Part shown: piece after piece, positions 1 through 55,723 of the stretch | Layout: each line of letters begins with the position of its first letter | How positions within the stretch are numbered: the stretch's first letter is position 1 | IMG/VR virus record: IMGVR_UViG_3300021197_001150 | Coordinates: 1-55,723 of that record | DNA from: a virus | Lineage: Duplodnaviria; Caudoviricetes | DNA: 55,723 nucleotides | Reading direction: 5' to 3' (one strand) | Program-made: the position numbers and the translations under genes | Notes under the pieces: model-generated | What the model saw: only the letters and a program-made list of their open reading frames with translations | The model's database searches: none | What the model was told of the DNA's origin: nothing

Positions 1-1
1 A

Positions 2-607
2 ATGATTAAAGGATTTAAAATCCCAAATACAACGTTCAAAGTTAGAACTGGCGATTCGGTCTTAGATGACGGTTGCAGTTTTGATGAAGGTATGTGGACG
101 ACAATGACAACAGATGACTACTTCAAAGGTAGACGTGTTGTGTTGTTTAGTTTACCGGGTGCGTTTACCCCAACATGTACGTCAACACAATTACCAAGTT
201 TTGAAGAAAACTATAATACTATTAAATCATTAGGTATTGATGAAGTATATTGTTGTTCAGTTAATGACACATTTGTAATGAATGCATGGGCTGAAATACT
301 CAAAGTTAATAATGTAAAAGTTATTCCAGATGGTAGTGGAAACTTTACACGTTACATGGGTATGCTTATTGGAAAGAATCATAGAGGCTTTGGAAACAGA
401 AGTTGGAGATACATGGCTGTTATTAATGACGGCGTTGTAGAACAATGGTGGCAAGAGCCTGGAATCAATAATAACGGTGAAGATGATGATCCGTATATTG
501 AAACAACTCCAGAAAATATGATGGCATACTTAAAAACGTCTTTTGAACCAAAGAACAGACTTGAGCAACAGGCTACATTAAGTTCAGAAGCAGTGGCTGT
601 AGAATAA
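2..607 (+). CDS. Peroxiredoxin (Prx5/redoxin family)
   Basis: VVLFSLPGAFTPTC peroxidatic motif, SVNDTFVMNAW, RSWRY motifs. Confidence 0.92.
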   Translation: MIKGFKIPNTTFKVRTGDSVLDDGCSFDEGMWTTMTTDDYFKGRRVVLFSLPGAFTPTCTSTQLPSFEENYNTIKSLGIDEVYCCSVNDTFVMNAWAEILKVNNVKVIPDGSGNFTRYMGMLIGKNHRGFGNRSWRYMAVINDGVVEQWWQEPGINNNGEDDDPYIETTPENMMAYLKTSFEPKNRLEQQATLSSEAVAVE

Positions 608-1185
608 TGCATCATCAAACAGACACATTACACCCGAGTGAATTTTTTAGTATCTTTCCTACTTGTGTAGGTATGTTTGATCTAACACAATTCCATCCGG
701 CAGAAGAACAAAAAGTATATAACCTAATTAATTTAGACAGTGTAGAAGAAAACGTATTAGAGACACTGCCTTTATTAAAGAAATCAATTAACGATTGTAT
801 CAAAGCATATACAAATGAGTATAGTGTTGAGTATCACGAATTAGCAGATTCAAAATATGAAACTATTGAGTCTGGTAAAGGTATTGAACCAAAAGCATAT
901 GATAACAGTCTGTTTGTTGGTCACTACTTTCCAACTGCACAGAAGGAGAGTATTGATTTGATTGTTGAAGCACCTTTTAACAATCCAATAGCGACTCCAG
1001 TGGACAAATCACTGAGTCTATATACAGCACCAAGCGAGAAGTTTATTATCGACAAAGGTCGATTAATTTTAACTCCTGCACATTTGGTAAGATATATTAC
1101 GCCAAATAAATTGGAACATGCTGTAAACATGATTACATTTACAACTAAGGTCGTAGAACAGGACAAGATTACTTACAATGACTAA
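607..1185 (+). CDS. Degenerate 2OG-Fe(II) oxygenase-like protein (TIGR02466-like fold, iron ligands missing)
   Basis: N-terminal IFPT, NSLFVGHYF and GRLILTPAHLVRYITPN align with the 14635 oxygenase, but the His ligands are replaced. Confidence 0.5.
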   Translation: MHHQTDTLHPSEFFSIFPTCVGMFDLTQFHPAEEQKVYNLINLDSVEENVLETLPLLKKSINDCIKAYTNEYSVEYHELADSKYETIESGKGIEPKAYDNSLFVGHYFPTAQKESIDLIVEAPFNNPIATPVDKSLSLYTAPSEKFIIDKGRLILTPAHLVRYITPNKLEHAVNMITFTTKVVEQDKITYND

Positions 1186-1254
1186 GAAAGAACAAAAGAT
1201 ACTGTTCGGCAGTGTTCTTAGGGTGACCTATACAACTTTTGGTTACATTAGTGT

Positions 1255-1283
1255 TTGACTTTGTTTGCAAATTAGTGTATAAT
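1255..1283 (+). promoter_or_regulatory. Sigma70-type promoter
   Basis: TTGACT-17nt-TATAAT with TG extension. Confidence 0.8.
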
Positions 1284-1355
1284 GTAATAGTTGGTAGAGA
1301 TAGTATCTTTATCAAGACTTGAGTAAACTTTAATTATATATAAGGAGAAGTTATA

Positions 1356-1625
1356 ATGACTAAAACTACAATTCAAGAAAGAGTACTTACTGCACTCGAA
1401 AGCGGTAAAGCACTAACAAGTGCAGATATCAAGAATAGATTTAAGGCTGGTAACCCACAAGCGGTAATCCAAGCACTTAAATTTGCTGGACACCCAGTGT
1501 TCTTGAATTCAAGAAAAAACAGCAGAGGTACGAAAGTATCAAGATACGTAATGGGAACTAAGGCTCCTAAAGCAGTTATCGGTGCTGGTTACAAAGCAAT
1601 GGCAAAAGGTCTATTAGACAACTAA
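1356..1625 (+). CDS. Small basic winged-HTH-like DNA-binding protein
   Basis: RVLTALESGKALTSADIKNRF...AVIQALK pattern; strong SD AAGGAG. Confidence 0.55.
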   Translation: MTKTTIQERVLTALESGKALTSADIKNRFKAGNPQAVIQALKFAGHPVFLNSRKNSRGTKVSRYVMGTKAPKAVIGAGYKAMAKGLLDN

Positions 1626-1644
1626 TAGCATTTGTTATTTTCTT

Positions 1645-1675
1645 AAATAGGCGGCTTTATGTCGCCTATTTTTTT
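1645..1675 (+). terminator. Rho-independent terminator
   Basis: AAATAGGCGGC-loop-GTCGCCTATTT hairpin followed by T-tract. Confidence 0.85.
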
Positions 1676-1728
1676 GACTTTTTAAAACTACTCTAATAAA
1701 TAAGTGTAGTTAAACTACAGAGACTATT

Positions 1729-2106
1729 ATGGCATACTCCGAAAAAGTACTTGACCATTACGAAAATCCACGCAACGTAGGTTCTTTCGACCCAAAACAG
1801 CAAAACATAGGAACAGGTATGGTAGGTGCTCCTGCATGTGGTGATGTAATGAAATTACAAATCCAGGTTGAAGATGACGTTATTGTAGATGCTAAATTTA
1901 AAACTTATGGTTGCGGTAGTGCAATAGCAAGTTCAAGTTTAGTAACACAAATGGTAAAAGGCATGACATTAGATCAAGCATCAGAAGTTAAGAATATGGA
2001 CATTGTAGAAGAACTTGCTTTACCGCCAGTTAAGATACATTGCAGTGTACTTGCCGAAGATGCAATCAAATCAGCAATAAAAGACTACCAGACTAAGACT
2101 AAATAG
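1729..2106 (+). CDS. iscU: Fe-S cluster scaffold IscU
   Basis: MAYSEKVLDHYENPRNVG, GAPACGD, YGCGSA, LPPVKIHC with three conserved Cys. Confidence 0.97.
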   Translation: MAYSEKVLDHYENPRNVGSFDPKQQNIGTGMVGAPACGDVMKLQIQVEDDVIVDAKFKTYGCGSAIASSSLVTQMVKGMTLDQASEVKNMDIVEELALPPVKIHCSVLAEDAIKSAIKDYQTKTK

Positions 2107-2112
2107 ATATAC

Positions 2113-2163
2113 AACGTTCAGCCGAAAAAAGGCCGGAAGTAGGCGCAAAGCCGAAGGAACGCA
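2113..2163 (+). ncRNA. Glutamine riboswitch (glnA RNA motif, class I)
   Basis: P1 CGTTC(2115-2119)/GAACG(2157-2161), P2 GCC/GGC, junction CGGAAGTA, P3 GGC/GCC, GAAG; matches recalled glnA motif consensus; TAAATA promoter at 2100-2105. Confidence 0.85.
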
Positions 2164-2187
2164 CTTAACTGTAAAAAGGAGAGTGTA

Positions 2188-2379
2188 ATGAACAGATACG
2201 ATTACCTACTTAAATCATACCGTGAGCAAAAAATGAGAGAACGCAAGGAGAAAATCCTTATGAAAACTCGCTCTGAAGTAAACGTGTATGGAAATGGTAC
2301 GACTGGGTATACTGTTACAACTGGACCAAATACTGGTAAAGTTTTGAAACATATATCGATTAACCATGATAACAAGTAA
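2188..2379 (+). CDS. Small basic protein under glutamine riboswitch; candidate glutamine synthetase inactivating factor-like
   Basis: SD AGGAG; RKEKILMKTRSEV resembles IF7 RQQSMLSRAAAEI (recalled); function inferred. Confidence 0.5.
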   Translation: MNRYDYLLKSYREQKMRERKEKILMKTRSEVNVYGNGTTGYTVTTGPNTGKVLKHISINHDNK

Positions 2380-2391
2380 CCAAAATAATAC

Positions 2392-2420
2392 TTGACAATA
2401 CGGGTGCAATCTTATATACT
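2392..2420 (+). promoter_or_regulatory. Sigma70-type promoter
   Basis: TTGACA-17nt-TATACT. Confidence 0.85.
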
Positions 2421-2441
2421 ATTCATAACAAAGGAGATGTT

Positions 2442-2603
2442 ATGGAAAATATAAAAAACTGGTTAGTTGCTGAGAAGGAAAGCATTATCGAGTACCAAAA
2501 GAATAGTTGGGAACAAGGTAAAGCACAGTTGGCAGAAAATGGCCAGAGTATATCAGAAGCAGTTGAAAAAGTTTCAAACTTTATTCAATCATCTTTGATG
2601 TAA
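2442..2603 (+). CDS. Hypothetical protein (53 aa, not in ORF track)
   Basis: SD AAGGAG, ATG...TAA; MENIKNWLVAEKESIIEYQKNSWEQGKAQL... Confidence 0.7.
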   Translation: MENIKNWLVAEKESIIEYQKNSWEQGKAQLAENGQSISEAVEKVSNFIQSSLM

Positions 2604-2610
2604 TTCGACT

Positions 2611-2687
2611 GCACCCGTAGCTCATCTGGATAGAGCGCCACTTTGCGGAAGTGGAGGTAATAGGTTCGAGTCCTGTCGGGTGCGCCA
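2611..2687 (+). tRNA. tRNA-Arg(GCG)
   Basis: Cloverleaf: GCACCCG/CGGGTGC acceptor, CCACT-TTGCGGA-AGTGG anticodon arm, TTCGAGT T-loop, A20, encoded CCA. Confidence 0.92.
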
Positions 2688-2715
2688 AATGATAAATAAC
2701 GAGAAGGAAAATTAA

Positions 2716-2743
2716 GCTCAGAACACTGAGCAAGTTTTTTTTT
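2716..2743 (+). terminator. Terminator-like hairpin between tRNA-Arg and asparagine synthetase gene
   Basis: GCTCAG-AACA-CTGAGC followed by AAG and 9 T. Confidence 0.55.
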
Positions 2744-2768
2744 GACAAATAACTCAGAAGGAAAAGAA

Positions 2769-3599
2769 ATGACGCAGTTAATATCCCCAAATAAATTTAC
2801 GAACACAGTTGGCCTTTTAAGGTCATTTTTTTTGGACAAAGGATTCTTAGAAGTCCATACCCAAAACAGACTAAGCATACTTGCCGCATGTGAAGATCCA
2901 TTCAATGTAGCAACATACCAATACGCAGGCAACACTTGGCCATTGCCGCAAACAGGCCAGATGTGGTTAGAACATGAATTATTAAGTAGCCCCGATAGTA
3001 AGGGGTTTTTTTGTGTCTCCACTTCCTATAGACAAGAGCCTAATGCAATACCAGGCAGACATGATATAATATTTCCAATGTTTGAATTTGAGATGCCAGG
3101 TAGCATTGATGATCTTAAAGCAATGGAGTATGAACTATGTGAATACTTAGGCTTTGGTAACATTACAGAAAAGACTTATAGAGACTGGCAAGAGCATTAC
3201 GGACTTGACTGGATCAAAGAGATGGACGCTGAACATGAATTAAAGATGGCGGCAGACTTTGGTCAAACAATGATTACAGACTTTCCAGAGATGACATCAC
3301 CGTTTTGGAATATGAGTAGAAACGATGGCGGCGGCACAAGTAAAAAGATTGACGTTATCTTAGGTGGTATGGAAACTATTGGGTCAGCAGAGCGTTCATG
3401 TGACGTTGACATGATGCGTAATACATTCCACACAATTACAGATGGTGCTTATAGTGAACTACTGTTTAAACTGTTTGGCAAAGAACGTGTAGTAGCAGAA
3501 CTTGAAAAGTTTTTAGAGTTTGACTTCTTTCAAAGAGTAGGCGGTGGTATAGGTATTACACGTATGATCCCGGCATTAGAAAAGATCAATAAGATATAA
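2769..3599 (+). CDS. asnA: Asparagine synthetase A, AsnRS-paralog type (class II aaRS catalytic domain without anticodon-binding domain)
   Basis: LPQTGQMWLE, STSYRQE...RH...FPMFEFE (motif 2), METIGSAER, GGGIGITR (motif 3); no N-terminal OB fold; ATG at 2769 preferred over TTG 2742. Confidence 0.75.
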   Translation: MTQLISPNKFTNTVGLLRSFFLDKGFLEVHTQNRLSILAACEDPFNVATYQYAGNTWPLPQTGQMWLEHELLSSPDSKGFFCVSTSYRQEPNAIPGRHDIIFPMFEFEMPGSIDDLKAMEYELCEYLGFGNITEKTYRDWQEHYGLDWIKEMDAEHELKMAADFGQTMITDFPEMTSPFWNMSRNDGGGTSKKIDVILGGMETIGSAERSCDVDMMRNTFHTITDGAYSELLFKLFGKERVVAELEKFLEFDFFQRVGGGIGITRMIPALEKINKI

Positions 3600-3605
3600 A
3601 ACTAA

Positions 3606-3690
3606 TCTGGGGTGGTGAAATCGGTAAACACGCACGATTGTTTCTCGTGTGACGAAAGTCTTGGAGGTTCGAGTCCTTCCCCCAGAGCCA
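3606..3690 (+). tRNA. Atypical tRNA with Asn anticodon (GTT) and class II long variable arm
   Basis: TCTGGGG/CCCCAGA acceptor, G73, CCA; D-arm GTG/CAC; CACGA-TTGTTTC-TCGTG; variable arm GAC-GAAA-GTC; GGAGG-TTCGAGT-CCTTC. Confidence 0.85.
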
Positions 3691-3716
3691 ACTATTACCT
3701 AATAGATACACACTAT

Positions 3717-3745
3717 TAGACTTAGACATTTTTCTGTGCTATAAT
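3717..3745 (+). promoter_or_regulatory. Sigma70-type promoter (extended -10)
   Basis: TAGACT-17nt-TATAAT preceded by TG. Confidence 0.7.
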
Positions 3746-3772
3746 AATTTAAATATAGCATAAGGAGAAACC

Positions 3773-4837
3773 ATGCCACCACGTAATCATAAGAGTTGGT
3801 TAGCACAACCAAACGTAGAATCAATCAGCAGTTCAGCATATAACGATCCAGAAGTATTTGCACAAGAGCAAGAACGTATCTTTTCAAAGGTATGGGTACC
3901 TATGTGTCACAAATCGGAAATGCCTGAGCCAGGTAATTTTAGAACAACACAAATTGCAGGAGTTAATGTTATTGCAGTCAATAACGGTGACTCAATTAAG
4001 TCTTATTTGAATACAGGTAAGTTTAATACACCTTCAGGAACAATGACACGAGTAGAGTTTTTAATGGACGACTATACTCCGTTACCTACAGAAGTAAAAC
4101 ACGGAGGTATGGTATGGACAACACTTGATCCTAATCCTACGCAGAGTGTAGAAGAATGGACAGCAGGAGCATTTGATTGTATTGCAGATGCTATTGACAC
4201 AGAAGAAATGGAAGTGTTCCATTACCACAAAGCAATCATAGATACAAACTACAAACTATGGCATGATACTAACAGTGAATTCTATCATGACTTCATGCAC
4301 TACTTTAATCGTGTAAGTGGATTCAACGATGAATACTTTGCACGTAAGAATATACCTTTTGACAACGGTCATGTAAACGTAAGCAGTTTCACAGTAAACT
4401 ATGAGGAGTATGACGGCTTCGAAGATAGAGGTGAACTGTCCTTTCCTAATCTACCACCCAACCAATGGTATATGGTAGACTTGTTTCCCGGATTTAATTT
4501 TAATCTACGTGGAAGTGCATATCGTTCAGACTCAGTAACTCCATTAGGTCCTAACCGTGTACTGATTGAGTTTAGGGGATACGGACTAAAAAAAGATACT
4601 AAAGAAGAACGTTTGACACGAATCAAACATCACAACAGTATATGGGGACCATTTGGTCGCAACCTCCATGAGGATCTAATTGGAGTTGCTGGGCAAGGAA
4701 CAACTATGCGTGAAGGTACAGAGAACAGACGTGTACTGCATGGTAGACATGAGAACGGTACTATACATGATGAAGTTGGTATGCGCCATTACTATACCGA
4801 ATGGGGTAAGTATTTGGATATTAATCCTTATCAATAA
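3773..4837 (+). CDS. msmA: Methanesulfonate monooxygenase hydroxylase alpha subunit-like protein lacking the Rieske cluster
   Basis: EVFHYHKAIIDTNYKLWHDTNSEFYHDFMHYFNR and WGPFGRNLHEDL are near-identical to recalled MsmA; CxH/CxxH Rieske ligands absent. Confidence 0.85.
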   Translation: MPPRNHKSWLAQPNVESISSSAYNDPEVFAQEQERIFSKVWVPMCHKSEMPEPGNFRTTQIAGVNVIAVNNGDSIKSYLNTGKFNTPSGTMTRVEFLMDDYTPLPTEVKHGGMVWTTLDPNPTQSVEEWTAGAFDCIADAIDTEEMEVFHYHKAIIDTNYKLWHDTNSEFYHDFMHYFNRVSGFNDEYFARKNIPFDNGHVNVSSFTVNYEEYDGFEDRGELSFPNLPPNQWYMVDLFPGFNFNLRGSAYRSDSVTPLGPNRVLIEFRGYGLKKDTKEERLTRIKHHNSIWGPFGRNLHEDLIGVAGQGTTMREGTENRRVLHGRHENGTIHDEVGMRHYYTEWGKYLDINPYQ

Positions 4838-4852
4838 TTGAACTAATTCCGG

Positions 4853-4881
4853 TTGACAACTGTATACTTTGACTGTATATT
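4853..4881 (+). promoter_or_regulatory. Sigma70-type promoter
   Basis: TTGACA-17nt-TATATT with TG extension. Confidence 0.65.
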
Positions 4882-4909
4882 AAATATAATAACAGTTAAG
4901 GACGACTCT

Positions 4910-5086
4910 ATGTGGAAAGACAAACATTTTGAAATGCCTCCAGAAGAGGATAGAGCAGACAAGTTCTCATTCTTTGTATCTATGGTCGGAATAACTATTA
5001 CTTGTATTATGACACAATCTCCTACATTAATGGTAATTGTAGGATTAGGATTGTATATCGGTATTAGGTGGTCAAGAGCATTATGA
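4910..5086 (+). CDS. Small membrane protein
   Basis: ATG 4910 with AAGGA SD; two hydrophobic stretches. Confidence 0.6.
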   Translation: MWKDKHFEMPPEEDRADKFSFFVSMVGITITCIMTQSPTLMVIVGLGLYIGIRWSRAL

Positions 5087-5340
5087 TAGATAAATCAAAT
5101 ATGACTCCACAAGAATTGTTTGAATACAAACTTAGATGGAAGCCTGGTGTAACTGTTGACGTACACAGTGATCTACATATACAATGTAAAGATTGGTGCA
5201 GACGTAACATGCAACGTTGGGAATGGGGTATGGACACATGGACATACGTATATTCGCACTCTTATCATTTTGAAACACAAGAGAAAGCGGATGAATTTAA
5301 AACTGAATTTAGAGAATGGGTTGACAAAGGTAAAACATGA
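5083..5340 (+). CDS. Hypothetical phage protein
   Basis: ORF coupled to neighbours by ATGA overlap. Confidence 0.7.
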   Translation: MIDKSNMTPQELFEYKLRWKPGVTVDVHSDLHIQCKDWCRRNMQRWEWGMDTWTYVYSHSYHFETQEKADEFKTEFREWVDKGKT

Positions 5341-5447
5341 AAATTAAATTAGAAGTTGAACTGGATACTGAAAAAGATCAAGACAACAACTTGTTAGAAG
5401 AGATATTAGATCTTATTGAACGTATTAGAGAAAATGAAGGGGATTAA
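5337..5447 (+). CDS. Hypothetical 36-aa protein (not in ORF track)
   Basis: MKIKLEVELDTEKDQDNNLLEEILDLIERIRENEGD; ATGA overlap with upstream gene. Confidence 0.6.
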   Translation: MKIKLEVELDTEKDQDNNLLEEILDLIERIRENEGD

Positions 5448-5449
5448 TT

Positions 5450-5623
5450 TTGTGGGATATTTGGTGCAAGGCCATAGGAACAAAAGCATATGAAGATAAC
5501 AATAAGGCTGACAGAGTGGCAATTATACGCACCGCGTGGGTGTTGCTACACATTCTTACTTGCCTTGCTATTATCTTAAATGCAATAGCAAATCATGGTA
5601 CAAAGTTATTTGGATTTGGATAA
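5450..5623 (+). CDS. Small membrane protein (57 aa, not in ORF track)
   Basis: TTG start; WDIWCKAIGTKAY...ADRVAIIRT followed by a hydrophobic helix. Confidence 0.6.
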   Translation: MWDIWCKAIGTKAYEDNNKADRVAIIRTAWVLLHILTCLAIILNAIANHGTKLFGFG

Positions 5624-5631
5624 AAAAGAGG

Positions 5632-5660
5632 TTGACTTTTTGGTATTTAGATCATATAAT
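5632..5660 (+). promoter_or_regulatory. Sigma70-type promoter
   Basis: TTGACT-17nt-TATAAT. Confidence 0.8.
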
Positions 5661-5697
5661 AGTAACATAATTAGGCAAATGAACAGAGGCAAATAAT

Positions 5698-7038
5698 ATG
5701 AGAACACAACCACAGGACGTAATTTACAAACTTGAACAGCACAACGGTAGGTTAGACAAAGAAACTATCGTGTTCAGTGCTATGGGTGAAGGACTTGATG
5801 AGTTCTTCGAAGGTGTAACAATGGCACTTGACCCACTTGTAACATTTGGCGTTAAACAAGTTCCAGAGAAAGCAGAGAATGAAGTGCTATCAGCACAAGG
5901 TTGTGCTTGGCCAGTATTCAAAGAACTTGCAGATAAACTAATTGCAAGAGAACTTACAGGACATGCGGCACGTGATGCTATTGAACTTGTAATGAGTTCA
6001 GCAACGGCAGATCAGTGGAATGGTTTTTATCGTAGGATCCTTATTAAAGATTTACGTTGTGGAGTAAGTGAAAAGACAGTAAACAAAGTTGCTAAAAGAT
6101 TTAACATGAAGGGCGAAACAAAATATGTTATCCCTACATTCACTTGTGCATTAGCACACGACTCTGCCAATCATGAAAAGAAGATGTCAGGCAAGAAACA
6201 AATTGAAGTTAAACTTGATGGCGTAAGAGTTATTACAATTATACAAGGTGACAAAGTAGAAATGTTTAGTCGTAATGGTAAGCAGTTTCATAACTTTGAT
6301 CACATTATTGAAGAAATTAAAACAGTACTCAAAGATAAGCCTGCACCATATGACCTTGTGTTAGACGGTGAGGTAATGAGTGCTAACTTCCAAGACTTAA
6401 TGAAACAGGTACATAGAAAGAGTGGTGGTACAGCCAAAGATGCAGTATTGCATTTGTTTGACACTATCCCATTATCCGATTTCAAACAAGGTGGTTGGGA
6501 CAAACCACAGTCAACAAGAAGTGCAATTACTAAACATTGGGTAGAAAGCAACCAGGACGTTTTAAAGCACGTACAAGCACTTGAGTGGGAAGATGTAGAC
6601 TTAGACACTCCCGAAGGCCAAGAACGCTTTGTAGAGCTTAATAAGACGGCTGTAGACGGTGGTTATGAAGGTGTAATGATCAAAGACATTGATGCACCCT
6701 ACGAATGCAAACGTACACATGCTTGGTTAAAGGCAAAACCATTTATTGAGATTACACTAAAAGTCGTTGACGTCGAGGAAGGCACTGGACGTAATGCGGG
6801 AAGATTAGGTGCCGTAATAGTAGAAGGAGAAGATGATGGATACAATTATCACCTTAACTGTGGGAGCGGCTTCACTGATAGTCAACGTGATGAGTACTGG
6901 ACTGCACGTGATAGTCTCATTGGTCAGTTAATTGAAATTAGAGCAGACGCTCGAACTAAGTCGCAAGACTCGGAAACGTATAGTTTACGTTTCCCAAGAT
7001 TTAAGTCGTTTCGTGAGTATAAAGGAGAAAAAGCATGA
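5698..7038 (+). CDS. ATP-dependent DNA ligase
   Basis: EVKLDGVR (motif I), LDGEV, YEGVMIK, WLKAK, LRFPRF. Confidence 0.95.
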   Translation: MRTQPQDVIYKLEQHNGRLDKETIVFSAMGEGLDEFFEGVTMALDPLVTFGVKQVPEKAENEVLSAQGCAWPVFKELADKLIARELTGHAARDAIELVMSSATADQWNGFYRRILIKDLRCGVSEKTVNKVAKRFNMKGETKYVIPTFTCALAHDSANHEKKMSGKKQIEVKLDGVRVITIIQGDKVEMFSRNGKQFHNFDHIIEEIKTVLKDKPAPYDLVLDGEVMSANFQDLMKQVHRKSGGTAKDAVLHLFDTIPLSDFKQGGWDKPQSTRSAITKHWVESNQDVLKHVQALEWEDVDLDTPEGQERFVELNKTAVDGGYEGVMIKDIDAPYECKRTHAWLKAKPFIEITLKVVDVEEGTGRNAGRLGAVIVEGEDDGYNYHLNCGSGFTDSQRDEYWTARDSLIGQLIEIRADARTKSQDSETYSLRFPRFKSFREYKGEKA

Positions 7039-7415
7039 GACAGTTTGTAGTAGATAGTTGGAACAGTGTTATGGATATGGAACACAATCCGTTAAAGAAC
7101 ATTCCTGACTTGATGGTTAGACACATGGTTATGCAGATTTTAGCATTCATGTGGTCAAGTGTATTTGCTATTATGGTTATTAATAGTATTACGGCATTTA
7201 TGTATAGTGCCATTGGACACGTAATTTTTGTTGCCGCAGTTGTTATTACTGTTGCTACATTTAAAGTTGCAGAAACCAACCCAGGTGCATTTAGGTTTAA
7301 GAATGGGTATCATTCACATGGTAGAGGTAGAAATTATACTATCTATCGTGACAAGAATGGTATTGCACATAAGGTGCCATTGGATCCAAATGATCCTGGT
7401 GGGGAACACGAATAG
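7035..7415 (+). CDS. Membrane protein, hypothetical
   Basis: Two TM segments; ATGA coupling. Confidence 0.7.
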   Translation: MRQFVVDSWNSVMDMEHNPLKNIPDLMVRHMVMQILAFMWSSVFAIMVINSITAFMYSAIGHVIFVAAVVITVATFKVAETNPGAFRFKNGYHSHGRGRNYTIYRDKNGIAHKVPLDPNDPGGEHE

Positions 7416-7423
7416 GAGTAAGT

Positions 7424-7654
7424 ATGAAAATAGTAAACAAAGATCCGGGTGATGGTCACTTTGCGGTCAGTATTGTAAAAAGTATTTTTAGATTTGTAGC
7501 ATCAGGTTTACTTGCCTGGGCAGGATATAACTTGTGGACAGGTGAAATGATGTATACAGATTTTTTTGTAACTGAAGTAGGGTTTCTAATGATGTTGTCA
7601 GGTATAATGTTATTCCTTGCTGAAGTACTTGGTATTGTAGAGGAGATAGTATAA
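7424..7654 (+). CDS. Membrane protein, hypothetical
   Basis: Two TM segments, ends AEVLGIVEEIV; SD AGGAG. Confidence 0.7.
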   Translation: MKIVNKDPGDGHFAVSIVKSIFRFVASGLLAWAGYNLWTGEMMYTDFFVTEVGFLMMLSGIMLFLAEVLGIVEEIV

Positions 7655-7842
7655 TGAAAGAAGGTCCAATGAAGCAACACGTTGAACGTGACACTGAAGG
7701 TATGGTAAAAGCAGAGTATACCACATACACAATGAAAGATGGTATGTTCATCAAAGAAACTTCAGTACGTAACTTCCAAAAGAATGGTGACTATCACGAT
7801 TCGTTTTATAGCGATCCATTAGTTAGCCTTAAACCAGAGTAG
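7654..7842 (+). CDS. Hypothetical protein
   Basis: TAATG-coupled ORF with GAGGAG upstream. Confidence 0.65.
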   Translation: MKEGPMKQHVERDTEGMVKAEYTTYTMKDGMFIKETSVRNFQKNGDYHDSFYSDPLVSLKPE

Positions 7843-7846
7843 TCGT

Positions 7847-8071
7847 ATGAGAGTGGACGACAATACATGGCCCGACATCTCATTTGCCCCCAAAATCAAT
7901 CCTTGGAAATCCTTTGTTCAAGAGATTTGGATGAAGCATAAAGATGAGATCATGGAGTGGGAACAACGCCAAGTTGATTACACTTTACAAGATTATTATC
8001 TACAACATAAATGGTTTTTACGAAGACTGTTTAGAGCCGAAGGTGGTAAAGTAAACACCGAACAAGAATAG
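7847..8071 (+). CDS. Hypothetical protein
   Basis: In-operon ORF. Confidence 0.65.
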   Translation: MRVDDNTWPDISFAPKINPWKSFVQEIWMKHKDEIMEWEQRQVDYTLQDYYLQHKWFLRRLFRAEGGKVNTEQE

Positions 8072-8141
8072 TTATAAGCCATTTTTGCTTGACTTTTAAT
8101 TATTAGACTATATAATATACAAAACGTGAGGAGATTTACAA

Positions 8142-9446
8142 ATGGCATTGACCGCCCTAAAAGGAAAAACATCGAGAAGGAAGAAGCCTGTTCGCAGACA
8201 AAAGAGTGTTACAGGTGAGGTGTTGTGGACGGAAGAAGAACTAAAGGACTGCACTCCAGAGAACTTCGGCAGAAAGTCAACCAGAGCATTAGACTATTAT
8301 CGATTAGAATGTAAAGGAACAGACTTTAAACGTTGGACTCTTGAATACATGGAGAAGAGCGATAAGTGGCGTCAGTCTGTAGACAGTTTTAAAAAGGTTC
8401 CTGAAAACCGCTTTAACAGTACACTTGGTGGTATGTGTAGAATGATACAGTTAGGTAGACCTAACGTCAATGAAGCATACAATAAGTATTGGGAAAGTTT
8501 ACCAGGTACAATGGGTACTCCTAAACCATTGAATGTTAGTATTGATGTTTGGCTCGGTGAACTGCAATTTAAAGCACAAGCATTCGCAACTGAAGAAGCA
8601 GAAGCAAAAGCAGAAGAAGAAAAAAAGAAAAAAGCACACCAGCCTACTATACAAGAACGTATCTGGGCACAGATGTGTATTATGGACGACAAGCCACAGG
8701 GTTGGTTAGATGAATGGTCTGATGATCCATTGAAGTTTAACCCTAAAGGTTTTGACTTTAAAAAGCATTTTTATGAATTTAAAGTAACACAGGCTCATGC
8801 AAGAAAAATAAAAGAGTGTTACTTGCCTGAGATTAAAGAACTTAATGAAGTACTTGATCCACCTAAACTACCTGCAGACGCAACCGATCAAGAAAAGGAT
8901 TGGGCTTCGCAGTTAAAAGAAGGTTATGCAATCTTTACTAAGAATGATATTAAGAAGAAACTACAGGCACTGAATGCGTATATGGGTGCATTAGACGTAG
9001 TTATCGAAACTGCTAAGGCCACACGTAAGCCTCGTAAGAAACGTTCAATTAGCAAAGAGAAACTAATTGCTAAACTTAAATTTGCACTTAACGATAGTAA
9101 GTTTGCATTAGCAAGTATCAACCCTATTGAGATTCCAGGCTGTAACGAACTTTGGGTGTTTAATACTAAGACACGTAAACTTGGAAAATATATTGCTAAA
9201 ACTATTGACCCATTAGGACAAGAACGTGAAGGTACTGGCCTAAGTATAAAAGGAACTACTATTACACAGTTCAATGAAGAAACCAGCATACAAAAGACTT
9301 TACGTAAGCCAGACGAAAAACTAAAAGAGTTTAAAGACACTGGTAAACGTAAGTTACCTGAATTCTTAGATACTATTAATGCAGTGGATATTAAACTTAA
9401 TGGTAGGATTAATCCGGACACTATACTTCTAAAGGCAGTTAGATAA
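8142..9446 (+). CDS. Hypothetical basic phage protein (434 aa)
   Basis: Long ORF, SD GAGGAG, upstream TTGACT...TATAAT promoter (8089-8116). Confidence 0.8.
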   Translation: MALTALKGKTSRRKKPVRRQKSVTGEVLWTEEELKDCTPENFGRKSTRALDYYRLECKGTDFKRWTLEYMEKSDKWRQSVDSFKKVPENRFNSTLGGMCRMIQLGRPNVNEAYNKYWESLPGTMGTPKPLNVSIDVWLGELQFKAQAFATEEAEAKAEEEKKKKAHQPTIQERIWAQMCIMDDKPQGWLDEWSDDPLKFNPKGFDFKKHFYEFKVTQAHARKIKECYLPEIKELNEVLDPPKLPADATDQEKDWASQLKEGYAIFTKNDIKKKLQALNAYMGALDVVIETAKATRKPRKKRSISKEKLIAKLKFALNDSKFALASINPIEIPGCNELWVFNTKTRKLGKYIAKTIDPLGQEREGTGLSIKGTTITQFNEETSIQKTLRKPDEKLKEFKDTGKRKLPEFLDTINAVDIKLNGRINPDTILLKAVR

Positions 9447-9454
9447 ATACTATT

Positions 9455-10582
9455 ATGCAATATAGTGACATAGATAATAACGAAATTACAAAGATAAAAC
9501 AGGGGCTAATCGAACTTGGCAATAGTATTGAGATCATTGCCGGTAGAGTTGTACCTGTTCAAAGAATTGAAGATCGCCAACTGACTGGTAATGCTATTCA
9601 GGGTGGTAAGATTACACAATTCAGAAGTACTGGTATTACTGACCAAGCAAACAAAACTGTTTTGCTTGTAGATAATACAGGTGTTACTACAGACACTATA
9701 TCTGTAAAGACACTTGAAGGTGACGTTGCACTTAATGGCAACATGAAAGTTGATGGACACCTTGAAGTAAACAGCCTACACGTAAATGAATTAACTGCTG
9801 ACGTTAGACAAGAGCGAAGCAGTTCATTAACATTTGATACACAAAATGGTAACTCACCAATAGGCAAAGGCTTAGTCTGGCAAGACGGCGACAATGCTAA
9901 ATCATTTATACTACAAACAAATCCAGATAGACTCTGGAGTAGTAACACTGTCGACTTGCATAGAGAAGCAAACTACTCAATTGATAACGTACCTGTAATT
10001 ACTGCAACATCATTAGGTGAAACAGTTCTAAGTTCTAAACTTAGATCAGTTGGCAGACTACAAGGATTAACTGTTGACGGAGACTTAAACATAGATGATT
10101 TTGTTTTCTGGGACAGTGGAGCAATGCGTATGTCAATTGGAACAGAATCACCGAACGGACAATTAAGTATTAGTAGTGAAGTTACAGAATTTATTGTTGA
10201 ACCAGAATATGAAACAGTAAAAGTTGGAACTTACAGTACAAGTGAATTAAAAATTATCACTGATAATACAACACGGATTGGAATATCACCATACGGACAT
10301 GTAACAATGGGTTCAGCAGAAAACACTGAAACTAAGATTAGCATGTTTGGTAAAGTAGGTATTGGCGTAGCAAATCCAAGTGCTAACTTTGAAGTAGCAG
10401 GTCCTATTAAGTTTGAAGGGAAGAAGTTTGCAACAGGTAATGACGCTCCACAAGACGGATTATGGAAAACAGGCGACATTATTTGGAACAATACACCAGA
10501 AGCGGGTGGTTGGATAGGCTGGATTTGTGTACGCGAAGGAACCCCAGGACTATGGAAACCATTCGGTAATATCGAAGGGTAG
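9455..10582 (+). CDS. Putative virion structural/tail fiber-like protein
   Basis: beta-rich, GKVGIGVANPSANFEVAG fiber motif, C-terminal GDIIWN...GWICV...PGLWKPFG; GATAAATA late promoter. Confidence 0.65.
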   Translation: MQYSDIDNNEITKIKQGLIELGNSIEIIAGRVVPVQRIEDRQLTGNAIQGGKITQFRSTGITDQANKTVLLVDNTGVTTDTISVKTLEGDVALNGNMKVDGHLEVNSLHVNELTADVRQERSSSLTFDTQNGNSPIGKGLVWQDGDNAKSFILQTNPDRLWSSNTVDLHREANYSIDNVPVITATSLGETVLSSKLRSVGRLQGLTVDGDLNIDDFVFWDSGAMRMSIGTESPNGQLSISSEVTEFIVEPEYETVKVGTYSTSELKIITDNTTRIGISPYGHVTMGSAENTETKISMFGKVGIGVANPSANFEVAGPIKFEGKKFATGNDAPQDGLWKTGDIIWNNTPEAGGWIGWICVREGTPGLWKPFGNIEG

Positions 10583-10585
10583 TCC

Positions 10586-10885
10586 ATGAAAAATAATAAA
10601 TTAAAAAGACAGGTTAAAGCCTGGAGTTGGATAGGTAAGGTTCTACCTTTAAGTACCCTGTTCGCAGTAGTATTAATAATTGTATTTGATTTTCAAACAG
10701 CATTAGAATGGACCATTGGTAGTATTGCTATAGCATTTGGCGTAGTAGCATTTACTTGGTGGTGGTGGGTAATTTACGCAGTTAAAGAACTTAACCAGTT
10801 ACTATCAACTACAACAGAACGTTTTGAGCAAGTGATGAAAGACATCAGAGATCTTAAAGACGACTTCCGTAAAAATAAAAAATAA
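10586..10885 (+). CDS. Membrane protein with C-terminal coiled coil
   Basis: Two TM helices then heptad pattern. Confidence 0.65.
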   Translation: MKNNKLKRQVKAWSWIGKVLPLSTLFAVVLIIVFDFQTALEWTIGSIAIAFGVVAFTWWWWVIYAVKELNQLLSTTTERFEQVMKDIRDLKDDFRKNKK

Positions 10886-10887
10886 TA

Positions 10888-13800
10888 TTACGCTATTACT
10901 GCGTTTTGAACTGCAATTGGCAACCAACCGTTAGCACCGTATATCAATGTAACACTATCGTGTACAGCATCAAATGTAATAGTTGTTCCATTTGCAAGTG
11001 TAGTTGGAGTAACTGTTGCATCACCGCCATCTACTACCATACTAATAATTTTCATTTGTCCTAATGCGCCGTTTGCCAGTGTGTATGCATCTGCGCCAGT
11101 AGTTGTAATTTCTGTGTGTAGTGTTGTTAGGTTAATTACACCTGGTCCACTAATAGTTTGTCTACTACCAGTAAAGGCACCTGCCGCTGTTAACGGACCA
11201 GATATAATTACTTCACCTGAAATTGATCCAGGTTCAATAGTAATATCTCCAGCCGCTCCAGCACCCTGTTGTATCTTAGTTGTTGATACATAATGAGAAG
11301 TACTTACAGATATTGGTCTGTCAACTGAGATCCAATTTTGAGTGTCATCAAAGTAGAACATTCTCGTACCGTCTTCGTTGTTAAACTCTAATCTGTTATT
11401 GTTATTTGTAATGGTTCCTGCTAAAGTGGCACCATCATCACTGTAAAATGCTAAATCACCATTGATCTGAGTATCAACTAAACTTAATGATCCATCTACC
11501 TGTTGACGATAAATTTCCCAAGTATTAGTATGTGTTCTATAGAATGTGTATTCATATATGTTTAATGAACTTATTGCACTTGAAACAGCACCTAAATCTG
11601 TTGGTGTCTGTGTAACACCATTAACTTCTATCGTAGGAATATAAGCAGTACCACCTTGTAGGATATGTATTCTTACACGTCTTACTCTTTGTGTGCTTGT
11701 TTCAAGTCCTGTAAAGTTTGCAACAAGAGCACCACTTGGTGCGTTCCAATAAACGTTCGGTGTGTCAGTTGTATCAATTTCATATGTTCCAGTTGATACG
11801 TTTGTGTACAACATTTTTTCTTGGGCACCTGGACTTGAACGTAATTCTCTTTCAAGTGTTACTGGACTTGCTATTGCAAAAGGTTGTGCCGCATTGGCTA
11901 CATTAGAAAGTTTACCATTAACGTCTACACCCACACCACTATTAAATGCAATGCTTGTATCTGATACAATCGTTAATGCACCTGTTCTGTTTATGTTTGC
12001 ATTTACTTCACCAACTATCTGATTGGCCGTAGCATCAATTAACTGTGATGTACCGTTTGTTCCGTATGCATCACTCATCATCTTGAAGCCTGTGATGTTT
12101 CCGTTAGTAATAGTACCTATGGTGTCAGTAAAGTTACCTGCTTCAAGATTAGCAGTTGTAACCTGAGCATTATTAACTTCACCTATGACAGTTCCGTTGT
12201 TGTCAATTATAGTAGTTGAGTCTGGTCCATATACTGAACCTGTCAAGTCTCCTACAAACCCAGCAGTGCCTTGAATAACTGTGTTTACAGGACTGTTGAT
12301 GTTAATACCGTTTACTGCTGAGAGTGTTAAGGCTTCGCCAGCATCAATAAGTGTATTACCAAAATCACTGTAATAGTATGCGTCATTTCCTGAATTTACA
12401 GTTAGATCGTAAGGATTAGAAGACTCTATATTAAGAGTATTACCAGATACTATAGAAATAGTACCTGCACCTAATGTAAATGCATCAGTACCTCTGTTAA
12501 TGTTAGCATCAACAGTACCATATATAATTCCGTTAATAGCATCAACAAGTAATGTACTATCGTCTGAATAAAGTGAACCAGTTAAGTCGCCATCAAATGT
12601 TCCTTGTAGATGTCCGTGGAACGTATTAGCATAAACATTATCATATGGCTCACTGCCTCTACCAATGTCATTTACTCCTAAAGGAGCAAGGTCACGTGTT
12701 CTTACTGTACCAGTACCGCTTTCAGTTCTTAGTACAGGATTATCTGTAATCTCAATTATTTCATAGTATGCTTGAAGTTCAAGTGTAATAGTTCCTGTGT
12801 TACCTGAGATAGTGTACACAACTCTATATTGACCACCACTGTTATCTGCTTCATTGTATAGGTTTGAGAATTCGTATGGTACACCTGCTACACCTGAAAC
12901 TGTATCAAGTGTTGTCCAAGTAACACCGTTGAATCTTTGTATACTTGCCGATACTGCTGTTGCGGCTGTTCCACTATCTAATTGGTAACCTACTGTATAT
13001 TGCAGTACACCTTTAGATGGTTTACTGTTAAATGTAAATGTCTTTGTAATAGTGTTAGATGTAATTTCTTTTTGATCTATTGCAAGTCTAAGTGCATTGC
13101 CTACTGTACCAGTACCTAAAAATTCTGATGTTGGAGAAACAAATCCATCTTCAGTTGTATTACTTGTAATGTTTCCAACTTCAATATCTTGTATGTAAAG
13201 TTGATTAGTAGTAATAGCATTTCTTTTTGTTACAGTGTGTAATGTGTCTATTTCCGCTACTGCAAAAGAACCAATTTCAATTTCGTTTGCGTTCTTTCTT
13301 GTTAGTTGTATTCCGCCTGCCGCTGATAATTCAACATGAGTTGTTGCGGCATTTACATCTGTTAATTCTATCTTTGTTGTACCTGGTGGTACATCTAAAC
13401 TGTAGTTAACGTCAATCATCATAATGTCGTCGCCAGCAGTAGTTGTTATAGTACCGCCTTGTCCAACGTTGTCATGTGATCCGTAATAAAATGTTGTTGG
13501 TGATGAATCGTTTAATTCAATTTTTACTTGTCGAGTAGTTGCACTTGTAAATCCAAGTTTGTAATTGGCCTTAGTTACTGATACATCATCAAGCAAGTAA
13601 GTTACACCTGTTGTATATTCTTCTCCGCTAATAGCACCACTTACAGCACCGTCGGCTGTATTACTAAACACAAGTGGACTTAGGTATCCGCCATATGATG
13701 CATTAGTGGCATCACTTTGATCGAATGTATATGTACTACCTCTTGCTAAGGTAAGTGGTTTTTGTTCTACACCATCAAGGTAGTAAGCACCCATTGCCAA

Positions 13801-14001
13801 TCCGCCGCCTGTATCAAAACCTACTGTAACGGTTATAGTTGCACCTGGATTAACTGTTGGGACGTTCCAACTAACTCCATCACCTCTACGAATCGTTAAA
13901 CTATCATTAACATTGTCTGCTTCAAGTCGTTGTTCGAGAGTTGACCCATCGGGTGAATAAAGTTTGATGTATCTAAATATATCGTAAATTGCTGTCGGCA
14001 T
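10888..14001 (-). CDS. Large virion structural / tail fiber protein
   Basis: 1037 aa, Thr/Gly-rich; RGSTYTFDQSD module, GDLTGS(L/V)Y..DST repeats shared with the 26590 fiber; minus-strand TAAATA upstream. Confidence 0.75.
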   Translation of the reverse strand: MPTAIYDIFRYIKLYSPDGSTLEQRLEADNVNDSLTIRRGDGVSWNVPTVNPGATITVTVGFDTGGGLAMGAYYLDGVEQKPLTLARGSTYTFDQSDATNASYGGYLSPLVFSNTADGAVSGAISGEEYTTGVTYLLDDVSVTKANYKLGFTSATTRQVKIELNDSSPTTFYYGSHDNVGQGGTITTTAGDDIMMIDVNYSLDVPPGTTKIELTDVNAATTHVELSAAGGIQLTRKNANEIEIGSFAVAEIDTLHTVTKRNAITTNQLYIQDIEVGNITSNTTEDGFVSPTSEFLGTGTVGNALRLAIDQKEITSNTITKTFTFNSKPSKGVLQYTVGYQLDSGTAATAVSASIQRFNGVTWTTLDTVSGVAGVPYEFSNLYNEADNSGGQYRVVYTISGNTGTITLELQAYYEIIEITDNPVLRTESGTGTVRTRDLAPLGVNDIGRGSEPYDNVYANTFHGHLQGTFDGDLTGSLYSDDSTLLVDAINGIIYGTVDANINRGTDAFTLGAGTISIVSGNTLNIESSNPYDLTVNSGNDAYYYSDFGNTLIDAGEALTLSAVNGININSPVNTVIQGTAGFVGDLTGSVYGPDSTTIIDNNGTVIGEVNNAQVTTANLEAGNFTDTIGTITNGNITGFKMMSDAYGTNGTSQLIDATANQIVGEVNANINRTGALTIVSDTSIAFNSGVGVDVNGKLSNVANAAQPFAIASPVTLERELRSSPGAQEKMLYTNVSTGTYEIDTTDTPNVYWNAPSGALVANFTGLETSTQRVRRVRIHILQGGTAYIPTIEVNGVTQTPTDLGAVSSAISSLNIYEYTFYRTHTNTWEIYRQQVDGSLSLVDTQINGDLAFYSDDGATLAGTITNNNNRLEFNNEDGTRMFYFDDTQNWISVDRPISVSTSHYVSTTKIQQGAGAAGDITIEPGSISGEVIISGPLTAAGAFTGSRQTISGPGVINLTTLHTEITTTGADAYTLANGALGQMKIISMVVDGGDATVTPTTLANGTTITFDAVHDSVTLIYGANGWLPIAVQNAVIA

Positions 14002-14045
14002 TTCAGTATTGTTCCTATTAACAGTAGTATTTATTAAATAATTGC

Positions 14046-14645
14046 ATGTTAGTAGTAGGCAACGGAGAAAGCCGTAGAGGCATCGTATTAGACCACTTAA
14101 TGGTTCCTAAAGTAGGCTGTAATGCTATCTTTAGAGAAGCAAAAGTGCTTCATATTGTGTGTTGTGACCAACGCATGGCCCAAGAAGCAGTCAATAACTT
14201 TGTAAACTTAAAGTCGGGTATCTGGACACGCTTAGATTGGTTAGAACATTTTAGAGGAAAACACAATGTAAATTGTGTTCCTGGACTATGGTATGCAACT
14301 GATGAAAAACGTGATCAACCTTTCCATTGGGGAAGTGGATCGTATGCAGTATTAATTGCTTGTATGCAATCTGAACACAATGATACTGTTGACTTATTAG
14401 GTTTTGACTTGTATGGTATTGATAACAAAGTAAACAATATGTTCAAAGGCTCACGTAACTATGCAGATGCAGATTCAAAAGAAATTGACCCTTCTTTTTG
14501 GATACATCAAATAGGCAAAGTTATGGAACACTACTCTGCTAAGAAGTTTAGAGTATTCAATAAAGAAGGTTGGCAAATGCCTGATAAATGGAAACTTAAT
14601 AACGTAGAATTTTACAACATTGAGGAACTTGAGAATGTCCTATAA
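14046..14645 (+). CDS. Hypothetical protein, possibly glycosyltransferase-like Rossmann fold
   Basis: VVGNGESR, GCNAI, LLGFDLYG motifs. Confidence 0.5.
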   Translation: MLVVGNGESRRGIVLDHLMVPKVGCNAIFREAKVLHIVCCDQRMAQEAVNNFVNLKSGIWTRLDWLEHFRGKHNVNCVPGLWYATDEKRDQPFHWGSGSYAVLIACMQSEHNDTVDLLGFDLYGIDNKVNNMFKGSRNYADADSKEIDPSFWIHQIGKVMEHYSAKKFRVFNKEGWQMPDKWKLNNVEFYNIEELENVL

Positions 14646-15279
14646 TCAAGAAGACCTTGCACTATTTCCTACACTTGTAAGTGCATTTGATCTAAGCGGT
14701 CATTCACAGATACAAACATGTCTTGATATAATTGAAAAAGCCGAAACTGGCGACCATGCATTAATACTTGGTGGCAAAAGTAGTTTTATTAAAGGCGACG
14801 AAGAATTTTTATTTAACTCTGAACTTACAAAATTAAGAACTGATATCCAAAACTGTATTGACAGTTATGCAAAAACCGCAGGACTTGAACCAACTATTTT
14901 AGGAACAAGTTGGTTTAACATAATGGCCGAAGGTGGACAAGTTGATAAGCATAGACACGAAGGTAGTGTTGTTAGTGGAGCATTTTATCCACATGTTGAA
15001 GACGATAGTTGTCCATTAATTTTTGAATCGCCGTTAAGACCTTTGAGAATGAATGATGTATTTGATGCACAAAATTCATTCAGTAGTTACTTTGCAAGTT
15101 GCAAACCAAGATCGGGATTACTATTAATATTTCCAAGTTGGCTTGAACATAAGACTGATCCAAATACTTCAACAAAACGAATTACAGTAAGTTTCAATAC
15201 TATGCGTAAGAATTTGATTCCGCTTGTTGCCGCGAAGATGCACCATTATGGTAATTTTCCGGTTGACAAGGGTAATTAA
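14635..15279 (+). CDS. 2OG-Fe(II) oxygenase (TIGR02466-like)
   Basis: HRHEGSVVSGAFY, LLIFPSWLEH, RITVSFN. Confidence 0.85.
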   Translation: MSYNQEDLALFPTLVSAFDLSGHSQIQTCLDIIEKAETGDHALILGGKSSFIKGDEEFLFNSELTKLRTDIQNCIDSYAKTAGLEPTILGTSWFNIMAEGGQVDKHRHEGSVVSGAFYPHVEDDSCPLIFESPLRPLRMNDVFDAQNSFSSYFASCKPRSGLLLIFPSWLEHKTDPNTSTKRITVSFNTMRKNLIPLVAAKMHHYGNFPVDKGN

Positions 15280-15291
15280 TTATTGTATAAT
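15263..15291 (+). promoter_or_regulatory. Sigma70-type promoter for queD operon
   Basis: TTGACA-17nt-TATAAT with TG extension. Confidence 0.85.
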
Positions 15292-15305
15292 TAATACATG
15301 AATAA

Positions 15306-15348
15306 AGAGGACTTAAAGACGTCGACCCTCTCTAAATACTCCGCCGTT
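15306..15348 (+). ncRNA. Candidate preQ1-I-like riboswitch variant
   Basis: AGAGG/CCTCT stem, loop ending AC, A-rich tail then CT, in 5'UTR of queD; deviates from consensus. Confidence 0.4.
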
Positions 15349-15367
15349 ACACATATAGGAGAAGATA

Positions 15368-15817
15368 ATGGGAAAACATTATAGCACAAAACATTACGGA
15401 CATAACATTGGGTTGAGTGCCGTCTTTAGACAACCAAACGCAGATCATTCACACTGTCATTTGTTACATGGATATTCATTAGCATTTACATTTACTTTTG
15501 GTTGCGATGAATTAGATAACAAAAATTGGGCAGTTGACTTTGGAGGATTAAAACCTTTGAAAGCATGGCTTGAAGACAGTTTTGATCATAAGACTTGTGT
15601 TGATATTAATGATCCGCACAAACAAGATTTTTATGATTTACAAGATAAAGACTTGTGTGAAGTAAGAGAGTTTGATGGTGTAGGTGCAGAGAAGTTTGCC
15701 GAACACGCCTTTAACTTTGCAGACAAACTTATAAGAGAAAAAACAGATAACAGATGTTATGTTATAAAAGTTGAGTGTGCAGAACACGGTGCCAATTCAG
15801 CAATCTACGAAGGATAA
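15368..15817 (+). CDS. queD: 6-carboxy-5,6,7,8-tetrahydropterin synthase QueD
   Basis: HCHLLHGYS, VDFG, FDHK, AE motif of the PTPS/QueD family. Confidence 0.88.
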   Translation: MGKHYSTKHYGHNIGLSAVFRQPNADHSHCHLLHGYSLAFTFTFGCDELDNKNWAVDFGGLKPLKAWLEDSFDHKTCVDINDPHKQDFYDLQDKDLCEVREFDGVGAEKFAEHAFNFADKLIREKTDNRCYVIKVECAEHGANSAIYEG

Positions 15818-15820
15818 CTA

Positions 15821-16519
15821 ATGAAGAACTATGTTGTATGCCTAAAGTGGGGCGACAAGTATAGTGCAGATTATGTTAACGTGTTAGCCAATATGGTAGC
15901 ACGTAATACCACAGTACCTTACGAGTTTGTTTGCTTTACAGATAACAGTAATGGTATTCAAGCAGGTGTAAGAGTATTGCCACTACCTAACTTACCAATA
16001 ACAGGTTGGTGGTACAAACCTTACTTCTTTTGCCCACAACTTCCAATCAAAGGTAATTTACTTTACTTTGATCTTGATGTTATTATTTTTAATAACATTG
16101 ACAATCTCTTTACGTACAATCCAGATTATTTTTGTATTATAAGAGACTTCAATAGACACCTTAGACCAGACTGGAAGAAGATGAATAGCAGTGTGTTTAG
16201 ATTACGATCCGGAACACAAGAACATGTATGGACGCAGTTTGAAAAAGATAACTTTGTAGTTACTAAAAGATTACACGGAGACCAAGATTGGATTTTCAAT
16301 CAAGTACGTGATACTTTTTGTTTCTGGCCAGATGAATGGATACAAAGTTACAAATGGGAAATGCGTAACAAGCCGCCAATGAGTAGAATCAATGGTGTTC
16401 GAAACTTTAACGTACCTGGCGAACCTATTATAAAACCTGAAACAAGTGTAGCAGTGTTTCACGGAGAACCACACCCTCACAATAGTGTCGACCAATGGTG
16501 CAAGGACAACTGGAAATAA
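15821..16519 (+). CDS. Glycosyltransferase (GT-A fold)
   Basis: CLKWGDKY, YFDLDVII (DxD), NSSV, GDQDW, VFHGEPHP. Confidence 0.8.
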   Translation: MKNYVVCLKWGDKYSADYVNVLANMVARNTTVPYEFVCFTDNSNGIQAGVRVLPLPNLPITGWWYKPYFFCPQLPIKGNLLYFDLDVIIFNNIDNLFTYNPDYFCIIRDFNRHLRPDWKKMNSSVFRLRSGTQEHVWTQFEKDNFVVTKRLHGDQDWIFNQVRDTFCFWPDEWIQSYKWEMRNKPPMSRINGVRNFNVPGEPIIKPETSVAVFHGEPHPHNSVDQWCKDNWK

Positions 16520-17217
16520 TGAAATTTGTTTTTGACGTAGATGGAACTCTTACCCCCAGCCGCTCTCCTATTAATAAAGAATTTGAAGAATGGTTTTATA
16601 ACTTTACTAATAGACACAAAGTCTATCTTGTTACAGGTAGCGACTATGAAAAAACTATAGAGCAATTAGGCGAACGTATATGCGAGTCTGTTGATACTGT
16701 TTATAATTGTAGTGGTAGCAGTGTATGGAAACAAGGTAAAAATGTTTATAATAATGATTGGCATTTGCCAATAACTGAAAGATCATTTTTATTGCAGTGC
16801 TTATCTAAAAGTAAATTTGTATTGCGTACAGGATTACACATTGAAGAACGTAAAGGTATGATTAACTTTAGTGTTGTAGGTCGTAATGCTACATTAGGTG
16901 AACGTAAATTATACGTCAAGTGGGACACTGAACAGAAAGAGCGTAATCGAATTGCGTCAGAGTTTAATAGTATGTTTCCTAATTTGGTTGCAACCGTAGG
17001 AGGTGACACTGGTATAGACATTAGTCCTCGTGGCAGTGATAAAAGCCAAATACTAAGAGATTTTGATAAAGAAGAAATTGTATTTTTTGGAGATGCCATG
17101 TACGAAGGCGGTAACGACTATCCGTTGGCAAAAGCAATACTTGACAACTGTATAGGAAGATGTTATACTGTTAACAGTTGGAATAGAACATGGGATATAT
17201 TAAAAGATTATGATTAA
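16519..17217 (+). CDS. HAD-IIB phosphomannomutase (eukaryote-type PMM family)
   Basis: FDVDGTLT, VTGSD, INFSVVGR, FFGDAMYEGGNDY. Confidence 0.85.
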   Translation: MKFVFDVDGTLTPSRSPINKEFEEWFYNFTNRHKVYLVTGSDYEKTIEQLGERICESVDTVYNCSGSSVWKQGKNVYNNDWHLPITERSFLLQCLSKSKFVLRTGLHIEERKGMINFSVVGRNATLGERKLYVKWDTEQKERNRIASEFNSMFPNLVATVGGDTGIDISPRGSDKSQILRDFDKEEIVFFGDAMYEGGNDYPLAKAILDNCIGRCYTVNSWNRTWDILKDYD

Positions 17218-18295
17218 ACGTATAGGTTTCGCATGTAAGTACATGCACCCTGATCAAACACAAAAGAAGAAGTTGTTAGAAGAAATACAACGACCTTTGA
17301 ATACACGTTCAACTACAGTACAATGGTTGAACAGACAAACACGTGAAGTTGCTGAAGAACGACTGTGGGACATTATGGTCCATAACATACAATCGTATTT
17401 TAATCTTATTAACTATGTAGGAGGACTACCGAATGAACGTAGAATGGTTAGGTTGGGAAGTGACGTCCTACCTGTTTATACTCAGTCTGATTGGTCTTAC
17501 TTCTGGCGCAAGCCTGATGTACGAAAATATTGCGAGACCAACTTCGCTCACGTCGGCGCAAAAGCTCGTGAACTTGATGTCAGGTTGTCTATGCATCCTG
17601 GTCAGTTTACTGTACTTGCGTCAGATAATCCTGACATCGTAAATAGAAGTATAGAGGAGTTTGAATATCATGTTGATTGCATCAGATGGATGGGCTACGG
17701 CCAATCATTCCAAGACTTTAAATGCAACGTCCATATATCAGGCAGGCAAGGTCCAGCCGGTATCATCAATGCTCTCCCAAGATTATCTCAAGAGGCGAGA
17801 AACGTTATTACGATCGAGAACGACGAGATGTCGTGGGGCATCGATGCGTCACTCGAACTTGAAAAACATGTCGCACTCGTACTTGACATACACCATCACT
17901 GGGTGCGTACAGGAGAATACATACAACCCTCCGACGATAGATATCATCGCGTAGTTGACAGTTGGCGTGGTGTACGTCCTACTATTCATTACAGTGTATC
18001 ACGTGAAGACTTACTTGTAGGACATGATCCTAACGTATTACCTAACATGGACGATTTACTTGAACAAGGCTTTAAGAAACAAAAACTACGAGCTCACAGC
18101 GATATGATGTGGAATCATGCTGTTAATGACTGGGCTCTACAGTTTAACGACTCTGCAGACATTATGGTAGAGTCTAAACATAAGAACCTTGCTTCACACA
18201 GACTGTTAGAACATAAGGTAAATACAGTATGCGATTTAAACAAATCAAATCCTGTGAACGAACCAAAGCAAGAACTTGTCAGTGCGAAAGCCTAA
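17210..18295 (+). CDS. uvsE: UV damage endonuclease UvsE
   Basis: [37 protein letters not shown]. Confidence 0.92.
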
Positions 18296-18786
18296 GCAAG
18301 ATTACTGAAGCAGAAGACTCAAATGTTGTAGCCGTATGTGACTTAGTCCATTCGGACACTGTTAAAGGTACTATCTTCTTTATGCAAGGACCAGGCACTG
18401 CTACTCTTATAAAGGGTAAGATAACTGGGTTAACTGAAGGTGAACATGGATTTCATGTACACGAATTTGGCGATTTATCCAACGGATGCGAGAGTGCAGG
18501 CGGGCATTATAATCCAGACGGGGTAAAGCATGGAGATCTCAAAAATGGCCATGTCGGTGATTTAGGAAATATCACAGCCGGATCTGACGGGATATCAGAT
18601 TTTTCAATTAAGGCAGAACGTATTGACTTAATAGGCGAAAGAAGTATTATTGGTAGAGCAATAGTAGTTCACGAAAACACAGATGATTTGGGTAAAGGCG
18701 GAGACGCTGAATCGTTGAAAACCGGAAACGCAGGTGAGAGATTGGCTTGCGGGGTAATTACACTTACAAACGGAGAAAAGAAATGA
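18229..18786 (+). CDS. sodC: Cu/Zn superoxide dismutase without signal peptide
   Basis: [44 protein letters not shown]. Confidence 0.95.
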
Positions 18787-19046
18787 TATCATTTATTAAA
18801 TCTCTCTTTGGTGCTGGAGAAAAGAAAACTTTGAAACTTTCAGATCACATTGCTAACAAGAAAGTTAAAGTTACAAAACAAGCACCTTTAATTTTGGTGC
18901 CATCTAAAGCAGACATGTCTAAGATGACAAAAGCAAAATTAGAAGAAATGGGTCGAACACACGGTATTGAGTTAGACAAACGTCTTACAAAAGATAAACT
19001 TGTAACTCAATTACGTAAACACATGAACGACAAAAACAAAGGGTAA
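18783..19046 (+). CDS. Small basic protein with Rho-N/HeH-like domain
   Basis: [30 protein letters not shown] pattern. Confidence 0.55.
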
Positions 19047-19050
19047 ACAA

Positions 19051-19212
19051 ATGAAAAATTGGATTCAAAACAGACTTGATGAACGAACTTCTTGGGACGG
19101 CGCTATGCTTGTCGCAGTAGGAGTTATTGTCCTAATTGCAGGACCATTTGCTAAATTAGCGGCATACGCGGCAATTGGCTACGGTGCTTGGACTATTTGG
19201 AAGTCTGAATAA
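19051..19212 (+). CDS. Small membrane protein (53 aa, not in ORF track)
   Basis: MKNWIQNRLDERTSWDG followed by two hydrophobic segments. Confidence 0.7.
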   Translation: MKNWIQNRLDERTSWDGAMLVAVGVIVLIAGPFAKLAAYAAIGYGAWTIWKSE

Positions 19213-19500
19213 TTATAGTTGATCTATTGTAAGTAAACTATCCACAGTAGTGTTTAGTTTGCGCCTTTGCTCAGCACCTTTCTTTTGTGCAAAACGTTTA
19301 GGATCGCATTCTGGACACACGTGGTTATAAGCATTATCTAATCTTTTAGGATCTACTTGTCCTTTGTCGCGTTTAAATTCTTCGTGACAGTTATCACATT
19401 CAAATATTATTACAGTCTTAATACGCTTGTATGAATGTGGTTTGCCTTTTTTAGACTTCCTGCTGTACCACTTAACTTCTTGTTCTGTTCTATTAAACAT
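19213..19500 (-). CDS. Zinc-ribbon protein
   Basis: CDNC...CPEC; TAAATA-N5-ATG on minus strand. Confidence 0.7.
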   Translation of the reverse strand: MFNRTEQEVKWYSRKSKKGKPHSYKRIKTVIIFECDNCHEEFKRDKGQVDPKRLDNAYNHVCPECDPKRFAQKKGAEQRRKLNTTVDSLLTIDQL

Positions 19501-19564
19501 ACAAGTATTTACCTGTTTACATTCGGATTACAAAATATAAACTAAATAATAGTAAGGAAACAAA

Positions 19565-19891
19565 ATGACAGCAGTAGTGCAACTAACAGAAAATGCAGTA
19601 GAACGCATGACAAATATGTTAAATGAAAACGATCAGCAAGTGGTACGTTTATCAATCAAAGGCGGCGGCTGTGCTGGTTTCACGTACGACTGGGCATTAG
19701 ATACAGCATCACATAAAGGTGATGAAGTTATTAAACTGCCAAACGGAGAGTTTGCTATCGATGATACAAGTGTAATGTATTTGTTAGGTAGTACAATAGA
19801 TTATAAAAAAGAAGTATTTGGTTCTTACTTCACAATAGAAAACCCTGCTTCAACATCAAGTTGTGGTTGTGGTGAGTCAATAGGATTTTAA
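19565..19891 (+). CDS. iscA: A-type Fe-S carrier (IscA/ErpA, HesB family)
   Basis: GGGCAGF, IDY, NP...SSCGCGES. Confidence 0.93.
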   Translation: MTAVVQLTENAVERMTNMLNENDQQVVRLSIKGGGCAGFTYDWALDTASHKGDEVIKLPNGEFAIDDTSVMYLLGSTIDYKKEVFGSYFTIENPASTSSCGCGESIGF

Positions 19892-19894
19892 AGT

Positions 19895-22800
19895 ATGGCA
19901 AAACAAACAGTTAATATCGGTGTAGAAGGCAATGACGCTACCGGTGATAGTATTAGAGACGCCTTTAGTAAAGTAAACACAAACTTTAGTGAACTTTATG
20001 CAGTATTTGGACAAGGTGGTACTATTAGATTTACTGCACTTTCAGATACACCAGATGAATTAGGTGCTAACAAGATTCCGGTATCTAATGATACTGGTTC
20101 ATCGTTATTAATGAAAACAGTTGAAGGTGGAACTGGTATTTTAATTGATAATACTGATCCTACTAAACTTGTTATTACAAACAGTGGTGGTTCAATTAGT
20201 TCAGACTTACAACCAACCATTGGTGGTTACTTAAATGGTTCAGGTAATTATACACTTGGTAACATTGGACCGATTACAGATCAATCAGCAACAGATTTTA
20301 ACACAACACATTCAACACAAATTTCAATACATGATTTAGTTACTGATAAAAAATACAACGACAACAGATATCAAATTGAAGGCGCTCCAAATAGAATGAG
20401 AGCAGAGCCTGCTGATGGTACAGAGTATGCAAAAGTCATTGGTAGTTTTGTAAACAACAATGCTATTGTTTCATTACATGGTTACGACCATAGTATTAAC
20501 GGACAAGGTTTCAAATACACAGTATCATTAGGTGATGCGGCGGCGGCTAACTTAACAGACACTACTGTTTACTACTTAAGGTATGTAAATGCTAATCAGT
20601 TAAGTTTACACCCAACAGCGACAGATGCTGTAAACAACACAAACAAAATTTTAGCAAACGCAGGAGCGGCAGGTAACCCAGGTGGTACACATACGCTAAC
20701 TGACAACGAATACAATTCTGCATTATATGGATCATACTTAACAACAGAAGCATTACCAAGAAGTTCTACAGTACGTAGACAAGGTGATGACATGACCGGT
20801 CCACTTTACTTACATGACCATCCAGGTAACTTGGCAGGCAGTGGTACACCAAACGATGTAGATGATTTACAAGCGGCATCAAAGTTTTATGTTGATAATT
20901 CAAGTTTTACAAGTATTGTAGATTTATATGTTAGAACAAACGGAGATGATTCACAACAATTTTCACCAGTAGGTAAAGAAGGACGTAGTTTACAATTTGC
21001 TTACAAGTCAATTGGTAAAGCGGCTGAGAAAGCAGAAGAACTAATTGAAACATCACCGTTAGAGCCAGGTGCTTATGTACAAACAGTTACATATAACAAT
21101 GGTGCGTCTGATAGTAGTATTACTGCCCAAACAATTACATCTCCACATACTGCAGGTGTTCCAGCGGCAACATTGCTAAGAGAAAACTTATCATTTATTA
21201 AGAAAGAAATTGTAGCATACGTTAGTGCAACATATCCTACATTCCAATACAACGAAGCAACTTGTGAAAGAGACATGGGTCTTATTACACAAGGTTTGGC
21301 TATTGACATTGAACAAGGACTAAACGCTAACTCACAGGCAATACTTGCTGGTAAAAGATACTTTAGTTCTGTATCAGGACAAATTGCAAGAACAACACAA
21401 AAAACAGAAACACTTGCAGGTATTAACTACGGTAAAACAATTATCAATACTATTTTACAAAATGGTTCAGTTTCACCTATAAGAAATACAGATGGTGTTA
21501 CACAATTTACTGACGGATCACAAGTTGTTACATCATCAGTTAGAAATGCTGTGCTTGGTAAAATTGATATTATTACAAATATTATTGACAATGGGTTAAG
21601 TGTACTTGATACAACTACACTCATTGAAGGATCAACTGTAACACTAACAGTTGACAACGGCGGCCAAGGTTATGTTGACCAAGGTGCGGCATCAAACGTT
21701 GATATACTTCCAGGTAAAATTTTAAGAGGTAAGACAACAGGTGCATTAGGTAGAATTGTAAAATATACAAGAGGCGCGGCAACAGACGAGTTACGTGTAT
21801 TCTTAATTGAACCTAAACTGTTTAGCACACAAGAAAAATTTGAATACGGTAACTTTGCAATTAAAACACAAATTTGTATTCATATTGAATCAGGAATTTA
21901 CGAAGAAGATTATCCAATTAAACTTCCTGCTAACTGTTCTATTAAAGGTACAGACTTTAGACGTACAATTATTAGACCGAAGCCAAGAGGTTCACAATCT
22001 AAATGGATTAACACATACTTCTTTAGAGATGCAGAGTTTGATGGCTTAGATCTAATTCCTATACAGAATCTAAATGCTGTAGCAATTATCAAAGCAAACA
22101 AAGAATTTATTAAAGACGAAACTATTGCATTCATTGATGCACAAGTGGCAGGTAGTATTTCACCATTTGGAGGATCATTTGTATATAATAAAGCCAAGTG
22201 TGAAAGAGATACAGGATTAATTTTAGAAGGTATTGCACACGATATCAAGTACAATGGTAATGCTAAAACTTACTTAAACGCTGGAAAATATTATAACGGT
22301 ACAGTTAGTTTAGTTCCAGGACAAGAAGCACAAACAGCGGCGGCTCTTGCGTTTACAAGAGGCCTTGTAGTTAATAGTATTTTACCACAAGCGTCTTACA
22401 CACCATTACAATCTATTACATCACAAACAACAGGATTAAGTGTAACTGAAGCAGGACAAACTGCAAGAGTAACAACATTAATGCAGAGCATTGAGAATGT
22501 TATTACTAACGGTCTAAGTGTTATGCCTGACTTGGTTGATCCAAGATATGGTTATCATTATACAGCAAATCCAACGTTACCAGTTAACATTGGTTCAGAT
22601 GCTTCTACTAATCCAGGTAACTTCCCTAATGCGGCAGAGTTATTAGGACTAAACAAAGAGTTTATTATTGAAGAAGTCATTGCTTGGATTAATGCACAAG
22701 TTACAGGCGGCGTAGGTATATGGAGCGGCTTTACTTACAACGAAGTTAAATGTCGTAGAGATACAGGATTAATTTTAGATGCTCATGTTGCTGACTTAAA

Positions 22801-25800
22801 AAATCCAGCAGGTGGTAGAGTAGAAACACTTGCAATGCAGGCGGCATACTATTCAGGTGCAGTAGCAGGACAAGAACAACAGACTACAGCGGCAATTAAT
22901 ATTATTAAAACAATTACTCCAAGTGTATTTGCTAAAACAGCATTTGGGGCAAGTTTACAAAGTAACGTAACACAGAATACAAGTGCAACAGCAACTTCAG
23001 AAGCAGGAGTACAAACACATTCAGATGCATTGATTGCTTGTGTAGTATTTGCGTTTGATGGTAGTTACAATCCACCTAAGAACAACTTAGACATTGATGT
23101 GTTTATGATGAATGATTCAAACAGAATCATGAACACAAGTATGCAGGGACATGGTGGCTTTGCACAGGTACTTGATCCAGATGGACAGATTCTAATTAAA
23201 TCTCCTTACGTACAGGTTAACAGTTCATTTAGTAGATCCGCAAACAAACAAGCATTCCGCGGTGGTATGTACATTGACAACTTTGTTGGTAACTCAACAA
23301 TGACTGTTAATAGTAAAGACGATGCATACACACTTAACGTATCAAGTGGCGTAGGTAGTGGACTAAGACAACGACGTCCGCAAACACCTTGTCCATTCTT
23401 TATTGACGGTATACGTTATCAAGTTGATGCTGTTACAAATTATGACCAAGCGGCAGGTACAGCAACACTATTCCTAAATCCAACTTCAGGTATTGGCGGC
23501 GCTGGTTTCCAATTTTCAGATGGTACTGACATTGTATTACAAACTGCTGGTAACACTTCGATGTTGGCAAATGACTATACACAAGTTAATGACTTAGGTT
23601 ATGGTATTGTTGTTAACAACGGTGCATTAACAGAACAAGTTTCAACATTTTCATATTACTGTCATGCGGCATACATGGCAAACAACGGTTCACAGATTAG
23701 ATCACTAAACGGTTCTAACTCAAATGGTAACTATGGATTAGTTGCATCAGGATCAGATCCAAACGAAGTTATTGATCAAATTACACTTGAAGAGCCGATG
23801 GTTCAAACTGCTCGTGTTTTTGACAACGGAGTTGATGCTATTAACGAAGCAGGTAAAAATATTGTTTATGTCTATAACGTAGGCACAATTCCAACTAACG
23901 TTTCAGAACTTGAAATCGATCACGGTGGTTCAACTGATATTGCAAGATATGAAATATCAAGTATCCAAGCAGTAGATTCATCGGTATTACCTGATGTTGC
24001 AGGTGCTTCACGTGATGGTAAAATTTATAAACTTAGTATTTCAGGTAACGAAGGATTAGCGGCGGCACTAACAAATAATCAAAAGGTTATTATTAGAGCT
24101 TTACAAAACTTTATATTTGATGACTTAGAAACAACAGCAGTTATTAGACCGTCAACTGCTATTGTGTTTGACGAACAAGATACATTTACATATAGAACTA
24201 TTTCGTTTGGTGGTGCTAACTCAATTGGTACAGCACTTCCAGGTGCTAATCAACAGTTGGTTACATTTGATTCCAACTATGATTATATTAGAGCAGTTAT
24301 AAACCAAGACAATATTTCAGGTACAGCCTTTGCTGGTACAGGTACTACACATGGTGCCACAGTAGGTGATGTTGCTATTTCAATTGATACTATTACTGAA
24401 CAAGCAGAAATTGATAGACTTAACAACGGCGACATGATTTTTGGTTGGGACGGAAAAATTCACAGAGTATTAAGTTACGCACAAAAAACAGGCTATGCTA
24501 TTTTAAGTATTGAAGATGTTAACAACATCAATGATGCGGCATTAGGTGATTCTGTTGTATCCGCAGGTTTACAATCAGTGCTTACAAGTTCAAATGCAAG
24601 AACGATACGTGTTGGATTGAACAGCGGAGAGAATGCAGGACTAACAGTTAATATTTCCGTAGCAAGAGCAACAGGACACGACTTTAATGACATTGGAACA
24701 GGTGGATTTAATACTTCTAACTATCCAAGCAAAATTTATGGAGCACCACAAGAAGCAATTCAAGCAAACGAAGTTAGTGAACGTGGAAAAGGTAGAGTAT
24801 TCTATGTAAGTACAGACCAAGACGGATTCTTCCGTGTAGGTAGATTCTTTACAGTTGACCAAGGTACAGGTCGAGTTACGTTTGCGGCAAGTATTGCATT
24901 AAGTAACTTAGACGGTATTGGATTTAAACGTGGTGTTGTTATTACTGAATTCTCAAGTGATGATGGAATGACAGATAATGCTGTTGACTCGGCTCCAACT
25001 GAATCAGCAGTACGTGGTTACGTAAACAGACGTTTAGGAATAGACGAAGGTTCGTTAATTGTTAGTAACCCAATTGGCGCAGGATTTATTTCAAGAGATG
25101 GAACTATTGGTCCAAGTGCAAGTATTAACTTTAGTAACAATAATATTACAGGCTTGGGAGATCCAGGTGCAGATTTTGATGGTACTAACAAACGTTATGT
25201 AGATGGAAGAACACCGTTCGGTACTGAAGCAATCGGTTCTAATATTGCTAATAGAACAAATGGTGATATTTTATTATTTGATGGTACAACTTATGACAAT
25301 GCTACACCAGTAGGTGACATTGGAATTACATTTACATCTAATACTGCTGACTTCCAAATTACAGCAGGAGCAATTATTAATGCTGATGTAAACACAGCGG
25401 CACAAATTGCACAAAGTAAATTAAATTTAAACGCGGCGACTACAAGAGCCAATGCAACAGGTATTACACAAAATGATTTAGGTAGTGCGGCATTTGATAA
25501 TGTAGTGTTCAGCAGTGACAATGGCTTTATTAGTATTGACAATGGTCAACTGCCTATAGCGAAACTTGCAAATATTGCAGACGAACATGTAATTGGTAGA
25601 GCAACAGGTGATAGTTCCGACGGTGACGTTAGTGCTATTCCGTTCTCAACTATTGTTAACAGTGGTGGTACATTTACTACTATTGGTGCTCCAAGTGCGA
25701 TTGTTAAAACACATACAGATGGTTCGATCAATGTACAAGGATTAGACATTGACAGTGCAAGAATTATTGATACTTCAGGTACAACTGTTAACTTTACCAA

Positions 25801-26590
25801 TCCAGGTACAACATTATTCTTAAGTTCACAAACAACAGGCGCTGGCGTTACAAATAACGCAATGACTGGTAACTTAAACATTGGCGCAAGTAGAGCAACA
25901 CAAAGTAACTTCCAATCAAATAGTACATTTGCTGATGAAAACTTTGTTGCGGCGGACTGGGCATACCATTCATTTATTGAAGCACCAGGAGAAGCAGATG
26001 CTAACAGTACAGGTATTGGTATTGGTGCTGGAACAGGATTTAGTAATGCTGATCAAATTAGTTTTGTAACTGATGGTGATCAAAGATTAATAGTAGGCAC
26101 AGCAGAAATGTTACCAGGTACAACTTCGGTTTACAACTTAGGTAGTGCATCATTTAAATTTAATCAAATACATGCAGTTACGTTTGAAGGACAGGCTAAC
26201 ACAGCATTATACGCTGACTTGGCAGAGAACTATCTTGCAGACACTCATTACGAAACAGGTACAGTACTTGTATTCGGTGGAGAACAAGAACTTACAACAA
26301 CTGATAGCAAAGGCGACACAAGAGTTGCTGGAGTTGTTTCAGAAAATCCAGGCTACTTAATGAATGCAGGTGCAGAAGGCGATCATGTTACAGCGATTGC
26401 GTTACAGGGTAGAGTTCCTGTATTAGTACTTGGTGAAGTTAAGAAAGGCGACATGTTAGTAACAAGTGCAGTTCCAGGATATGCTATTGTTAATAATACC
26501 CCTGGCGTTGGACAAGTTATTGGTAAAGCAGTTAAAGACAAAGATGACCCCGGTCATGGAATTGTTGAAGCAGTGGTAGGGAGGGTCTAA
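19895..26590 (+). CDS. Giant virion structural/tail protein with C-terminal intramolecular-chaperone-like domain
   Basis: N-terminal NIG...NDATGDSIRDAF...NFSELY baseplate motif; three C-x-R-D helical repeats; C-terminal ADLAENY...GRVPV...KGDMLVTS...IGKA. Confidence 0.85.
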   Translation: MAKQTVNIGVEGNDATGDSIRDAFSKVNTNFSELYAVFGQGGTIRFTALSDTPDELGANKIPVSNDTGSSLLMKTVEGGTGILIDNTDPTKLVITNSGGSISSDLQPTIGGYLNGSGNYTLGNIGPITDQSATDFNTTHSTQISIHDLVTDKKYNDNRYQIEGAPNRMRAEPADGTEYAKVIGSFVNNNAIVSLHGYDHSINGQGFKYTVSLGDAAAANLTDTTVYYLRYVNANQLSLHPTATDAVNNTNKILANAGAAGNPGGTHTLTDNEYNSALYGSYLTTEALPRSSTVRRQGDDMTGPLYLHDHPGNLAGSGTPNDVDDLQAASKFYVDNSSFTSIVDLYVRTNGDDSQQFSPVGKEGRSLQFAYKSIGKAAEKAEELIETSPLEPGAYVQTVTYNNGASDSSITAQTITSPHTAGVPAATLLRENLSFIKKEIVAYVSATYPTFQYNEATCERDMGLITQGLAIDIEQGLNANSQAILAGKRYFSSVSGQIARTTQKTETLAGINYGKTIINTILQNGSVSPIRNTDGVTQFTDGSQVVTSSVRNAVLGKIDIITNIIDNGLSVLDTTTLIEGSTVTLTVDNGGQGYVDQGAASNVDILPGKILRGKTTGALGRIVKYTRGAATDELRVFLIEPKLFSTQEKFEYGNFAIKTQICIHIESGIYEEDYPIKLPANCSIKGTDFRRTIIRPKPRGSQSKWINTYFFRDAEFDGLDLIPIQNLNAVAIIKANKEFIKDETIAFIDAQVAGSISPFGGSFVYNKAKCERDTGLILEGIAHDIKYNGNAKTYLNAGKYYNGTVSLVPGQEAQTAAALAFTRGLVVNSILPQASYTPLQSITSQTTGLSVTEAGQTARVTTLMQSIENVITNGLSVMPDLVDPRYGYHYTANPTLPVNIGSDASTNPGNFPNAAELLGLNKEFIIEEVIAWINAQVTGGVGIWSGFTYNEVKCRRDTGLILDAHVADLKNPAGGRVETLAMQAAYYSGAVAGQEQQTTAAINIIKTITPSVFAKTAFGASLQSNVTQNTSATATSEAGVQTHSDALIACVVFAFDGSYNPPKNNLDIDVFMMNDSNRIMNTSMQGHGGFAQVLDPDGQILIKSPYVQVNSSFSRSANKQAFRGGMYIDNFVGNSTMTVNSKDDAYTLNVSSGVGSGLRQRRPQTPCPFFIDGIRYQVDAVTNYDQAAGTATLFLNPTSGIGGAGFQFSDGTDIVLQTAGNTSMLANDYTQVNDLGYGIVVNNGALTEQVSTFSYYCHAAYMANNGSQIRSLNGSNSNGNYGLVASGSDPNEVIDQITLEEPMVQTARVFDNGVDAINEAGKNIVYVYNVGTIPTNVSELEIDHGGSTDIARYEISSIQAVDSSVLPDVAGASRDGKIYKLSISGNEGLAAALTNNQKVIIRALQNFIFDDLETTAVIRPSTAIVFDEQDTFTYRTISFGGANSIGTALPGANQQLVTFDSNYDYIRAVINQDNISGTAFAGTGTTHGATVGDVAISIDTITEQAEIDRLNNGDMIFGWDGKIHRVLSYAQKTGYAILSIEDVNNINDAALGDSVVSAGLQSVLTSSNARTIRVGLNSGENAGLTVNISVARATGHDFNDIGTGGFNTSNYPSKIYGAPQEAIQANEVSERGKGRVFYVSTDQDGFFRVGRFFTVDQGTGRVTFAASIALSNLDGIGFKRGVVITEFSSDDGMTDNAVDSAPTESAVRGYVNRRLGIDEGSLIVSNPIGAGFISRDGTIGPSASINFSNNNITGLGDPGADFDGTNKRYVDGRTPFGTEAIGSNIANRTNGDILLFDGTTYDNATPVGDIGITFTSNTADFQITAGAIINADVNTAAQIAQSKLNLNAATTRANATGITQNDLGSAAFDNVVFSSDNGFISIDNGQLPIAKLANIADEHVIGRATGDSSDGDVSAIPFSTIVNSGGTFTTIGAPSAIVKTHTDGSINVQGLDIDSARIIDTSGTTVNFTNPGTTLFLSSQTTGAGVTNNAMTGNLNIGASRATQSNFQSNSTFADENFVAADWAYHSFIEAPGEADANSTGIGIGAGTGFSNADQISFVTDGDQRLIVGTAEMLPGTTSVYNLGSASFKFNQIHAVTFEGQANTALYADLAENYLADTHYETGTVLVFGGEQELTTTDSKGDTRVAGVVSENPGYLMNAGAEGDHVTAIALQGRVPVLVLGEVKKGDMLVTSAVPGYAIVNNTPGVGQVIGKAVKDKDDPGHGIVEAVVGRV

Positions 26591-28323
26591 TGGCACAACA
26601 AAATATAAACATTGGATCAAGTGCAAACAAGGGCGACGGTGATCCGTTAAGAACGGCTTTTACAAAAATTAATTCTAACTTTACTGAACTGTATGGTAAA
26701 GTTATAGTACTTGAAGGTGGTGGCGTTGCAATACAACGTGATACACAGGGAAGTATATTTGGCGATGACAGTACTCTACTTGTAGATGCTGTTAACAGTT
26801 TAATACCAAGTTCGGTGTTATCTGGTAACTTACCAGCATTAGATGGTTCAGCATTAACAAACTTAACTATTCCGGCACAGACGTTTGCTTCACTTACAGG
26901 TACACCTACTACACTGGCAGGATACGGCATTACTGATGCACAAGTAGCAGGAGCATTAACTGACGGTGACATTAAAGGTAGTGTGTTTGGCGATGATTCA
27001 ACACTATTAGTAGATGGTAACAACAATAAGATTGTTGGCCCAGTAGACACAGCAAGTTTAAGAACAAGTGAAAACAAAATTGCATTAGGCTTTACCGCAG
27101 GCGAATCGAACCAAGGTACAAAAGCAATAGCAATTGGTGAGTTTGCAGGTATGACTGATCAAGGCACCAGTTCAATAGCAATTGGTAAACAAGCAGGTGA
27201 AACTACACAAAGTGCCGTTGCTGTAGCAATTGGTGATCAAGCAGGTATGACAACTCAAGGACTTCGTGCAATAGCAATTGGTCAAAATGCAGGTTTAACA
27301 ACCCAAAGCTCAAGTGCAGTAGCACTTGGTGATCAAGCAGGTTTAACAAATCAAGGCACAGAATCAGTTGCAATTGGTATGTTGGCTGGAAAACTAAACC
27401 AAGGTGCACAAACTATTGCTATAGGTAGTGAAGCGGGACGTGATGACCAAAGTGCAAATGGAATAGCACTTGGACACGAAGCAGGTAGAGCCGACCAGGC
27501 AGATTTTGGTATTGCTATTGGTGAAAAATCAGGTAATTCCAATCAAGGTATTAGAGGAATTGCAATTGGACGTAGTTCAGGAAAAACAGATCAAGGAACA
27601 AAGGCAGTAGCCATTGGTGATGCGGCCGGTTATGCAACTCAAGGTGCAGGTGCAATAGCCATCGGTGACCTTGCAGGTGAAACTAACCAAGCGGCAAACT
27701 CAATTGTAATTAATGCTTCAGGAACTGCTTTAAACAACACCACAGCAAGTAGTTTAGTAATTAAACCAATTAGAAATGCAGTTGGTACAACTATGTTGAT
27801 GTATGATGCTACGTCAGGCGAAGTAACACATAGTGGAAATGTTACATTAGGTGGAGATTTAGATGTAGGTGGTAACAGTATTGTTTCAGCAAGTAATGGT
27901 GCAATTAACATTGCTCCAGATGGTAGCGGCACTATTGACTTGTCAGGACAAGTAAAATTTGCTGAAGGCATGATAGAAAAATTTGCCACAGCCAACGGTG
28001 CAACAGGAGTTACAGCATTAGATTGTTCAACAGGAAATGTGCATTACCTTACAGCACCAGCAGGTGATATTACAGCAAACTTTACAAACTTAAATTTAAC
28101 AGCAGAATATGCAACCAATGTAACAGTAGTAATTGATCAAGGTGGTACAGAACGTGAAATTACCGCAGTACAAATTGGTGGCGTGGCACAAACAATAGTT
28201 TGGCAAGGCAATAGTGCGCCAACAGGAACAGCAAACGGAGTAGACAGTTTTTCATTCACAATATTAAACGATGGCGGAACATACGTTGTGCTTGGACAAA
28301 TGGTAGCATTTGGAGGAGTTTAA
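26590..28323 (+). CDS. Tail fiber/adhesin with YadA-head-like repeats
   Basis: Same N-terminal baseplate motif; about 12 tandem 16-aa Q-x-x-x-AIAIG-x-x-AG repeats. Confidence 0.85.
   Translation: MAQQNINIGSSANKGDGDPLRTAFTKINSNFTELYGKVIVLEGGGVAIQRDTQGSIFGDDSTLLVDAVNSLIPSSVLSGNLPALDGSALTNLTIPAQTFASLTGTPTTLAGYGITDAQVAGALTDGDIKGSVFGDDSTLLVDGNNNKIVGPVDTASLRTSENKIALGFTAGESNQGTKAIAIGEFAGMTDQGTSSIAIGKQAGETTQSAVAVAIGDQAGMTTQGLRAIAIGQNAGLTTQSSSAVALGDQAGLTNQGTESVAIGMLAGKLNQGAQTIAIGSEAGRDDQSANGIALGHEAGRADQADFGIAIGEKSGNSNQGIRGIAIGRSSGKTDQGTKAVAIGDAAGYATQGAGAIAIGDLAGETNQAANSIVINASGTALNNTTASSLVIKPIRNAVGTTMLMYDATSGEVTHSGNVTLGGDLDVGGNSIVSASNGAINIAPDGSGTIDLSGQVKFAEGMIEKFATANGATGVTALDCSTGNVHYLTAPAGDITANFTNLNLTAEYATNVTVVIDQGGTEREITAVQIGGVAQTIVWQGNSAPTGTANGVDSFSFTILNDGGTYVVLGQMVAFGGV
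27064..27711 (+). repeat. Coding tandem repeat, 48-nt period
   Basis: QGTKAIAIGEFAGMTD / QGTSSIAIGKQAGETT / QSAVAVAIGDQAGMTT etc. Confidence 0.9.
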
Positions 28324-28326
28324 TAG

Positions 28327-29178
28327 ATGCCTTTAATATCTACAGTGACAGGCAGTTTTACAGCAGGACGTAGATCAAATGCTTTTGGTAGTGCGCCTTG
28401 GTCACCTGCTTCAAGCATAACTGCCGCGGCTTGGTTTGATGCTTCAGACACTGGCAGTTATACACTAAGTGGATCTAACGTCACAGCAGTCACAGACAAA
28501 AAAGGCAATGCCACTGTTACAGTAAATGGCACGCCTAATGTATCAACCACACTTGACAGTAAGAATACATTTACATTCTCAGGCGTTGGCGAAGATTTTA
28601 CAACCGACGAGTTTGCACAAGCCAGCAGTGGTAATCACTGGGCAATAGGAGTTATGCAATGGAACACTCGCAACGACTCACAAGATAGTTTCTGGAGTAC
28701 TGAAAATAACAGCGGGTCAATAGCAAACAAAAGAGACTATGCTATCAGTGCTGGCACCAGTAACTTTAATGGTGAGTTAGATTTGGATGGACTGGTTACA
28801 GGTAGAATCTCGTCAACTATAGGAAATCTACAAGAATTTGATTCAGGTATAGCACAGAACACTTGGGTTATTATTGGTGCTATATTCAACAAGACAGGCA
28901 ACCAGATTGCTGTGAGAGTTGATGGTGATAACGCTTTTACACCGGTGAATGACTATGATAACTCATTAGACACAAACATGGACCTACGCATAATGCGTAA
29001 CAGAGCCAACGAACGAATGGGCGGCAGAATGGCAGAGTTTTTTACGGTAGCAGACGTTCCTGGCACAGGCGGCACAGACATAACAGATTTTGAAAAAGCA
29101 GAAGGTTACCTTGCCCACAAATGGGGATTAACAAGCAGTTTACCTGTGAGTCACCCATATAAGAGTGTAGCACCATAA
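28327..29178 (+). CDS. Virion protein with lectin/LamG-like beta-sandwich
   Basis: AAWFDASD...VTDK, C-terminal EGYLAHKWGL..LPVSHPYK motif. Confidence 0.7.
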   Translation: MPLISTVTGSFTAGRRSNAFGSAPWSPASSITAAAWFDASDTGSYTLSGSNVTAVTDKKGNATVTVNGTPNVSTTLDSKNTFTFSGVGEDFTTDEFAQASSGNHWAIGVMQWNTRNDSQDSFWSTENNSGSIANKRDYAISAGTSNFNGELDLDGLVTGRISSTIGNLQEFDSGIAQNTWVIIGAIFNKTGNQIAVRVDGDNAFTPVNDYDNSLDTNMDLRIMRNRANERMGGRMAEFFTVADVPGTGGTDITDFEKAEGYLAHKWGLTSSLPVSHPYKSVAP

Positions 29179-29206
29179 AGATAAATATTACAAATAGGAA
29201 AACAAA

Positions 29207-30781
29207 ATGGCAGATAGAATACCACTTATAGTAGATACAGCAGACGGTAATAAGTTAAAAGAATTACCTATTGGTGATAATTTAAACTTAACAGGATCTG
29301 GTGTTATTGGTGCTGGTAATATTGCGGCAACAAGTTTAACCATTGCTGGAATACCTTATAATCCTTTTAGTGGTGCTTATGCAGACTTAACAGGTACGCC
29401 AACTATCCCAACTAACACAGATGATATTGCTGAAGGTACTAAACAGTATTTTTCAAACGAACGTGTAGATGATAGATTAAATAATTTTCTTGTAGCAGGA
29501 ACAGGTATTACTTTAACTTACGATGATGCGGCAAATACATTAACTGTCGGAGCAACTGGAGTTGGAAGTGGAGGCGGTGGTTCAACTAACTTACCAGGTT
29601 TAACTGATGTTACTATTACTGCTCCTGCAAACAATCAACTTTTAAAATATGATACTACTACAAGCAAGTGGATCAACAGTTTTGTATCTTATAATAATTT
29701 ACTTAACTTACCAACATATTCAACAGTAGCAACAAGTGGTAGTTATAATGATTTAAGCAACAAGCCTATTATTCCAAATGATATTGACGACATGTCAGAT
29801 GTTGATACATCAACAACACCTCCAACAAACGGACAAGTGTTAAAATGGTTAAACAACAAATGGTTACCAGCAGATGATATAACATCAGGTGGTGGCGGAT
29901 TAAATGCTGACACGCTTCAAGGCTTTGGAGGAAGTTATTACTTAGACTGGAACAATGTTACAAGCAAACCTGTTTATCAAGTATCTGATTTAGATGATAC
30001 AAGTGTAAGTGATGTTACAGCAGGTCAAATTATACAATGGACAGGATTAACTTGGGACGCAGTTGATTTTGAATTACCATTCACAAGCATTACAAGTAAA
30101 CCAACAACAATTTCAGGTTATGGAATTACAGACGCACCAAGCGTATTAACAGACTTAGGCATTTCAGATGGTGCGGCAAACACAGTATTGACAACAAATG
30201 GTTCTGGTACATTTACTTTTGCAACAAACTTATCTGGTGTAAGTTTAGTTAATGCAGGATCAGTTGGATTTGCGGCAGGCACTGTTGTTAACGAATTTAG
30301 TACAGATGGAACACTTGCTGGTAATAGTAATTCAGCAGTTCCAGTAGAAAGTGCTGTAAAAACTTATGTCGATACAGCAGTTGCAGGAGCAGGTGGATCA
30401 GAAGGACTTGCTACAAGAACAACAGCGGCAGTAACAACAAACAGTATTGGTAATGATGCAACTGAGAATGTTTCTATTACAGGTTTCAAATCATACATGC
30501 TAATGAGCATACAAACAACATCAGCGGCTTGGGTTAGATTATATACAAGTTCAGCGGCAAGAACAGCAGATGCAGGTAGAGGCGAAGGAGTTGACCCTGC
30601 ACCAGACGTAGGAGTAATTGCAGAAGTACTATCCAATGGTGCACAAACTATTGAATTTGGTCCAGCAGTGTTAGGTTGGAATAGTGCAAACGATACAACA
30701 ATATATGCGGCAGTAAAAAATAAAAGTGGCGGAACTGCAACAATAACAACTACACTTAACCTGCTTAAATTGGAGGGCTAA
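29207..30781 (+). CDS. Tail fiber-like structural protein
   Basis: SG.Y.DL..(K/T)P and DV...GQ.L.W fiber repeats; GATAAATA at 29180. Confidence 0.75.
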   Translation: MADRIPLIVDTADGNKLKELPIGDNLNLTGSGVIGAGNIAATSLTIAGIPYNPFSGAYADLTGTPTIPTNTDDIAEGTKQYFSNERVDDRLNNFLVAGTGITLTYDDAANTLTVGATGVGSGGGGSTNLPGLTDVTITAPANNQLLKYDTTTSKWINSFVSYNNLLNLPTYSTVATSGSYNDLSNKPIIPNDIDDMSDVDTSTTPPTNGQVLKWLNNKWLPADDITSGGGGLNADTLQGFGGSYYLDWNNVTSKPVYQVSDLDDTSVSDVTAGQIIQWTGLTWDAVDFELPFTSITSKPTTISGYGITDAPSVLTDLGISDGAANTVLTTNGSGTFTFATNLSGVSLVNAGSVGFAAGTVVNEFSTDGTLAGNSNSAVPVESAVKTYVDTAVAGAGGSEGLATRTTAAVTTNSIGNDATENVSITGFKSYMLMSIQTTSAAWVRLYTSSAARTADAGRGEGVDPAPDVGVIAEVLSNGAQTIEFGPAVLGWNSANDTTIYAAVKNKSGGTATITTTLNLLKLEG

Positions 30782-30782
30782 C

Positions 30783-33494
30783 ATGTCTTTAAAGAAGCAT
30801 GTAGAAAAAAAGATCTACATGGTTACACTCAAAAAGGGTGTAGACAGTGTAGCATTTGCCAATGACATGGAAACACCAGGTGGTGCTTTACACATTCCAG
30901 ATAGATCAGTAGGTGTACACAATCCAAGACCAGAATCAAGAACAACAGAATATTGGCTTACAGAATCAGAAAAGAATTTAGTCAGCAATGACGAAAGAGT
31001 GTTAGCGGTTGAACTCAACCCTAAAGATGCAAACTTAGATGTCTCAGAAAATTCAATAATTGAACAGACAGGTTTGTTTGCACGTAATTCAACAAACACA
31101 CCCACAGACTTGAACTGGGGACTTCTACGTCTTGTAGAAGGATCGAATAGAACCAATTGGGGATATTTTACCACAGAAATTAACGACACAATATCATTTA
31201 ATGCAACTGGTCGGAATGTAGATTTAGTTATTTGCGATGGTGACGGTATATACACCGGACATCCTGAATACAAACAACCGTCAGGACAAGACACCGATGA
31301 TGGTTCTGCGGAACGCATCGTGCAATATAATTGGTATCAACACAATCCGGCTATCACAGGCGGGTCGGCGGGGAACTACAGTTATAGCAATCCTGGAAGT
31401 TACCACGCTAATCACGTAATGGGTACAGCGGGAGGAAACAGACAAGGATGGGCAAGAGATGCGAATTTATATAATCTTTTCTACTATGCTGGCGCTTCTG
31501 GTAATACTAATTTTCCTTACGTGTTCGATTACATTAGACAATTTCACGCGAACAAATCCGTCAACGGAAGTACAGGAATTAAAAATCCAACAGTCGTCAA
31601 CAACTCATGGGGAATGAGTATATTTGGATATCAATGGAGTTTTGATGCTATTGATGCTGTAACCTTTAGAGGTACAAGATTCACACCAACTGGTACTGCC
31701 ACTTATAATGGTACTTCAGGTGTGTTTACTTCTGACACAAGAATAGGAACTTTTACAGCAGATCCAGAAAACATTTCACAACGTATTACAACTTCAGGAA
31801 GTGAAGGAACGGTCGGTGGTGACTTTAATGCCATACCAACAGGCTTTGTAAGAACAGGTGGAGAAATTGAACTCAGTTTAGATGTTTTACCTAATGCAAG
31901 TTACACAGCAACTATACAAGGACCTGCAACTATTAACTATAAACACAATGTTAGTTCACAAGGAATTACAGGTATATCAGATATTGATCTTACAGTTACA
32001 GTTCAAGATTCAAGCAGTGCTACGGTTCAAACTGAATCAGATAGTGCAACATCAGTTGATGGTGGATTTGCTGAAGTTAATATTATAAGTGGAAATATTA
32101 GTTTACCTAACAACGAACAATACAGTATTACTTGGCAATCAACTGTTACAGAAGGTACTGATCCAACATCGGCGGCACTGTTAAGATGTACACTTATAGG
32201 TTATCAAGGTGGAAGTCCATCAGCAACGGTTACAAGTCTTGGTACAAATATACCTATTGCTTCTACAACAGGATTGACGGCAAGTGTTACACCTACAACT
32301 GGTGGTAATGATGACGGATACTGGACACTTACTGTACCGTTCAATGTAACATTTTTAAATCAAAGTTCACCAACTATCTATATGGGTACAAACAGTTATC
32401 TTACATTTGGTGGTGGAGCGACAACTTATTCTGGTATCGATGAGAATACTCCTAACTTTCCAAAGGTTATGGTAACAGCAGAAGACTGTAGTTGTCAAAG
32501 AATTTTTTATGGTACTTCAGGTACAGTTGGTAGTAGAATTTATAGATTAGTATGGGAAGGTAATGCAAGTACAAGTGGTACATTAGGTTCGCCTACTATA
32601 AGATATGAATATAAATTTTACGAAGCAACACCTACACAGATTGATTTAACAGTTGAACAAAATGGTAACAAACAATCAACTGGTTCTTTTTCAACAGCAC
32701 AACTTAATAGTTGGGGATTTATAGCAGGTCAACGTATTCCTGTAAGAGTTGCGGCACTTGATGCAGACATTGAAGATGCCATAGACGAAGGTGTTATTAC
32801 AATAGGTGCGGCTGGCAACGGTCAATGGAAACATGATGTGCCGGGTGGTCCTGATTGGGATAACACATTTGAAATGAGCGGCAATACATATTATTATATG
32901 CGTGGCACAAGTCCAACAGCAAATGATGATGCTGTAAACGGAACATACGATATACCTAATATTTGTGTTGGTGCTACTGACACAGGTCTTACATTAGATA
33001 CTGACAGTGTGAGAAAAGATAGAAAAGTATCATTTAGTGACTGTGGTCCTGGCGTTGATATTTACGCTCCTGGCACATCTATCATGTCAGTTTTGAATAC
33101 AAGTTATTCAGGTGGTGGAACAACAGATCCGAGAAGCGGCAGTTCGCCCAGTTATAAAATTGGAAAGATTTCAGGTACAAGTATGGCAAGTCCACAGGTA
33201 GCAGGATTGGTTGCATGTTTAATGGAAACATACCCACACTATAATCAAGAACAAGTAAAAGAATACTTGATTCAAAAATGGTCAGTAACAAGTCAACTGT
33301 ATGATGCTGTTTCAACAGACAATCCTACAGATACAGATGATTTGCAAGGTTCTCCAAATGAACATGCAAAGTATAATTTTGAAAGACCGATAGATGGTGC
33401 TATGCACCCTAAGAAAGACTATAATTTAAGGCCTACTACAGGAGCAATGTATCCAAGGCCGAGAACTACAGTACGTAAGAGACCACCAGAATAG
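30783..33494 (+). CDS. Subtilisin-like S8 serine protease with large insertion, probably virion-associated
   Basis: VICDGDG (Asp), YHANHVMGTAGG (His), AAGN, GTSMASPQVAG (Ser). Confidence 0.88.
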   Translation: MSLKKHVEKKIYMVTLKKGVDSVAFANDMETPGGALHIPDRSVGVHNPRPESRTTEYWLTESEKNLVSNDERVLAVELNPKDANLDVSENSIIEQTGLFARNSTNTPTDLNWGLLRLVEGSNRTNWGYFTTEINDTISFNATGRNVDLVICDGDGIYTGHPEYKQPSGQDTDDGSAERIVQYNWYQHNPAITGGSAGNYSYSNPGSYHANHVMGTAGGNRQGWARDANLYNLFYYAGASGNTNFPYVFDYIRQFHANKSVNGSTGIKNPTVVNNSWGMSIFGYQWSFDAIDAVTFRGTRFTPTGTATYNGTSGVFTSDTRIGTFTADPENISQRITTSGSEGTVGGDFNAIPTGFVRTGGEIELSLDVLPNASYTATIQGPATINYKHNVSSQGITGISDIDLTVTVQDSSSATVQTESDSATSVDGGFAEVNIISGNISLPNNEQYSITWQSTVTEGTDPTSAALLRCTLIGYQGGSPSATVTSLGTNIPIASTTGLTASVTPTTGGNDDGYWTLTVPFNVTFLNQSSPTIYMGTNSYLTFGGGATTYSGIDENTPNFPKVMVTAEDCSCQRIFYGTSGTVGSRIYRLVWEGNASTSGTLGSPTIRYEYKFYEATPTQIDLTVEQNGNKQSTGSFSTAQLNSWGFIAGQRIPVRVAALDADIEDAIDEGVITIGAAGNGQWKHDVPGGPDWDNTFEMSGNTYYYMRGTSPTANDDAVNGTYDIPNICVGATDTGLTLDTDSVRKDRKVSFSDCGPGVDIYAPGTSIMSVLNTSYSGGGTTDPRSGSSPSYKIGKISGTSMASPQVAGLVACLMETYPHYNQEQVKEYLIQKWSVTSQLYDAVSTDNPTDTDDLQGSPNEHAKYNFERPIDGAMHPKKDYNLRPTTGAMYPRPRTTVRKRPPE

Positions 33495-33507
33495 GATAAA
33501 TATTAGT

Positions 33508-34197
33508 ATGGCAATACAAACAGTTAATATCGGCGGCGTAGCAAATGACGGAACAGGTGATGATTTACGTGAAGCATTTGTAAAAGTTAATAATAACTTT
33601 ACAGAACTTGACAATCGTAATCCTGAGCAAACAACTGCATCTAATTTAGGTACAGAAGGACAAGGTGTCTTTGCACAAAAGACTGGATTTGATTTACAAT
33701 TTAAGAAAATCAAAGCAGGCGGTAATGTTACAGTTACATCAGATAGCAGTAACGTTATTATTGAAAGTGTTGGCGGTTTACAACAGTTAATTGTTGCTAC
33801 AGATAGCGGAAACATTACACTTGCTGAAGGCGATACATTTACCATCGCAGGCGGTACTAATACAACTACAGCACAAAATGGTGCGAATGGTATTACAATT
33901 AACTCTGTTACAGAATTAAGCACAGATGCTACTCCAGTATTAGGTGGCGATTTAGATGCTAATAACAAATTGCTGTACAATATAAGAGATGCTGAAACTA
34001 CCATATACGGTATTGACGTAAGAGATATCTACGGTTTTAACTTTGGAAGTATTACAGGCAGTGTTTCAAGTATTATTGAGTTTTTAGGATCAGCAACTAA
34101 CATTGACTTAGGTACACTTGATGATCCAGGGTTACAAGAAGACAGTACCGTTGCAGATATTACTATTGAGAACGGCACAATTACAAACCCGCTATAA
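33508..34197 (+). CDS. Baseplate/tail structural protein
   Basis: NIGGVANDGTGDDLREAFVKVNNNFTEL motif (T4 gp9/gp10-like N-terminus). Confidence 0.75.
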   Translation: MAIQTVNIGGVANDGTGDDLREAFVKVNNNFTELDNRNPEQTTASNLGTEGQGVFAQKTGFDLQFKKIKAGGNVTVTSDSSNVIIESVGGLQQLIVATDSGNITLAEGDTFTIAGGTNTTTAQNGANGITINSVTELSTDATPVLGGDLDANNKLLYNIRDAETTIYGIDVRDIYGFNFGSITGSVSSIIEFLGSATNIDLGTLDDPGLQEDSTVADITIENGTITNPL

Positions 34198-34243
34198 CCA
34201 TAGCCACAATATTCCGATAAATACTATTGAATAAGGAATTAAA

Positions 34244-36787
34244 ATGGCAACCATCTGGACTTTAAAAACAGGATCTAATTTAGGTATATTTGCAGAAAAT
34301 GCAACTATAGGAATTGCACTCCCTGTAAACACAGTATCAAATACCATTAGTACAGTAAAAGTTATTAGTGGAAACTTACCCGGCGGACTTAGAATTGAAG
34401 GGTTATATATTGTAGGTACTCCGTTTGAAGTAGAAAGACTAACAGAATCAAAGTTTGTTCTTAGAGCAACAGATAGTTCAGGTGCTATTGAAGATAGAAC
34501 ATTTACAATATTAATTGACGGTGCTGACGAACCTGAATGGATTACAAAAGAAGGACTAATTGCTGTTGACCCGAATAGCAAATATTTTGTACTCGATAAC
34601 ACATTATTAGATTTCCAATTACAAGCAATAGATGCAGATTTACCTGCAGGTGATACACTTGAATATTTTATTGGCGATGACGACGGTGAACTTCCGCCAG
34701 GAACAAAACTTACAACAGACGGAAGAATTGTAGGATTAGTTGAACCTGTACTTGCTTTAGATAAGAAAGCAGGAAGCGGACACTATGATGCAAACGTATA
34801 CGGTACATTTCCTTTTGACTTTGGCGACCGAAGTGCTAACGGTTACGATAGTTTCTTTTATGACACACGTATATACGATGACAGAATTCCAACTAAACAA
34901 CCAAGAAAATTAAATAGGTTTTACGAGTTTATAGTTAGTGTTAGTGATGGCGATACTATTAAGAAACGTAAGTTCCAAATTTATCTTGTAGGTGATGACT
35001 TCTTAAGAGCAGACAACACTAAGATGCAAATCTCAAATGGTTTGTTTAGTGCTGACAATACATACTTAAGAACTCCACTATGGCTAACTCCTGCTAACTT
35101 AGGATTTAGAAGAGCAAATAATTACTTAACATTCTTCCTTGATATATTAGATACAGAAACAATCTTAGGAAGACTAACTTATACACTTGAAGCACTTAAC
35201 GATGATGGTAGTGCAAGTGCATTACCGCCAGGTATGCAAATAGATAGTAGTACAGGTGAAATTGCAGGTCGTGTACCGTACCAACCAGCAGTTACTAAAG
35301 AATATAAGTTTACAGTAAAAGCAACAAGACTTGGCGGTGTACCCGAAACTGTCCTTGCAACAAAATCAAAAACATTTACAGTTAAAATATTAGGTGAAGT
35401 TGATTCAACTATTACATTTACAACATTACCAAACTTAGGAAATATTAGTGCAAACTTTACTTCAACTAAAAGTATTAAAGCAACTACAACGGTTCCAGAC
35501 TCAAGATTATTATATAGCATTGTATCAGGTAATTTACCTTCAGGATTGCAGTTAGATATTAGTGGTGAGATAATTGGTAAAGTAAATCAATTTGGTACTA
35601 TAACAAATCCAGGACTTACAGTATTTGATAGTGGTCGAATGAACTTTGATGGTTCTAAAACTGTTATAGATAGAGAATTTAAGTTTACAGTAAAAGCAGA
35701 AGATCGTTTTGGATTTAGTGCAGTTGAACAAGAATTTACACTCGATGTACTTGACCCAGATGATAATTTGTATAGTAACTTATATATGAAACCTTTCTTA
35801 AAACAAACTGTTAGAAGTAGTTACGAAGCATTTGTATCTAATCCAAGTATATTTCCACCAGACCTTGTTTACAGAGCAGGTGACCCACAATTTGGTGTAC
35901 AGAAAGAAATTAAGATGTTAGCATACGCAGGTATACTTACACAAAATATTAGAAACTATGTGGCGGCAACAGCAAAGAATCATAAACGTAAAGTTTACAA
36001 AGTTGGCGAAGTTAAAAAAGCAGTAGCAAAAGAGGCTGGTAGTAATGATACTGTATACGAAGTTGTATATTTAGAAGTGTTTGATCCTGCAGAGCCAACT
36101 AAAGGAAAAACTGCAAAACAGTTTAAAAGTAGAAACAGTAATAGTATTACAGTAGACAGTGTTATGTTTGAAAGCCAAGATGACACAACTGCATTAGGTT
36201 CAGGTAAGAGCTCATTCGAACTTGGAGTTAGGGGTGTAGGAACTCCGACGATTGATGTACAAAGCATTGGTAATGATTTAGAGATTATTACAAGAAGTGG
36301 TCGTGTTGTATTTCCTACAGTAGGTAACATTACAATTACAACAAGAGTAGGTAGCACAGTTACAAGTGTACAAGAATTTGTAATTGAAAGAGCAGAGCCA
36401 TATAGATATAGACCAATTACTAACACATTAAAAGTTGACAGCAGTGCAGTCAAAGTAAGTCAAGATAACGATAATACCAAATATATCTCAAATTTACAAA
36501 ATATGAGAGATAGAATAGCAGAAACTGGAGTTACAGAACGTGACTTTTTACCACTATGGATGCGTACAACACAAACAAATAGTGTACAAGAATTAGGGTA
36601 TACAAGTGCTATACCTATTGCTTACTGCCAGGCAGGACAAGCAGATCAAGTAATGCTTAATATCAAAAACGCTAATTTCAATTTTAAAACAATTGATTTT
36701 GATATTGATAGATACATTATAGATAGCACTACGGGCAGTTCACAAGACCAATATATACTGTTCGCAAATTATGAACACAATATATAA
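34244..36787 (+). CDS. Baseplate-type structural protein with Ig-like repeats
   Basis: Repeated SG.LP.G...G.I.G...F.V.A modules; LPLWMRT C-terminal motif. Confidence 0.75.
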   Translation: MATIWTLKTGSNLGIFAENATIGIALPVNTVSNTISTVKVISGNLPGGLRIEGLYIVGTPFEVERLTESKFVLRATDSSGAIEDRTFTILIDGADEPEWITKEGLIAVDPNSKYFVLDNTLLDFQLQAIDADLPAGDTLEYFIGDDDGELPPGTKLTTDGRIVGLVEPVLALDKKAGSGHYDANVYGTFPFDFGDRSANGYDSFFYDTRIYDDRIPTKQPRKLNRFYEFIVSVSDGDTIKKRKFQIYLVGDDFLRADNTKMQISNGLFSADNTYLRTPLWLTPANLGFRRANNYLTFFLDILDTETILGRLTYTLEALNDDGSASALPPGMQIDSSTGEIAGRVPYQPAVTKEYKFTVKATRLGGVPETVLATKSKTFTVKILGEVDSTITFTTLPNLGNISANFTSTKSIKATTTVPDSRLLYSIVSGNLPSGLQLDISGEIIGKVNQFGTITNPGLTVFDSGRMNFDGSKTVIDREFKFTVKAEDRFGFSAVEQEFTLDVLDPDDNLYSNLYMKPFLKQTVRSSYEAFVSNPSIFPPDLVYRAGDPQFGVQKEIKMLAYAGILTQNIRNYVAATAKNHKRKVYKVGEVKKAVAKEAGSNDTVYEVVYLEVFDPAEPTKGKTAKQFKSRNSNSITVDSVMFESQDDTTALGSGKSSFELGVRGVGTPTIDVQSIGNDLEIITRSGRVVFPTVGNITITTRVGSTVTSVQEFVIERAEPYRYRPITNTLKVDSSAVKVSQDNDNTKYISNLQNMRDRIAETGVTERDFLPLWMRTTQTNSVQELGYTSAIPIAYCQAGQADQVMLNIKNANFNFKTIDFDIDRYIIDSTTGSSQDQYILFANYEHNI

Positions 36788-36819
36788 ACAGATAAATAAA
36801 AGCATAGAGAGGTAATATA

Positions 36820-37395
36820 ATGGCAAGTAATATTGATGATGTAAGCATTAACTCAGCATACCCTGTAGCAGGTCAGGACAATGACTCACAAGGGTTTAGA
36901 GATAATTTTGGTACAATCAAAAGCAATTTCGTAGCATCAAAAGCAGAAATTGAAGCACTACAAGACAACACAGCAAAGAAGAACGAAGCGAACAACTTCT
37001 TAGGTAATAACATTTCCAATGCAAATTTGGTTGATGTAAGCGAAGAACTAAACGCTGGCGGTACTGTTCAAGCCTCTCAGAACATTGACTTCCAATTTGG
37101 ACCAGTTCAAACTTTTATTATCAGTGGCGATGTTACACTTACAACAACTGGTTGGCCTGAGTCAGGTAAAGTTGGTAAGATTAGAGTAATTCTTGTTAAT
37201 GATGGTACAACACGTACTTTAACAATTGGTACTGAAGCAGGTTCAACATTGAAATATCATAACGATTGGCCATACAGCGGACCAAGTAATGAAATTTCTG
37301 TAACTAATGACAGCAATCCTATTGTAATCGATTTTTGGACTTACAATGCAGGTTCAACTATCTTTGTAAAATACGACGGCACATACGCGGCTTAG
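36820..37395 (+). CDS. Structural protein
   Basis: YPVAGQDNDSQGFRDNF motif; GATAAATA promoter at 36791. Confidence 0.7.
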   Translation: MASNIDDVSINSAYPVAGQDNDSQGFRDNFGTIKSNFVASKAEIEALQDNTAKKNEANNFLGNNISNANLVDVSEELNAGGTVQASQNIDFQFGPVQTFIISGDVTLTTTGWPESGKVGKIRVILVNDGTTRTLTIGTEAGSTLKYHNDWPYSGPSNEISVTNDSNPIVIDFWTYNAGSTIFVKYDGTYAA

Positions 37396-37396
37396 T

Positions 37397-37621
37397 ATGA
37401 TTCACCCGCACCACGAAGACTTAACCGAATTCACTACTCCGCAAATTGAAGCGAAGTTAACTGAACTATCCAAAAAGTACTTCATGACACGCAATCCAGA
37501 AGTCCAAATGCAAATGTCTATGATATTAGACGGCTATCGAGACGAGCTTCGTACACGCTACCGAAAAGAAATGGTAGAAAATGGCGATAAAGATCTTGAC
37601 AATCTGATTAATATCAGTTAA
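37397..37621 (+). CDS. Hypothetical protein
   Basis: In-operon ORF, helical. Confidence 0.65.
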   Translation: MIHPHHEDLTEFTTPQIEAKLTELSKKYFMTRNPEVQMQMSMILDGYRDELRTRYRKEMVENGDKDLDNLINIS

Positions 37622-37630
37622 AATATATAC

Positions 37631-38179
37631 ATGCTGATAAAAACAGACTCTAACGGAGTTCCTACATTTACGAATCAAAACTTGATCGATATGATCTACA
37701 CAGGATCTATTGACAAGTGTCATATTGTCCTATGTGATAAAACTGATGAACTTACACAGTTTAACAAGTGGGCAAAAGAGTTTGGCAATCCTAAATTACA
37801 ATTTTACGTTCCATTAGATGTAGATCAAAAAACTTTTGACAATGTGTGTCAAAGTGAATGGTTTATGCCACAGAAGTATAAAGAGATTGACATACATAAA
37901 TGGATGTATGCTAAACTACAAGACGAACTTGACAAAGAACAAATTGGTGACACAGAAGAATGGATGCGTACAGAAGCAGAACTTGTTGAGTTTGATCAAC
38001 GAGGAATGTATCCGTTATTGCAGTATATGATATATTTGGTAGACTTCATGCGTGAAAACAATATAGTATGGGGTGTAGGTAGAGGTTCAAGTGTAGCAAG
38101 TTATGTGCTATACTTAATTGGAATACATAGAATAAACTCAATTCACTTTGACCTGGACTGGCATGAGTTCCTGAGATAA
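37631..38179 (+). CDS. dnaE: DNA polymerase III alpha-like N-terminal fragment (split DnaE)
   Basis: WGVGRGSSVASYVLYLIGI...EFL; stops before the PDxDxD catalytic motif. Confidence 0.8.
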   Translation: MLIKTDSNGVPTFTNQNLIDMIYTGSIDKCHIVLCDKTDELTQFNKWAKEFGNPKLQFYVPLDVDQKTFDNVCQSEWFMPQKYKEIDIHKWMYAKLQDELDKEQIGDTEEWMRTEAELVEFDQRGMYPLLQYMIYLVDFMRENNIVWGVGRGSSVASYVLYLIGIHRINSIHFDLDWHEFLR

Positions 38180-38203
38180 GTAAACATATAATAGGAGAAG
38201 AAT

Positions 38204-38581
38204 ATGGCGGCACAACAAAAAGGACGTAAAGTATACAAGTCAATGCAAGGTAAACAAGTTGACATGGATCTATTACGTCAAAAAAACGAACTTACTCCGG
38301 CTGTAGGAAATGCTCGTGTAAATGCACGTGGCGATGAATTAGGCCCAGGCGGTAAGATTATTAGAAGACGTGAAGATGTTATGGCTGACTTTTACAGAGA
38401 CAATCCTAATGTTGTTACAGACGAATTACCTGTTGCGGCAAAGGCTGAAGAACCTGTAAACAAAGTTGTAAACGAATCACCCGTTGCTAAAAAAGCAACT
38501 AAAAAAGTTGAAAAAGAAAGTGTTGTTGACGACGAATGGGTCGAAGACGACGATGGCAATTTTGTAAAAAAAGGTGACTAA
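38204..38581 (+). CDS. Hypothetical jumbo-phage protein
   Basis: GKQVDM...AVGNARVNARGDELGPGGKII; SD AGGAG. Confidence 0.75.
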   Translation: MAAQQKGRKVYKSMQGKQVDMDLLRQKNELTPAVGNARVNARGDELGPGGKIIRRREDVMADFYRDNPNVVTDELPVAAKAEEPVNKVVNESPVAKKATKKVEKESVVDDEWVEDDDGNFVKKGD

Positions 38582-39027
38582 TGTCTGATTTAGATTACGA
38601 AGCAATGGCGGCTGGAAAGCCTGCTATACCAACTAAAGTTACAGGTAGTATTAGACCAATCCACGATCGTGTTATTGTAAAACATATGAACTTCGGCGAA
38701 CAAAAGACCGCTGGAGGAATTATTATTACAAGTGATGATGGTAAGGATAGAGGTATTAAGCCACGTTGGGGACAAGTTGTTTCCAAAGGTAACACAAATA
38801 AAGATCCATATGACGTAGGTGATTGGATTCTTGTTGCACATGGACGTTGGACACGTACTTTCCAAGTTGATGAAAACGACACTGGAAATTATGTAGACAT
38901 GCGTACAGTTGAAGCAGAAGGAATTCTTGCTTGGCAAGATGAACAACCAGAAGAAACTATGTTTGGTGCCTTTTCAGGTGCTGGTGATAATCAAGCACAC
39001 AGTCCAGAGGACTTTGGCGCTAACTAA
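38581..39027 (+). CDS. groES: Co-chaperonin GroES-like
   Basis: IRPIHDRVIVK...KTAGGIII, VGDWIL. Confidence 0.85.
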   Translation: MSDLDYEAMAAGKPAIPTKVTGSIRPIHDRVIVKHMNFGEQKTAGGIIITSDDGKDRGIKPRWGQVVSKGNTNKDPYDVGDWILVAHGRWTRTFQVDENDTGNYVDMRTVEAEGILAWQDEQPEETMFGAFSGAGDNQAHSPEDFGAN

Positions 39028-39042
39028 GAAGTGGAATAAAAA

Positions 39043-39453
39043 TTGGATACTGTAGATCTAAATAAGTACAAAAGTTTTGTACAAGAAGTAACATCATTAC
39101 AAAGTAATGAAACAGGTGCCTTAACAGCACAGTTAGAAAAACTTGAAAAAGACAGTAATGTTAACATGGCATTGCTACTAACTGGATCAATTGGGATGGC
39201 ATCAGAAGGAGGCGAATTTGCTGAAATTGTTAAAAAATGTATATTCCAAGGTAAACCTTTGGATGCAGACACAATATTTCATGCTAAACGAGAACTTGGC
39301 GACATCGCTTGGTATTGGATTAACAGTTGTCGTGCTTTGGGTCTTGACCCTAATGACGTCTTAGAAGAAAACGTAAACAAATTGAAGTCAAGATATCCGG
39401 GAGGTGAATTTGATGTACACTTTTCGGAGAATCGCAAAGACGGCGACCTCTAA
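39043..39453 (+). CDS. MazG-like NTP pyrophosphohydrolase
   Basis: SEGGEFAEIVKK, RELGDIAWY, NVNKLKSRYP. Confidence 0.85.
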   Translation: MDTVDLNKYKSFVQEVTSLQSNETGALTAQLEKLEKDSNVNMALLLTGSIGMASEGGEFAEIVKKCIFQGKPLDADTIFHAKRELGDIAWYWINSCRALGLDPNDVLEENVNKLKSRYPGGEFDVHFSENRKDGDL

Positions 39454-39460
39454 AAAACAC

Positions 39461-39489
39461 TTGACAAACGTCCTGTTTGTCTGTATAAT
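39461..39489 (+). promoter_or_regulatory. Sigma70-type promoter, likely leaderless transcript
   Basis: TTGACA-17nt-TATAAT, ATG 7 nt downstream. Confidence 0.8.
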
Positions 39490-39495
39490 AACACT

Positions 39496-39903
39496 ATGAA
39501 TACAGGAATAACATTCTCATCATTTGATTTGTTCCATAGTGGACACGTTGCTATGCTTAAAGAAGCAAGACAAAACTGCGACTTTTTAATAGTAGGAGTA
39601 CAAACTGACCCTACTATTGATAGACCAGAAAAGAATCAACCGATACAGAGTGTGTTTGAAAGATATGTACAACTTGAAGGCTGTAAGTATGTTGATCAAA
39701 TTATTCCTTATGCTACAGAACAAGACTTAATTGATATCTTATTAACTTACCAAATTTGTACTCGTTTTATTGGTGAAGAATATCGTACAAAAGAGTATAC
39801 AGGTAAGCAATTATGTATTGACAACGGCATAGAAATATATTATAATAAAAGGCAACATTCATTTAGTACAAGTGAATTAAGAAAGAGGATAAAACAGGCA
39901 TGA
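39496..39903 (+). CDS. Glycerol-3-phosphate cytidylyltransferase-like (TagD family)
   Basis: FDLFHSGH (HxGH), LIVGVQTD, R..STSELR. Confidence 0.88.
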   Translation: MNTGITFSSFDLFHSGHVAMLKEARQNCDFLIVGVQTDPTIDRPEKNQPIQSVFERYVQLEGCKYVDQIIPYATEQDLIDILLTYQICTRFIGEEYRTKEYTGKQLCIDNGIEIYYNKRQHSFSTSELRKRIKQA

Positions 39904-40814
39904 AAGAATTATGGGTAGAAAAATATCGTCCTAATACAGTTGACGGTTATGTGTTCCGAGATGAACATCAAAAGAATCAAGTAAAACAATGGATCAAAGA
40001 AGGAACGATTCCACATTTACTTTTTAGCGGTAATGCAGGTATTGGTAAGACAACACTTGCAAAACTTTTATTCAATGAACTTGATCTTAACGATTTAGAC
40101 GTCTTAGAAATTAACGCATCAAGAACAAACTCCGTAGAAGATGTACGTGACAAGATTGTAAACTTTGTACAAATGATTCCATTTGGTGACTTTAAAGTTG
40201 TATTACTTGATGAGGCTGATTATCTAAGTCCAAACGCACAAGCGGCGTTGCGTGGTGTGATGGAAGAGTATCATACTACAAGCAGATTTATTTTAACCTG
40301 TAACTACCCTAACAGAATTATTCCTGCATTGCATAGTAGATGTCAAGGCTTTCATATTGAACGTATTGATCAAAATGAATTTACGGCTCGTGTAGCAAAG
40401 ATTCTAATTGATGAAGGTGTTACTCCAGACTTAGACACACTTGATACGTATGTAAAGGCAACATATCCAGACTTGCGTAAGTGTATCAACACAGTACAAA
40501 TGAATAGTGCAGACGGTGTGCTTAACAAACCTACTGATGGTGACACTGGCGAAGCAGATTATAAGATTGAGATGGTTGAACTGTTTAAAGCAGGTAAGAT
40601 TGGTCAAGCAAGGAAACTTGTTTGTAGTCAAGTACGTCCAGATGAAGTAGAAGATATTTACAAATGGATGTATGATAACATTGCATTGTTCGGTGATGAA
40701 GAAAAACAAGAGAGTGCAATACTTGTGATTAAACAAGGCTTGGTGGATCATACACTTGTTGCAGATCCTGAGATTAATTTAGCGGCGACCATGATTAGGT
40801 TAGCACGTTTATAA
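39900..40814 (+). CDS. Clamp loader AAA+ subunit (RFC small subunit / T4 gp44-like)
   Basis: [28 protein letters not shown]. Confidence 0.93.
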
Positions 40815-40831
40815 ACTTAATAAGTAGTAAT

Positions 40832-41176
40832 ATGACATACCTTGTAAATGAAAATTGTGTAAAGTGTAAGCACATGGACTGCGTAGAAGTTTGTCCAGTA
40901 GATTGTTTTTACGAAGGTGAAAACATGCTTGTTATTAATCCTGATGAATGTATTGACTGTGGAGTATGTGTTCCCGAATGTCCTGTAGATGCAATTATTA
41001 CAGATACAGAAGATACAGACCAACGATGGTTTAAAATTAATCAAGAATACGCAGACATTTGGCCTAATATTACTGAGAAAGATGATAATGCTGTTCCGGA
41101 AGATGCAGAAGATTATGCCGGAGTTCCAGATAAGTTTAACAAATATTTCTCTCCGAAACCTGGGGCAGGGGAATGA
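40832..41176 (+). CDS. fdxA: 7Fe ferredoxin FdxA
   Basis: [18 protein letters not shown] and [12 protein letters not shown]. Confidence 0.93.
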
Positions 41177-41514
41177 GCATAAAAATACAAAAACTTAGAG
41201 CAAGTCATATTTTAATTAGTCATCAAGGTGCTACTGCACAAACAAGTAATCGTCCCAAGCCAGCGGCAGAACAAGAAGCAGGATTTATTATTCAAGATAT
41301 TATAGAAGGTGTACTAACTTTTGACCAAGCCGCAAAAGAACATAGTGCTTGTAGAAAAAGTGCAAAGAATGGTGGCGACTTAGGGTGGTTTGATTATCCA
41401 GGAGACATGGAATACGAGATTGCTAAACCTATAAGTGGAATAAACAAAGATGAAATGCTTACATTCCCAATTGAAACTGAATACGGGTATCACGTATTAT
41501 TAAGGACGGGATAG
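41173..41514 (+). CDS. ppiC: Parvulin-type peptidyl-prolyl isomerase
   Basis: [29 protein letters not shown]. Confidence 0.92.
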
Positions 41515-42093
41515 TTGGAAGACTTTTTTCAAGTAACACCATTAATATCACAAGAAGAATTTGATGTAATACAAGTAAGTTACAACAAAGCCGATACACT
41601 TAATCCTATACTCGAAGAAAAAATACGTAGTATGGGTGACGAGATGGGTCATAGAAGCAACGTAAAAGCCGATATGACTGACTTTAGACTTTACGAAGAC
41701 CCTGACTTTAAAAAGATTTGCGACTTTGCTATATTACAATCTATTAATAGTATAGAAGGATTAAGTCAACGTGGCGCACAAATGATGCGTTGGAGTATTA
41801 TTGATTGTTGGGGAATGGTTTATAAAAATCAAGAAGGACATCACACTGTAGAACATGCACACTGGCCTGCTACATTTAGTTTTGTGTATTATGTAAATGC
41901 CTGTGAGAAATGTTCTCCATTACAATTTACAAGATCAAATTTCAAAGTAAAACCGAGAAGTGGTTTAATGGTTTTATTCCCTGGTAATACAAGTCACAAC
42001 GTACCACATCAAAATTGTGATCATGATAGAGTTGCAATATCAGGAAATATTAGTGCAACAATAAACAAAGAGGAACAGGAACATGCAAGTTAA
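41515..42093 (+). CDS. 2OG-Fe(II) oxygenase
   Basis: HAHWPATFSFVYYV, LFPGNTSH, RVAISGN. Confidence 0.8.
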   Translation: MEDFFQVTPLISQEEFDVIQVSYNKADTLNPILEEKIRSMGDEMGHRSNVKADMTDFRLYEDPDFKKICDFAILQSINSIEGLSQRGAQMMRWSIIDCWGMVYKNQEGHHTVEHAHWPATFSFVYYVNACEKCSPLQFTRSNFKVKPRSGLMVLFPGNTSHNVPHQNCDHDRVAISGNISATINKEEQEHAS

Positions 42094-42745
42094 GTTAGTA
42101 AGTTATTCAAAGCCTACTGAAGATTATAAAGACGATTTACACAATGTACAAGACCTTATTGCGTTTTGTGCCAGAGTAAGTAACCCAAGCAATCAAATGA
42201 ATAAAGAAACTAATGAAAGACTTATCAAATATCTGATTAAACATCAACATTGGTCACCATTAGAGATGGTTAGTGCTTGTTTAGAAATACAAACTACAAG
42301 AGATATTGCACACCAGATTGTAAGACATAGAAGTTTTAGTTTCCAGGAGTTTAGTCAACGTTATGCTGATCCTAAAGAACAAGGCGACATGTTTGAATAC
42401 TCAGAAGCACGATTACAAGATCCAAAGAACAGGCAGAATTCAATCCAAACAGACGATGCGGCATTACAACTTGATTGGTTACATGCACAAATGCGTATTG
42501 CACACTTGGCTAAGAAAGAATACGATTGGGCAATTAAAAAAGGTATTGCTAAAGAACAAGCACGTAAAGTATTACCAGAAGGTATTACAAAAACTACATT
42601 GTACATGAATGGTTCTTTACGTAGTTGGGTGCATTATATTGAATTACGTGGCGCTAATGGCACACAAAAAGAACATATGGACATTGCACATGCCTGTGCC
42701 AAAGTAATAGCCACAATATTTCCGCTTGTTGAAAACCTCCAATAA
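42083..42745 (+). CDS. thyX: Flavin-dependent thymidylate synthase
   Basis: HWSPLE, RHRSFSFQEFSQRY, ARKVLP. Confidence 0.96.
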   Translation: MQVKLVSYSKPTEDYKDDLHNVQDLIAFCARVSNPSNQMNKETNERLIKYLIKHQHWSPLEMVSACLEIQTTRDIAHQIVRHRSFSFQEFSQRYADPKEQGDMFEYSEARLQDPKNRQNSIQTDDAALQLDWLHAQMRIAHLAKKEYDWAIKKGIAKEQARKVLPEGITKTTLYMNGSLRSWVHYIELRGANGTQKEHMDIAHACAKVIATIFPLVENLQ

Positions 42746-42753
42746 GTAGTTAT

Positions 42754-43524
42754 ATGTTCAAATTCATAAAAAGTCTCTTTGTTAAAGAAACACCTGTGAT
42801 CAATTTTGCTTGTGCAAATTGGGGAGTACGTAAGTATGCTCCAATACAACCAGCAGGCAAATTTTTTCCAGAAAAGTTTAAAGCAATGAGTCCTTACTAT
42901 GAAAAAGGACAACACAACATAGATCATCATAAAACTGTTAGATCATGTCCTGGTATTACAGATTATATGAGTATGGGATTTGTTATTCCTGCATTCTGTG
43001 ATATTGAGATTACTCCAACACCAGATGGAAAACATATAGAAACACGTTATAGTGAACCTACTTATAATGATGCTTATCATCCTCATGAACAGTTAGGTGA
43101 ATTTCTAAATAAAAAGTTTCCTGTTAGAGGTGCAATTAAATTAGACAATCCGTGGTTTACATGGAACAAAGTTGGGTACAGTACATTGTATCTTCCAATG
43201 TATTACCATGAAGGGAAGAACTGGGAAGCAGTTCCAGGAGTAATGGATCACGATACAGGTGCTCCACAAAGTCCTATTAATATTATGTTAAAAGAAAATA
43301 AACCCACTATGATTAAAATGGGTGAACCATTAGTGCAAGTTATACCTTTCAAACGTGAAACACAAGTTGCAAGAACATTTGAACTTGACGAAACTGTTAT
43401 TAAACGTCACCGTGCCATATCCAGCCTACATAATATTACATACGCAGGCTGGATTAAGTGGGTCAAGCAAAAGAAATATTATACTGTTGACGCTCACGAT
43501 ACCGATTTACCCGGCGATCAATAA
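42754..43524 (+). CDS. Hypothetical phage protein
   Basis: TVRSCPGITD, K..NPW, GEPLVQVIPFKRE motifs. Confidence 0.75.
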   Translation: MFKFIKSLFVKETPVINFACANWGVRKYAPIQPAGKFFPEKFKAMSPYYEKGQHNIDHHKTVRSCPGITDYMSMGFVIPAFCDIEITPTPDGKHIETRYSEPTYNDAYHPHEQLGEFLNKKFPVRGAIKLDNPWFTWNKVGYSTLYLPMYYHEGKNWEAVPGVMDHDTGAPQSPINIMLKENKPTMIKMGEPLVQVIPFKRETQVARTFELDETVIKRHRAISSLHNITYAGWIKWVKQKKYYTVDAHDTDLPGDQ

Positions 43525-44249
43525 ACATCTCCATATATTTCAAGTACTTCTTTCACTGCCTCGTGTCTTTCAATATCCCCTCGTTGGAATTCGACAACTG
43601 TTAGTCGGTCTGTAGTACCTTTGTTTTCTACATGTCTACAAAAATCTATGAGTCCGTTATCAGCAAGTCTATCTGCTTGTGCAAGATCACCAGTAACTGC
43701 CATTTTACTTCCAGTACCTAATCTTGTTAATAACATTTTCATTTGATTTTGTGTAGCATTTTGCATTTCGTCAGCAACTATAAATGCTTTCTTAAATGTT
43801 CTACCACGCATGTAGGCTAAAGGTGCAATTTCAAGTACACCCTCTTGCGTCATACCTTCGAGATCTGTTGCTGTGAAGTATTCTTTTAGTACATCAAAGA
43901 TCGGCCGTGTCCATGGTGCCATTTTTTGCTCCATAGTACCCGGTAAAAATCCGAGATCTTCATCTGCACTTACAGCAGGCCTCGTTACGACTATCTTATC
44001 TACTGCCCCTTCTTTAAACTGTTTAACCGCGGTTTGTACTGCCAACAGAGTTTTGCCTGTTCCTGCCGGCCCTATGCCAAAGACTATGTCCTTCTTAGGG
44101 TCTAACAGTTTCAGTACGTATGTTTCTTGGTTAATGTTTCGGGGTAGTATTTTGACTTCTTTTTTCTTCTGTGGAAGAAAGTTGTTGATTGCAACAATGT
44201 TATTCTCGTTGCGTTGTTTACTCTTTCGAGCACTTCTTTTTGCACCCAT
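43518..44249 (-). CDS. phoH: PhoH-like ATPase
   Basis: GPAGTGKT, LGFLPG, YMRGRTF, DEMQN, TGDLAQAD. Confidence 0.95.
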   Translation of the reverse strand: MGAKRSARKSKQRNENNIVAINNFLPQKKKEVKILPRNINQETYVLKLLDPKKDIVFGIGPAGTGKTLLAVQTAVKQFKEGAVDKIVVTRPAVSADEDLGFLPGTMEQKMAPWTRPIFDVLKEYFTATDLEGMTQEGVLEIAPLAYMRGRTFKKAFIVADEMQNATQNQMKMLLTRLGTGSKMAVTGDLAQADRLADNGLIDFCRHVENKGTTDRLTVVEFQRGDIERHEAVKEVLEIYGDVY

Positions 44250-44387
44250 TAAGTTCTCCTTTTATGAAATACAAACTATTCGTAGGATCCCTTCCCTACA
44301 AAAATATTTAGCGATATATCTCGTGACAAAACCACATACTTATAATCCTAAACCTGATAAATAAGTGTATAAGATTGGAAAGAGCAT

Positions 44388-44930
44388 ATGAAAGACGTAT
44401 TAGAAGTTATACAAAATATTCAAGGTATCTACGAAAGCGATACTGCATTTACGGTGCTTAAAGACTTTGAAAGAGTCTTAGACGAGTTAGATCTATATGT
44501 GTACGAGAACTGGGAAGATGGCGAATTAGTTGCTGGTCCTAAGATTGGTAGACATTGGGTTACTTGTGCATTTATGTGGCCAAGAGATACTATGCCTGAC
44601 CCAATGGGCGGTAAACGTCTATTAGATTACGACTGTAAAGTTTCGTACAAAAAAGACCATATACTGGAACCAAGAAGAATTCGTAAGCCAGAAGATATTC
44701 GTCCTGGCACTAAAAAAGGCAAACTTGACCGCAGAGAGATTTGGGTCGTAGAAATTAACATGCCTAAAAAACTTATTGTAGACATTTATAGCGGATATAA
44801 TGAGATGATTGATATTAATACTGAGCCCGGACAAGCACCAGGTGCCGCACCAGAGGCTGAGCCAGCAGAAGCAGGCGTTGAAGCAGGTACAGGTGCAGGA
44901 GCAGAAATGCCAGCAGAAGGTGCAGTATAA
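44388..44930 (+). CDS. Hypothetical jumbo-phage late protein
   Basis: LKDFERVLDELDLYVYENW, MPDPMGG; GATAAATA at 44356. Confidence 0.8.
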   Translation: MKDVLEVIQNIQGIYESDTAFTVLKDFERVLDELDLYVYENWEDGELVAGPKIGRHWVTCAFMWPRDTMPDPMGGKRLLDYDCKVSYKKDHILEPRRIRKPEDIRPGTKKGKLDRREIWVVEINMPKKLIVDIYSGYNEMIDINTEPGQAPGAAPEAEPAEAGVEAGTGAGAEMPAEGAV

Positions 44931-45640
44931 TGGGACTTCGCAAAGATGATTTAATCGACCTTGTTGATCGTATTTTTGAGATTGATAGTTTTAAATCTAA
45001 AATGGGCGACGATAAAGACATTTGTGTTTTAAGTTTCTCAACTAAGAACGAAGGTAGTGCAAAAGACTTAGAAAACTTTGTTGAAAAAGGATATCCATTT
45101 GTACTTGATGCTGATGCTACTAACGGTGAGCAACGTGATGGTATGTATAAAGTATTCATTGAAGTTGAAAGAAGTAAAGACACTCCAAGTCAGATACATG
45201 AAATAGTAGACGGAGTAACAAAGATTTCCGGTTTAGACGGTATGAAATTTAGATATTACAAAGGCTTTAAGAGTCAAGATTGTAATGAGGCTAACTTAGC
45301 CGAAATGGTCCCAACAGATCATAATGCATATGAAATCAAAGTTAATGAAAGTAATATGGATAACTATAAAAACTTCTTTAGCAAGAGCTATGCTGAAGAA
45401 ATTGATATTATAAACGAGAGCCAATTACGTATTAAGAATACATATATGGATCCAATTTATCTCAATATAGTGGAGTTTGGTCCCAATGAGAAGGTAAATA
45501 TCAATGAGTCATTAGATGTCAACGGCTTCGCTGAAGTCATCTACTTAACAAAGTACTTAGGTGATTATGACATCACAAAGTACGGTAAAAAATTGGTACT
45601 TGAAAACAATGGGTACTCACTAATTTGTAAAAGAGGATAA
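44930..45640 (+). CDS. Hypothetical phage protein
   Basis: IDSFKSKMGDD...AKDLENFVEKGY; TAATG coupling. Confidence 0.8.
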   Translation: MGLRKDDLIDLVDRIFEIDSFKSKMGDDKDICVLSFSTKNEGSAKDLENFVEKGYPFVLDADATNGEQRDGMYKVFIEVERSKDTPSQIHEIVDGVTKISGLDGMKFRYYKGFKSQDCNEANLAEMVPTDHNAYEIKVNESNMDNYKNFFSKSYAEEIDIINESQLRIKNTYMDPIYLNIVEFGPNEKVNINESLDVNGFAEVIYLTKYLGDYDITKYGKKLVLENNGYSLICKRG

Positions 45641-45646
45641 ACACAA

Positions 45647-46174
45647 ATGGCAAAAGACAATTTTAAAACATGTTTAGAAATTATTCTACATCATGAAGGC
45701 GGTTATGTTGATCACCCTAAAGATCCAGGTGGCGCAACTAACTTAGGCGTTACTAAACAAACTTACGAAGATTGGACGGGTAAGGTTGTTACTAAAGATA
45801 GAATTAAAGAATTAACTGTTGACGATGTTACTCCAATTTATAAGAAAAATTATTGGAAAGCAATCTTAGCAGATGATATTCCAGCAGGTTTAGACTTATG
45901 TGTATTTGACATGTGTGTAAACGGCGGACGTCACCGTGCAACTAAATTCTTACAGAAGATGGTTGGTTCTAAAATAGACGGGTGGATTGGCCCTAACACA
46001 ATCAAGATGACTCAAGGTTATTGCGAAGCGAAAGGCGTAACCCACGCTATCAAAGAATACCAGCAAATTAGACAAGACTTTTATGAGTCACTTAAAACTT
46101 TTGAAACGTTTGGTAGAGGATGGACACGCAGAGTAAACGAGACCAGAGAAACAGCGATCGCTCAAGCCAAGTAA
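45647..46174 (+). CDS. Endolysin, glycoside hydrolase family 108 with PG-binding C-terminus
   Basis: HEGGYVDHPKDPGGATNLGVT, DG.IGP.T, FGRGWTRR. Confidence 0.92.
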   Translation: MAKDNFKTCLEIILHHEGGYVDHPKDPGGATNLGVTKQTYEDWTGKVVTKDRIKELTVDDVTPIYKKNYWKAILADDIPAGLDLCVFDMCVNGGRHRATKFLQKMVGSKIDGWIGPNTIKMTQGYCEAKGVTHAIKEYQQIRQDFYESLKTFETFGRGWTRRVNETRETAIAQAK

Positions 46175-46281
46175 GTTGTAAAAACTGCGGCCACGAGTAT
46201 CACGAAGGACCTTTGTTTAAAGAAATGACAGATGGTGACAATAAAGTCATCACTATTAAAGTTTGTGACCAGGGAAGATAA
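46120..46281 (+). CDS. Small Cys/His metal-binding protein (not in ORF track; start uncertain)
   Basis: CKNCGHEYH...VC; fills the gap between endolysin and i-spanin, TAA abuts next ATG. Confidence 0.5.
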   Translation: MDTQSKRDQRNSDRSSQVSCKNCGHEYHEGPLFKEMTDGDNKVITIKVCDQGR

Positions 46282-46767
46282 ATGTTTAGTTCAATTAAAA
46301 TAGCAGTAGTACTAATGATGTTGGCAGGTGCCGGCGGTGGTGTTATGTATGTAAAGAATCTAAAAGCAGACTTGGCTACATCAGAAGCAAATAATCTTAA
46401 ATTAGAACAAAGTGTTGAAAGTCAAAAGGTTGTGATAGAACAACAGGCTAATGACTTCAAAGCAATTCTTATTGCTAATCAAGAACTTGAAAAAACAAAT
46501 AAAACACTTGCCGCAGAGTTTACTGCTTTAGATAAGCGTTTTAATAAAATTAATTCAAAAGGTGAAGTAAGAGATTTAGGCGACCTTGCTGTTAAAAGAA
46601 CAAAACCAATCGAACGTGTTCTTAATAATGCAACTAAGAAAGCATTGCGATGTGTAGAAATTGCAATGGGATCACCATTAACAGAAAAAGAGATTAACGC
46701 TACTAAGAAATCAGAAGCAAACACAGAGTGTCCAAGTATAGCGAACCCAAATTATGTACCATATTAA
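46282..46767 (+). CDS. Putative i-spanin (Rz-like)
   Basis: N-terminal TM, long coiled coil, C-terminal Cys; follows endolysin. Confidence 0.7.
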   Translation: MFSSIKIAVVLMMLAGAGGGVMYVKNLKADLATSEANNLKLEQSVESQKVVIEQQANDFKAILIANQELEKTNKTLAAEFTALDKRFNKINSKGEVRDLGDLAVKRTKPIERVLNNATKKALRCVEIAMGSPLTEKEINATKKSEANTECPSIANPNYVPY

Positions 46768-47119
46768 AAATATATTAATCATTAGTTTACTTGCTATCAT
46801 AGTAAGTGGTTGTTCAAGTGTAAGAGAACTAAAAATCTTTGAAACGGAAGTTCCAAGAGCACCTCTTAATTTGCCACATCCAGAAGCGGCTAAGATGGAA
46901 CCACTACAATGGGTAATCATTACAAGTGAAAACGCAGAAGAAGTATTTGCTAAACTAAAAGAACAAGGCAAAGATCCTGTACTATTTGGTTTAAGCGACA
47001 AAGACTACGAATTCCTTTCTAAAAACTTTGCACAAATACGTGCATACATGATCAAGCAAAGACAAGTAATAAACGAATATAAAGAATATTACGAACCTGA
47101 AACTACTAAAGAAGAGTAG
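46754..47119 (+). CDS. Putative o-spanin lipoprotein (Rz1-like)
   Basis: Lipobox IVSG-C, Pro-rich segment, overlaps i-spanin 3' end. Confidence 0.72.
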   Translation: MYHIKNILIISLLAIIVSGCSSVRELKIFETEVPRAPLNLPHPEAAKMEPLQWVIITSENAEEVFAKLKEQGKDPVLFGLSDKDYEFLSKNFAQIRAYMIKQRQVINEYKEYYEPETTKEE

Positions 47120-47286
47120 TGAAACTTACATTCATAGTGTTGGTATTCATAGTACTGACTGGGTGTTCAACTAAGTCGTGTAAAGTAAAACCCGGCGTTG
47201 ATATAGATGTTGAAAACATACAAACTATAGATGATCTTAAAAATCCTAACGTAACTCCTAAAGCAGAACTTGGGTGTTCTTTCTAA
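47119..47286 (+). CDS. Small lipoprotein (55 aa, not in ORF track)
   Basis: GTG start overlapping previous stop; MKLTFIVLVFIVLTG-C lipobox. Confidence 0.6.
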   Translation: MKLTFIVLVFIVLTGCSTKSCKVKPGVDIDVENIQTIDDLKNPNVTPKAELGCSF

Positions 47287-47325
47287 ATAATCGATAAATA
47301 CTAACATAATAAAGAGGGTATAATT

Positions 47326-47607
47326 ATGTGGGATTTAATAGAAAGAATGGCGAGCGATCGTCTGTGGATTTACACTGCACTCGTGGGGTCACTATTTGGT
47401 CTTGCATTTTCAACATACATCAAAGGCACACGAATTGGCCTATGGGCATATGCTAAATTTGATTTAGCAGTTGACTATTTGGTGCAAAGATGGGGGTGGA
47501 CTTGGTTACAACAACCTAAAGATGCTTGGCGTAAAAAGTATCCACACGTAACAAAGAAAATTGATGAGTTAGAGACTCGTCTTAAAAAATTAGAGGGTAA
47601 AAAATAA
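47326..47607 (+). CDS. Membrane protein, hypothetical
   Basis: One TM; GATAAATA at 47293. Confidence 0.7.
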   Translation: MWDLIERMASDRLWIYTALVGSLFGLAFSTYIKGTRIGLWAYAKFDLAVDYLVQRWGWTWLQQPKDAWRKKYPHVTKKIDELETRLKKLEGKK

Positions 47608-47918
47608 TGGCTGATGATATAAAGGTTGCAGAACCTAAACAAAAAATTACAGTAGATTTAGAAGTAGACACAAGTATAAAAGACTTAGGCGTTAACCCAT
47701 ACGCAAAATTAATACATATGGCAAGAGCAGTTGATGCTTGGAGAATCTTTCCAAGATTATTCTTAACTGTTTACATTGTATTACTATACAAGTGCGTAAT
47801 TTGGTACATGAACTTACCTGCTCCTACTATGGAACAATCAGGTTTAATTAGTATCGTAGTTGGTGCTGGCGCGGCTTGGTTTGGTCTTTACACTGGTACA
47901 TCTAAAAGTAAAAAGTAA
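47607..47918 (+). CDS. Holin-like membrane protein
   Basis: DAWRIFPR then two TM helices, basic C-terminus; near endolysin. Confidence 0.5.
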   Translation: MADDIKVAEPKQKITVDLEVDTSIKDLGVNPYAKLIHMARAVDAWRIFPRLFLTVYIVLLYKCVIWYMNLPAPTMEQSGLISIVVGAGAAWFGLYTGTSKSKK

Positions 47919-47943
47919 GTAATACCTTCCAACAAAATACTTC

Positions 47944-47972
47944 TTGACTTTCGTCTAAAATAAGTATATAAT
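47944..47972 (+). promoter_or_regulatory. Sigma70-type promoter, likely leaderless transcript
   Basis: TTGACT-17nt-TATAAT, ATG 7 nt downstream. Confidence 0.75.
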
Positions 47973-47978
47973 AGTGCT

Positions 47979-48794
47979 ATGGATTATTATGAAGTTTTAG
48001 GCGTTCCAAGAAACGCATCCGAAAAAGATTTAAAGTCAGCATACAAGAAATTGAGTATGCAACACCACCCTGACAGGACTGGTGGTGACGATTCACGATT
48101 CAAACAAATCAATGAAGCATATAGTACTTTAAAAGATCCACAAAAAAGACAGCAATACGATAATCCTCAACCACAATATTCACAAGGATTTGGTCCAGGT
48201 GGCTTTGAAGGAATGGGAGGGTTTGAAGATTTATTTACACAAGCATTTGGACAAGGCTTTCAACAGCAACAACGTAGACCGCAACGTAATTCAAATGTAA
48301 CTATAGCATGTGATATTACATTAGCAGAAGTATACTCAGGTAAAGGTGTAATTGCTACATTTAGAACAAGAAGTGGTAAAGAACAAACTGTTAACATTGA
48401 TATTCCTAAAGGATCAAGACACGGCGACATTATTAACTATAACGGCTTAGGTGATGATAGTATACAACAGTTACCAAAAGGTGACCTCCATGTAAAAGTT
48501 CGTATATTGCGTCATCCAAACTTTGATGTAAACGGATTTGACCTGCACACACAAACAGAAATTGGAGTATTTGATTTGATATTAGGTACTGCCACAAATT
48601 TAAGTTTGCCCAACGGACGTACTATAAGTATTAATGTTCCACAAGGCACACAACCAGGCACTACATTAAGCATACACGGACAAGGTCTCCCAAACTATAA
48701 TACAGGTCAAGCAGGAAACGTATATCTAAATATAAGAGGTATAGTTCCTAAGAACTTAACAGACGAACAAAAAGATATATTAAGGAAGTTATGA
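47979..48794 (+). CDS. dnaJ: DnaJ/CbpA-type co-chaperone (no Zn finger)
   Basis: DYYEVLGV, HPD, G/F-rich linker, C-terminal GDL/G.GLP. Confidence 0.93.
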   Translation: MDYYEVLGVPRNASEKDLKSAYKKLSMQHHPDRTGGDDSRFKQINEAYSTLKDPQKRQQYDNPQPQYSQGFGPGGFEGMGGFEDLFTQAFGQGFQQQQRRPQRNSNVTIACDITLAEVYSGKGVIATFRTRSGKEQTVNIDIPKGSRHGDIINYNGLGDDSIQQLPKGDLHVKVRILRHPNFDVNGFDLHTQTEIGVFDLILGTATNLSLPNGRTISINVPQGTQPGTTLSIHGQGLPNYNTGQAGNVYLNIRGIVPKNLTDEQKDILRKL

Positions 48795-49315
48795 AATTAA
48801 AATTAGTATTACACCCAAATGAATGGTTAGAGAAACAAGTTAAGCCTTTTGATTTTAATAGTCTTGATGCCAAAGATGTTGAGAAACAAATGATTGATAT
48901 TATGGATAAGAATGCAGGAGTTGGTCTAAGTGCTAACCAAGTTGGTCTTGATGGACAAGTTTTTATTTTAAAGCCACACGAAATGGAAGGCTTTGATGAA
49001 CCGTTTGCACTATTCAATCCCGAAGTTGTTAAAATAGATGATAGGGTTATTGAAGGTGAAGAAGGCTGTTTAAGTTATCCAGGTTTATACTTTAAAGTTA
49101 AACGTGCAACTGCTTTGGTTGCCAAGTATCTTGACTCTAACGGCAAAGAGTGTACAATAGAGTTTGTAGGTTATAATGCAAGGATCTTTCAACATGAATA
49201 TGATCATTTACAAGGCATAAACTTTACAGATAGAGTAAGTAAACTTAGATTAGATATGGCTAAGAAGAAACAACAAAAATTATTTAAAAAATATAAGGTG
49301 GATGTTAAATGGTAG
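48791..49315 (+). CDS. def: Peptide deformylase
   Basis: GVGLSANQVG, EGCLS, QHEYDHLQG. Confidence 0.95.
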   Translation: MKLKLVLHPNEWLEKQVKPFDFNSLDAKDVEKQMIDIMDKNAGVGLSANQVGLDGQVFILKPHEMEGFDEPFALFNPEVVKIDDRVIEGEEGCLSYPGLYFKVKRATALVAKYLDSNGKECTIEFVGYNARIFQHEYDHLQGINFTDRVSKLRLDMAKKKQQKLFKKYKVDVKW

Positions 49316-51558
49316 AACCGAGCGACGAGTTACAAGCAGTATTCGATAAGTCAATTAATGACGCTAAGAAGTTAAGACACGAGTATGTTACTCTTGAACA
49401 CTTGTTATTCTCTATGCTATGCGTAGATAACTTTGTAAAAGTAGTTGAAGGTGCTGGTGCTGATCCTGAGTTCATTAAAAAGAACATTGAACATTATCTC
49501 AAAACAGAATTAAACGAAATTAAAGTCAAAGATGACATTAAAAAGTTTAAGCCAAAGAAAACTGCAACAGTAGAACGTGTATTAAATAGAGCATTTACAC
49601 AAGTATTGTTTAGTGGACGTAACAGTATTGAAGTTACTGATGTGTTCTTAAGTATTATGGGCGAAAAGAAAAGTTGGTCATACTATCATATTCAAAAGTC
49701 AGGTCTTACAAAAGAAGGCTTTTCAGATTACTTAAACACTGAATTAGATACTATCTATGAAGATGAAGAAATGCGTCAAGTTGCTGAAAAGGCTTTACGT
49801 GACTTTACAACTAACCTTAACAAAGAAGCAGGTAATCAAAAGATTGATCCTGTAATTGGTCGTGCAGAAGAACTTGAAGGCATTGCACTTGCATTAGGCA
49901 GGCGTTCAAAGAACAATGTACTACTTGTTGGTGATCCAGGTGTTGGTAAAACTGCTATTGCAGAAGGACTTGCATATAATATTGTTAATAAAGCAGTACC
50001 AGAGTTCTTACAAGAGTATTCAGTATATAACTTAGACATTAGTGCTATGTTGGCTGGATCAAAATACAGAGGTGACTTTGAAGAACGTTTTAAACTTGTA
50101 ATGAGTGCAATTAAAAAGCAAGGCAAAACGATTGTATTCATAGATGAAGCACACATGATGAATGGTGCTGGTAATGCAGGGTCAGGTGGGTCGAATGACT
50201 TGGCTAATATGTTAAAGCCTGCATTAGGTAAAGGTGATATTAAAGTTGTAGCATCAACTACTTGGGAGGAATACCGCAAATACTTTGAAAAGGATCGTGC
50301 ATTAATGCGTAGGTTCCAACGTCTTAGTGTTTCAGAACCTGATAAGAATGTAACTACAGAAATTTTACAAGGTATTAAAAAGTATTACGAGGAATTTCAT
50401 TCAGTTAACATCACTGATGATGCAATTGATGAAGCAATTAAGTTAAGTGTGAAGTATATGGCTGATAGAAAACTACCAGACAAAGCAATTGACTTATTAG
50501 ACTTGGCTTGTTCACGTTTTAACTTAAAAGAAGTAACAGTACGTGTTGTAGGCAAAGAAGAAATACAGTTTGAACTTGCAAAAGCAGTTAAACTACCGCC
50601 AGAACAAGTACAACAAAAAGAAACAAGTAACCTTGCTAACTTAGATAGCAATCTTAAGAAGCAAGTATACGGACAAGACACTGCAATAGATGAAATTGTA
50701 GATAAGATTCTTGTTGCACAGGCAGGACTTAAATCAGAAAACAAACCAATTGGATCGTTTGTGTTTATGGGTCCAACTGGTGTAGGTAAAACGGAAACAG
50801 CAAGACAACTTGCAAATGAATTAAGTGTTGAACTTGTAAGATTTGATATGTCAGAGTATCAAGAGAAACATAGTGTTGCAAAACTAATTGGATCACCTCC
50901 AGGATATGTAGGTTATGAAGATAGTGCAGGACTATTGATTACAAAATTACAAGAACACCCGAACTGTGTATTACTATTAGATGAGATTGAGAAAGCACAC
51001 CCAGATGTTTCACAAATCTTGCTACAGTTAATGGACAACGGAAAAGTTACAGGTAGCAACGGTAAAGAAGCCGATGCAAAAAATGCCATTCTGATTCTAA
51101 CAACCAACCTTGGTGCAGAACAGGCAGAGAAAAATGCAATCGGCTTCAATGAAGATATGGAAATGGATTACGAAGATACTGAACTTAAAAAGTTCTTTGC
51201 TCCAGAGTTCCGTAATAGACTTGATGGTGTTGTAGCATTTGGTAAACTTGAGAAGAATGTAATGATCAAGATTGTTGGCAAGTTCCTTGTTGAACTTAAA
51301 GACATGCTTACAGAGAAAAAAGTTACTGTTGATATTACAAATGAAGCCATTGATTACCTTGTTGATGTAGGCTTTGATAGTAAGATGGGTGCAAGACCTT
51401 TACAAAGAACTATTGATAAAGAGATCAAGAAGGATCTAAGTAAACTATTATTGTTTGGTGCTTTAAAGACAGGCGGACACGTAGTTATCGATGTTAAAGA
51501 CAATGCTATTGTACTTGTTACGGATAAAGCAACAAAACCCGTAACTGTTGATGCATAA
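49309..51558 (+). CDS. clpA: ATP-dependent Clp protease ATP-binding subunit ClpA-like
   Basis: Two AAA modules GDPGVGKT and GPTGVGKT, GYVG pore loop, IGF ClpP-docking motif. Confidence 0.93.
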   Translation: MVEPSDELQAVFDKSINDAKKLRHEYVTLEHLLFSMLCVDNFVKVVEGAGADPEFIKKNIEHYLKTELNEIKVKDDIKKFKPKKTATVERVLNRAFTQVLFSGRNSIEVTDVFLSIMGEKKSWSYYHIQKSGLTKEGFSDYLNTELDTIYEDEEMRQVAEKALRDFTTNLNKEAGNQKIDPVIGRAEELEGIALALGRRSKNNVLLVGDPGVGKTAIAEGLAYNIVNKAVPEFLQEYSVYNLDISAMLAGSKYRGDFEERFKLVMSAIKKQGKTIVFIDEAHMMNGAGNAGSGGSNDLANMLKPALGKGDIKVVASTTWEEYRKYFEKDRALMRRFQRLSVSEPDKNVTTEILQGIKKYYEEFHSVNITDDAIDEAIKLSVKYMADRKLPDKAIDLLDLACSRFNLKEVTVRVVGKEEIQFELAKAVKLPPEQVQQKETSNLANLDSNLKKQVYGQDTAIDEIVDKILVAQAGLKSENKPIGSFVFMGPTGVGKTETARQLANELSVELVRFDMSEYQEKHSVAKLIGSPPGYVGYEDSAGLLITKLQEHPNCVLLLDEIEKAHPDVSQILLQLMDNGKVTGSNGKEADAKNAILILTTNLGAEQAEKNAIGFNEDMEMDYEDTELKKFFAPEFRNRLDGVVAFGKLEKNVMIKIVGKFLVELKDMLTEKKVTVDITNEAIDYLVDVGFDSKMGARPLQRTIDKEIKKDLSKLLLFGALKTGGHVVIDVKDNAIVLVTDKATKPVTVDA

Positions 51559-51578
51559 GCCTTTAGATAAATACATGT

Positions 51579-51920
51579 ATGCCAAGCAATAGCGAAACAA
51601 TTTTATCAGCAAATACACATCCAGGAGACAGTACTGTTACGACTGTAACAGGAACTGATTACAAAGGTGATGGGTATTACGGTCGTGCAGATGGTTTGCA
51701 CACTGTACAGTACAATTATGCAGGTCTAACGGGTACTATTAGTATCCAGGCTTCACTTGCTACTACACCTGCAGAAAGTGACTGGTTTGAAGTACACTCT
51801 TACACAGCCGCAAACGAAACTGATAATAAATTTGCTAACTTTACAGGCAACTATGTTTGGATTAGAGCAAAACTTGTGTACACTGATGGTACTGTAAACA
51901 GTATCATGCTGAATCATTAG
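51579..51920 (+). CDS. Small beta-rich late protein, probably structural
   Basis: GDGYYG..DGLHTVQY, NFTGNYVWIRA; TAAATA-N5-ATG. Confidence 0.7.
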   Translation: MPSNSETILSANTHPGDSTVTTVTGTDYKGDGYYGRADGLHTVQYNYAGLTGTISIQASLATTPAESDWFEVHSYTAANETDNKFANFTGNYVWIRAKLVYTDGTVNSIMLNH

Positions 51921-51928
51921 GAGTTATT

Positions 51929-52195
51929 ATGGAAAGTATTAGTATTATATGGCAAGGTAAACAAGACGATGTTGATGCTATTGTTGCAGAACAAGTACTA
52001 AACTGTACAGGTGAAGCACTTAATGAATCAGAAACACACTTCCAAGTATTTGAGTCTGACAAAGGCGAAACTATCCTTACTATTGACACCCACAACAAGT
52101 TAAACGAAGCACAAAGCAATGAAATTGCTGAAGATATAGCCAATACGTTATTCGATATGGGCTTCTCCAAGTTCGATATAGAGATCTCTGTATAA
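51929..52195 (+). CDS. Hypothetical acidic protein
   Basis: SD AGGAG; in-operon. Confidence 0.7.
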   Translation: MESISIIWQGKQDDVDAIVAEQVLNCTGEALNESETHFQVFESDKGETILTIDTHNKLNEAQSNEIAEDIANTLFDMGFSKFDIEISV

Positions 52196-52257
52196 TCTTT
52201 TAGTTGACAAACTGTGATAAATACTTTATATTAGCAATATAAAGGGTTATTATCATT

Positions 52258-53727
52258 ATGAAAACATTTCAAGAATATTTAAAAGAAGCGGGTTTCCGTG
52301 AAGGTAGTAACGGCATTATCTTCAAAGGTAAAGAAATAGATACAGACACTATCGAATACGATATGCAAGATTATAGTGATATGATCTTTGTTATAGATAT
52401 TGGTGTAAAATACACAGACGGCACAGAAGTTGACGATGAAGATATGGACGACTTACAGGAACTTCCTGGAATAGTTGATTGGGTCTCTGATGATTACAAT
52501 GACAGAATGGCCGACAAAGCAGACATGTATAGAGATGCACAAAGGCACGGTGATTTTGAATCAGCAAATGAAGAAACGGATCCAGAAGTTTCAAATGAAA
52601 TGTATGGAATGATTTCCGATTTGGTTGAAAAATTCTCTAAGTTCAGAGGCGGTAACGGAGACAGATTACCAGACGGTTACATACAGTGGGCATTGAACTC
52701 AGGCATTACTACAGACTTTGTTGAAGAAAATGAGGCTGAAGCAATGAGGGAAAAATACGGCGAAGAAGAATTTGAAAATAATCCGCTGGGACACGTTGAC
52801 GAAATGCCAATTACAAAAGCGTTTCTGGATGAAATTGAAAAAATTACAGGCGATGATGACATTGATACGAATGCAAGAATTATTGATAAAGTTCAGTCAG
52901 GTGACGCTGATGAATCAACTAACGAAGGTGCATTTGATAAGGCAGATAGAATTACAGATCCAGTAGAACTTAATTTGTATGGTCCAGAAGACATAGAAAA
53001 TAATAGTCAACTGAGTGCAGAAGAACTTAAAGACGAGTTAGAGGGTGATATCTATCATTTAATGGATAAAGCCAGTGATGATTTTACTGACAATGATCAT
53101 ATTGCGGATGAAATGGGAGACCACTTTGCCAACATGCATCTTAAAGCCGACGATAAAACATTAAGTTGTTATATAGCGATGAGAGATTTAATTGATGCAG
53201 ATCCAGCAGACGTTTATGAGACAGGTAAGAAATGTCTTAAAATATTAGGTGCTCAAGAACATCAAGATCAGGAGCAAGGTAACAAAGGACCAAAAGGTCG
53301 TCCAGCCGCAGATGCTTATGCTGGCGGGATGGAATCAACTAACGATGAATTAGCACGTATCAAAGAACTTGCTGGGGCAAGTATTGACGAAACATACGAT
53401 GACGATGATGCATTTTACGAAGCATACGGTGAGATGTGGTACAATGAAGATGATATTGTAGACGAAGCAGAGTACCAAGGACGTAAAGTTAAACTTGGTA
53501 AGCCTATGCAAGGTGACGTTAAGAAGTTTAAAGTATACGTAAAAGATCCTAAAACAGGTAATGTAAAAAAAGTAAACTTTGGACACGGCGGATCAAGTGT
53601 TAAAGGTAAAGCAATGAGCATTAAAAAGTCTAATCCTAAAAGACGTAAGAGCTTTAGAGCAAGACACAACTGTGATAATCCAGGACCACGTACAAAAGCA
53701 CGTTACTGGTCATGTAGGAAGTGGTAA
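52258..53727 (+). CDS. Modular acidic protein with basic C-terminal domain; probable internal head protein
   Basis: MKTFQEYLKE N-terminus; C-terminal AEYQGRKVKL...RKSFRARHNC...ARYWSCRKW. Confidence 0.7.
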   Translation: MKTFQEYLKEAGFREGSNGIIFKGKEIDTDTIEYDMQDYSDMIFVIDIGVKYTDGTEVDDEDMDDLQELPGIVDWVSDDYNDRMADKADMYRDAQRHGDFESANEETDPEVSNEMYGMISDLVEKFSKFRGGNGDRLPDGYIQWALNSGITTDFVEENEAEAMREKYGEEEFENNPLGHVDEMPITKAFLDEIEKITGDDDIDTNARIIDKVQSGDADESTNEGAFDKADRITDPVELNLYGPEDIENNSQLSAEELKDELEGDIYHLMDKASDDFTDNDHIADEMGDHFANMHLKADDKTLSCYIAMRDLIDADPADVYETGKKCLKILGAQEHQDQEQGNKGPKGRPAADAYAGGMESTNDELARIKELAGASIDETYDDDDAFYEAYGEMWYNEDDIVDEAEYQGRKVKLGKPMQGDVKKFKVYVKDPKTGNVKKVNFGHGGSSVKGKAMSIKKSNPKRRKSFRARHNCDNPGPRTKARYWSCRKW

Positions 53728-53728
53728 T

Positions 53729-54070
53729 ATGAATATAGATGATTTAGGTATTGGTGCAAACGGATTTGATAAGAGTCCATCATATGATGTACCTACGGAT
53801 TTAATTGTGTTTATGAGAGATGATCCACAGTTTTACAGAAAGTCTTATTATCCAACAATGTGTGGATGCCAATCATCTTACAACAAAGGTGATAAAGATC
53901 AAAGCATGAAATTATTAATGCCTATGATTGATCAAGCAATTGGACAATATACTAAAAAATACGACTTACCATACGAAGCAAACGATCTTCTACCTATGGA
54001 AGAACGAAAGGAACTTGCTTCAGCAATCTACGAAATGGAAGTAGATGGGTTTAAAGAAGGCGAGTACTAA
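53729..54070 (+). CDS. Hypothetical protein
   Basis: DLIVFMRDDPQFYRK; ATG 53729. Confidence 0.7.
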   Translation: MNIDDLGIGANGFDKSPSYDVPTDLIVFMRDDPQFYRKSYYPTMCGCQSSYNKGDKDQSMKLLMPMIDQAIGQYTKKYDLPYEANDLLPMEERKELASAIYEMEVDGFKEGEY

Positions 54071-54633
54071 TGTTTTTAAGGGAACTATTTGAAGGCCCGG
54101 GAAAAGAAGCAAGTTTTGCATTAGGCAGAATGAATCCCGCACACAGAGGACATGGTCTTCTTGTAGAGGCTATCAAACAAGGTCCCGGTGATGCATTTTT
54201 ATTTTTAACAGATCGTCCTGCTAAACTTCCAACAGATCCTTTAAGTCCACAAGAAAAATTAGATTGGGCACAAAAAAGTTTTCCAGATATTACTATAGCA
54301 CTTGCAAAAAATATTTTTCCTGTTGCTGTAGATTTACACAATAGAGGTTATACTGACATAACAATATTTGAAGGCGAAGATAAACTACGCCCATTGTTAG
54401 AAAAGTATAACGGCACAGAAGCCGCACATGGTTTCTTTGACTTTGCAAGTATCAATCAAAAGAAACTTTCACGTGATGCTGATGCAGATGATGCCAGTGG
54501 TGCAAGTGCAACAAAATTAAGACAAGCGGCAATGGACGGAGACTTTGAAACATTTGAAAGTAATGTTTCGGACGCGGCTAAACCATATGCTAAAAAAATG
54601 TTTGAAAAATTACAAGGCATATTAAATGTATAG
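54070..54633 (+). CDS. Nucleotidyltransferase (HIGH superfamily, cytidylyltransferase-like)
   Basis: GRMNPAHRGH, DPLS, SATKLRQAA..GD. Confidence 0.8.
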   Translation: MFLRELFEGPGKEASFALGRMNPAHRGHGLLVEAIKQGPGDAFLFLTDRPAKLPTDPLSPQEKLDWAQKSFPDITIALAKNIFPVAVDLHNRGYTDITIFEGEDKLRPLLEKYNGTEAAHGFFDFASINQKKLSRDADADDASGASATKLRQAAMDGDFETFESNVSDAAKPYAKKMFEKLQGILNV

Positions 54634-54847
54634 CAGTATAGAAGAACTTAAGAAACTTGCAGGTGTAAATGAGTGGAGTGGTTACTCTGAATATAAACTT
54701 GACGAGAACCCAAGTGTTACTGCTACGGCATTAAAAGCAAAAGAAAAGAAATTAGGACTAAAGCCAGGTGATGCTGAATGGTTTAAACTTTGGTTTAGTC
54801 AACCTTTTTTAACAGGCACACCAACGTTTAGAGGACGTAAGAAATAA
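54626..54847 (+). CDS. Hypothetical protein
   Basis: EELKKLAG, KPGDAEWFKLWFS. Confidence 0.7.
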   Translation: MYSSIEELKKLAGVNEWSGYSEYKLDENPSVTATALKAKEKKLGLKPGDAEWFKLWFSQPFLTGTPTFRGRKK

Positions 54848-55723
54848 TGAGATTTGTTGATATAAAAGAAAACGGCGGTCGTGTTGTAAAAGGTGTTAAC
54901 ACTACACCTGATGTTGGCGTTGATGCTATCAAGAAACAAGCGGCCAAGTTTGGAAACACTGTAGACAAAGACGGTCGTCCACCTACACTATCTAAAAAAG
55001 TAAAAGGTTCTAAAACAAACGTATTGTTTAATTTAGGAATGGCTGAAAGTGTTGAAGAACGTTCATTATCTAAAGGCGAAGAAAAGAAAAAAGAAAAATA
55101 CGTTAAGGGTATGAAGAAGTCTAAAGGTGACTTTAAAGATCGTTATGGCAAAGATGCTGAAGCAGTTATGTATGCAACTGCTACTAAGATGGCAAAAGAA
55201 GGTCAAGTACACGAACTACAATCAGATGAATTATCAGAAGCAAGTGAAATATACATTGACATGGACGGTGTGCTTGTTGACTTCTTTGGTGAGTGGACTA
55301 AAATGCAAGGCGTTAAGGATTGGAAACAAATTAAAAACGTTGGCAAAGCATTACAAGACATTAGAGATACAGAAGATTTTTGGCTTAACTTAAAGCCTAC
55401 ACCTAACGCAGATAAACTGTTAGGATTAGTAAAAGAAATTAGAGGCGAGTACAATATTCTAAGTGCTCCTCTTGCAGATGATCCAAGAGCAGAACCACAC
55501 AAGCGTGAATGGATTGAAAAAAACCTAACTGCGTTTCCTCCTAAGAAAGTTATTATTACAACAGACAAAGCCAAGTATGCTACTTCAACAGGCGGCACAC
55601 CTAACATACTAATTGATGACTTTGGACAAAATGTTGCTAAATGGGAAAGTGCAGGCGGTGTTGGATTTAAACATAAGGATCACAAGTTTGAAAGAACTGC
55701 TAAAGAACTAAAAGCACATTTGA
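54847..55723 (+). CDS. Modular protein with HAD 5'(3')-deoxyribonucleotidase domain (3'-truncated; not in ORF track)
   Basis: Open from ATG 54847 to window end; IYIDMDGVLVDF, ILSAP, ILIDD...N...W...GG. Confidence 0.85.
   Translation, partial: MRFVDIKENGGRVVKGVNTTPDVGVDAIKKQAAKFGNTVDKDGRPPTLSKKVKGSKTNVLFNLGMAESVEERSLSKGEEKKKEKYVKGMKKSKGDFKDRYGKDAEAVMYATATKMAKEGQVHELQSDELSEASEIYIDMDGVLVDFFGEWTKMQGVKDWKQIKNVGKALQDIRDTEDFWLNLKPTPNADKLLGLVKEIRGEYNILSAPLADDPRAEPHKREWIEKNLTAFPPKKVIITTDKAKYATSTGGTPNILIDDFGQNVAKWESAGGVGFKHKDHKFERTAKELKAHL

What the first reader, a model, noticed from the sequence alone, without database searches (positions are those of the whole stretch)
2769..3690. AsnRS-paralog enzyme immediately followed by the atypical tRNA-Asn: possible dedicated enzyme-tRNA pair
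Seen: a class II aaRS catalytic-core protein with no anticodon-binding domain ends 6 nt before the odd tRNA(GTT) and is preceded by tRNA-Arg. Known: archaeal-type asparagine synthetase (AsnRS2) makes free Asn from Asp, NH3 and ATP, while many proteobacteria lack AsnRS and make Asn-tRNA via GatCAB, consuming Gln. Inference: free Asn would be of limited use in a GatCAB-only host. The enzyme might instead act on or with this tRNA, using the long arm in place of anticodon recognition, to give a Gln-independent route to Asn-tRNA.
Basis: inference. Interest (0 to 1): 0.8.

Follow-up and report, generated by a model that had tools for sequence, protein, structure and literature searches.

The report
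Phage AsnRS-like enzyme with odd tRNA-Asn
Many marine phages carry a stripped-down relative of the asparagine tRNA-charging enzyme fused almost back-to-back with an unusually shaped asparagine tRNA, a tightly linked pair whose purpose is still unknown and whose giant-virus relatives sit instead among genes for making pyrimidine nucleotides.

Summary
Window 2769-3599(+) encodes a 276-aa class IIb aaRS catalytic core (X) with no anticodon-binding domain. A tRNA(GUU) with an extra arm starts 6 nt after its stop (3606-3690), and tRNA-Arg lies upstream.

The pair is conserved in phages. 75 of 78 assessable IMG/VR relatives and 3 of 3 Prochlorococcus myophages (P-SSM2/5/7) have it. Starting from the tRNA, 109 of 109 assessable long-arm tRNA(GUU) genes have X upstream, while canonical phage tRNA-Asn genes do not.

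X is not an archaeal AS-AR or an AsnA orthologue. It is a virus-specific family (phrog_29758) closest in sequence and fold to true AsnRS, with ATP and amino-acid motifs intact.

Homologues with the same active-site motifs occur without the tRNA in giant viruses (0 of 98 assessable) and in two huge phages. In giant viruses X is fused to, or sits beside, dihydroorotate dehydrogenase and UMP synthase.

Tested Prochlorococcus genomes lack AsnRS, so free Asn would be useless for translation there.

My reading (0.42): X is a tRNA-independent AsnA-type ligase on an aspartate-family substrate, and the tRNA is charged by the host. The main rival (0.33) is a dedicated minimal synthetase-tRNA pair. I found no paper analysing either.

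The parts
2611..2687 (+). tRNA-Arg (anticodon GCG), upstream neighbour; X often sits inside phage tRNA arrays
   Evidence: ARAGORN; Rfam tRNA 60.6 bits. Other tRNAs flank X in P-SSM7 and several IMG/VR loci.
2716..2741 (+). terminator-like hairpin plus T-run between tRNA-Arg and X
   Evidence: Consensus scan only; function not shown.
2769..3599 (+). X: free-standing AsnRS-derived class IIb catalytic core, 276 aa, family phrog_29758
   Evidence: Pfam PF00152 E 1.8e-15; phrog_29758 E 9e-128, function unknown. AF2 model pLDDT 96. Best Foldseek matches are AsnRS-adenylate complexes, E 1.6e-17 to 6e-17, TM 0.72-0.79. Motif 2, motif 3 and pocket residues are near-invariant across 51 representatives.
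3600..3605 (+). 6-nt spacer between the stop codon and tRNA position 1
   Evidence: Sequence. The spacer is 4-10 nt in 42 of 43 distinct relatives.
3606..3690 (+). atypical tRNA(GUU): acceptor 3606-3612/3680-3686 (U1:A72), anticodon 3640-3642, U37 at 3643, G73 at 3687, CCA 3688-3690
   Evidence: ARAGORN and Rfam; parsing. RNAalifold on 43 distinct relatives gives a cloverleaf plus an extra arm, with compensatory changes in 17 of 24 pairs.
3650..3662 (+). variable arm (3-bp stem, GAAA loop); 13-32 nt in relatives
   Evidence: Strain variants in RNA-library contigs branch inside it (loose ends at 3651).

Best explanation
The locus is a conserved, co-inherited two-gene phage cassette. It consists of a free-standing AsnRS-derived class IIb adenylate-forming enzyme (X) and, 4-10 nt after its stop codon, a structurally constrained tRNA(GUU) with an extra arm.

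I think X most likely catalyses a tRNA-independent reaction of the kind that class IIb cores without an anticodon domain have evolved twice before (AsnA, archaeal AS-AR). That is ATP-dependent activation of a carboxyl group of an aspartate-family substrate, followed by amide-bond formation.

The giant-virus contexts point to the pyrimidine pathway upstream of dihydroorotate dehydrogenase. One example would be N-carbamoyl-aspartate plus ATP giving dihydroorotate. Asn synthesis from Asp plus NH3 is the alternative.

The tRNA keeps the standard bacterial tRNA-Asn identity set (GUU, G73, U1:A72). It is therefore probably charged by host enzymes (ND-AspRS plus GatCAB in Prochlorococcus) and decodes AAY codons.

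Shown: the anatomy, the linkage, the family relations and the contexts. Inferred: the chemistry, the substrate, who charges the tRNA, and co-transcription. This reading does not explain why the odd tRNA form is found only next to X.
For: 1. X occurs without the tRNA.
- 0 of 22 assessable non-phage-like loci from the second IMG/VR scan have it; 11 of that scan's 28 contigs are named as giant-virus MAGs.
- 0 of 76 assessable metagenome loci have it.
- Neither of 2 huge phages has it adjacent. LR756508 has only a canonical 74-nt tRNA-Asn, 287 kb from X.
- 3 of 78 close phage relatives lack it (L057, L058, L078).

2. Active-site and motif-2-loop sequences are the same in tRNA-plus and tRNA-minus clades. 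No tRNA-plus-specific signature is shared by the two tRNA-plus clades.

3. Pyrimidine link.
- 8 of 14 longer homologues are PyrD(PF01180)-X fusions, and one is X-OMP decarboxylase.
- 14 of 108 loci (L087-L194) have PyrD and/or a PRT-OMPdecase (UMPS-type) gene within the flank.
- In an unbiased census of ORFs within 4 kb of X in 82 non-redundant tRNA-minus loci, the three commonest neighbour families were DHO_dh (10 loci), OMPdecase (9) and RNR small subunit (7).

4. X has no extra domain and is very acidic: net charge -16 in the window, median -19 in the tRNA-plus set.

5. The tRNA keeps U1:A72, G73 and GUU in 43 of 43 distinct main-clade sequences, while acceptor pairs 2-7 covary. Canonical X-less phage tRNA-Asn genes have the same acceptor features.
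Against: - The linkage is near-absolute and runs both ways in phages. 109 of 109 assessable long-arm tRNA(GUU) genes have X upstream, while 0 of 4 assessable canonical tRNA-Asn genes do.
- An AsnRS-derived enzyme next to a tRNA-Asn would be a 1-in-20 coincidence if the two were unrelated.
- The tRNA next to X is the only tRNA ARAGORN found in the 8.8-kb P-SSM2 locus.
- X shares a Leu-Glu pair with AsnRS where AspRS has Lys-Gln. Its best structural matches are AsnRS-Asn-adenylate complexes. It keeps a full-length, highly conserved motif-2 loop.
- Only 1 of 8 phage records searched has a PyrD-like gene (G001, 8-9 kb from X). P-SSM2 and P-SSM7 have none.
- If X makes free Asn, that Asn cannot be used for translation in Prochlorococcus, where no AsnRS was found.
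- No assay exists. The dihydroorotate reaction is my inference, not a known activity of this fold.
Confidence: 0.42

Rival explanations
1. Dedicated minimal synthetase-tRNA pair. X forms Asn-AMP (or Asp-AMP) and transfers it to the 3' end of its own co-transcribed tRNA(GUU), recognising the acceptor end and the type-II shape instead of the anticodon. This would give the phage a GatCAB-independent supply of Asn-tRNA in hosts that lack AsnRS. Giant-virus homologues would then have a different acceptor.
For: - Linkage runs both ways: 75 of 78 assessable relatives starting from X, and 109 of 109 starting from the tRNA.
- The pair moves as a unit between different genome contexts in P-SSM7 and P-SSM2/5.
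- The odd tRNA form was never seen without X, whereas X was seen without the tRNA.
- X has AsnRS-type pocket residues and fold.
- Prochlorococcus lacks AsnRS but 2 of 3 tested strains have AsnB-type genes.
- A second tRNA-plus clade (L104, L106-L109; 49-52% identity) has the same long arm, U37 and G73.
Against: - X has no anticodon-binding or other RNA-binding domain and carries a net charge of -16 to -19.
- The arm's length and sequence are hypervariable.
- GUU and U1:A72 invariance is what host ND-AspRS, GatCAB and the ribosome would demand.
- tRNA-less homologues have identical catalytic motifs and pyrimidine-gene fusions.
- No class IIb core lacking its anticodon domain is known to me to charge tRNA efficiently (recalled).
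Confidence: 0.33
2. The host ND-AspRS makes Asp-tRNA(GUU), and X amidates it on the tRNA with free ammonia (beta-carboxyl adenylation). This would be a Gln-independent replacement for GatCAB.
For: The host lacks AsnRS. The tRNA keeps ND-AspRS-type elements. AsnA and AS-AR show that this fold can activate a beta-carboxyl (recalled; PMC3532385 section 8, read).
Against: Giant-virus hosts have no Asp-tRNA(Asn) pool to my knowledge, yet their X has the same active-site motifs. The same holds for the huge phage that has only a distant canonical tRNA-Asn. The conserved Glu68/Arg209 pair would lose its partner if the alpha-carboxyl were esterified (inference).
Confidence: 0.05
3. GluQRS-like tRNA modification. 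X, like the truncated GluRS paralogue YadB/GluQRS (recalled), attaches an amino acid to a nucleoside in the anticodon loop of this tRNA rather than to its 3' end.
For: It is an aaRS paralogue without an anticodon domain, paired with one tRNA. G34-U35-U36 are invariant while positions 33 and 37 vary.
Against: There is no direct evidence. tRNA-less homologues have the same motifs. The pyrimidine link is left unexplained.
Confidence: 0.05

Closest known systems
Asparaginyl-tRNA synthetase (AsnRS), class IIb
   Same: Catalytic-core fold. The best profile hits are 2xti/2xgt at 8e-15. The best Foldseek hits are 9sh8, 1x54 and 2xgt. X shares the Q..Q..LE and SYR.E stretches, motifs 2 and 3, and the E...R pocket pair.
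   Different: X has no N-terminal anticodon-binding domain and is about 30 residues shorter between motifs 2 and 3. It scores 29.8 bits against a 414-bit cut-off. It is a virus-only family, and tRNA charging is untested.
Archaeal asparagine synthetase AS-AR (AsnRS2; PDB 3p8t) and bacterial AsnA
   Same: Free-standing class IIb core of similar size (294 aa for 3p8t). This is the precedent for tRNA-independent amide-forming chemistry on this fold.
   Different: X is not an orthologue. It scores 13.8 bits against a 389-bit cut-off for NF005055. The profile E-value to 3p8t is 4e-7, weaker than to AsnRS and AspRS. There is no Pfam AsnA hit. AS-AR is not known to me to be paired with a tRNA gene or fused to PyrD (recalled).
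EpmA/PoxA/GenX and GluQRS (YadB): truncated aaRS paralogues that modify a tRNA mimic (EF-P) or a tRNA anticodon
   Same: aaRS catalytic core without an anticodon domain, with a dedicated macromolecular acceptor (recalled).
   Different: X scores only 12.9-13.5 bits to the EpmA models. GluQRS is class I. No acceptor is known for X.
Type II tRNAs (Leu, Ser, Tyr, Sec) and allo-tRNAs with non-standard anticodons
   Same: Extra stem-loop in the variable region and a 3-bp D stem. G73 plus a long arm resembles Ser/Sec identity (recalled).
   Different: The anticodon is GUU, with the bacterial tRNA-Asn acceptor set (U1:A72, G73), a 7/5 acceptor/T arrangement and mostly a pyrimidine at position 37. I know of no cellular tRNA-Asn with a long arm (recalled).

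Membership tests
Class IIb aaRS catalytic core (Pfam PF00152) | Match above the gathering score across the core, with motif 2 and motif 3 arginines | tested here: met
   57.3 bits against a 25-bit cut-off, residues 14-275. R88, R97, E106/E108, E202, R209 and R265 are at least 90% conserved in 51 representatives. The AF2 model matches AsnRS, AspRS and LysRS cores.
AsnRS (NCBIfam NF003037) | Full-length protein above the curated cut-off, including the N-terminal OB anticodon-binding domain | tested here: not met
   29.8 bits against 414. Only residues 132-220 align, and the ORF starts inside the core.
AsnRS (function) | Charges tRNA-Asn with Asn | not testable with these tools
   There is only indirect evidence: AsnRS-like pocket residues and linkage to tRNA(GUU).
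Archaeal asparagine synthetase A / AS-AR (NF005055) | Match above the curated cut-off | tested here: not met
   13.8 bits against 389. The profile hit to 3p8t is 4e-7 and ranks below 21 AsnRS/AspRS sequences.
Bacterial AsnA (Pfam AsnA family) | Pfam match | tested here: not met
   PF00152 was the only Pfam hit at E<=1. No E. coli AsnA chain appeared among the PDB hits.
EpmA/GenX | Match above the curated cut-off | tested here: not met
   13.5 and 12.9 bits against cut-offs of 264 and 287.
tRNA (Rfam RF00005) | Covariance-model score above gathering, and a cloverleaf kept by covariation | tested here: met
   49.5 bits against 29. 17 of 24 pairs have compensatory changes in 43 distinct sequences.
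Bacterial tRNA-Asn identity | Anticodon GUU, G73, U1:A72 (feature set recalled from the literature) | tested here: met
   43 of 43 for each feature in the main clade. The second clade (L104, L106-L109) has A1:U72.
Bacterial tRNA-Asn identity | Purine (A) at position 37 and a short variable loop | tested here: not met
   Position 37 is U in 32, A in 8 and C in 3 of 43. The variable region is 13-32 nt. Canonical phage tRNA-Asn genes found in the same scan have A37 and total lengths of 75-76 nt.
De novo pyrimidine pathway enzyme | Gene fusion or conserved neighbourhood with pyr genes | tested here: inconclusive
   Met in the giant-virus-like clade. Not met in most phages: 1 of 8 phage records has a PyrD-like gene, and the window has none. 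The activity is untested.

The most novel reading that the evidence does not exclude
X and its tRNA are a natural orthogonal translation pair. X would be an anticodon-domain-less AsnRS that charges only its own type-II-shaped tRNA-Asn. This would let marine phages make Asn-tRNA directly in hosts such as Prochlorococcus, which lack AsnRS and depend on GatCAB. A second unexcluded reading is about as novel: the same fold is a previously unknown ATP-dependent dihydroorotate-forming enzyme of viral pyrimidine synthesis.
Probability: 0.3. Interest if true: 0.88.

Novelty: new variant of a known kind. Interest (0 to 1): 0.74.

Why it matters
The family is abundant. It is present in cultured cyanophages that have been sequenced since 2005-2010, yet it is annotated only as "tRNA ligase".

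If the pair charges itself, it would be the first natural minimalist class IIb synthetase with a private tRNA. It would also show a way for phages to bypass the host's indirect Asn-tRNA pathway, and it would be of interest for genetic-code engineering.

If X is instead a pyrimidine-pathway enzyme, it would be a new reaction for the aaRS fold and a new viral auxiliary metabolic gene. It would be shared by phages of bacteria and giant viruses of algae.

Either way, the long-arm, mostly U37 tRNA-Asn is a tRNA form I have not seen described.

Tried and rejected
- Literature. Searches found no paper analysing this protein family or a long-arm tRNA-Asn. The only mention was a table row "tRNA ligase, T4-GC 194" in PMC3037559 (passages seen). 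PMC3532385 was read in passages and section 8; it gave general AsnA background only. Roy 2003 and Blaise 2011 were not held, so what I say about AS-AR chemistry is recalled. Supplements were not consulted.
- BLAST of the tRNA against E. coli genomes and the phage collection found nothing. A crude D-arm comparison with other tRNAs in my loci was uninformative. My impression that the body resembles type II tRNAs therefore rests on the 3-bp D stem and extra arm alone.
- The ATCase (PF02729) search reached only 1 of 5 requested giant-virus records, so pyrB/pyrC absence could not be assessed.
- Neighbours of X in LR756501 (RimK-like ATP-grasp, a PRT-domain protein) and LR756508 gave no clear lead. 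LR756501 was not scanned for tRNAs beyond 4 kb either side.
- A relaxed tRNA regex on G007 and LR756508 gave only spurious hits plus the canonical tRNA-Asn.
- The host of the window's phage was not identified.
- The ESM Atlas returned only the family's own viral clusters.
- RNA-library contigs from 4 runs of one study bridge tRNA-Arg into X (2400-2834) and X into the tRNA (for example 3515-3652). They are contigs, and DNA carry-over is not excluded, so co-transcription remains an inference.

Full report
**Observation**

Window 2769-3599(+) is an ATG-started ORF of 276 aa, which I call X. Pfam finds only the class II D/K/N synthetase core, at E 1.8e-15 over residues 14-275. There is therefore no anticodon-binding domain. 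PHROGs places X in phrog_29758, function unknown, at E 9e-128.

ARAGORN and Rfam agree on two tRNAs. One is tRNA-Arg(GCG) at 2611-2687. The other is an 85-nt tRNA(GUU) at 3606-3690, which starts 6 nt after the stop codon.

The tRNA(GUU) has these features:
- U1:A72, G73 and an encoded CCA
- a 3-bp D stem
- a 13-nt variable region that forms a 3-bp stem with a GAAA loop
- U at position 37

**The pair is conserved in phages, in both directions**

Among annotated phages, X occurs in Prochlorococcus myophages P-SSM7, P-SSM2 and P-SSM5 at 63-68% identity, annotated "tRNA ligase". It also occurs in two uncultured huge phages at 46-47% identity. All three cyanophages have an 85-88-nt tRNA(GUU) directly after X. 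Their flanking genes differ: X sits between gp23 and gp3 in P-SSM7, and between hypothetical genes and a lipase in P-SSM2/5.

IMG/VR held at least 596 relatives, and the best 80 were fetched.
- 78 of the 80 have enough downstream DNA to assess.
- 75 of those 78 carry the tRNA. ARAGORN or my parser called 74. L032 was read by eye and has a bulged T stem.
- L057, L058 and L078 lack it.
- The gap from stop to tRNA is 4-10 nt in 42 of 43 distinct tRNAs.

I then started from the tRNA instead.
- 112 loci hold long-arm tRNA(GUU) genes of 85-111 nt.
- 109 of the 112 have enough upstream DNA, and all 109 have X upstream.
- Six hold canonical 75-76-nt tRNA-Asn genes with A37 and a short variable loop. 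None of the 4 assessable ones has X.
- One locus, L338, holds only a 3' remnant.

**The tRNA**

In 43 distinct sequences, GUU, G73 and U1:A72 are invariant. Position 37 is U in 32, A in 8 and C in 3. Position 33 is U in 41. The variable region is 13-32 nt long.

RNAalifold recovers a cloverleaf plus an extra arm. Compensatory changes occur in 17 of 24 pairs. This is therefore a selected, folded tRNA.

The arm's presence is constant, but its length and sequence change even between loci whose X proteins are about 89% identical. Two examples are the window, which has 13 nt, and L008, which has 28 nt.

**What X is**

A profile of 51 representatives hits eukaryotic and archaeal AsnRS and AspRS best: 2xti at 8e-15 and 1x54 at 7e-12. 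It hits the archaeal asparagine synthetase 3p8t only at 4e-7, and E. coli AsnA not at all. NCBIfam scores are far below every curated cut-off.

The AF2 model has pLDDT 96. Its best structural matches are AsnRS-adenylate complexes.

X aligns with AsnRS through the Q..Q..LE and SYR.E stretches, the RH of motif 2, and the E...R pocket pair. Where AspRS has Lys-Gln, X and AsnRS both have Leu-Glu. From recall, the Glu/Arg pair reads the Asn carboxamide in AsnRS.

X is thus an AsnRS-derived core with ATP-binding residues intact. It is a family of its own, not an AS-AR or AsnA orthologue.

**X without the tRNA, and the pyrimidine link**

A search of 1.8 billion representatives gave 437 hits at E<=1e-10. 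Most are stand-alone proteins of 270-300 aa.

Among 14 longer homologues, 8 are DHO_dh(PF01180)-X fusions seen in several sources. One is X fused to OMP decarboxylase.

Two further scans reached a clade at 50-62% identity:
- 28 IMG/VR loci. Eleven of these contigs are named as giant-virus MAGs.
- 80 metagenome loci. NCLDV major capsid genes lie beside X in 3 loci.

In this clade the tRNA is absent in all 98 assessable loci, 22 plus 76. The exception is five phage-like loci (L104, L106-L109), which have a long-arm, U37, G73 tRNA(GUU) with A1:U72.

PyrD and/or a PRT-OMPdecase (UMPS-type) gene lies within the flank in 14 of 108 loci. I also ran an unbiased census of ORFs within 4 kb of X in 82 non-redundant loci. 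The three commonest neighbour families were DHO_dh (10 loci), OMPdecase (9) and ribonucleotide reductase small subunit (7).

These viruses already encode PyrD, PyrE and PyrF. If X belongs to the pathway, it would therefore act upstream of PyrD.

In the tree, the main tRNA-plus phage clade (36 rows, support 99) is nested among tRNA-minus clades. A second tRNA-plus clade sits near the huge phages. The catalytic motifs and the motif-2 loop are the same in all groups.

Huge phage LR756508 has 31 tRNAs. Among them is one canonical 74-nt tRNA-Asn, which lies 287 kb from X.

In phages the pyrimidine link is weak. Only 1 of 8 phage records searched has a PyrD-like gene. That record is G001, where the gene lies 8-9 kb from X in a region that also holds PurA and PRT genes. 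The window has none.

**Host check**

I searched three Prochlorococcus genomes and Synechococcus RCC307. None has a match near the AsnRS cut-off: the best hits are 113-128 bits against 414, and they lie in LysRS- and AspRS-sized ORFs. AsnB-type genes are present in 3 of the 4 genomes.

Free Asn could not enter translation there without a new enzyme. The host of the window's phage is unknown; that phage is a myophage fragment which CheckV rates as about 15% complete.

**Weighing the readings**

Two strong context signals disagree.
- The near-absolute linkage, the match between an AsnRS-like enzyme and a tRNA-Asn, and the AsnRS-less host favour an enzyme that acts on this tRNA.
- Several observations favour a tRNA-independent small-molecule ligase of the AsnA/AS-AR kind, plugged into pyrimidine synthesis in giant viruses:
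  - tRNA-less homologues have identical active-site motifs.
  - X has recurrent PyrD fusions and pyr/RNR neighbours.
  - X lacks any RNA-binding module and carries a net charge of -16 to -19.
  - The arm is hypervariable.
  - The tRNA retains exactly the elements that host ND-AspRS and GatCAB would need.

One candidate reaction is ATP-driven ring closure of N-carbamoyl-aspartate to dihydroorotate. This is my inference.

My probabilities:
- 0.42: tRNA-independent ligase
- 0.33: dedicated synthetase-tRNA pair
- 0.05: tRNA-dependent amidation
- 0.05: GluQRS-like modification
- the remainder: something not yet imagined

The ligase reading leaves the strict linkage unexplained. The pair reading leaves the pyrimidine fusions unexplained.

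**Novelty**

The literature searches listed under Tried and rejected found no analysis of this family or of a long-arm tRNA-Asn. The only mention is a table row in PMC3037559. I rate it a new variant of a known kind (an aaRS paralogue plus a tRNA). It is real, widespread and testable in cultured cyanophage-host systems.

Noticed in passing
P0124, P0279-P0285 (proteins); L115, L116, L118, L167: Recurrent fusions of class-1-type dihydroorotate dehydrogenase to the X domain, plus one fusion of X to OMP decarboxylase (P0140), in giant-virus-like or eukaryote-like sequences.
   Followed up: partly
L098/L113 1719-4798; L117 2-2823; L144; L167; L169: Giant-virus loci with PyrD, a UMPS-type PRT-OMPdecase gene and X clustered together. 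RNR small subunit lies next door in L098.
   Followed up: partly
L002 (NC_006883.2) 4813-4900 versus annotated feature at 6825-6910: The RefSeq P-SSM2 record places its tRNA-Asn feature about 2 kb from where ARAGORN finds the gene, inside CDS PSSM2_205. The offset matches the coordinate shift between the two P-SSM2 records.
   Followed up: partly
L338 about 3440-3554: Only the 3' part (variable arm, T arm, acceptor 3' strand) of a long-arm tRNA(GUU) is present. Unrelated sequence and another GAGCCA end precede it, and no X lies upstream. This could be a rearrangement or an insertion scar.
   Followed up: no
window 2611-2687: tRNA-Arg has the uncommon anticodon GCG. CGT is used 100 times, CGC 12 times and AGA 203 times in 15 long ORFs. 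Asn makes up 6.6% of codons.
   Followed up: no
L004 4940-6502 and 7311-8828 (LR756501): In the 735-kb phage, X is followed by a RimK-like ATP-grasp protein and then by a large protein with a phosphoribosyltransferase domain.
   Followed up: no
window 49309-51558; 2-607; 1729-2106; 3773-4837: The window also encodes a ClpA-like AAA+ protein (phrog_4871). From reading the translations, it encodes a peroxiredoxin-like and an IscU-like protein. The gene after the tRNA is related to ring-hydroxylating oxygenase alpha subunits.
   Followed up: no
L392 (G001:163000-182000): A phage contig with X plus its tRNA also carries adenylosuccinate synthetase, two PRT genes, a short PyrD-like gene, SAM synthetase and NeuB within 13 kb.
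   Followed up: partly
L403-L427 (LR756508) 434334-434405: ARAGORN calls a 72-nt tRNA with anticodon CTA (an amber-reading tRNA, labelled Pyl) in the 484-kb phage.
   Followed up: no

What the first reader, a model, noticed from the sequence alone, without database searches (positions are those of the whole stretch)
3606..3690. Chimeric tRNA: Asn anticodon and acceptor on a Leu-type long-variable-arm body, with U37
Seen: a complete 85-nt cloverleaf with encoded CCA and anticodon GTT, plus U1-A72 and G73 (Asn-like). The D-loop (GTGAAATCGGTAAACAC), A15:U48 and a 3-bp variable stem with GAAA loop are tRNA-Leu-like, and the anticodon loop TTGTTTC has U37/C38. Known: bacterial long variable arms are confined to Leu, Ser, Tyr and Sec; position 37 is almost always a purine (t6A in tRNA-Asn); G73 disfavours LeuRS. 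Inference: it could be an Asn tRNA reshaped to escape anticodon nucleases or t6A dependence, a mischarged (e.g. Ser) recoding tRNA, or a dedicated non-ribosomal substrate or decoy. Intact stems argue against decay.
Basis: partly seen in the sequence, partly recalled or inferred. Interest (0 to 1): 0.88.

Follow-up and report, generated by a model that had tools for sequence, protein, structure and literature searches.

The report
Long-armed asparagine tRNA of cyanophages
Marine cyanophages carry a conserved asparagine-type tRNA built on a leucine-tRNA-like body with a long extra arm and no purine next to the anticodon, always placed right after a stripped-down asparaginyl-tRNA-synthetase-like gene, a combination that textbook tRNA rules do not foresee.

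Summary
Window 3606-3690 (+) is an 85-nt tRNA with anticodon GUU, loop UUGUUUC (U37, C38), U1-A72, G73, encoded CCA, a tRNA-Leu-type D-arm and a 3-bp/GAAA extra arm.

It is not a one-off mutant or an assembly error:
- Contigs from four studies reproduce it.
- It belongs to a family in T4-like cyanophages, including P-SSM2, P-SSM5 and P-SSM7.
- In 42 distinct sequences all four cloverleaf stems pair fully, with compensatory changes.

GUU, U1-A72 and G73 never vary. Position 37 is U in most members, sometimes A or C. The extra arm ranges from 12 to 38 nt.

The tRNA always follows a 276-aa class IIb synthetase core that has an AsnRS-type pocket motif and no anticodon-binding domain. This held in 75 of 75 testable loci found through the tRNA. 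The enzyme family also occurs without this tRNA in bacteria, archaea and huge phages.

Best reading (about 0.4): a phage Asn tRNA charged by the neighbouring enzyme. Main rival (about 0.3): the enzyme is an asparagine synthetase and host enzymes charge the tRNA. No charging or expression data exist. My searches found no description in print.

The parts
3606..3690 (+). Class II (long-variable-arm) tRNA with anticodon GUU: the finding itself
   Evidence: ARAGORN Asn(gtt). Rfam tRNA 49.5 bits. Family model R1 90.4 bits. Covariation in 42 homologues.
3638..3644 (+). Anticodon loop UUGUUUC: U33 at 3639, G34 U35 U36 at 3640-3642, U37 at 3643, C38 at 3644
   Evidence: Sequence and cloverleaf drawing. 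No difference listed here in contigs of four studies.
3650..3662 (+). Variable region: 3-bp stem GAC/GUC with a GAAA loop. This is the most variable part of the family (12-38 nt).
   Evidence: Metagenome contigs break at 3651/3652 and 3662 and continue with other arm alleles (table 7).
3687..3690 (+). Discriminator G73 and encoded CCA
   Evidence: G73 in 73 of 73 family tRNAs and CCA in 70 of 73. The three without CCA are P-SSM2, P-SSM5 and P-SSM7.
2769..3599 (+). 276-aa class IIb aminoacyl-tRNA-synthetase catalytic core without an anticodon-binding domain. Its stop codon ends 6 nt before the tRNA.
   Evidence: Pfam tRNA-synt_2 1.8e-15. Family profile against PDB: best match AsnRS at 9e-15. 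AF2 model pLDDT 95.9. Foldseek top hits are AsnRS/AspRS cores, TM 0.72-0.79. Homologues of 276 aa start at this ATG.
2611..2687 (+). Ordinary tRNA-Arg(GCG) upstream, followed by a terminator-like hairpin at 2716-2731. This is context, not part of the cassette.

Best explanation
The feature is a functional tRNA of a phage-specific family. It forms a two-gene cassette with the gene in front of it.

**What the tRNA carries.** It has the full bacterial asparagine identity set: G34 U35 U36, G73 and U1-A72. This set sits on a body derived from tRNA-Leu, with a Leu-type D-arm, the A15-U48 pair and an extra arm. G73 blocks Leu and Tyr identity, and in most members C2-G71 blocks Ser identity.

**Proposed mechanism.** The tRNA is made on the same transcript as the enzyme gene. 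The neighbouring synthetase core has an AsnRS-type amino-acid pocket but no anticodon-binding domain. It charges the tRNA with asparagine through the acceptor end. The charged tRNA then reads AAY codons during infection. Because position 37 is U (or C), it works without t6A37. The phage thereby gains its own supply of Asn-tRNA, independent of the host's synthetase or amidotransferase route.

**Shown.** The tRNA's structure, its conservation, its identity nucleotides, its linkage to the enzyme, and the enzyme's fold and pocket motif.

**Inferred.** That the tRNA is expressed and charged, that the neighbouring enzyme charges it, that the amino acid is Asn, and that it acts on the ribosome.
For: 1. 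**A real, selected tRNA.** All four cloverleaf stems pair in 100% of cells across 42 distinct sequences, and 14 of their 20 pairs show changes on both sides.

2. **The identity set never varies.** U1-A72 is present in 42 of 42 while pairs 2-7 of the same stem all vary. G73 and GUU are invariant. Among the enzyme-first loci every downstream tRNA I read had GUU. The passages of PMC9976931 that I read give these assignments:
   - anticodon plus G73 as the bacterial Asn identity;
   - U1-A72 as the GatCAB determinant;
   - G73 as an antideterminant against LeuRS and TyrRS;
   - C2-G71 as an antideterminant against SerRS.

3. **Linkage, enzyme first.** I examined 84 sources: the window, 3 isolates and 80 IMG/VR loci. 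Of these, 80 show the tRNA directly downstream (one is cut by a contig end), 1 is untestable, and 3 lack it.

4. **Linkage, tRNA first.** A scan for the tRNA returned 80 loci. Of these, 75 had enough upstream sequence to test, and all 75 have the enzyme gene directly upstream. I never saw the tRNA without the enzyme.

5. **P-SSM2.** Across its 252 kb it has exactly one tRNA match, and it is this one, 9 nt after the enzyme gene.

6. **The enzyme.**
   - The class II motifs are conserved.
   - Its pocket motif LPQTGQMWLE aligns with LTQSSQLYLE of Brugia AsnRS. AspRS has QSPQLYKQ at this place.
   - The best PDB sequence and fold matches are AsnRS and AspRS cores.

7. **Co-transcription is plausible.** No promoter-like or terminator-like site lies between the ORF and the tRNA.
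Against: 1. **The enzyme family does not need this tRNA.**
   - 70 loci from bacterial and archaeal assemblies, with proteins 44-64% identical, have no family tRNA nearby. Neither do 2 huge-phage loci (46-47% identical).
   - In five such genomes nothing scored above tRNA-Leu level: 69.8 bits at most, against 74-115 bits for family members. All 8 top hits that I checked are tRNA-Leu.
   - Four of those five genomes have a full-length AsnRS.
   - Neighbouring genes there are metabolic: dihydroorotate dehydrogenase twice, OMP decarboxylase once and PEP carboxykinase twice.

2. **Some close phage relatives keep the enzyme alone.** Three close phage relatives have an intact enzyme without the tRNA in the DNA held.

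3. **Little visible means of holding a tRNA.** The enzyme lacks any anticodon-binding domain and is acidic, with net charge -16.

4. **No sign of co-adaptation.** Near-identical enzymes sit next to different tRNA alleles. On the enzyme tree the arm class changes at least 18 times and position 37 at least 10 times.

5. **Odd for a ribosomal tRNA.** Position 37 is a pyrimidine, and three variants lack U33: C33 in L081 and L090, G33 in L061.

6. **Long arms are not special to the cassette.** Other tRNAs in related contigs also have enlarged variable regions: Trp-CCA of 85 nt and Ile-UAU of 94 nt.

7. **No experimental data.** RNA-library contigs cover the region but cannot show transcription.
Confidence: 0.4

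Rival explanations
1. A supply-and-delivery cassette. The enzyme is a tRNA-independent, ammonia-dependent asparagine synthetase that works like AsnA or the archaeal AsnRS-derived AS-AR. The tRNA is an extra Asn tRNA charged by host enzymes (AsnRS, or non-discriminating AspRS followed by GatCAB). These enzymes read GUU, G73 and U1-A72 and tolerate the foreign body. The two genes travel together because both raise Asn incorporation.
For: - The enzyme family is widespread without the tRNA and sits in metabolic neighbourhoods.
- None of the 5 cellular genomes checked has AsnA. Two of them, which have AsnRS, have no AsnB either.
- AS-AR is a precedent for an AsnRS-like core that makes Asn. It is detectable from the family profile at E 4e-7. 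Its function I recall rather than read.
- The Asn identity set can be transplanted into another tRNA body in E. coli (passage in PMC9976931).
- Invariant U1-A72 fits GatCAB (same passage).
- The enzyme is indifferent to tRNA allele. Three phage loci keep the enzyme alone.
Against: - The tRNA was never found without the enzyme: 75 of 75 testable loci.
- The profile is much closer to true AsnRS (9e-15) than to AS-AR (4e-7). E. coli-type AsnA is not among the 38 PDB matches.
- The tRNA-Leu-type D-loop carries an extra base in the 20a region. A 20a base is listed as an antideterminant for GatCAB.
- A long arm faces class II synthetases and could hinder host AsnRS or AspRS (recalled structural rule, not tested).
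- I could not check whether the hosts have AsnRS. No cyanobacterial genome was reachable.
Confidence: 0.3
2. A non-translational tRNA look-alike. The RNA imitates tRNA-Asn for a protein that reads G34 U35 U36, the acceptor end, or both. Candidates are a host anticodon nuclease or another tRNA-targeting defence (decoy or resistant substitute), a modification enzyme, or a non-ribosomal aminoacyl-tRNA user. Ribosomal decoding is secondary or absent.
For: - Position 37 is a pyrimidine in most members: U in 89 and C in 3 of 105 distinct combinations.
- Variants with C33 or G33 exist.
- Positions 32, 37, 38 and the arm turn over fast while GUU stays fixed, as an arms race could produce.
- Other tRNAs with enlarged arms occur in related contigs.
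- Passages of PMC10264068 propose that phage tRNAs escape host tRNases through anticodon-loop changes, and they mention colicin E5.
Against: - The rest of the molecule is a complete, canonical elongator tRNA: G18 G19, a UUCGA T-loop, a 7/5 acceptor/T geometry, encoded CCA, and U33 in 102 of 105.
- No nuclease that targets tRNA-Asn is known to me in picocyanobacteria, and none was searched for here.
- The constant link to an AsnRS-like enzyme is not explained.
Confidence: 0.12
3. A recoding tRNA. The class II body is charged by host SerRS or LeuRS, or the neighbouring enzyme loads another amino acid, so that AAY codons are partly read as something other than Asn.
For: - Long arm plus G73 is the SerRS recognition pair (passage in PMC7609411).
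- Three of 42 sequences have G2-C71.
- Allo-tRNAs with mismatched anticodons are a precedent (PMC5389517; I saw only the listing and abstract).
Against: - C2-G71 is present in 37 of 42, and G73 acts against LeuRS and TyrRS.
- The arm is only 3 bp in many members, and its length is not conserved.
- The partner enzyme has the AsnRS pocket motif.
- Recoding all Asn codons would damage the phage's own proteins. The phage ORFs read normally under table 11.
Confidence: 0.04
4. A decaying or accidental tRNA-like sequence, or an assembly chimera.
For: None beyond its oddity.
Against: - Full pairing with compensatory changes in 42 distinct sequences.
- More than 150 loci carry it.
- Three cultured phage genomes have it.
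- Contigs from four studies agree.
Confidence: 0.01

Closest known systems
Bacterial tRNA-Asn(GUU)
   Same: Anticodon GUU, G73 and U1-A72, which are the elements listed for AsnRS and for GatCAB (passages of PMC9976931). Canonical 7/5 acceptor/T arms and an encoded CCA.
   Different: - Class II body with an extra arm of 12-38 nt.
- tRNA-Leu-type D-arm with a 3-bp stem.
- Position 37 is U (or C) in most members, so t6A37 cannot form.
- An ordinary 73-nt tRNA-Asn (L157) scores only 42 bits with the family model, against 74-115 bits for members.
Bacterial tRNA-Leu (class II tRNA)
   Same: - D-arm, A15-U48 and a short extra arm.
- The D-arm region is letter-for-letter the same as in a phage tRNA-Leu(UAG) in L083.
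- The family model's best hits in five bacterial genomes are tRNA-Leu: 8 of 8 checked, at 63-70 bits.
   Different: G73 instead of the Leu discriminator A73 (the role of A73 is recalled and appears in the abstract of PMC2377443). U1-A72. Anticodon GUU.
Allo-tRNAs and other tRNAs whose body and anticodon disagree (PMC5389517 listing/abstract; review PMC7609411 passages)
   Same: A long-armed body carrying an anticodon for an amino acid that normally uses class I-shaped tRNAs. Found by sequence mining, partly in phages.
   Different: Allo-tRNAs have 8/4 or 9/3 acceptor/T geometry and Ser or Ala identity. This family has the standard 7/5 geometry, Asn identity elements and a dedicated neighbouring enzyme.
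Archaeal AS-AR (AsnRS-like asparagine synthetase, PDB 3p8t/1nnh) and bacterial AsnA
   Same: Stand-alone class II core of about 280-330 aa without an anticodon-binding domain. AS-AR is matched by the family profile at E 4e-7 and 1e-5.
   Different: The match covers only part of the protein and is far weaker than the match to true AsnRS (9e-15). AsnA is not matched at all. Neither enzyme is known to be paired with a tRNA gene (recalled).
EpmA/PoxA/GenX (LysRS-like core that modifies EF-P)
   Same: Class IIb core without an anticodon-binding domain that works on something other than an ordinary tRNA. Weakly matched by the family profile at E about 1.5e-4 (3a5z, 3g1z).
   Different: It is of Lys type, not Asn type. 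No EF-P link was seen here.
Phage tRNAs with anticodon-loop changes that evade host tRNases (PMC10264068, passages)
   Same: A phage tRNA whose anticodon loop departs from the host norm.
   Different: That work concerns ordinary-shaped tRNAs. In the passages I read there is no class II remodelling, no pyrimidine 37 and no partner enzyme.

Membership tests
tRNA (Rfam RF00005) | Covariance-model score above the gathering score | tested here: met
   49.5 bits against 29.
tRNA (Rfam RF00005) | Cloverleaf kept by compensatory changes among homologues | tested here: met
   100% pairing in the four stems; 20 of 30 pairs with changes on both sides; 0 of 500 shuffles reach this.
tRNA-Asn | Anticodon GUU and discriminator G73 | tested here: met
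   Invariant in 42 of 42 aligned sequences. G73 in 73 of 73.
tRNA-Asn | U1-A72 first pair (GatCAB determinant) | tested here: met
   UA in 42 of 42.
tRNA-Asn | Short variable loop (class I shape) | tested here: not met
   Variable region of 13 nt here and 12-38 nt in the family.
tRNA-Asn | A37, the site of t6A | tested here: not met
   U37 here. Across 105 distinct combinations: U 89, A 13, C 3.
tRNA-Asn | Accepts asparagine | not testable with these tools
   Needs an aminoacylation assay.
tRNA-Leu | Class II body with Leu-type D-arm and A15-U48 | tested here: met
   The D-arm is identical to that of the phage tRNA-Leu in L083.
tRNA-Leu | Discriminator A73 and a Leu anticodon | tested here: not met
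   G73 and GUU.
tRNA-Ser | Long arm plus G73 | tested here: met
tRNA-Ser | Acceptor pair G2-C71 (C2-G71 is listed as an anti-SerRS element) and a Ser anticodon | tested here: not met
   C2-G71 here and in 37 of 42. Passage in PMC9976931.
Allo-tRNA | 8/4 or 9/3 acceptor/T-stem geometry | tested here: not met
   7-bp acceptor stem and 5-bp T stem.
Asparaginyl-tRNA synthetase (neighbouring gene) | Class IIb catalytic core with motifs 2 and 3 | tested here: met
   Pfam tRNA-synt_2; conserved motifs; fold matches.
Asparaginyl-tRNA synthetase (neighbouring gene) | N-terminal anticodon-binding OB domain; curated equivalog score | tested here: not met
   The 276 aa match only the core. NCBIfam asnS scores 29.6 bits against a cut-off of 414.
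Asparagine synthetase A / AS-AR (neighbouring gene) | Sequence membership | tested here: inconclusive
   AS-AR is matched partially at E 4e-7. AsnA is absent from the 38 PDB matches. No AsnA Pfam or NCBIfam hit.
Asparagine synthetase A / AS-AR (neighbouring gene) | Makes Asn from Asp, ATP and ammonium | not testable with these tools
   Needs an enzyme assay.

The most novel reading that the evidence does not exclude
The cassette is a self-contained, glutamine-free device for making asparagine on a tRNA. The host's aspartyl-tRNA synthetase puts Asp on the phage tRNA. Three things favour this step: GUU, G73 and the missing t6A37, which in yeast acts as an antideterminant against AspRS. The neighbouring AsnRS/AsnA-like core then amidates the tRNA-bound aspartate with ammonium and ATP, bypassing GatCAB. 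That would be a new kind of tRNA-dependent amidation enzyme. It would also be a natural pair in which the enzyme ignores both the anticodon and the extra arm.
Probability: 0.07. Interest if true: 0.95.

Novelty: new variant of a known kind. Interest (0 to 1): 0.8.

Why it matters
**Two textbook rules are broken, under clear selection.** Textbook rules restrict long-armed (class II) tRNAs in bacteria and their phages to Leu, Ser, Tyr and Sec, and they require a purine at position 37. This family breaks both in some of the most abundant viruses of the ocean:
- at least 596 IMG/VR stretches encode the partner enzyme;
- more than 8000 protein clusters at 90% identity were returned.

**If the neighbouring enzyme charges the tRNA.**
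- It would be a natural synthetase-tRNA pair that works without anticodon recognition.
- That bears on how tRNA identity can be rebuilt.
- It would also interest people who engineer orthogonal pairs.
- It would show that cyanophages bring their own route to Asn-tRNA, tying phage translation to host nitrogen status.

**If instead the enzyme is an asparagine synthetase.** The cassette is then a new auxiliary metabolic module. A large unnamed protein family in bacteria, CPR, DPANN and huge phages would gain a candidate function. One member is currently labelled 'transposase'.

Tried and rejected
- **Solved structures, single protein.** This gave only E of about 1e-3. A family profile was needed.
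- **Host genes.** I wanted to know whether the picocyanobacterial hosts have AsnRS, AsnA/AsnB or GatCAB, but no cyanobacterial genome handle could be reached. Literature searches and a look into PMC2330236 did not answer it.
- **Literature on this tRNA or enzyme.**
  - Searches found no description.
  - Sullivan 2010 (PMC3037559, passages) lists only 'tRNA ligase' T4-GC 194 in P-SSM2 and P-SSM7.
  - Sullivan 2005 (PMC1079782, passages) and the jumbo-phage survey (PMC7824862, passages) say nothing on it.
  - PMC12801897 was a false lead.
  - PMC3152331 names Asn(GTT) among the commonest cyanomyovirus tRNAs but does not describe its shape.
The gene-cluster tables of Sullivan 2010 may say more.
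  - The library holds open-access papers only.
- **Protein names.** Cluster names and the ESM Atlas gave only generic names.
- **Reads.**
  - All runs were contigs, so they show no starts, ends, strand or level.
  - An RNA library (X5) covers the region but does not prove transcription.
  - The joints in table 5 of that call look like strain mixtures and were not used.
- **First 5'-half BLAST.** It missed 29 sources because of sequence divergence. It was replaced by reading the DNA, a structure script and the covariance model.
- **Biases and gaps in my searches.**
  - My scripts and the pattern require GTT in the loop, so those counts cannot show other anticodons. The unbiased check is that every downstream tRNA I read by eye or found by the model had GTT.
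  - ARAGORN mislabels the 100-nt members as Glu, Asp, Gly or Stop, and it missed three of six members.
Full report
**The observation**

ARAGORN finds two tRNAs in the window: an ordinary tRNA-Arg(GCG) at 2611-2687 and tRNA-Asn(GTT) at 3606-3690. Rfam's tRNA model scores the second at 49.5 bits against a gathering score of 29.

The sequence and the cloverleaf drawn by ARAGORN show these features:
- a 7-bp acceptor stem with U1-A72 and C2-G71;
- G73 and an encoded CCA;
- a 3-bp D stem with the loop AAAUCGGUAAA;
- a 5-bp anticodon stem;
- the loop UUGUUUC, that is U33, G34 U35 U36, U37 and C38;
- a 13-nt variable region folding into GAC/GUC closed by GAAA;
- a normal T arm.

**It is a family, not an accident**

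The gene in front (2769-3599) has relatives annotated 'tRNA ligase' in Prochlorococcus phages P-SSM2, P-SSM5 and P-SSM7. Each of these has an 85-88-nt tRNA-Asn(GTT) directly behind the gene, with the loop CUGUUUA, so again U37. In P-SSM2 this is the only tRNA match in 252 kb.

In IMG/VR at least 596 stretches encode a relative of the protein, and the best 80 were fetched. I then examined 84 sources in all: the window, the 3 isolates and these 80 loci.
- 73 passed a strict structure script.
- 5 more have the tRNA with a bulged T stem.
- 1 more was found by the covariance model.
- 1 shows only the 5' half because the contig ends.
- 1 ends at the ORF and cannot be tested.
- 3 (L055, L056, L076) have an intact enzyme but no such tRNA in the DNA held.

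An alignment of 42 distinct tRNAs gives the following for the structure I wrote:
- 100% pairing in the acceptor, D, anticodon and T stems;
- 20 of 30 pairs with changes on both sides;
- 0 of 500 shuffles reaching the observed values;
- only 36-62% pairing when partners are slid.

Contigs of runs from four studies reproduce the window's tRNA. They break at the start of the variable arm, where they continue with other arm alleles.

**What is fixed and what moves**

Invariant:
- U1-A72, while the other six acceptor pairs all vary;
- G73;
- G34 U35 U36;
- U8, A14, A15, G18, G19, the last base of the variable region, and the T-loop core.

Variable, counted on 105 distinct enzyme-plus-tRNA combinations:

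| Feature | States |
|---|---|
| Position 37 | U 89, A 13, C 3 |
| Pair 32/38 | C/A 72, U/C 30, three singletons |
| Position 33 | U 102, C 2, G 1 |
| Variable region | 12 to 38 nt, about half short and half long |

The long form is a stem of about 9-10 bp closed by a loop containing GCAA.

On a FastTree of the enzymes the minimum number of changes is 10 for position 37, 18 for arm class and 18 for the 32/38 pair. Sister enzymes with very short branches, such as L248 and L080, carry different tRNA alleles. U37 is the state in every deep clade. A37 appears only inside the largest clade. The root was not inferred.

One caveat applies. The scripts and the pattern demand GTT. The unbiased evidence for an invariant anticodon is that every downstream tRNA I read or found by model had GTT.

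**Whose body is it**

The D-arm is letter-for-letter that of a phage tRNA-Leu(UAG) in L083. A covariance model of the family scores members at 74-115 bits and that tRNA-Leu at 61 bits. An ordinary tRNA-Asn scores 42 bits. In five bacterial genomes the model's top hits, at 63-70 bits, are all tRNA-Leu (8 of 8 checked). So the description 'Leu-type body' is correct.

The passages of Giege and Eriani 2023 that I read (PMC9976931) give these assignments:
- G73 is an antideterminant against LeuRS and TyrRS.
- C2-G71 is an antideterminant against SerRS.
- Anticodon plus G73 is the bacterial Asn identity, and it can be transplanted into another tRNA.
- U1-A72 is the GatCAB determinant.
- A 20a base in the D loop is a GatCAB antideterminant.
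- t6A37 is an antideterminant against AspRS in yeast.

The molecule therefore reads as an Asn tRNA whose Leu, Tyr and (mostly) Ser identities are switched off.

**The partner enzyme**

- **Architecture.** The protein matches only the class II (D/K/N) core (Pfam 1.8e-15). It falls far below the curated AsnRS and AspRS cut-offs. It has no anticodon-binding domain.
- **Size of the family.** A full scan of cluster representatives found 672 clusters at E up to 1e-3 and 437 at E up to 1e-10.
- **Sequence relatives.** A profile of 49 diverse members matches AsnRS best in the PDB (Brugia 9e-15, then human). Archaeal and eukaryotic AspRS come next. The archaeal AsnRS-like asparagine synthetase AS-AR matches at 4e-7, and EpmA/GenX at about 1e-4. 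E. coli-type AsnA is not matched.
- **Pocket motif.** LPQTGQMWLE aligns with AsnRS LTQSSQLYLE, where AspRS has QSPQLYKQ. The residue pair is Leu-Glu as in AsnRS, not Lys-Gln as in AspRS.
- **Fold.** The AF2 model is confident (pLDDT 95.9). Its best fold matches are AsnRS and AspRS cores with TM 0.72-0.79.
- **Charge.** The protein is acidic, with net charge -16.

**The asymmetry of the linkage**

Searching IMG/VR for the tRNA itself returned 80 loci.
- 73 have the enzyme gene within 200 nt upstream by script.
- 2 more do on inspection: L236, cut by the contig end, and L256, with a 230-nt gap.
- 5 have fewer than 70 nt of upstream DNA and cannot be tested.

So 75 of 75 testable loci have the enzyme.

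The reverse does not hold. The single scan of species-representative genomes found 76 loci. Six of them, with proteins 65-81% identical, are phage-like contigs binned into MAGs, and they carry the tRNA. The other 70, at 44-64% identity, do not, and neither do two huge-phage loci (46-47% identical). These 70 come from Bacteroidota, CPR bacteria, DPANN archaea, Chlamydiota, Dependentiae and Alphaproteobacteria, some on contigs of 1.2-3.2 Mb. One locus, L157, has an ordinary tRNA-Asn 250 nt downstream. By a rough estimate that could be chance.

Five such genomes were examined further.
- 4 have a full-length AsnRS.
- 3 have AsnB.
- None has AsnA.

Neighbouring genes in these genomes are metabolic: dihydroorotate dehydrogenase twice, OMP decarboxylase with a phosphoribosyltransferase once, PEP carboxykinase twice and an amidohydrolase once.

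The ancestral job of the enzyme therefore does not need this tRNA. It may be asparagine synthesis, by analogy with AS-AR and AsnA. The tRNA, by contrast, was never seen without the enzyme.

**Weighing the readings**

For the dedicated-pair reading:
- the tRNA is never seen without the enzyme;
- P-SSM2 carries only this tRNA;
- the pocket is of AsnRS type;
- the foreign body might be awkward for host class IIb enzymes. This rests on a recalled rule that the variable arm faces class II synthetases, which I did not test.

For the reading 'asparagine synthetase plus host-charged tRNA':
- the tRNA-free distribution of the enzyme and its metabolic neighbourhoods;
- the missing RNA-binding domain and the acidity;
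- the enzyme's indifference to arm and loop alleles;
- the fact that the Asn identity set can be transplanted.

A passage in Sheppard et al. 2008 (PMC2330236) notes that genomes with ammonia-dependent AsnA use AsnRS, which gives Asn-tRNA without glutamine. Either reading would give the phage such a route.

The pyrimidine at 37, the three non-U33 variants and the fast turnover of positions 32, 37, 38 and the arm keep a non-ribosomal or defence-related reading alive. So does a further observation: related contigs hold other tRNAs with enlarged variable regions, Trp-CCA of 85 nt in 2 loci and Ile-UAU of 94 nt in 4 loci.

I put the dedicated pair at about 0.4, the synthetase-plus-host-charging reading at about 0.3, a non-translational role at about 0.12, recoding at about 0.04 and artefact at about 0.01. 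The host gene set, which would move these numbers, could not be examined.

**Novelty**

The tRNA has been annotated as tRNA-Asn in GenBank records of P-SSM2, P-SSM5 and P-SSM7. The gene appears as 'tRNA ligase' in a table of Sullivan 2010.

Five literature searches found no paper that describes any of the following:
- the class II shape of this tRNA;
- U37;
- the fixed pairing with an AsnRS-like core lacking the anticodon-binding domain;
- the enzyme family.

The library holds open-access papers only, and supplements were closed. I rate this a new variant of a known kind: a tRNA, and a synthetase-like gene, in a combination and shape not described before.

Noticed in passing
window 2113-2165 (+), with ORF 2188-2379: A glutamine riboswitch aptamer (Rfam RF01739, 56 bits against a gathering score of 35) sits directly upstream of a 63-aa ORF, about 600 nt before the cassette. 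A nitrogen-sensing element is therefore a near neighbour of an Asn-related module.
   Followed up: no
L031 1155-1239 and L057 3105-3189; L040 3950-4043, L052 3864-3957, L071 1407-1500: Related cyanophage contigs carry other tRNAs with enlarged variable regions on isoacceptors that normally lack them. These are tRNA-Trp(CCA) of 85 nt (13-nt variable region) and tRNA-Ile(UAU) of 94 nt (about 24-nt variable region). Long arms may be a wider habit of these phages.
   Followed up: partly
window 3650-3662 and the same place in loci L004-L083, L182-L261: The variable arm is a hot spot. Alleles of 12-38 nt are exchanged among nearly identical phages, with at least 18 changes of arm class on the enzyme tree. 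Metagenome contigs break exactly there. The long alleles share a loop containing GCAA.
   Followed up: partly
L001 (AY939844.2): In this GenBank record the tRNA-Asn feature is annotated at 164094-164179, inside another CDS. ARAGORN and Rfam find the tRNA at 162083-162168, right after the 'tRNA ligase' gene. The locus-tag order (198, 199, 200) agrees with the second place.
   Followed up: yes
L091-L159 (for example L123, L115, L126, L116, L102); protein P0133: The stand-alone AsnRS-like core forms a large unnamed family in Bacteroidota, CPR, DPANN, Chlamydiota, Dependentiae and huge phages. It often lies next to pyrimidine-synthesis or PEP carboxykinase genes. One CPR member is labelled 'transposase' by its source.
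   Followed up: partly
L157 3521-3593: In one bacterial MAG an ordinary 73-nt tRNA-Asn(GTT) lies about 250 nt downstream of the enzyme homologue (44% identical). This is a single case and could be chance.
   Followed up: partly
L081 3351-3451, L090 1182-1280, L061 3400-3500: Three family members lack the near-universal U33. The loop is CCGUUUA in L081 and L090, and CGGUUUA in L061. Each is known from one contig only.
   Followed up: no
window 3773-4837 (+): The gene after the cassette matches only the catalytic domain of Rieske-type ring-hydroxylating oxygenase alpha subunits, plus N-terminal similarity to glycine-betaine and anthranilate oxygenases. It has its own promoter-like site at 3717-3745.
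   Followed up: no

What the first reader, a model, noticed from the sequence alone, without database searches (positions are those of the whole stretch)
3773..4837. Phage-encoded MsmA-like oxygenase subunit with the Rieske [2Fe-2S] site cleanly deleted
Seen: the catalytic domain keeps the mononuclear iron ligands (EFYHDFMH, NLHEDL). Where Rieske oxygenases have N-x-C-x-H...C-x-x-H, this protein has a short Cys/His-free linker (YLNTGKFNTPSGTMTRVEFLMDDYTPL), while the flanking strands are retained. It has its own promoter and SD, and no beta subunit or reductase lies nearby. Known: MsmA hydroxylates methanesulfonate, a DMS oxidation product, using Rieske-to-Fe electron transfer. Inference: it may be an iron-sparing variant that hetero-oligomerises with host subunits, uses another electron donor (e.g. 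phage FdxA), has new chemistry, or acts as a dominant negative. Any of these would make it a sulfur/C1 auxiliary gene of unusual design.
Basis: partly seen in the sequence, partly recalled or inferred. Interest (0 to 1): 0.85.

Follow-up and report, generated by a model that had tools for sequence, protein, structure and literature searches.

The report
Phage copy of a split methanesulfonate oxygenase
A large marine phage carries the iron-site half of a methanesulfonate oxygenase that SAR116 bacteria encode as two genes, so the missing iron-sulfur cluster is most likely supplied by a host partner protein and not simply lost.

Summary
ORF 3773-4837 (354 aa) is an MsmA-type oxygenase alpha subunit. 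It lacks the CxH...CxxH cluster-binding segment but keeps the bridging Glu169 and the iron ligands His172, His176 and Asp301.

It is not a pseudogene (dN/dS 0.04-0.22). At least 599 IMG/VR contigs encode it, on at least two phage backbones.

The missing Rieske motif in HMO-2011, virome and SAR116 "MsmA" is already in print (PMC4433239), and this scan flagged it before on other DNA.

New here is the partner. SAR116 chromosomes carry the same short gene inside an msm cluster. The usual msmA position there holds an ~800-aa fusion with three parts:
- an MsmA Rieske domain that keeps CPH-X26-CMFH
- a catalytic-domain remnant that has lost all iron ligands (11 of 11 fusions)
- a ferredoxin-NAD reductase

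So the two halves have degenerated in complementary ways.

A fold of the phage protein with the fusion's N-terminal part scored 0.80 (best control 0.00). It places the Rieske ligands against the phage iron site. This may reflect likeness to solved trimers.

My reading, at about 55%: the phage supplies the catalytic piece of a two-piece oxygenase and depends on host partners. The closest precedent is NdmCDE. I class it as a new variant of a known kind.

The parts
3773..4837 (+). Rieske-less MsmA-type oxygenase alpha subunit (354 aa plus stop): the 'alpha-C' catalytic piece
   Evidence: ORF. PF00848 only. 54-59% identical to true MsmA and 73-81% to SAR116 chromosomal short forms. AF2 model pLDDT 86, pTM 0.87. 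Foldseek top hits are NagG 7c8z and TPADO 7q05, E ~1e-21, TM ~0.75. dN/dS 0.04-0.22.
3890..4120 (+). Vestigial Rieske-domain beta strands (residues ~40-116) without cluster-binding loops
   Evidence: Strands E42-46, 55-61, 64-70, 75-79, 88-90, 106-109 and 113-116 in the model, pLDDT mostly 88-97. Residues 17-83 align to the N-terminal strands of Rieske alpha subunits.
4004..4087 (+). Linker (residues 78-105) replacing the CPH-X26-CMFH cluster-binding segment of true MsmA
   Evidence: Alignments A1 and A4. No Cys or His in this window's linker. It is the least conserved part: identity to the window is 0.54 in viral, 0.21 in chromosomal and 0.25 in true MsmA copies. pLDDT 65 for residues 91-100.
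4202..4816 (+). Catalytic (mononuclear iron) domain, PF00848, residues 144-348
   Evidence: Residues 106-354 are on average 0.72 identical to 47 true MsmA, 0.90 to 17 chromosomal short forms and 0.93 to 78 viral copies.
4277..4300 (+). E169-F-Y-H172-D-F-M-H176: bridging carboxylate plus two His iron ligands
   Evidence: Aligned to TPADO D207, H210 and H215 (ligands from PMC9060491). Kept in 78 of 78 viral, 17 of 17 chromosomal and 47 of 47 true MsmA rows.
4667..4675 (+). H299-E300-D301: carboxylate iron ligand (Asp301)
   Evidence: Aligned to TPADO D356. Kept in all 142 rows. Deleted in all 11 host fusion proteins and in G106's.
3717..3767 (+). Promoter-like site (3717-3745) and Shine-Dalgarno AAGGAG (3762-3767)
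   Evidence: Consensus matches only, not evidence of function.
3606..3690 (+). tRNA-Asn(GTT) directly upstream (context)
   Evidence: ARAGORN.

Best explanation
The gene encodes the catalytic, mononuclear-iron piece (alpha-C) of a two-piece methanesulfonate monooxygenase hydroxylase.

In SAR116 hosts, the ancestral MsmA has been replaced by two complementary paralogs in one msm cluster:
- Alpha-R keeps the MsmA Rieske domain, has lost every iron-site residue, and is fused to a ferredoxin-NAD reductase.
- Alpha-C has lost the Rieske cluster and keeps the iron site.

Rieske oxygenases pass electrons from the Rieske cluster of one alpha subunit to the iron of its neighbour. An alpha-R/alpha-C hetero-oligomer, with MsmB and the Rieske ferredoxin MsmC, can therefore do what an MsmA homotrimer does.

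The phage carries only alpha-C. During infection its product would assemble with host alpha-R-reductase, MsmB and MsmC. This would keep up or raise the oxidation of methanesulfonate to sulfite and formaldehyde.

Shown: the anatomy, the synteny, the complementary losses, the selection and the absence of partner genes in phages. Inferred: the hetero-oligomer, the substrate and the benefit to the phage.
For: (1) Homology. True MsmA with CPH-X26-CMFH are the closest full-length relatives: 58 of the 80 kept genome loci, 54-59% identity. The catalytic domain is 0.72 identical to them.

(2) Host context. All 22 short-form genome loci were checked. Five (L003, L004, L018, L021, L024) lack msm neighbours and look like phage DNA. 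The other 17 lie in msm clusters. The order is: SBP(-), fusion, MsmB, Rieske ferredoxin, a 274-aa unknown, the short gene, LysR(-), TauE, PanB, FTHFS. The fusion is on the locus in 13 of the 17. It was found elsewhere in the genome for 3 more (L008, L013, L014) and not found for L006.

(3) Complementary losses. 11 of 11 full fusions, plus the fusion of the 2.75-Mb single-contig genome G106, keep CPH-X26-CMFH. All have lost E169, H172, H176 and the segment holding D301. 78 of 78 viral and 17 of 17 chromosomal short forms show the reverse pattern.

(4) Selection.
- Phage short gene: omega 0.04-0.22.
- Chromosomal short gene: omega 0.015-0.066.
- Fusion Rieske part: omega 0.02-0.04.
- Fusion catalytic remnant: omega 0.19-0.22, which is relaxed but not free.
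- Fusion reductase: omega 0.03-0.09.

(5) No other MsmA-type iron site. 192 genomes of the order were searched and 17 had a match.
- 15 have the short form.
- 13 of those 15 also have the fusion at E <= 1e-40.
- No genome showed a complete stand-alone MsmA beside the short form.
- The one genome with a true MsmA (G005) had no short form.

(6) Electron chain. The fusion's C-terminal part is HcaD/AndAa-like ferredoxin-NAD reductase (E 1e-85). The 133-aa protein is an HcaC-like Rieske ferredoxin.

(7) Complex fold of the phage protein with L009 fusion residues 1-395.
- Median ipSAE was 0.80 and the best of 3 controls 0.00. That mark was reached by 58 of 80 solved complexes and 2 of 110 mismatched pairs.
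- The runs agree in at least 48% of their contacts and the partner pLDDT is at least 75.
- Fusion residues 88-97 and 121-124, which hold the CPH and CMFH ligands, touch phage residues 165, 171-172, 174-175 and 303-327. This is the productive Rieske-to-iron interface.
- Rieske oxygenase trimers are solved, so this pass may come from memory. It shows likeness, not binding.

(8) Interface conservation. Predicted interface residues are better conserved than the rest: 0.93 against 0.88 in viral copies, 0.90 against 0.82 in chromosomal copies and 0.77 against 0.65 in true MsmA.

(9) Phages bring no partner.
- The window has no PF00355, PF00866 or PF00111 match.
- None of 85 phage-type loci has MsmB, MsmC, the reductase or the 274-aa gene in the fetched flanks.
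- No Rieske domain scores above cut-off in the complete HMO-2011 genome, in a 316-kb record estimated 91% complete, or in three other phage records.

(10) Precedent. In NdmCDE a Rieske-less oxygenase works with a reductase that carries the split-off Rieske domain (PMC4408171, passages).
Against: - No biochemistry exists for any short form or fusion. Neither the substrate nor the assembly has been shown.
- Henriques and De Marco note that every organism proven to grow on MSA has the long-spacer Rieske motif in MsmA. They left the Rieske-less proteins out of their bona fide set.
- The host of this particular phage is unknown. The window is a fragment (CheckV estimate 15% complete), so partner genes elsewhere in its genome cannot be excluded, although a 91%-complete relative has no Rieske domain.
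- The complex score could be memory of solved homotrimers. A two-chain model says nothing about stoichiometry: a ring of three cannot alternate R and C.
- The host MsmC ferredoxin could feed the iron site directly, without alpha-R.
- The host genomes are mostly incomplete SAGs and MAGs, so absence of a third, intact MsmA is 'not found', not proven.
- G108 has two MsmA-like fragments at contig ends that I could not classify.
Confidence: 0.55

Rival explanations
1. Alpha-C works without alpha-R. A free Rieske ferredoxin (host MsmC) or another small host donor docks where the missing cluster loops were and reduces the iron site directly. The fusion protein then serves only as the reductase for MsmC.
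For: MsmC (133 aa, PF00355) is present in every msm cluster, next to MsmB. Its partner reductase domain is the fusion's C-terminal part. Canonical systems also use MsmC, so the phage protein would still find it in the host.
Against: This does not explain why the fusion keeps an MsmA-type Rieske domain, with the family-specific 26-residue spacer, at omega 0.02-0.04 while its own iron site is destroyed. The fold places that domain, and not a free ferredoxin, on the phage iron site. I did not fold MsmC with alpha-C, so this rival is untested.
Confidence: 0.15
2. The protein is a working oxygenase piece, but on a substrate other than methanesulfonate (another C1 or C2 sulfonate or a methylated compound), or with altered chemistry.
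For: No short form has been assayed. All proven MSA degraders have a Rieske-bearing MsmA (PMC4433239). In G106, three ORFs of 962, 249 and 312 aa sit between MsmC and the short gene. PMC8547437 reports msmA close to dmsABC in SAR116.
Against: The catalytic domain is 0.72 identical to true MsmA, and long motifs are identical (WHDTNSEFYHDFMHY, GPFGRNLHEDLIGV). The chromosomal copy sits with an MsmE-like binding protein, the sulfite exporter TauE and C1 enzymes (FTHFS, PanB), as true msm clusters do.
Confidence: 0.12
3. The phage protein is a decoy or dominant negative. It takes the place of host alpha-C, or binds alpha-R, to shut down or redirect host MSA oxidation or its reductase.
For: It is predicted to bind the host Rieske piece. 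The phage brings no other component.
Against: A decoy needs no active site. Yet E169, H172, H176, D301 and their neighbours are kept in 78 of 78 viral copies. The whole catalytic domain is under strong purifying selection (omega 0.04-0.22) and stays about 90% identical to the host copy.
Confidence: 0.06
4. A decaying remnant of a captured msmA with no function.
For: A defining cofactor site is missing.
Against: The frame is intact in 78 of 78 full-length viral copies. At least 599 IMG/VR contigs encode it, on at least two phage backbones, and omega is 0.04-0.22.
Confidence: 0.02

Closest known systems
[quoted passage not shown]
   Same: Closest full-length relatives at 54-59% identity. The catalytic domain is ~72% identical and the iron-site motifs are identical. 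The N-terminus MPxRNH is the same. The host orthologs of the phage gene lie in clusters with msmE-like transport genes, MsmB, MsmC and TauE.
   Different: The hallmark CXH-X26-CXXH Rieske site is absent and the protein is about 44-50 residues shorter there. It is not in an msmABCD operon in the phage. In the host, the msmA position holds a fusion protein instead.
NdmCDE N7-demethylase of Pseudomonas putida CBB5 (Summers et al. 2013, as described in PMC4408171; passages read)
   Same: A Rieske-family oxygenase subunit with only the non-heme iron domain, working with a reductase that carries the split-off Rieske domain. This is the same logic as alpha-C plus the Rieske-reductase fusion.
   Different: Independent origin, from MsmA and not from NdmA/B. 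Here the Rieske piece still drags a degenerate catalytic domain, and the oxygenase still keeps vestigial Rieske strands, so this looks like duplication and complementary decay and not a clean domain split. The reductase is of the HcaD/glutathione-reductase type. The review describes NdmD as having an FMN domain, an NADH domain and two [2Fe-2S] clusters. A beta subunit and a separate Rieske ferredoxin are kept. No GST-like NdmE was seen; a 274-aa protein of no known family sits in the cluster. One piece is carried by phages.
Puniceispirillum phage HMO-2011 gp61 'methanesulfonate monooxygenase' (NC_021864)
   Same: Homolog at 70.8% identity, also Rieske-less. Its lack of the motif is in print (PMC4433239).
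   Different: HMO-2011 is a 55-kb phage with the gene between structural and lysis genes. The window is a fragment of a much larger myovirus (baseplate wedge and tail-fibre genes, ClpA-like ATPase, tRNAs, DNA ligase), with the gene beside tRNA-Asn and an aaRS-like gene.
Terephthalate dioxygenase TPADO alpha (PDB 7Q04/7Q05) and salicylate 5-hydroxylase NagG (7C8Z)
   Same: Best solved relatives. Profile E ~1e-55; Foldseek E ~1e-21, TM ~0.75. Alpha3-beta3 enzymes with inter-subunit Rieske-to-iron transfer through a bridging carboxylate.
   Different: Only 17-20% identity. They carry their own Rieske cluster. Spacing of the two His ligands is H-x4-H, against H-x3-H here.

Membership tests
Rieske non-heme iron oxygenase, alpha subunit | Rieske [2Fe-2S] site C-x-H ... 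C-x-x-H in the N-terminal domain | tested here: not met
   No PF00355 match. The segment is replaced by a linker without Cys or His. 0 of 78 viral copies have the motif.
Rieske non-heme iron oxygenase, alpha subunit | Catalytic domain of the Ring_hydroxyl_A fold | tested here: met
   PF00848, 31.5 bits against a cut-off of 24.9. Foldseek hits to alpha subunits at E ~1e-21.
Rieske non-heme iron oxygenase, alpha subunit | 2-His-1-carboxylate iron ligands plus a bridging carboxylate | tested here: met
   E169, H172, H176 and D301 align to TPADO D207, H210, H215 and D356 and are invariant in 142 rows. This rests on alignment only; no metal was seen.
Rieske non-heme iron oxygenase, alpha subunit | Head-to-tail alpha oligomer with inter-subunit electron transfer | not testable with these tools
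   Only a two-chain prediction with the host Rieske piece: 0.80 against a best control of 0.00, possibly from memory of solved trimers.
MsmA (MSA monooxygenase large subunit) | CXH-X26-CXXH long-spacer Rieske motif (the family marker according to PMC4433239) | tested here: not met
   The motif is found instead in the host fusion protein.
MsmA (MSA monooxygenase large subunit) | Closest relatives are MsmA from msmABCD/msmEFGH clusters | tested here: met
   58 of the 80 kept genome loci are 414-423-aa MsmA at 54-59% identity, with SBP, MsmB and MsmC beside them in the four loci examined (L025, L037, L042, L076). In the tree, the short forms are a 100%-supported clade beside the MsmA clade.
MsmA (MSA monooxygenase large subunit) | Oxidises methanesulfonate to formaldehyde and sulfite | not testable with these tools
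   No assay. Only context: TauE, FTHFS and an MsmE-like SBP beside the host ortholog.
NdmCDE-type split Rieske oxygenase | Oxygenase subunit without a Rieske cluster | tested here: met
NdmCDE-type split Rieske oxygenase | Partner reductase polypeptide carrying the oxygenase-type Rieske domain | tested here: met
   This holds in host genomes, not in the phage. The fusion is 788-860 aa: Rieske PF00355, then Pyr_redox_2 and Reductase_C.
NdmCDE-type split Rieske oxygenase | GST-like structural subunit (NdmE) required for assembly | tested here: inconclusive
   No GST-like gene was seen among the 10 L009 neighbours scanned. A conserved 274-aa protein with no Pfam, NCBIfam or PDB match lies between MsmC and the short gene.
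NdmCDE-type split Rieske oxygenase | Common descent with NdmC/NdmD | tested here: not met
   The short form and the fusion both descend from MsmA. NdmA matches the family profile only weakly, E 2.6e-10 over the N-terminal part. NdmC itself was not compared.

The most novel reading that the evidence does not exclude
SAR116 bacteria run a naturally subfunctionalised Rieske oxygenase, in which one alpha paralog is only the electron-delivery module and the other only the catalytic module. Marine phages of unrelated architectures, the very abundant HMO-2011 type and ~300-kb myoviruses, have each taken up just the catalytic module. They would use it as a replaceable wear part, much as cyanophages carry psbA, to keep methanesulfonate-derived sulfite and C1 units flowing during infection. 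The split itself may have been driven by phage-host gene traffic, because the short form is a separate deep lineage and not a derivative of the resident SAR116 msmA.
Probability: 0.3. Interest if true: 0.8.

Novelty: new variant of a known kind. Interest (0 to 1): 0.6.

Why it matters
- Ecology. Methanesulfonate is a major oxidation product of dimethylsulfide. SAR116 and HMO-2011-type phages are among the most abundant bacteria and viruses of the surface ocean (the abundance statements are from PMC4928673 and the abstract of PMC9038755).
- Surveys. The 'viral msmA' has been counted as a sulfur-cycle auxiliary gene, or dismissed as not bona fide because it lacks the Rieske site. If the enzyme is two-piece, both views need revising. 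The gene is probably functional but only in hosts that supply the Rieske-reductase piece, which ties it to a host range. Surveys that use the CXH-X26-CXXH motif as a marker would be scoring the catalytically dead partner in SAR116.
- Enzymology. This would be a second, independent natural example of separating the Rieske and iron sites onto different polypeptides. It is caught in an intermediate state, with both vestigial halves still present, and would be a useful system for studying inter-subunit electron transfer.

Tried and rejected
I used the search for related loci and the genome search instead, as the tool's message advised.
- Kang et al. 2013 (PNAS, the HMO-2011 paper) is not held. What it says about msmA is known to me only through PMC4433239 and PMC4928673. 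Supplements are closed. The orthogroup and AMG tables of PMC9038755 and the supplementary tables of PMC4433239 may list this gene or the fusion. In the main text of PMC9038755 the terms methanesulfonate, monooxygenase, Rieske and dioxygenase do not occur.
- Expression: two metatranscriptome libraries (X10, X16) hold 0.71-0.77 of the gene's sampled words. Laid on window 1-12000, their contigs cover all 30 bins at depths like a DNA run's. Contigs cannot show transcription, and DNA carry-over is not excluded, so there is no conclusion on expression. The oligo-dT run X17 gave only pieces at 90-95% likeness.
- Direction of transfer: the quick tree put the SAR116 chromosomal clade (support 80) among phage clades, with HMO-2011 basal. 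But a tree with all 32 phage-type rows held as one clade had a higher likelihood (+20 lnL, p-AU 0.71). The order of events and the donor are unresolved, and I make no claim.
- PHROGs gave nothing for the protein (best E 0.11).
- The 274-aa cluster protein has no Pfam, NCBIfam or PDB sequence match. I did not fold it.
- Not done: a homotrimer fold of the phage protein, and folds with MsmB or MsmC (one complex job per session).
- Literature searches for a described split or Rieske-less MsmA system found only the 2015 remark that the motif is absent. That library lacks most subscription journals.
Full report
WHAT IS THERE

The ORF at 3773-4837 (+) encodes 354 residues. Pfam sees only the catalytic domain of ring-hydroxylating alpha subunits: PF00848, residues 144-348, 31.5 bits against a cut-off of 24.9. 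It sees no Rieske domain. NCBIfam models and solved structures align residues ~17-83 to the first strands of Rieske alpha subunits, and the match ends where C-x-H should begin.

An AlphaFold2 model built on a 34-row alignment is confident (pLDDT 86, pTM 0.87). Its best structural matches are salicylate 5-hydroxylase NagG and terephthalate dioxygenase alpha subunits (Foldseek E ~1e-21, TM ~0.75). The model keeps a reduced beta domain at the N-terminus. The only weak stretch there is residues 91-100 (pLDDT 65), inside the linker.

A profile alignment to terephthalate dioxygenase (E 7e-55) puts Glu169, His172, His176 and Asp301 on that enzyme's bridging Asp207 and iron ligands His210, His215 and Asp356. 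Those ligand identities come from passages of PMC9060491.

A promoter-like match lies at 3717-3745 and AAGGAG at 3762-3767. These are pattern matches only.

WHAT PHAGE

The window is a virus record that CheckV estimates at 15% complete. It encodes baseplate-wedge and tail-fibre proteins, a DNA ligase and a ClpA-like ATPase. The ATPase's nearest phage relatives, at 40-45% identity, include phages of 287-490 kb. Two tRNA genes are present. It is thus a fragment of a large myovirus and not an HMO-2011-type phage.

HMO-2011 nevertheless carries a 70.8%-identical homolog, gp61.

The best 80 are 82-98% identical. I examined 85 phage-type loci: these 80 plus 5 MAG contigs without msm context.
- 31 share the window's neighbours (the phrog_29758 aaRS-like gene and/or the ligase).
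- 11 share HMO-2011 neighbours (gp58, gp63, lysozyme, terminase).
- 43 share neither; many of these are short contigs.

One window-type locus lies on a 316-kb record estimated 91% complete. The gene therefore sits on at least two phage backbones.

NOT A RELIC

78 of the 80 viral loci gave a full-length ORF (2 were cut). None of the 78 has a C-x-H...C-x-x-H motif. All 78 keep Glu169, His172, His176 and Asp301.

Pairwise dN/dS of the window gene against 10 viral copies is 0.04-0.22 for the 8 pairs where dS was not saturated. The linker (residues 78-105) is the least conserved part. Its identity to the window is 0.54 in viral, 0.21 in chromosomal and 0.25 in true MsmA copies, against 0.88, 0.82 and 0.65 for the rest of the protein.

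RELATIVES

A scan of one genome per prokaryote species gave 160 relatives, of which the best 80 were kept. They fall into two classes.
- 58 are 409-450-aa proteins at 54-59% identity, most of them 414-423 aa. They come from Hyphomicrobiaceae, Filomicrobium, Hansschlegelia, Methylovirgula and others, and carry CPH-X26-CMFH. This is the MsmA hallmark described in PMC4433239.
- 22 are 352-364-aa Rieske-less proteins at 73-81% identity.

Of the 22, five have no msm neighbours and look like phage DNA binned into MAGs. The other 17 are chromosomal, mostly in SAR116/Puniceispirillum single-cell and metagenome-assembled genomes. Some lie on contigs of 196-607 kb, and one is in the 2.75-Mb single-contig genome G106.

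THE HOST CLUSTER

In these chromosomes the short gene is part of an msm-like cluster. The gene order is:
1. an MsmE-like binding protein and transporter genes on the minus strand
2. an ~800-aa fusion protein
3. a beta subunit (PF00866)
4. a 133-aa HcaC-like Rieske ferredoxin
5. a conserved 274-aa protein of no known family
6. the short gene
7. a divergent LysR regulator
8. the sulfite exporter TauE
9. PanB
10. formate-tetrahydrofolate ligase

True msm clusters (L025, L037, L042, L076) have MsmA where the fusion sits.

The fusion's C-terminal half is an HcaD/AndAa-type ferredoxin-NAD reductase (E 1e-85). Its N-terminal ~390 residues are MsmA-like. The Rieske region is nearly identical to true MsmA, including CPH-X26-CMFH. 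The catalytic domain, however, has lost Glu169, His172, His176 (substituted or deleted) and the segment holding Asp301. This holds in 11 of 11 complete fusions and in G106. G106's fusion is the least diverged (60% identical to a true MsmA), yet it has exactly these positions destroyed: EFYHDFMHYHN has become KFHQDFM----, and a 21-residue deletion has removed GRNLHEDL....

The two paralogs are mirror images. One keeps only the cluster and the other only the iron site.

SELECTION AND CO-OCCURRENCE

Among closely related SAR116 pairs, dN/dS values are:

| Region | dN/dS |
|---|---|
| Short gene | 0.015-0.066 |
| Fusion, Rieske part | 0.02-0.04 |
| Fusion, reductase | 0.03-0.09 |
| Fusion, dead catalytic remnant | 0.19-0.22 |

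The remnant is relaxed about five- to ten-fold but still constrained, as expected of a scaffold.

I searched 192 species genomes of the order with a true MsmA, and 17 had a match at E <= 1e-40.
- 15 have the short form, and 13 of those also have the fusion.
- One has a fusion fragment only, at a contig end.
- One (G005) has a true MsmA only.
- No genome showed a complete stand-alone MsmA next to the short form.
- G108 has two unclassifiable fragments.

For the four loci where the fusion was not within the fetched flank, it was found elsewhere in the genome in three and not found in one MAG. These genomes are mostly incomplete, so absences are 'not found'.

PHYLOGENY

A 90-row tree was built (27 phage, 5 MAG without context, 17 chromosomal, 24 of the MsmA rows, 11 fusion N-termini, 6 outgroups; quick IQ-TREE, LG+G4).
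- All 49 short forms are one clade (support 100), which fits a single origin of the deletion.
- The fusion N-termini are one clade (support 100) on a long stem. They lie inside the true MsmA clade, next to the only Puniceispirillales true MsmA (L037). So the fusion is the decayed descendant of the resident msmA, while the short form is a separate deep lineage.
- Within the short clade the order is unresolved. The free tree nested the chromosomal clade among phage rows, but holding all phage rows together gave a better likelihood. I draw no conclusion on who gave the gene to whom.
- Most chromosomal copies keep a 'CP' relic of CPH in the linker, and the window does not.

MECHANISM

In Rieske oxygenases the cluster of one alpha subunit feeds the iron of the neighbouring subunit through a bridging carboxylate. 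In TPADO the distance is 12 A to the neighbour's cluster against 42 A to the subunit's own (PMC9060491).

A dead-site, cluster-bearing paralog under strong constraint makes sense only if it serves another subunit's iron. The only MsmA-type iron site found in these genomes is the short form.

A fold of the phage protein with residues 1-395 of the L009 fusion gave a median ipSAE of 0.80, with a best of three controls at 0.00. That mark was reached by 58 of 80 solved complexes and 2 of 110 mismatched pairs. The runs agree in at least 48% of contacts, and the partner pLDDT is at least 75. The interface joins the fusion's cluster-ligand loops (88-97, 121-124) to the phage protein's 165, 171-175 and 303-327. 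This is the productive orientation. Homotrimers of this family are solved, so the pass may be memory. It shows that the canonical interface is compatible, not that the proteins bind.

Predicted interface residues are better conserved than the rest in all three groups.

The phages bring none of the partners.
- The window has no Rieske, beta-subunit or plant-type ferredoxin domain.
- No MsmB, MsmC, reductase or 274-aa homolog lies in the window or in the 85 phage-type loci.
- No Rieske domain scores above cut-off in the complete HMO-2011 genome, in the 316-kb record, or in three other phage records.

My best reading, at about 55%, is that the phage supplies the catalytic piece of a two-piece MSA monooxygenase and relies on host alpha-R-reductase, MsmB and MsmC. 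Why only this piece is carried is inference. Iron-site subunits of oxygenases are prone to oxidative self-inactivation (general knowledge, not tested here). The products would feed sulfur and one-carbon pools, and the host cluster includes TauE, FTHFS and PanB.

WHAT IS KNOWN

- HMO-2011's msmA has been cited as a sulfur-cycle auxiliary gene (PMC4928673, passages).
- Henriques and De Marco 2015 (PMC4433239, passages) already state that HMO-2011, many GOS and virome 'MsmA', and one of two annotated MsmA of the SAR116 isolate IMCC1322 lack the Cys/His motif. They do not mention a fusion ('fusion' and 'fused' occur 0 times) or the loss of the iron site in the motif-bearing protein.
- PMC8547437 only reports msmA near dmsABC in SAR116.
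- Searches found no description of the complementary pair. The library lacks most subscription journals, and Kang 2013 could not be read.
- This scan has flagged the same Rieske-less gene before in several other genomes, as first-reader notes only.

VERDICT

The added value is the identification of the complementary host partner and a concrete, testable mechanism. I class this as a new variant of a known kind and score its interest as moderate to high (0.6).

Noticed in passing
window 2742-3599 (+), with tRNA-Arg 2611-2687 and tRNA-Asn 3606-3690: A 285-aa class-II aminoacyl-tRNA-synthetase-like core sits between two tRNA genes and directly upstream of tRNA-Asn. It matches phrog_29758 (E 1e-127). 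It is 64-68% identical to the 'tRNA ligase' of the Prochlorococcus phages P-SSM7 and P-SSM2, and has weak AsnRS/AspRS matches (E 3e-7). It travels with the msmA-like gene in many viral loci. Another first-reader note reads this stretch as a nitrogen/sulfur island.
   Followed up: partly
L009 8921-9745 (+) and its homologs in 14 further SAR116 loci; a 28%-identical relative in L076: A conserved 274-aa protein lies between the Rieske ferredoxin and the short msmA. It has no Pfam, NCBIfam or PDB sequence match. It could be an assembly factor playing the role of NdmE, but this is pure conjecture.
   Followed up: partly
L163 (G106:C1) 9912-14502; also L005 and L022: Three ORFs (962, 249 and 312 aa) are inserted between the Rieske ferredoxin and the 274-aa gene in one SAR116 lineage. 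PMC8547437 reports dmsABC next to msmA in SAR116. I did not scan these ORFs.
   Followed up: no
G117 (contigs C16 and C45): One genome holds two complete sets of short gene plus fusion on different contigs. In this genome and in G122 the fusion lies ~12 kb from the short gene on the opposite strand, not in the usual order.
   Followed up: partly
window 49309-51558 (+): A ClpA-like AAA+ ATPase (phrog_4871, E 3e-243). It is 40-45% identical to genes of jumbo phages (Phosso, Atu_ph07, PA5oct), which supports a very large genome for this phage.
   Followed up: partly
window 19895-26590 (+): A 2231-aa ORF inside the tail and baseplate region. It was not examined.
   Followed up: no
L012 fusion (4911-7484): This 857-aa fusion, from a MAG labelled Magnetovibrio, carries an extra ~55-residue insert in its degenerate catalytic remnant and sits on a long branch (0.85).
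   Followed up: no
viral loci L104, L128, L157 against L085, L089: Within one well-supported gene clade (support 97), some copies sit in HMO-2011-type context and others in the window's myovirus-type context. This suggests the gene is exchanged between unrelated phage types.
   Followed up: partly
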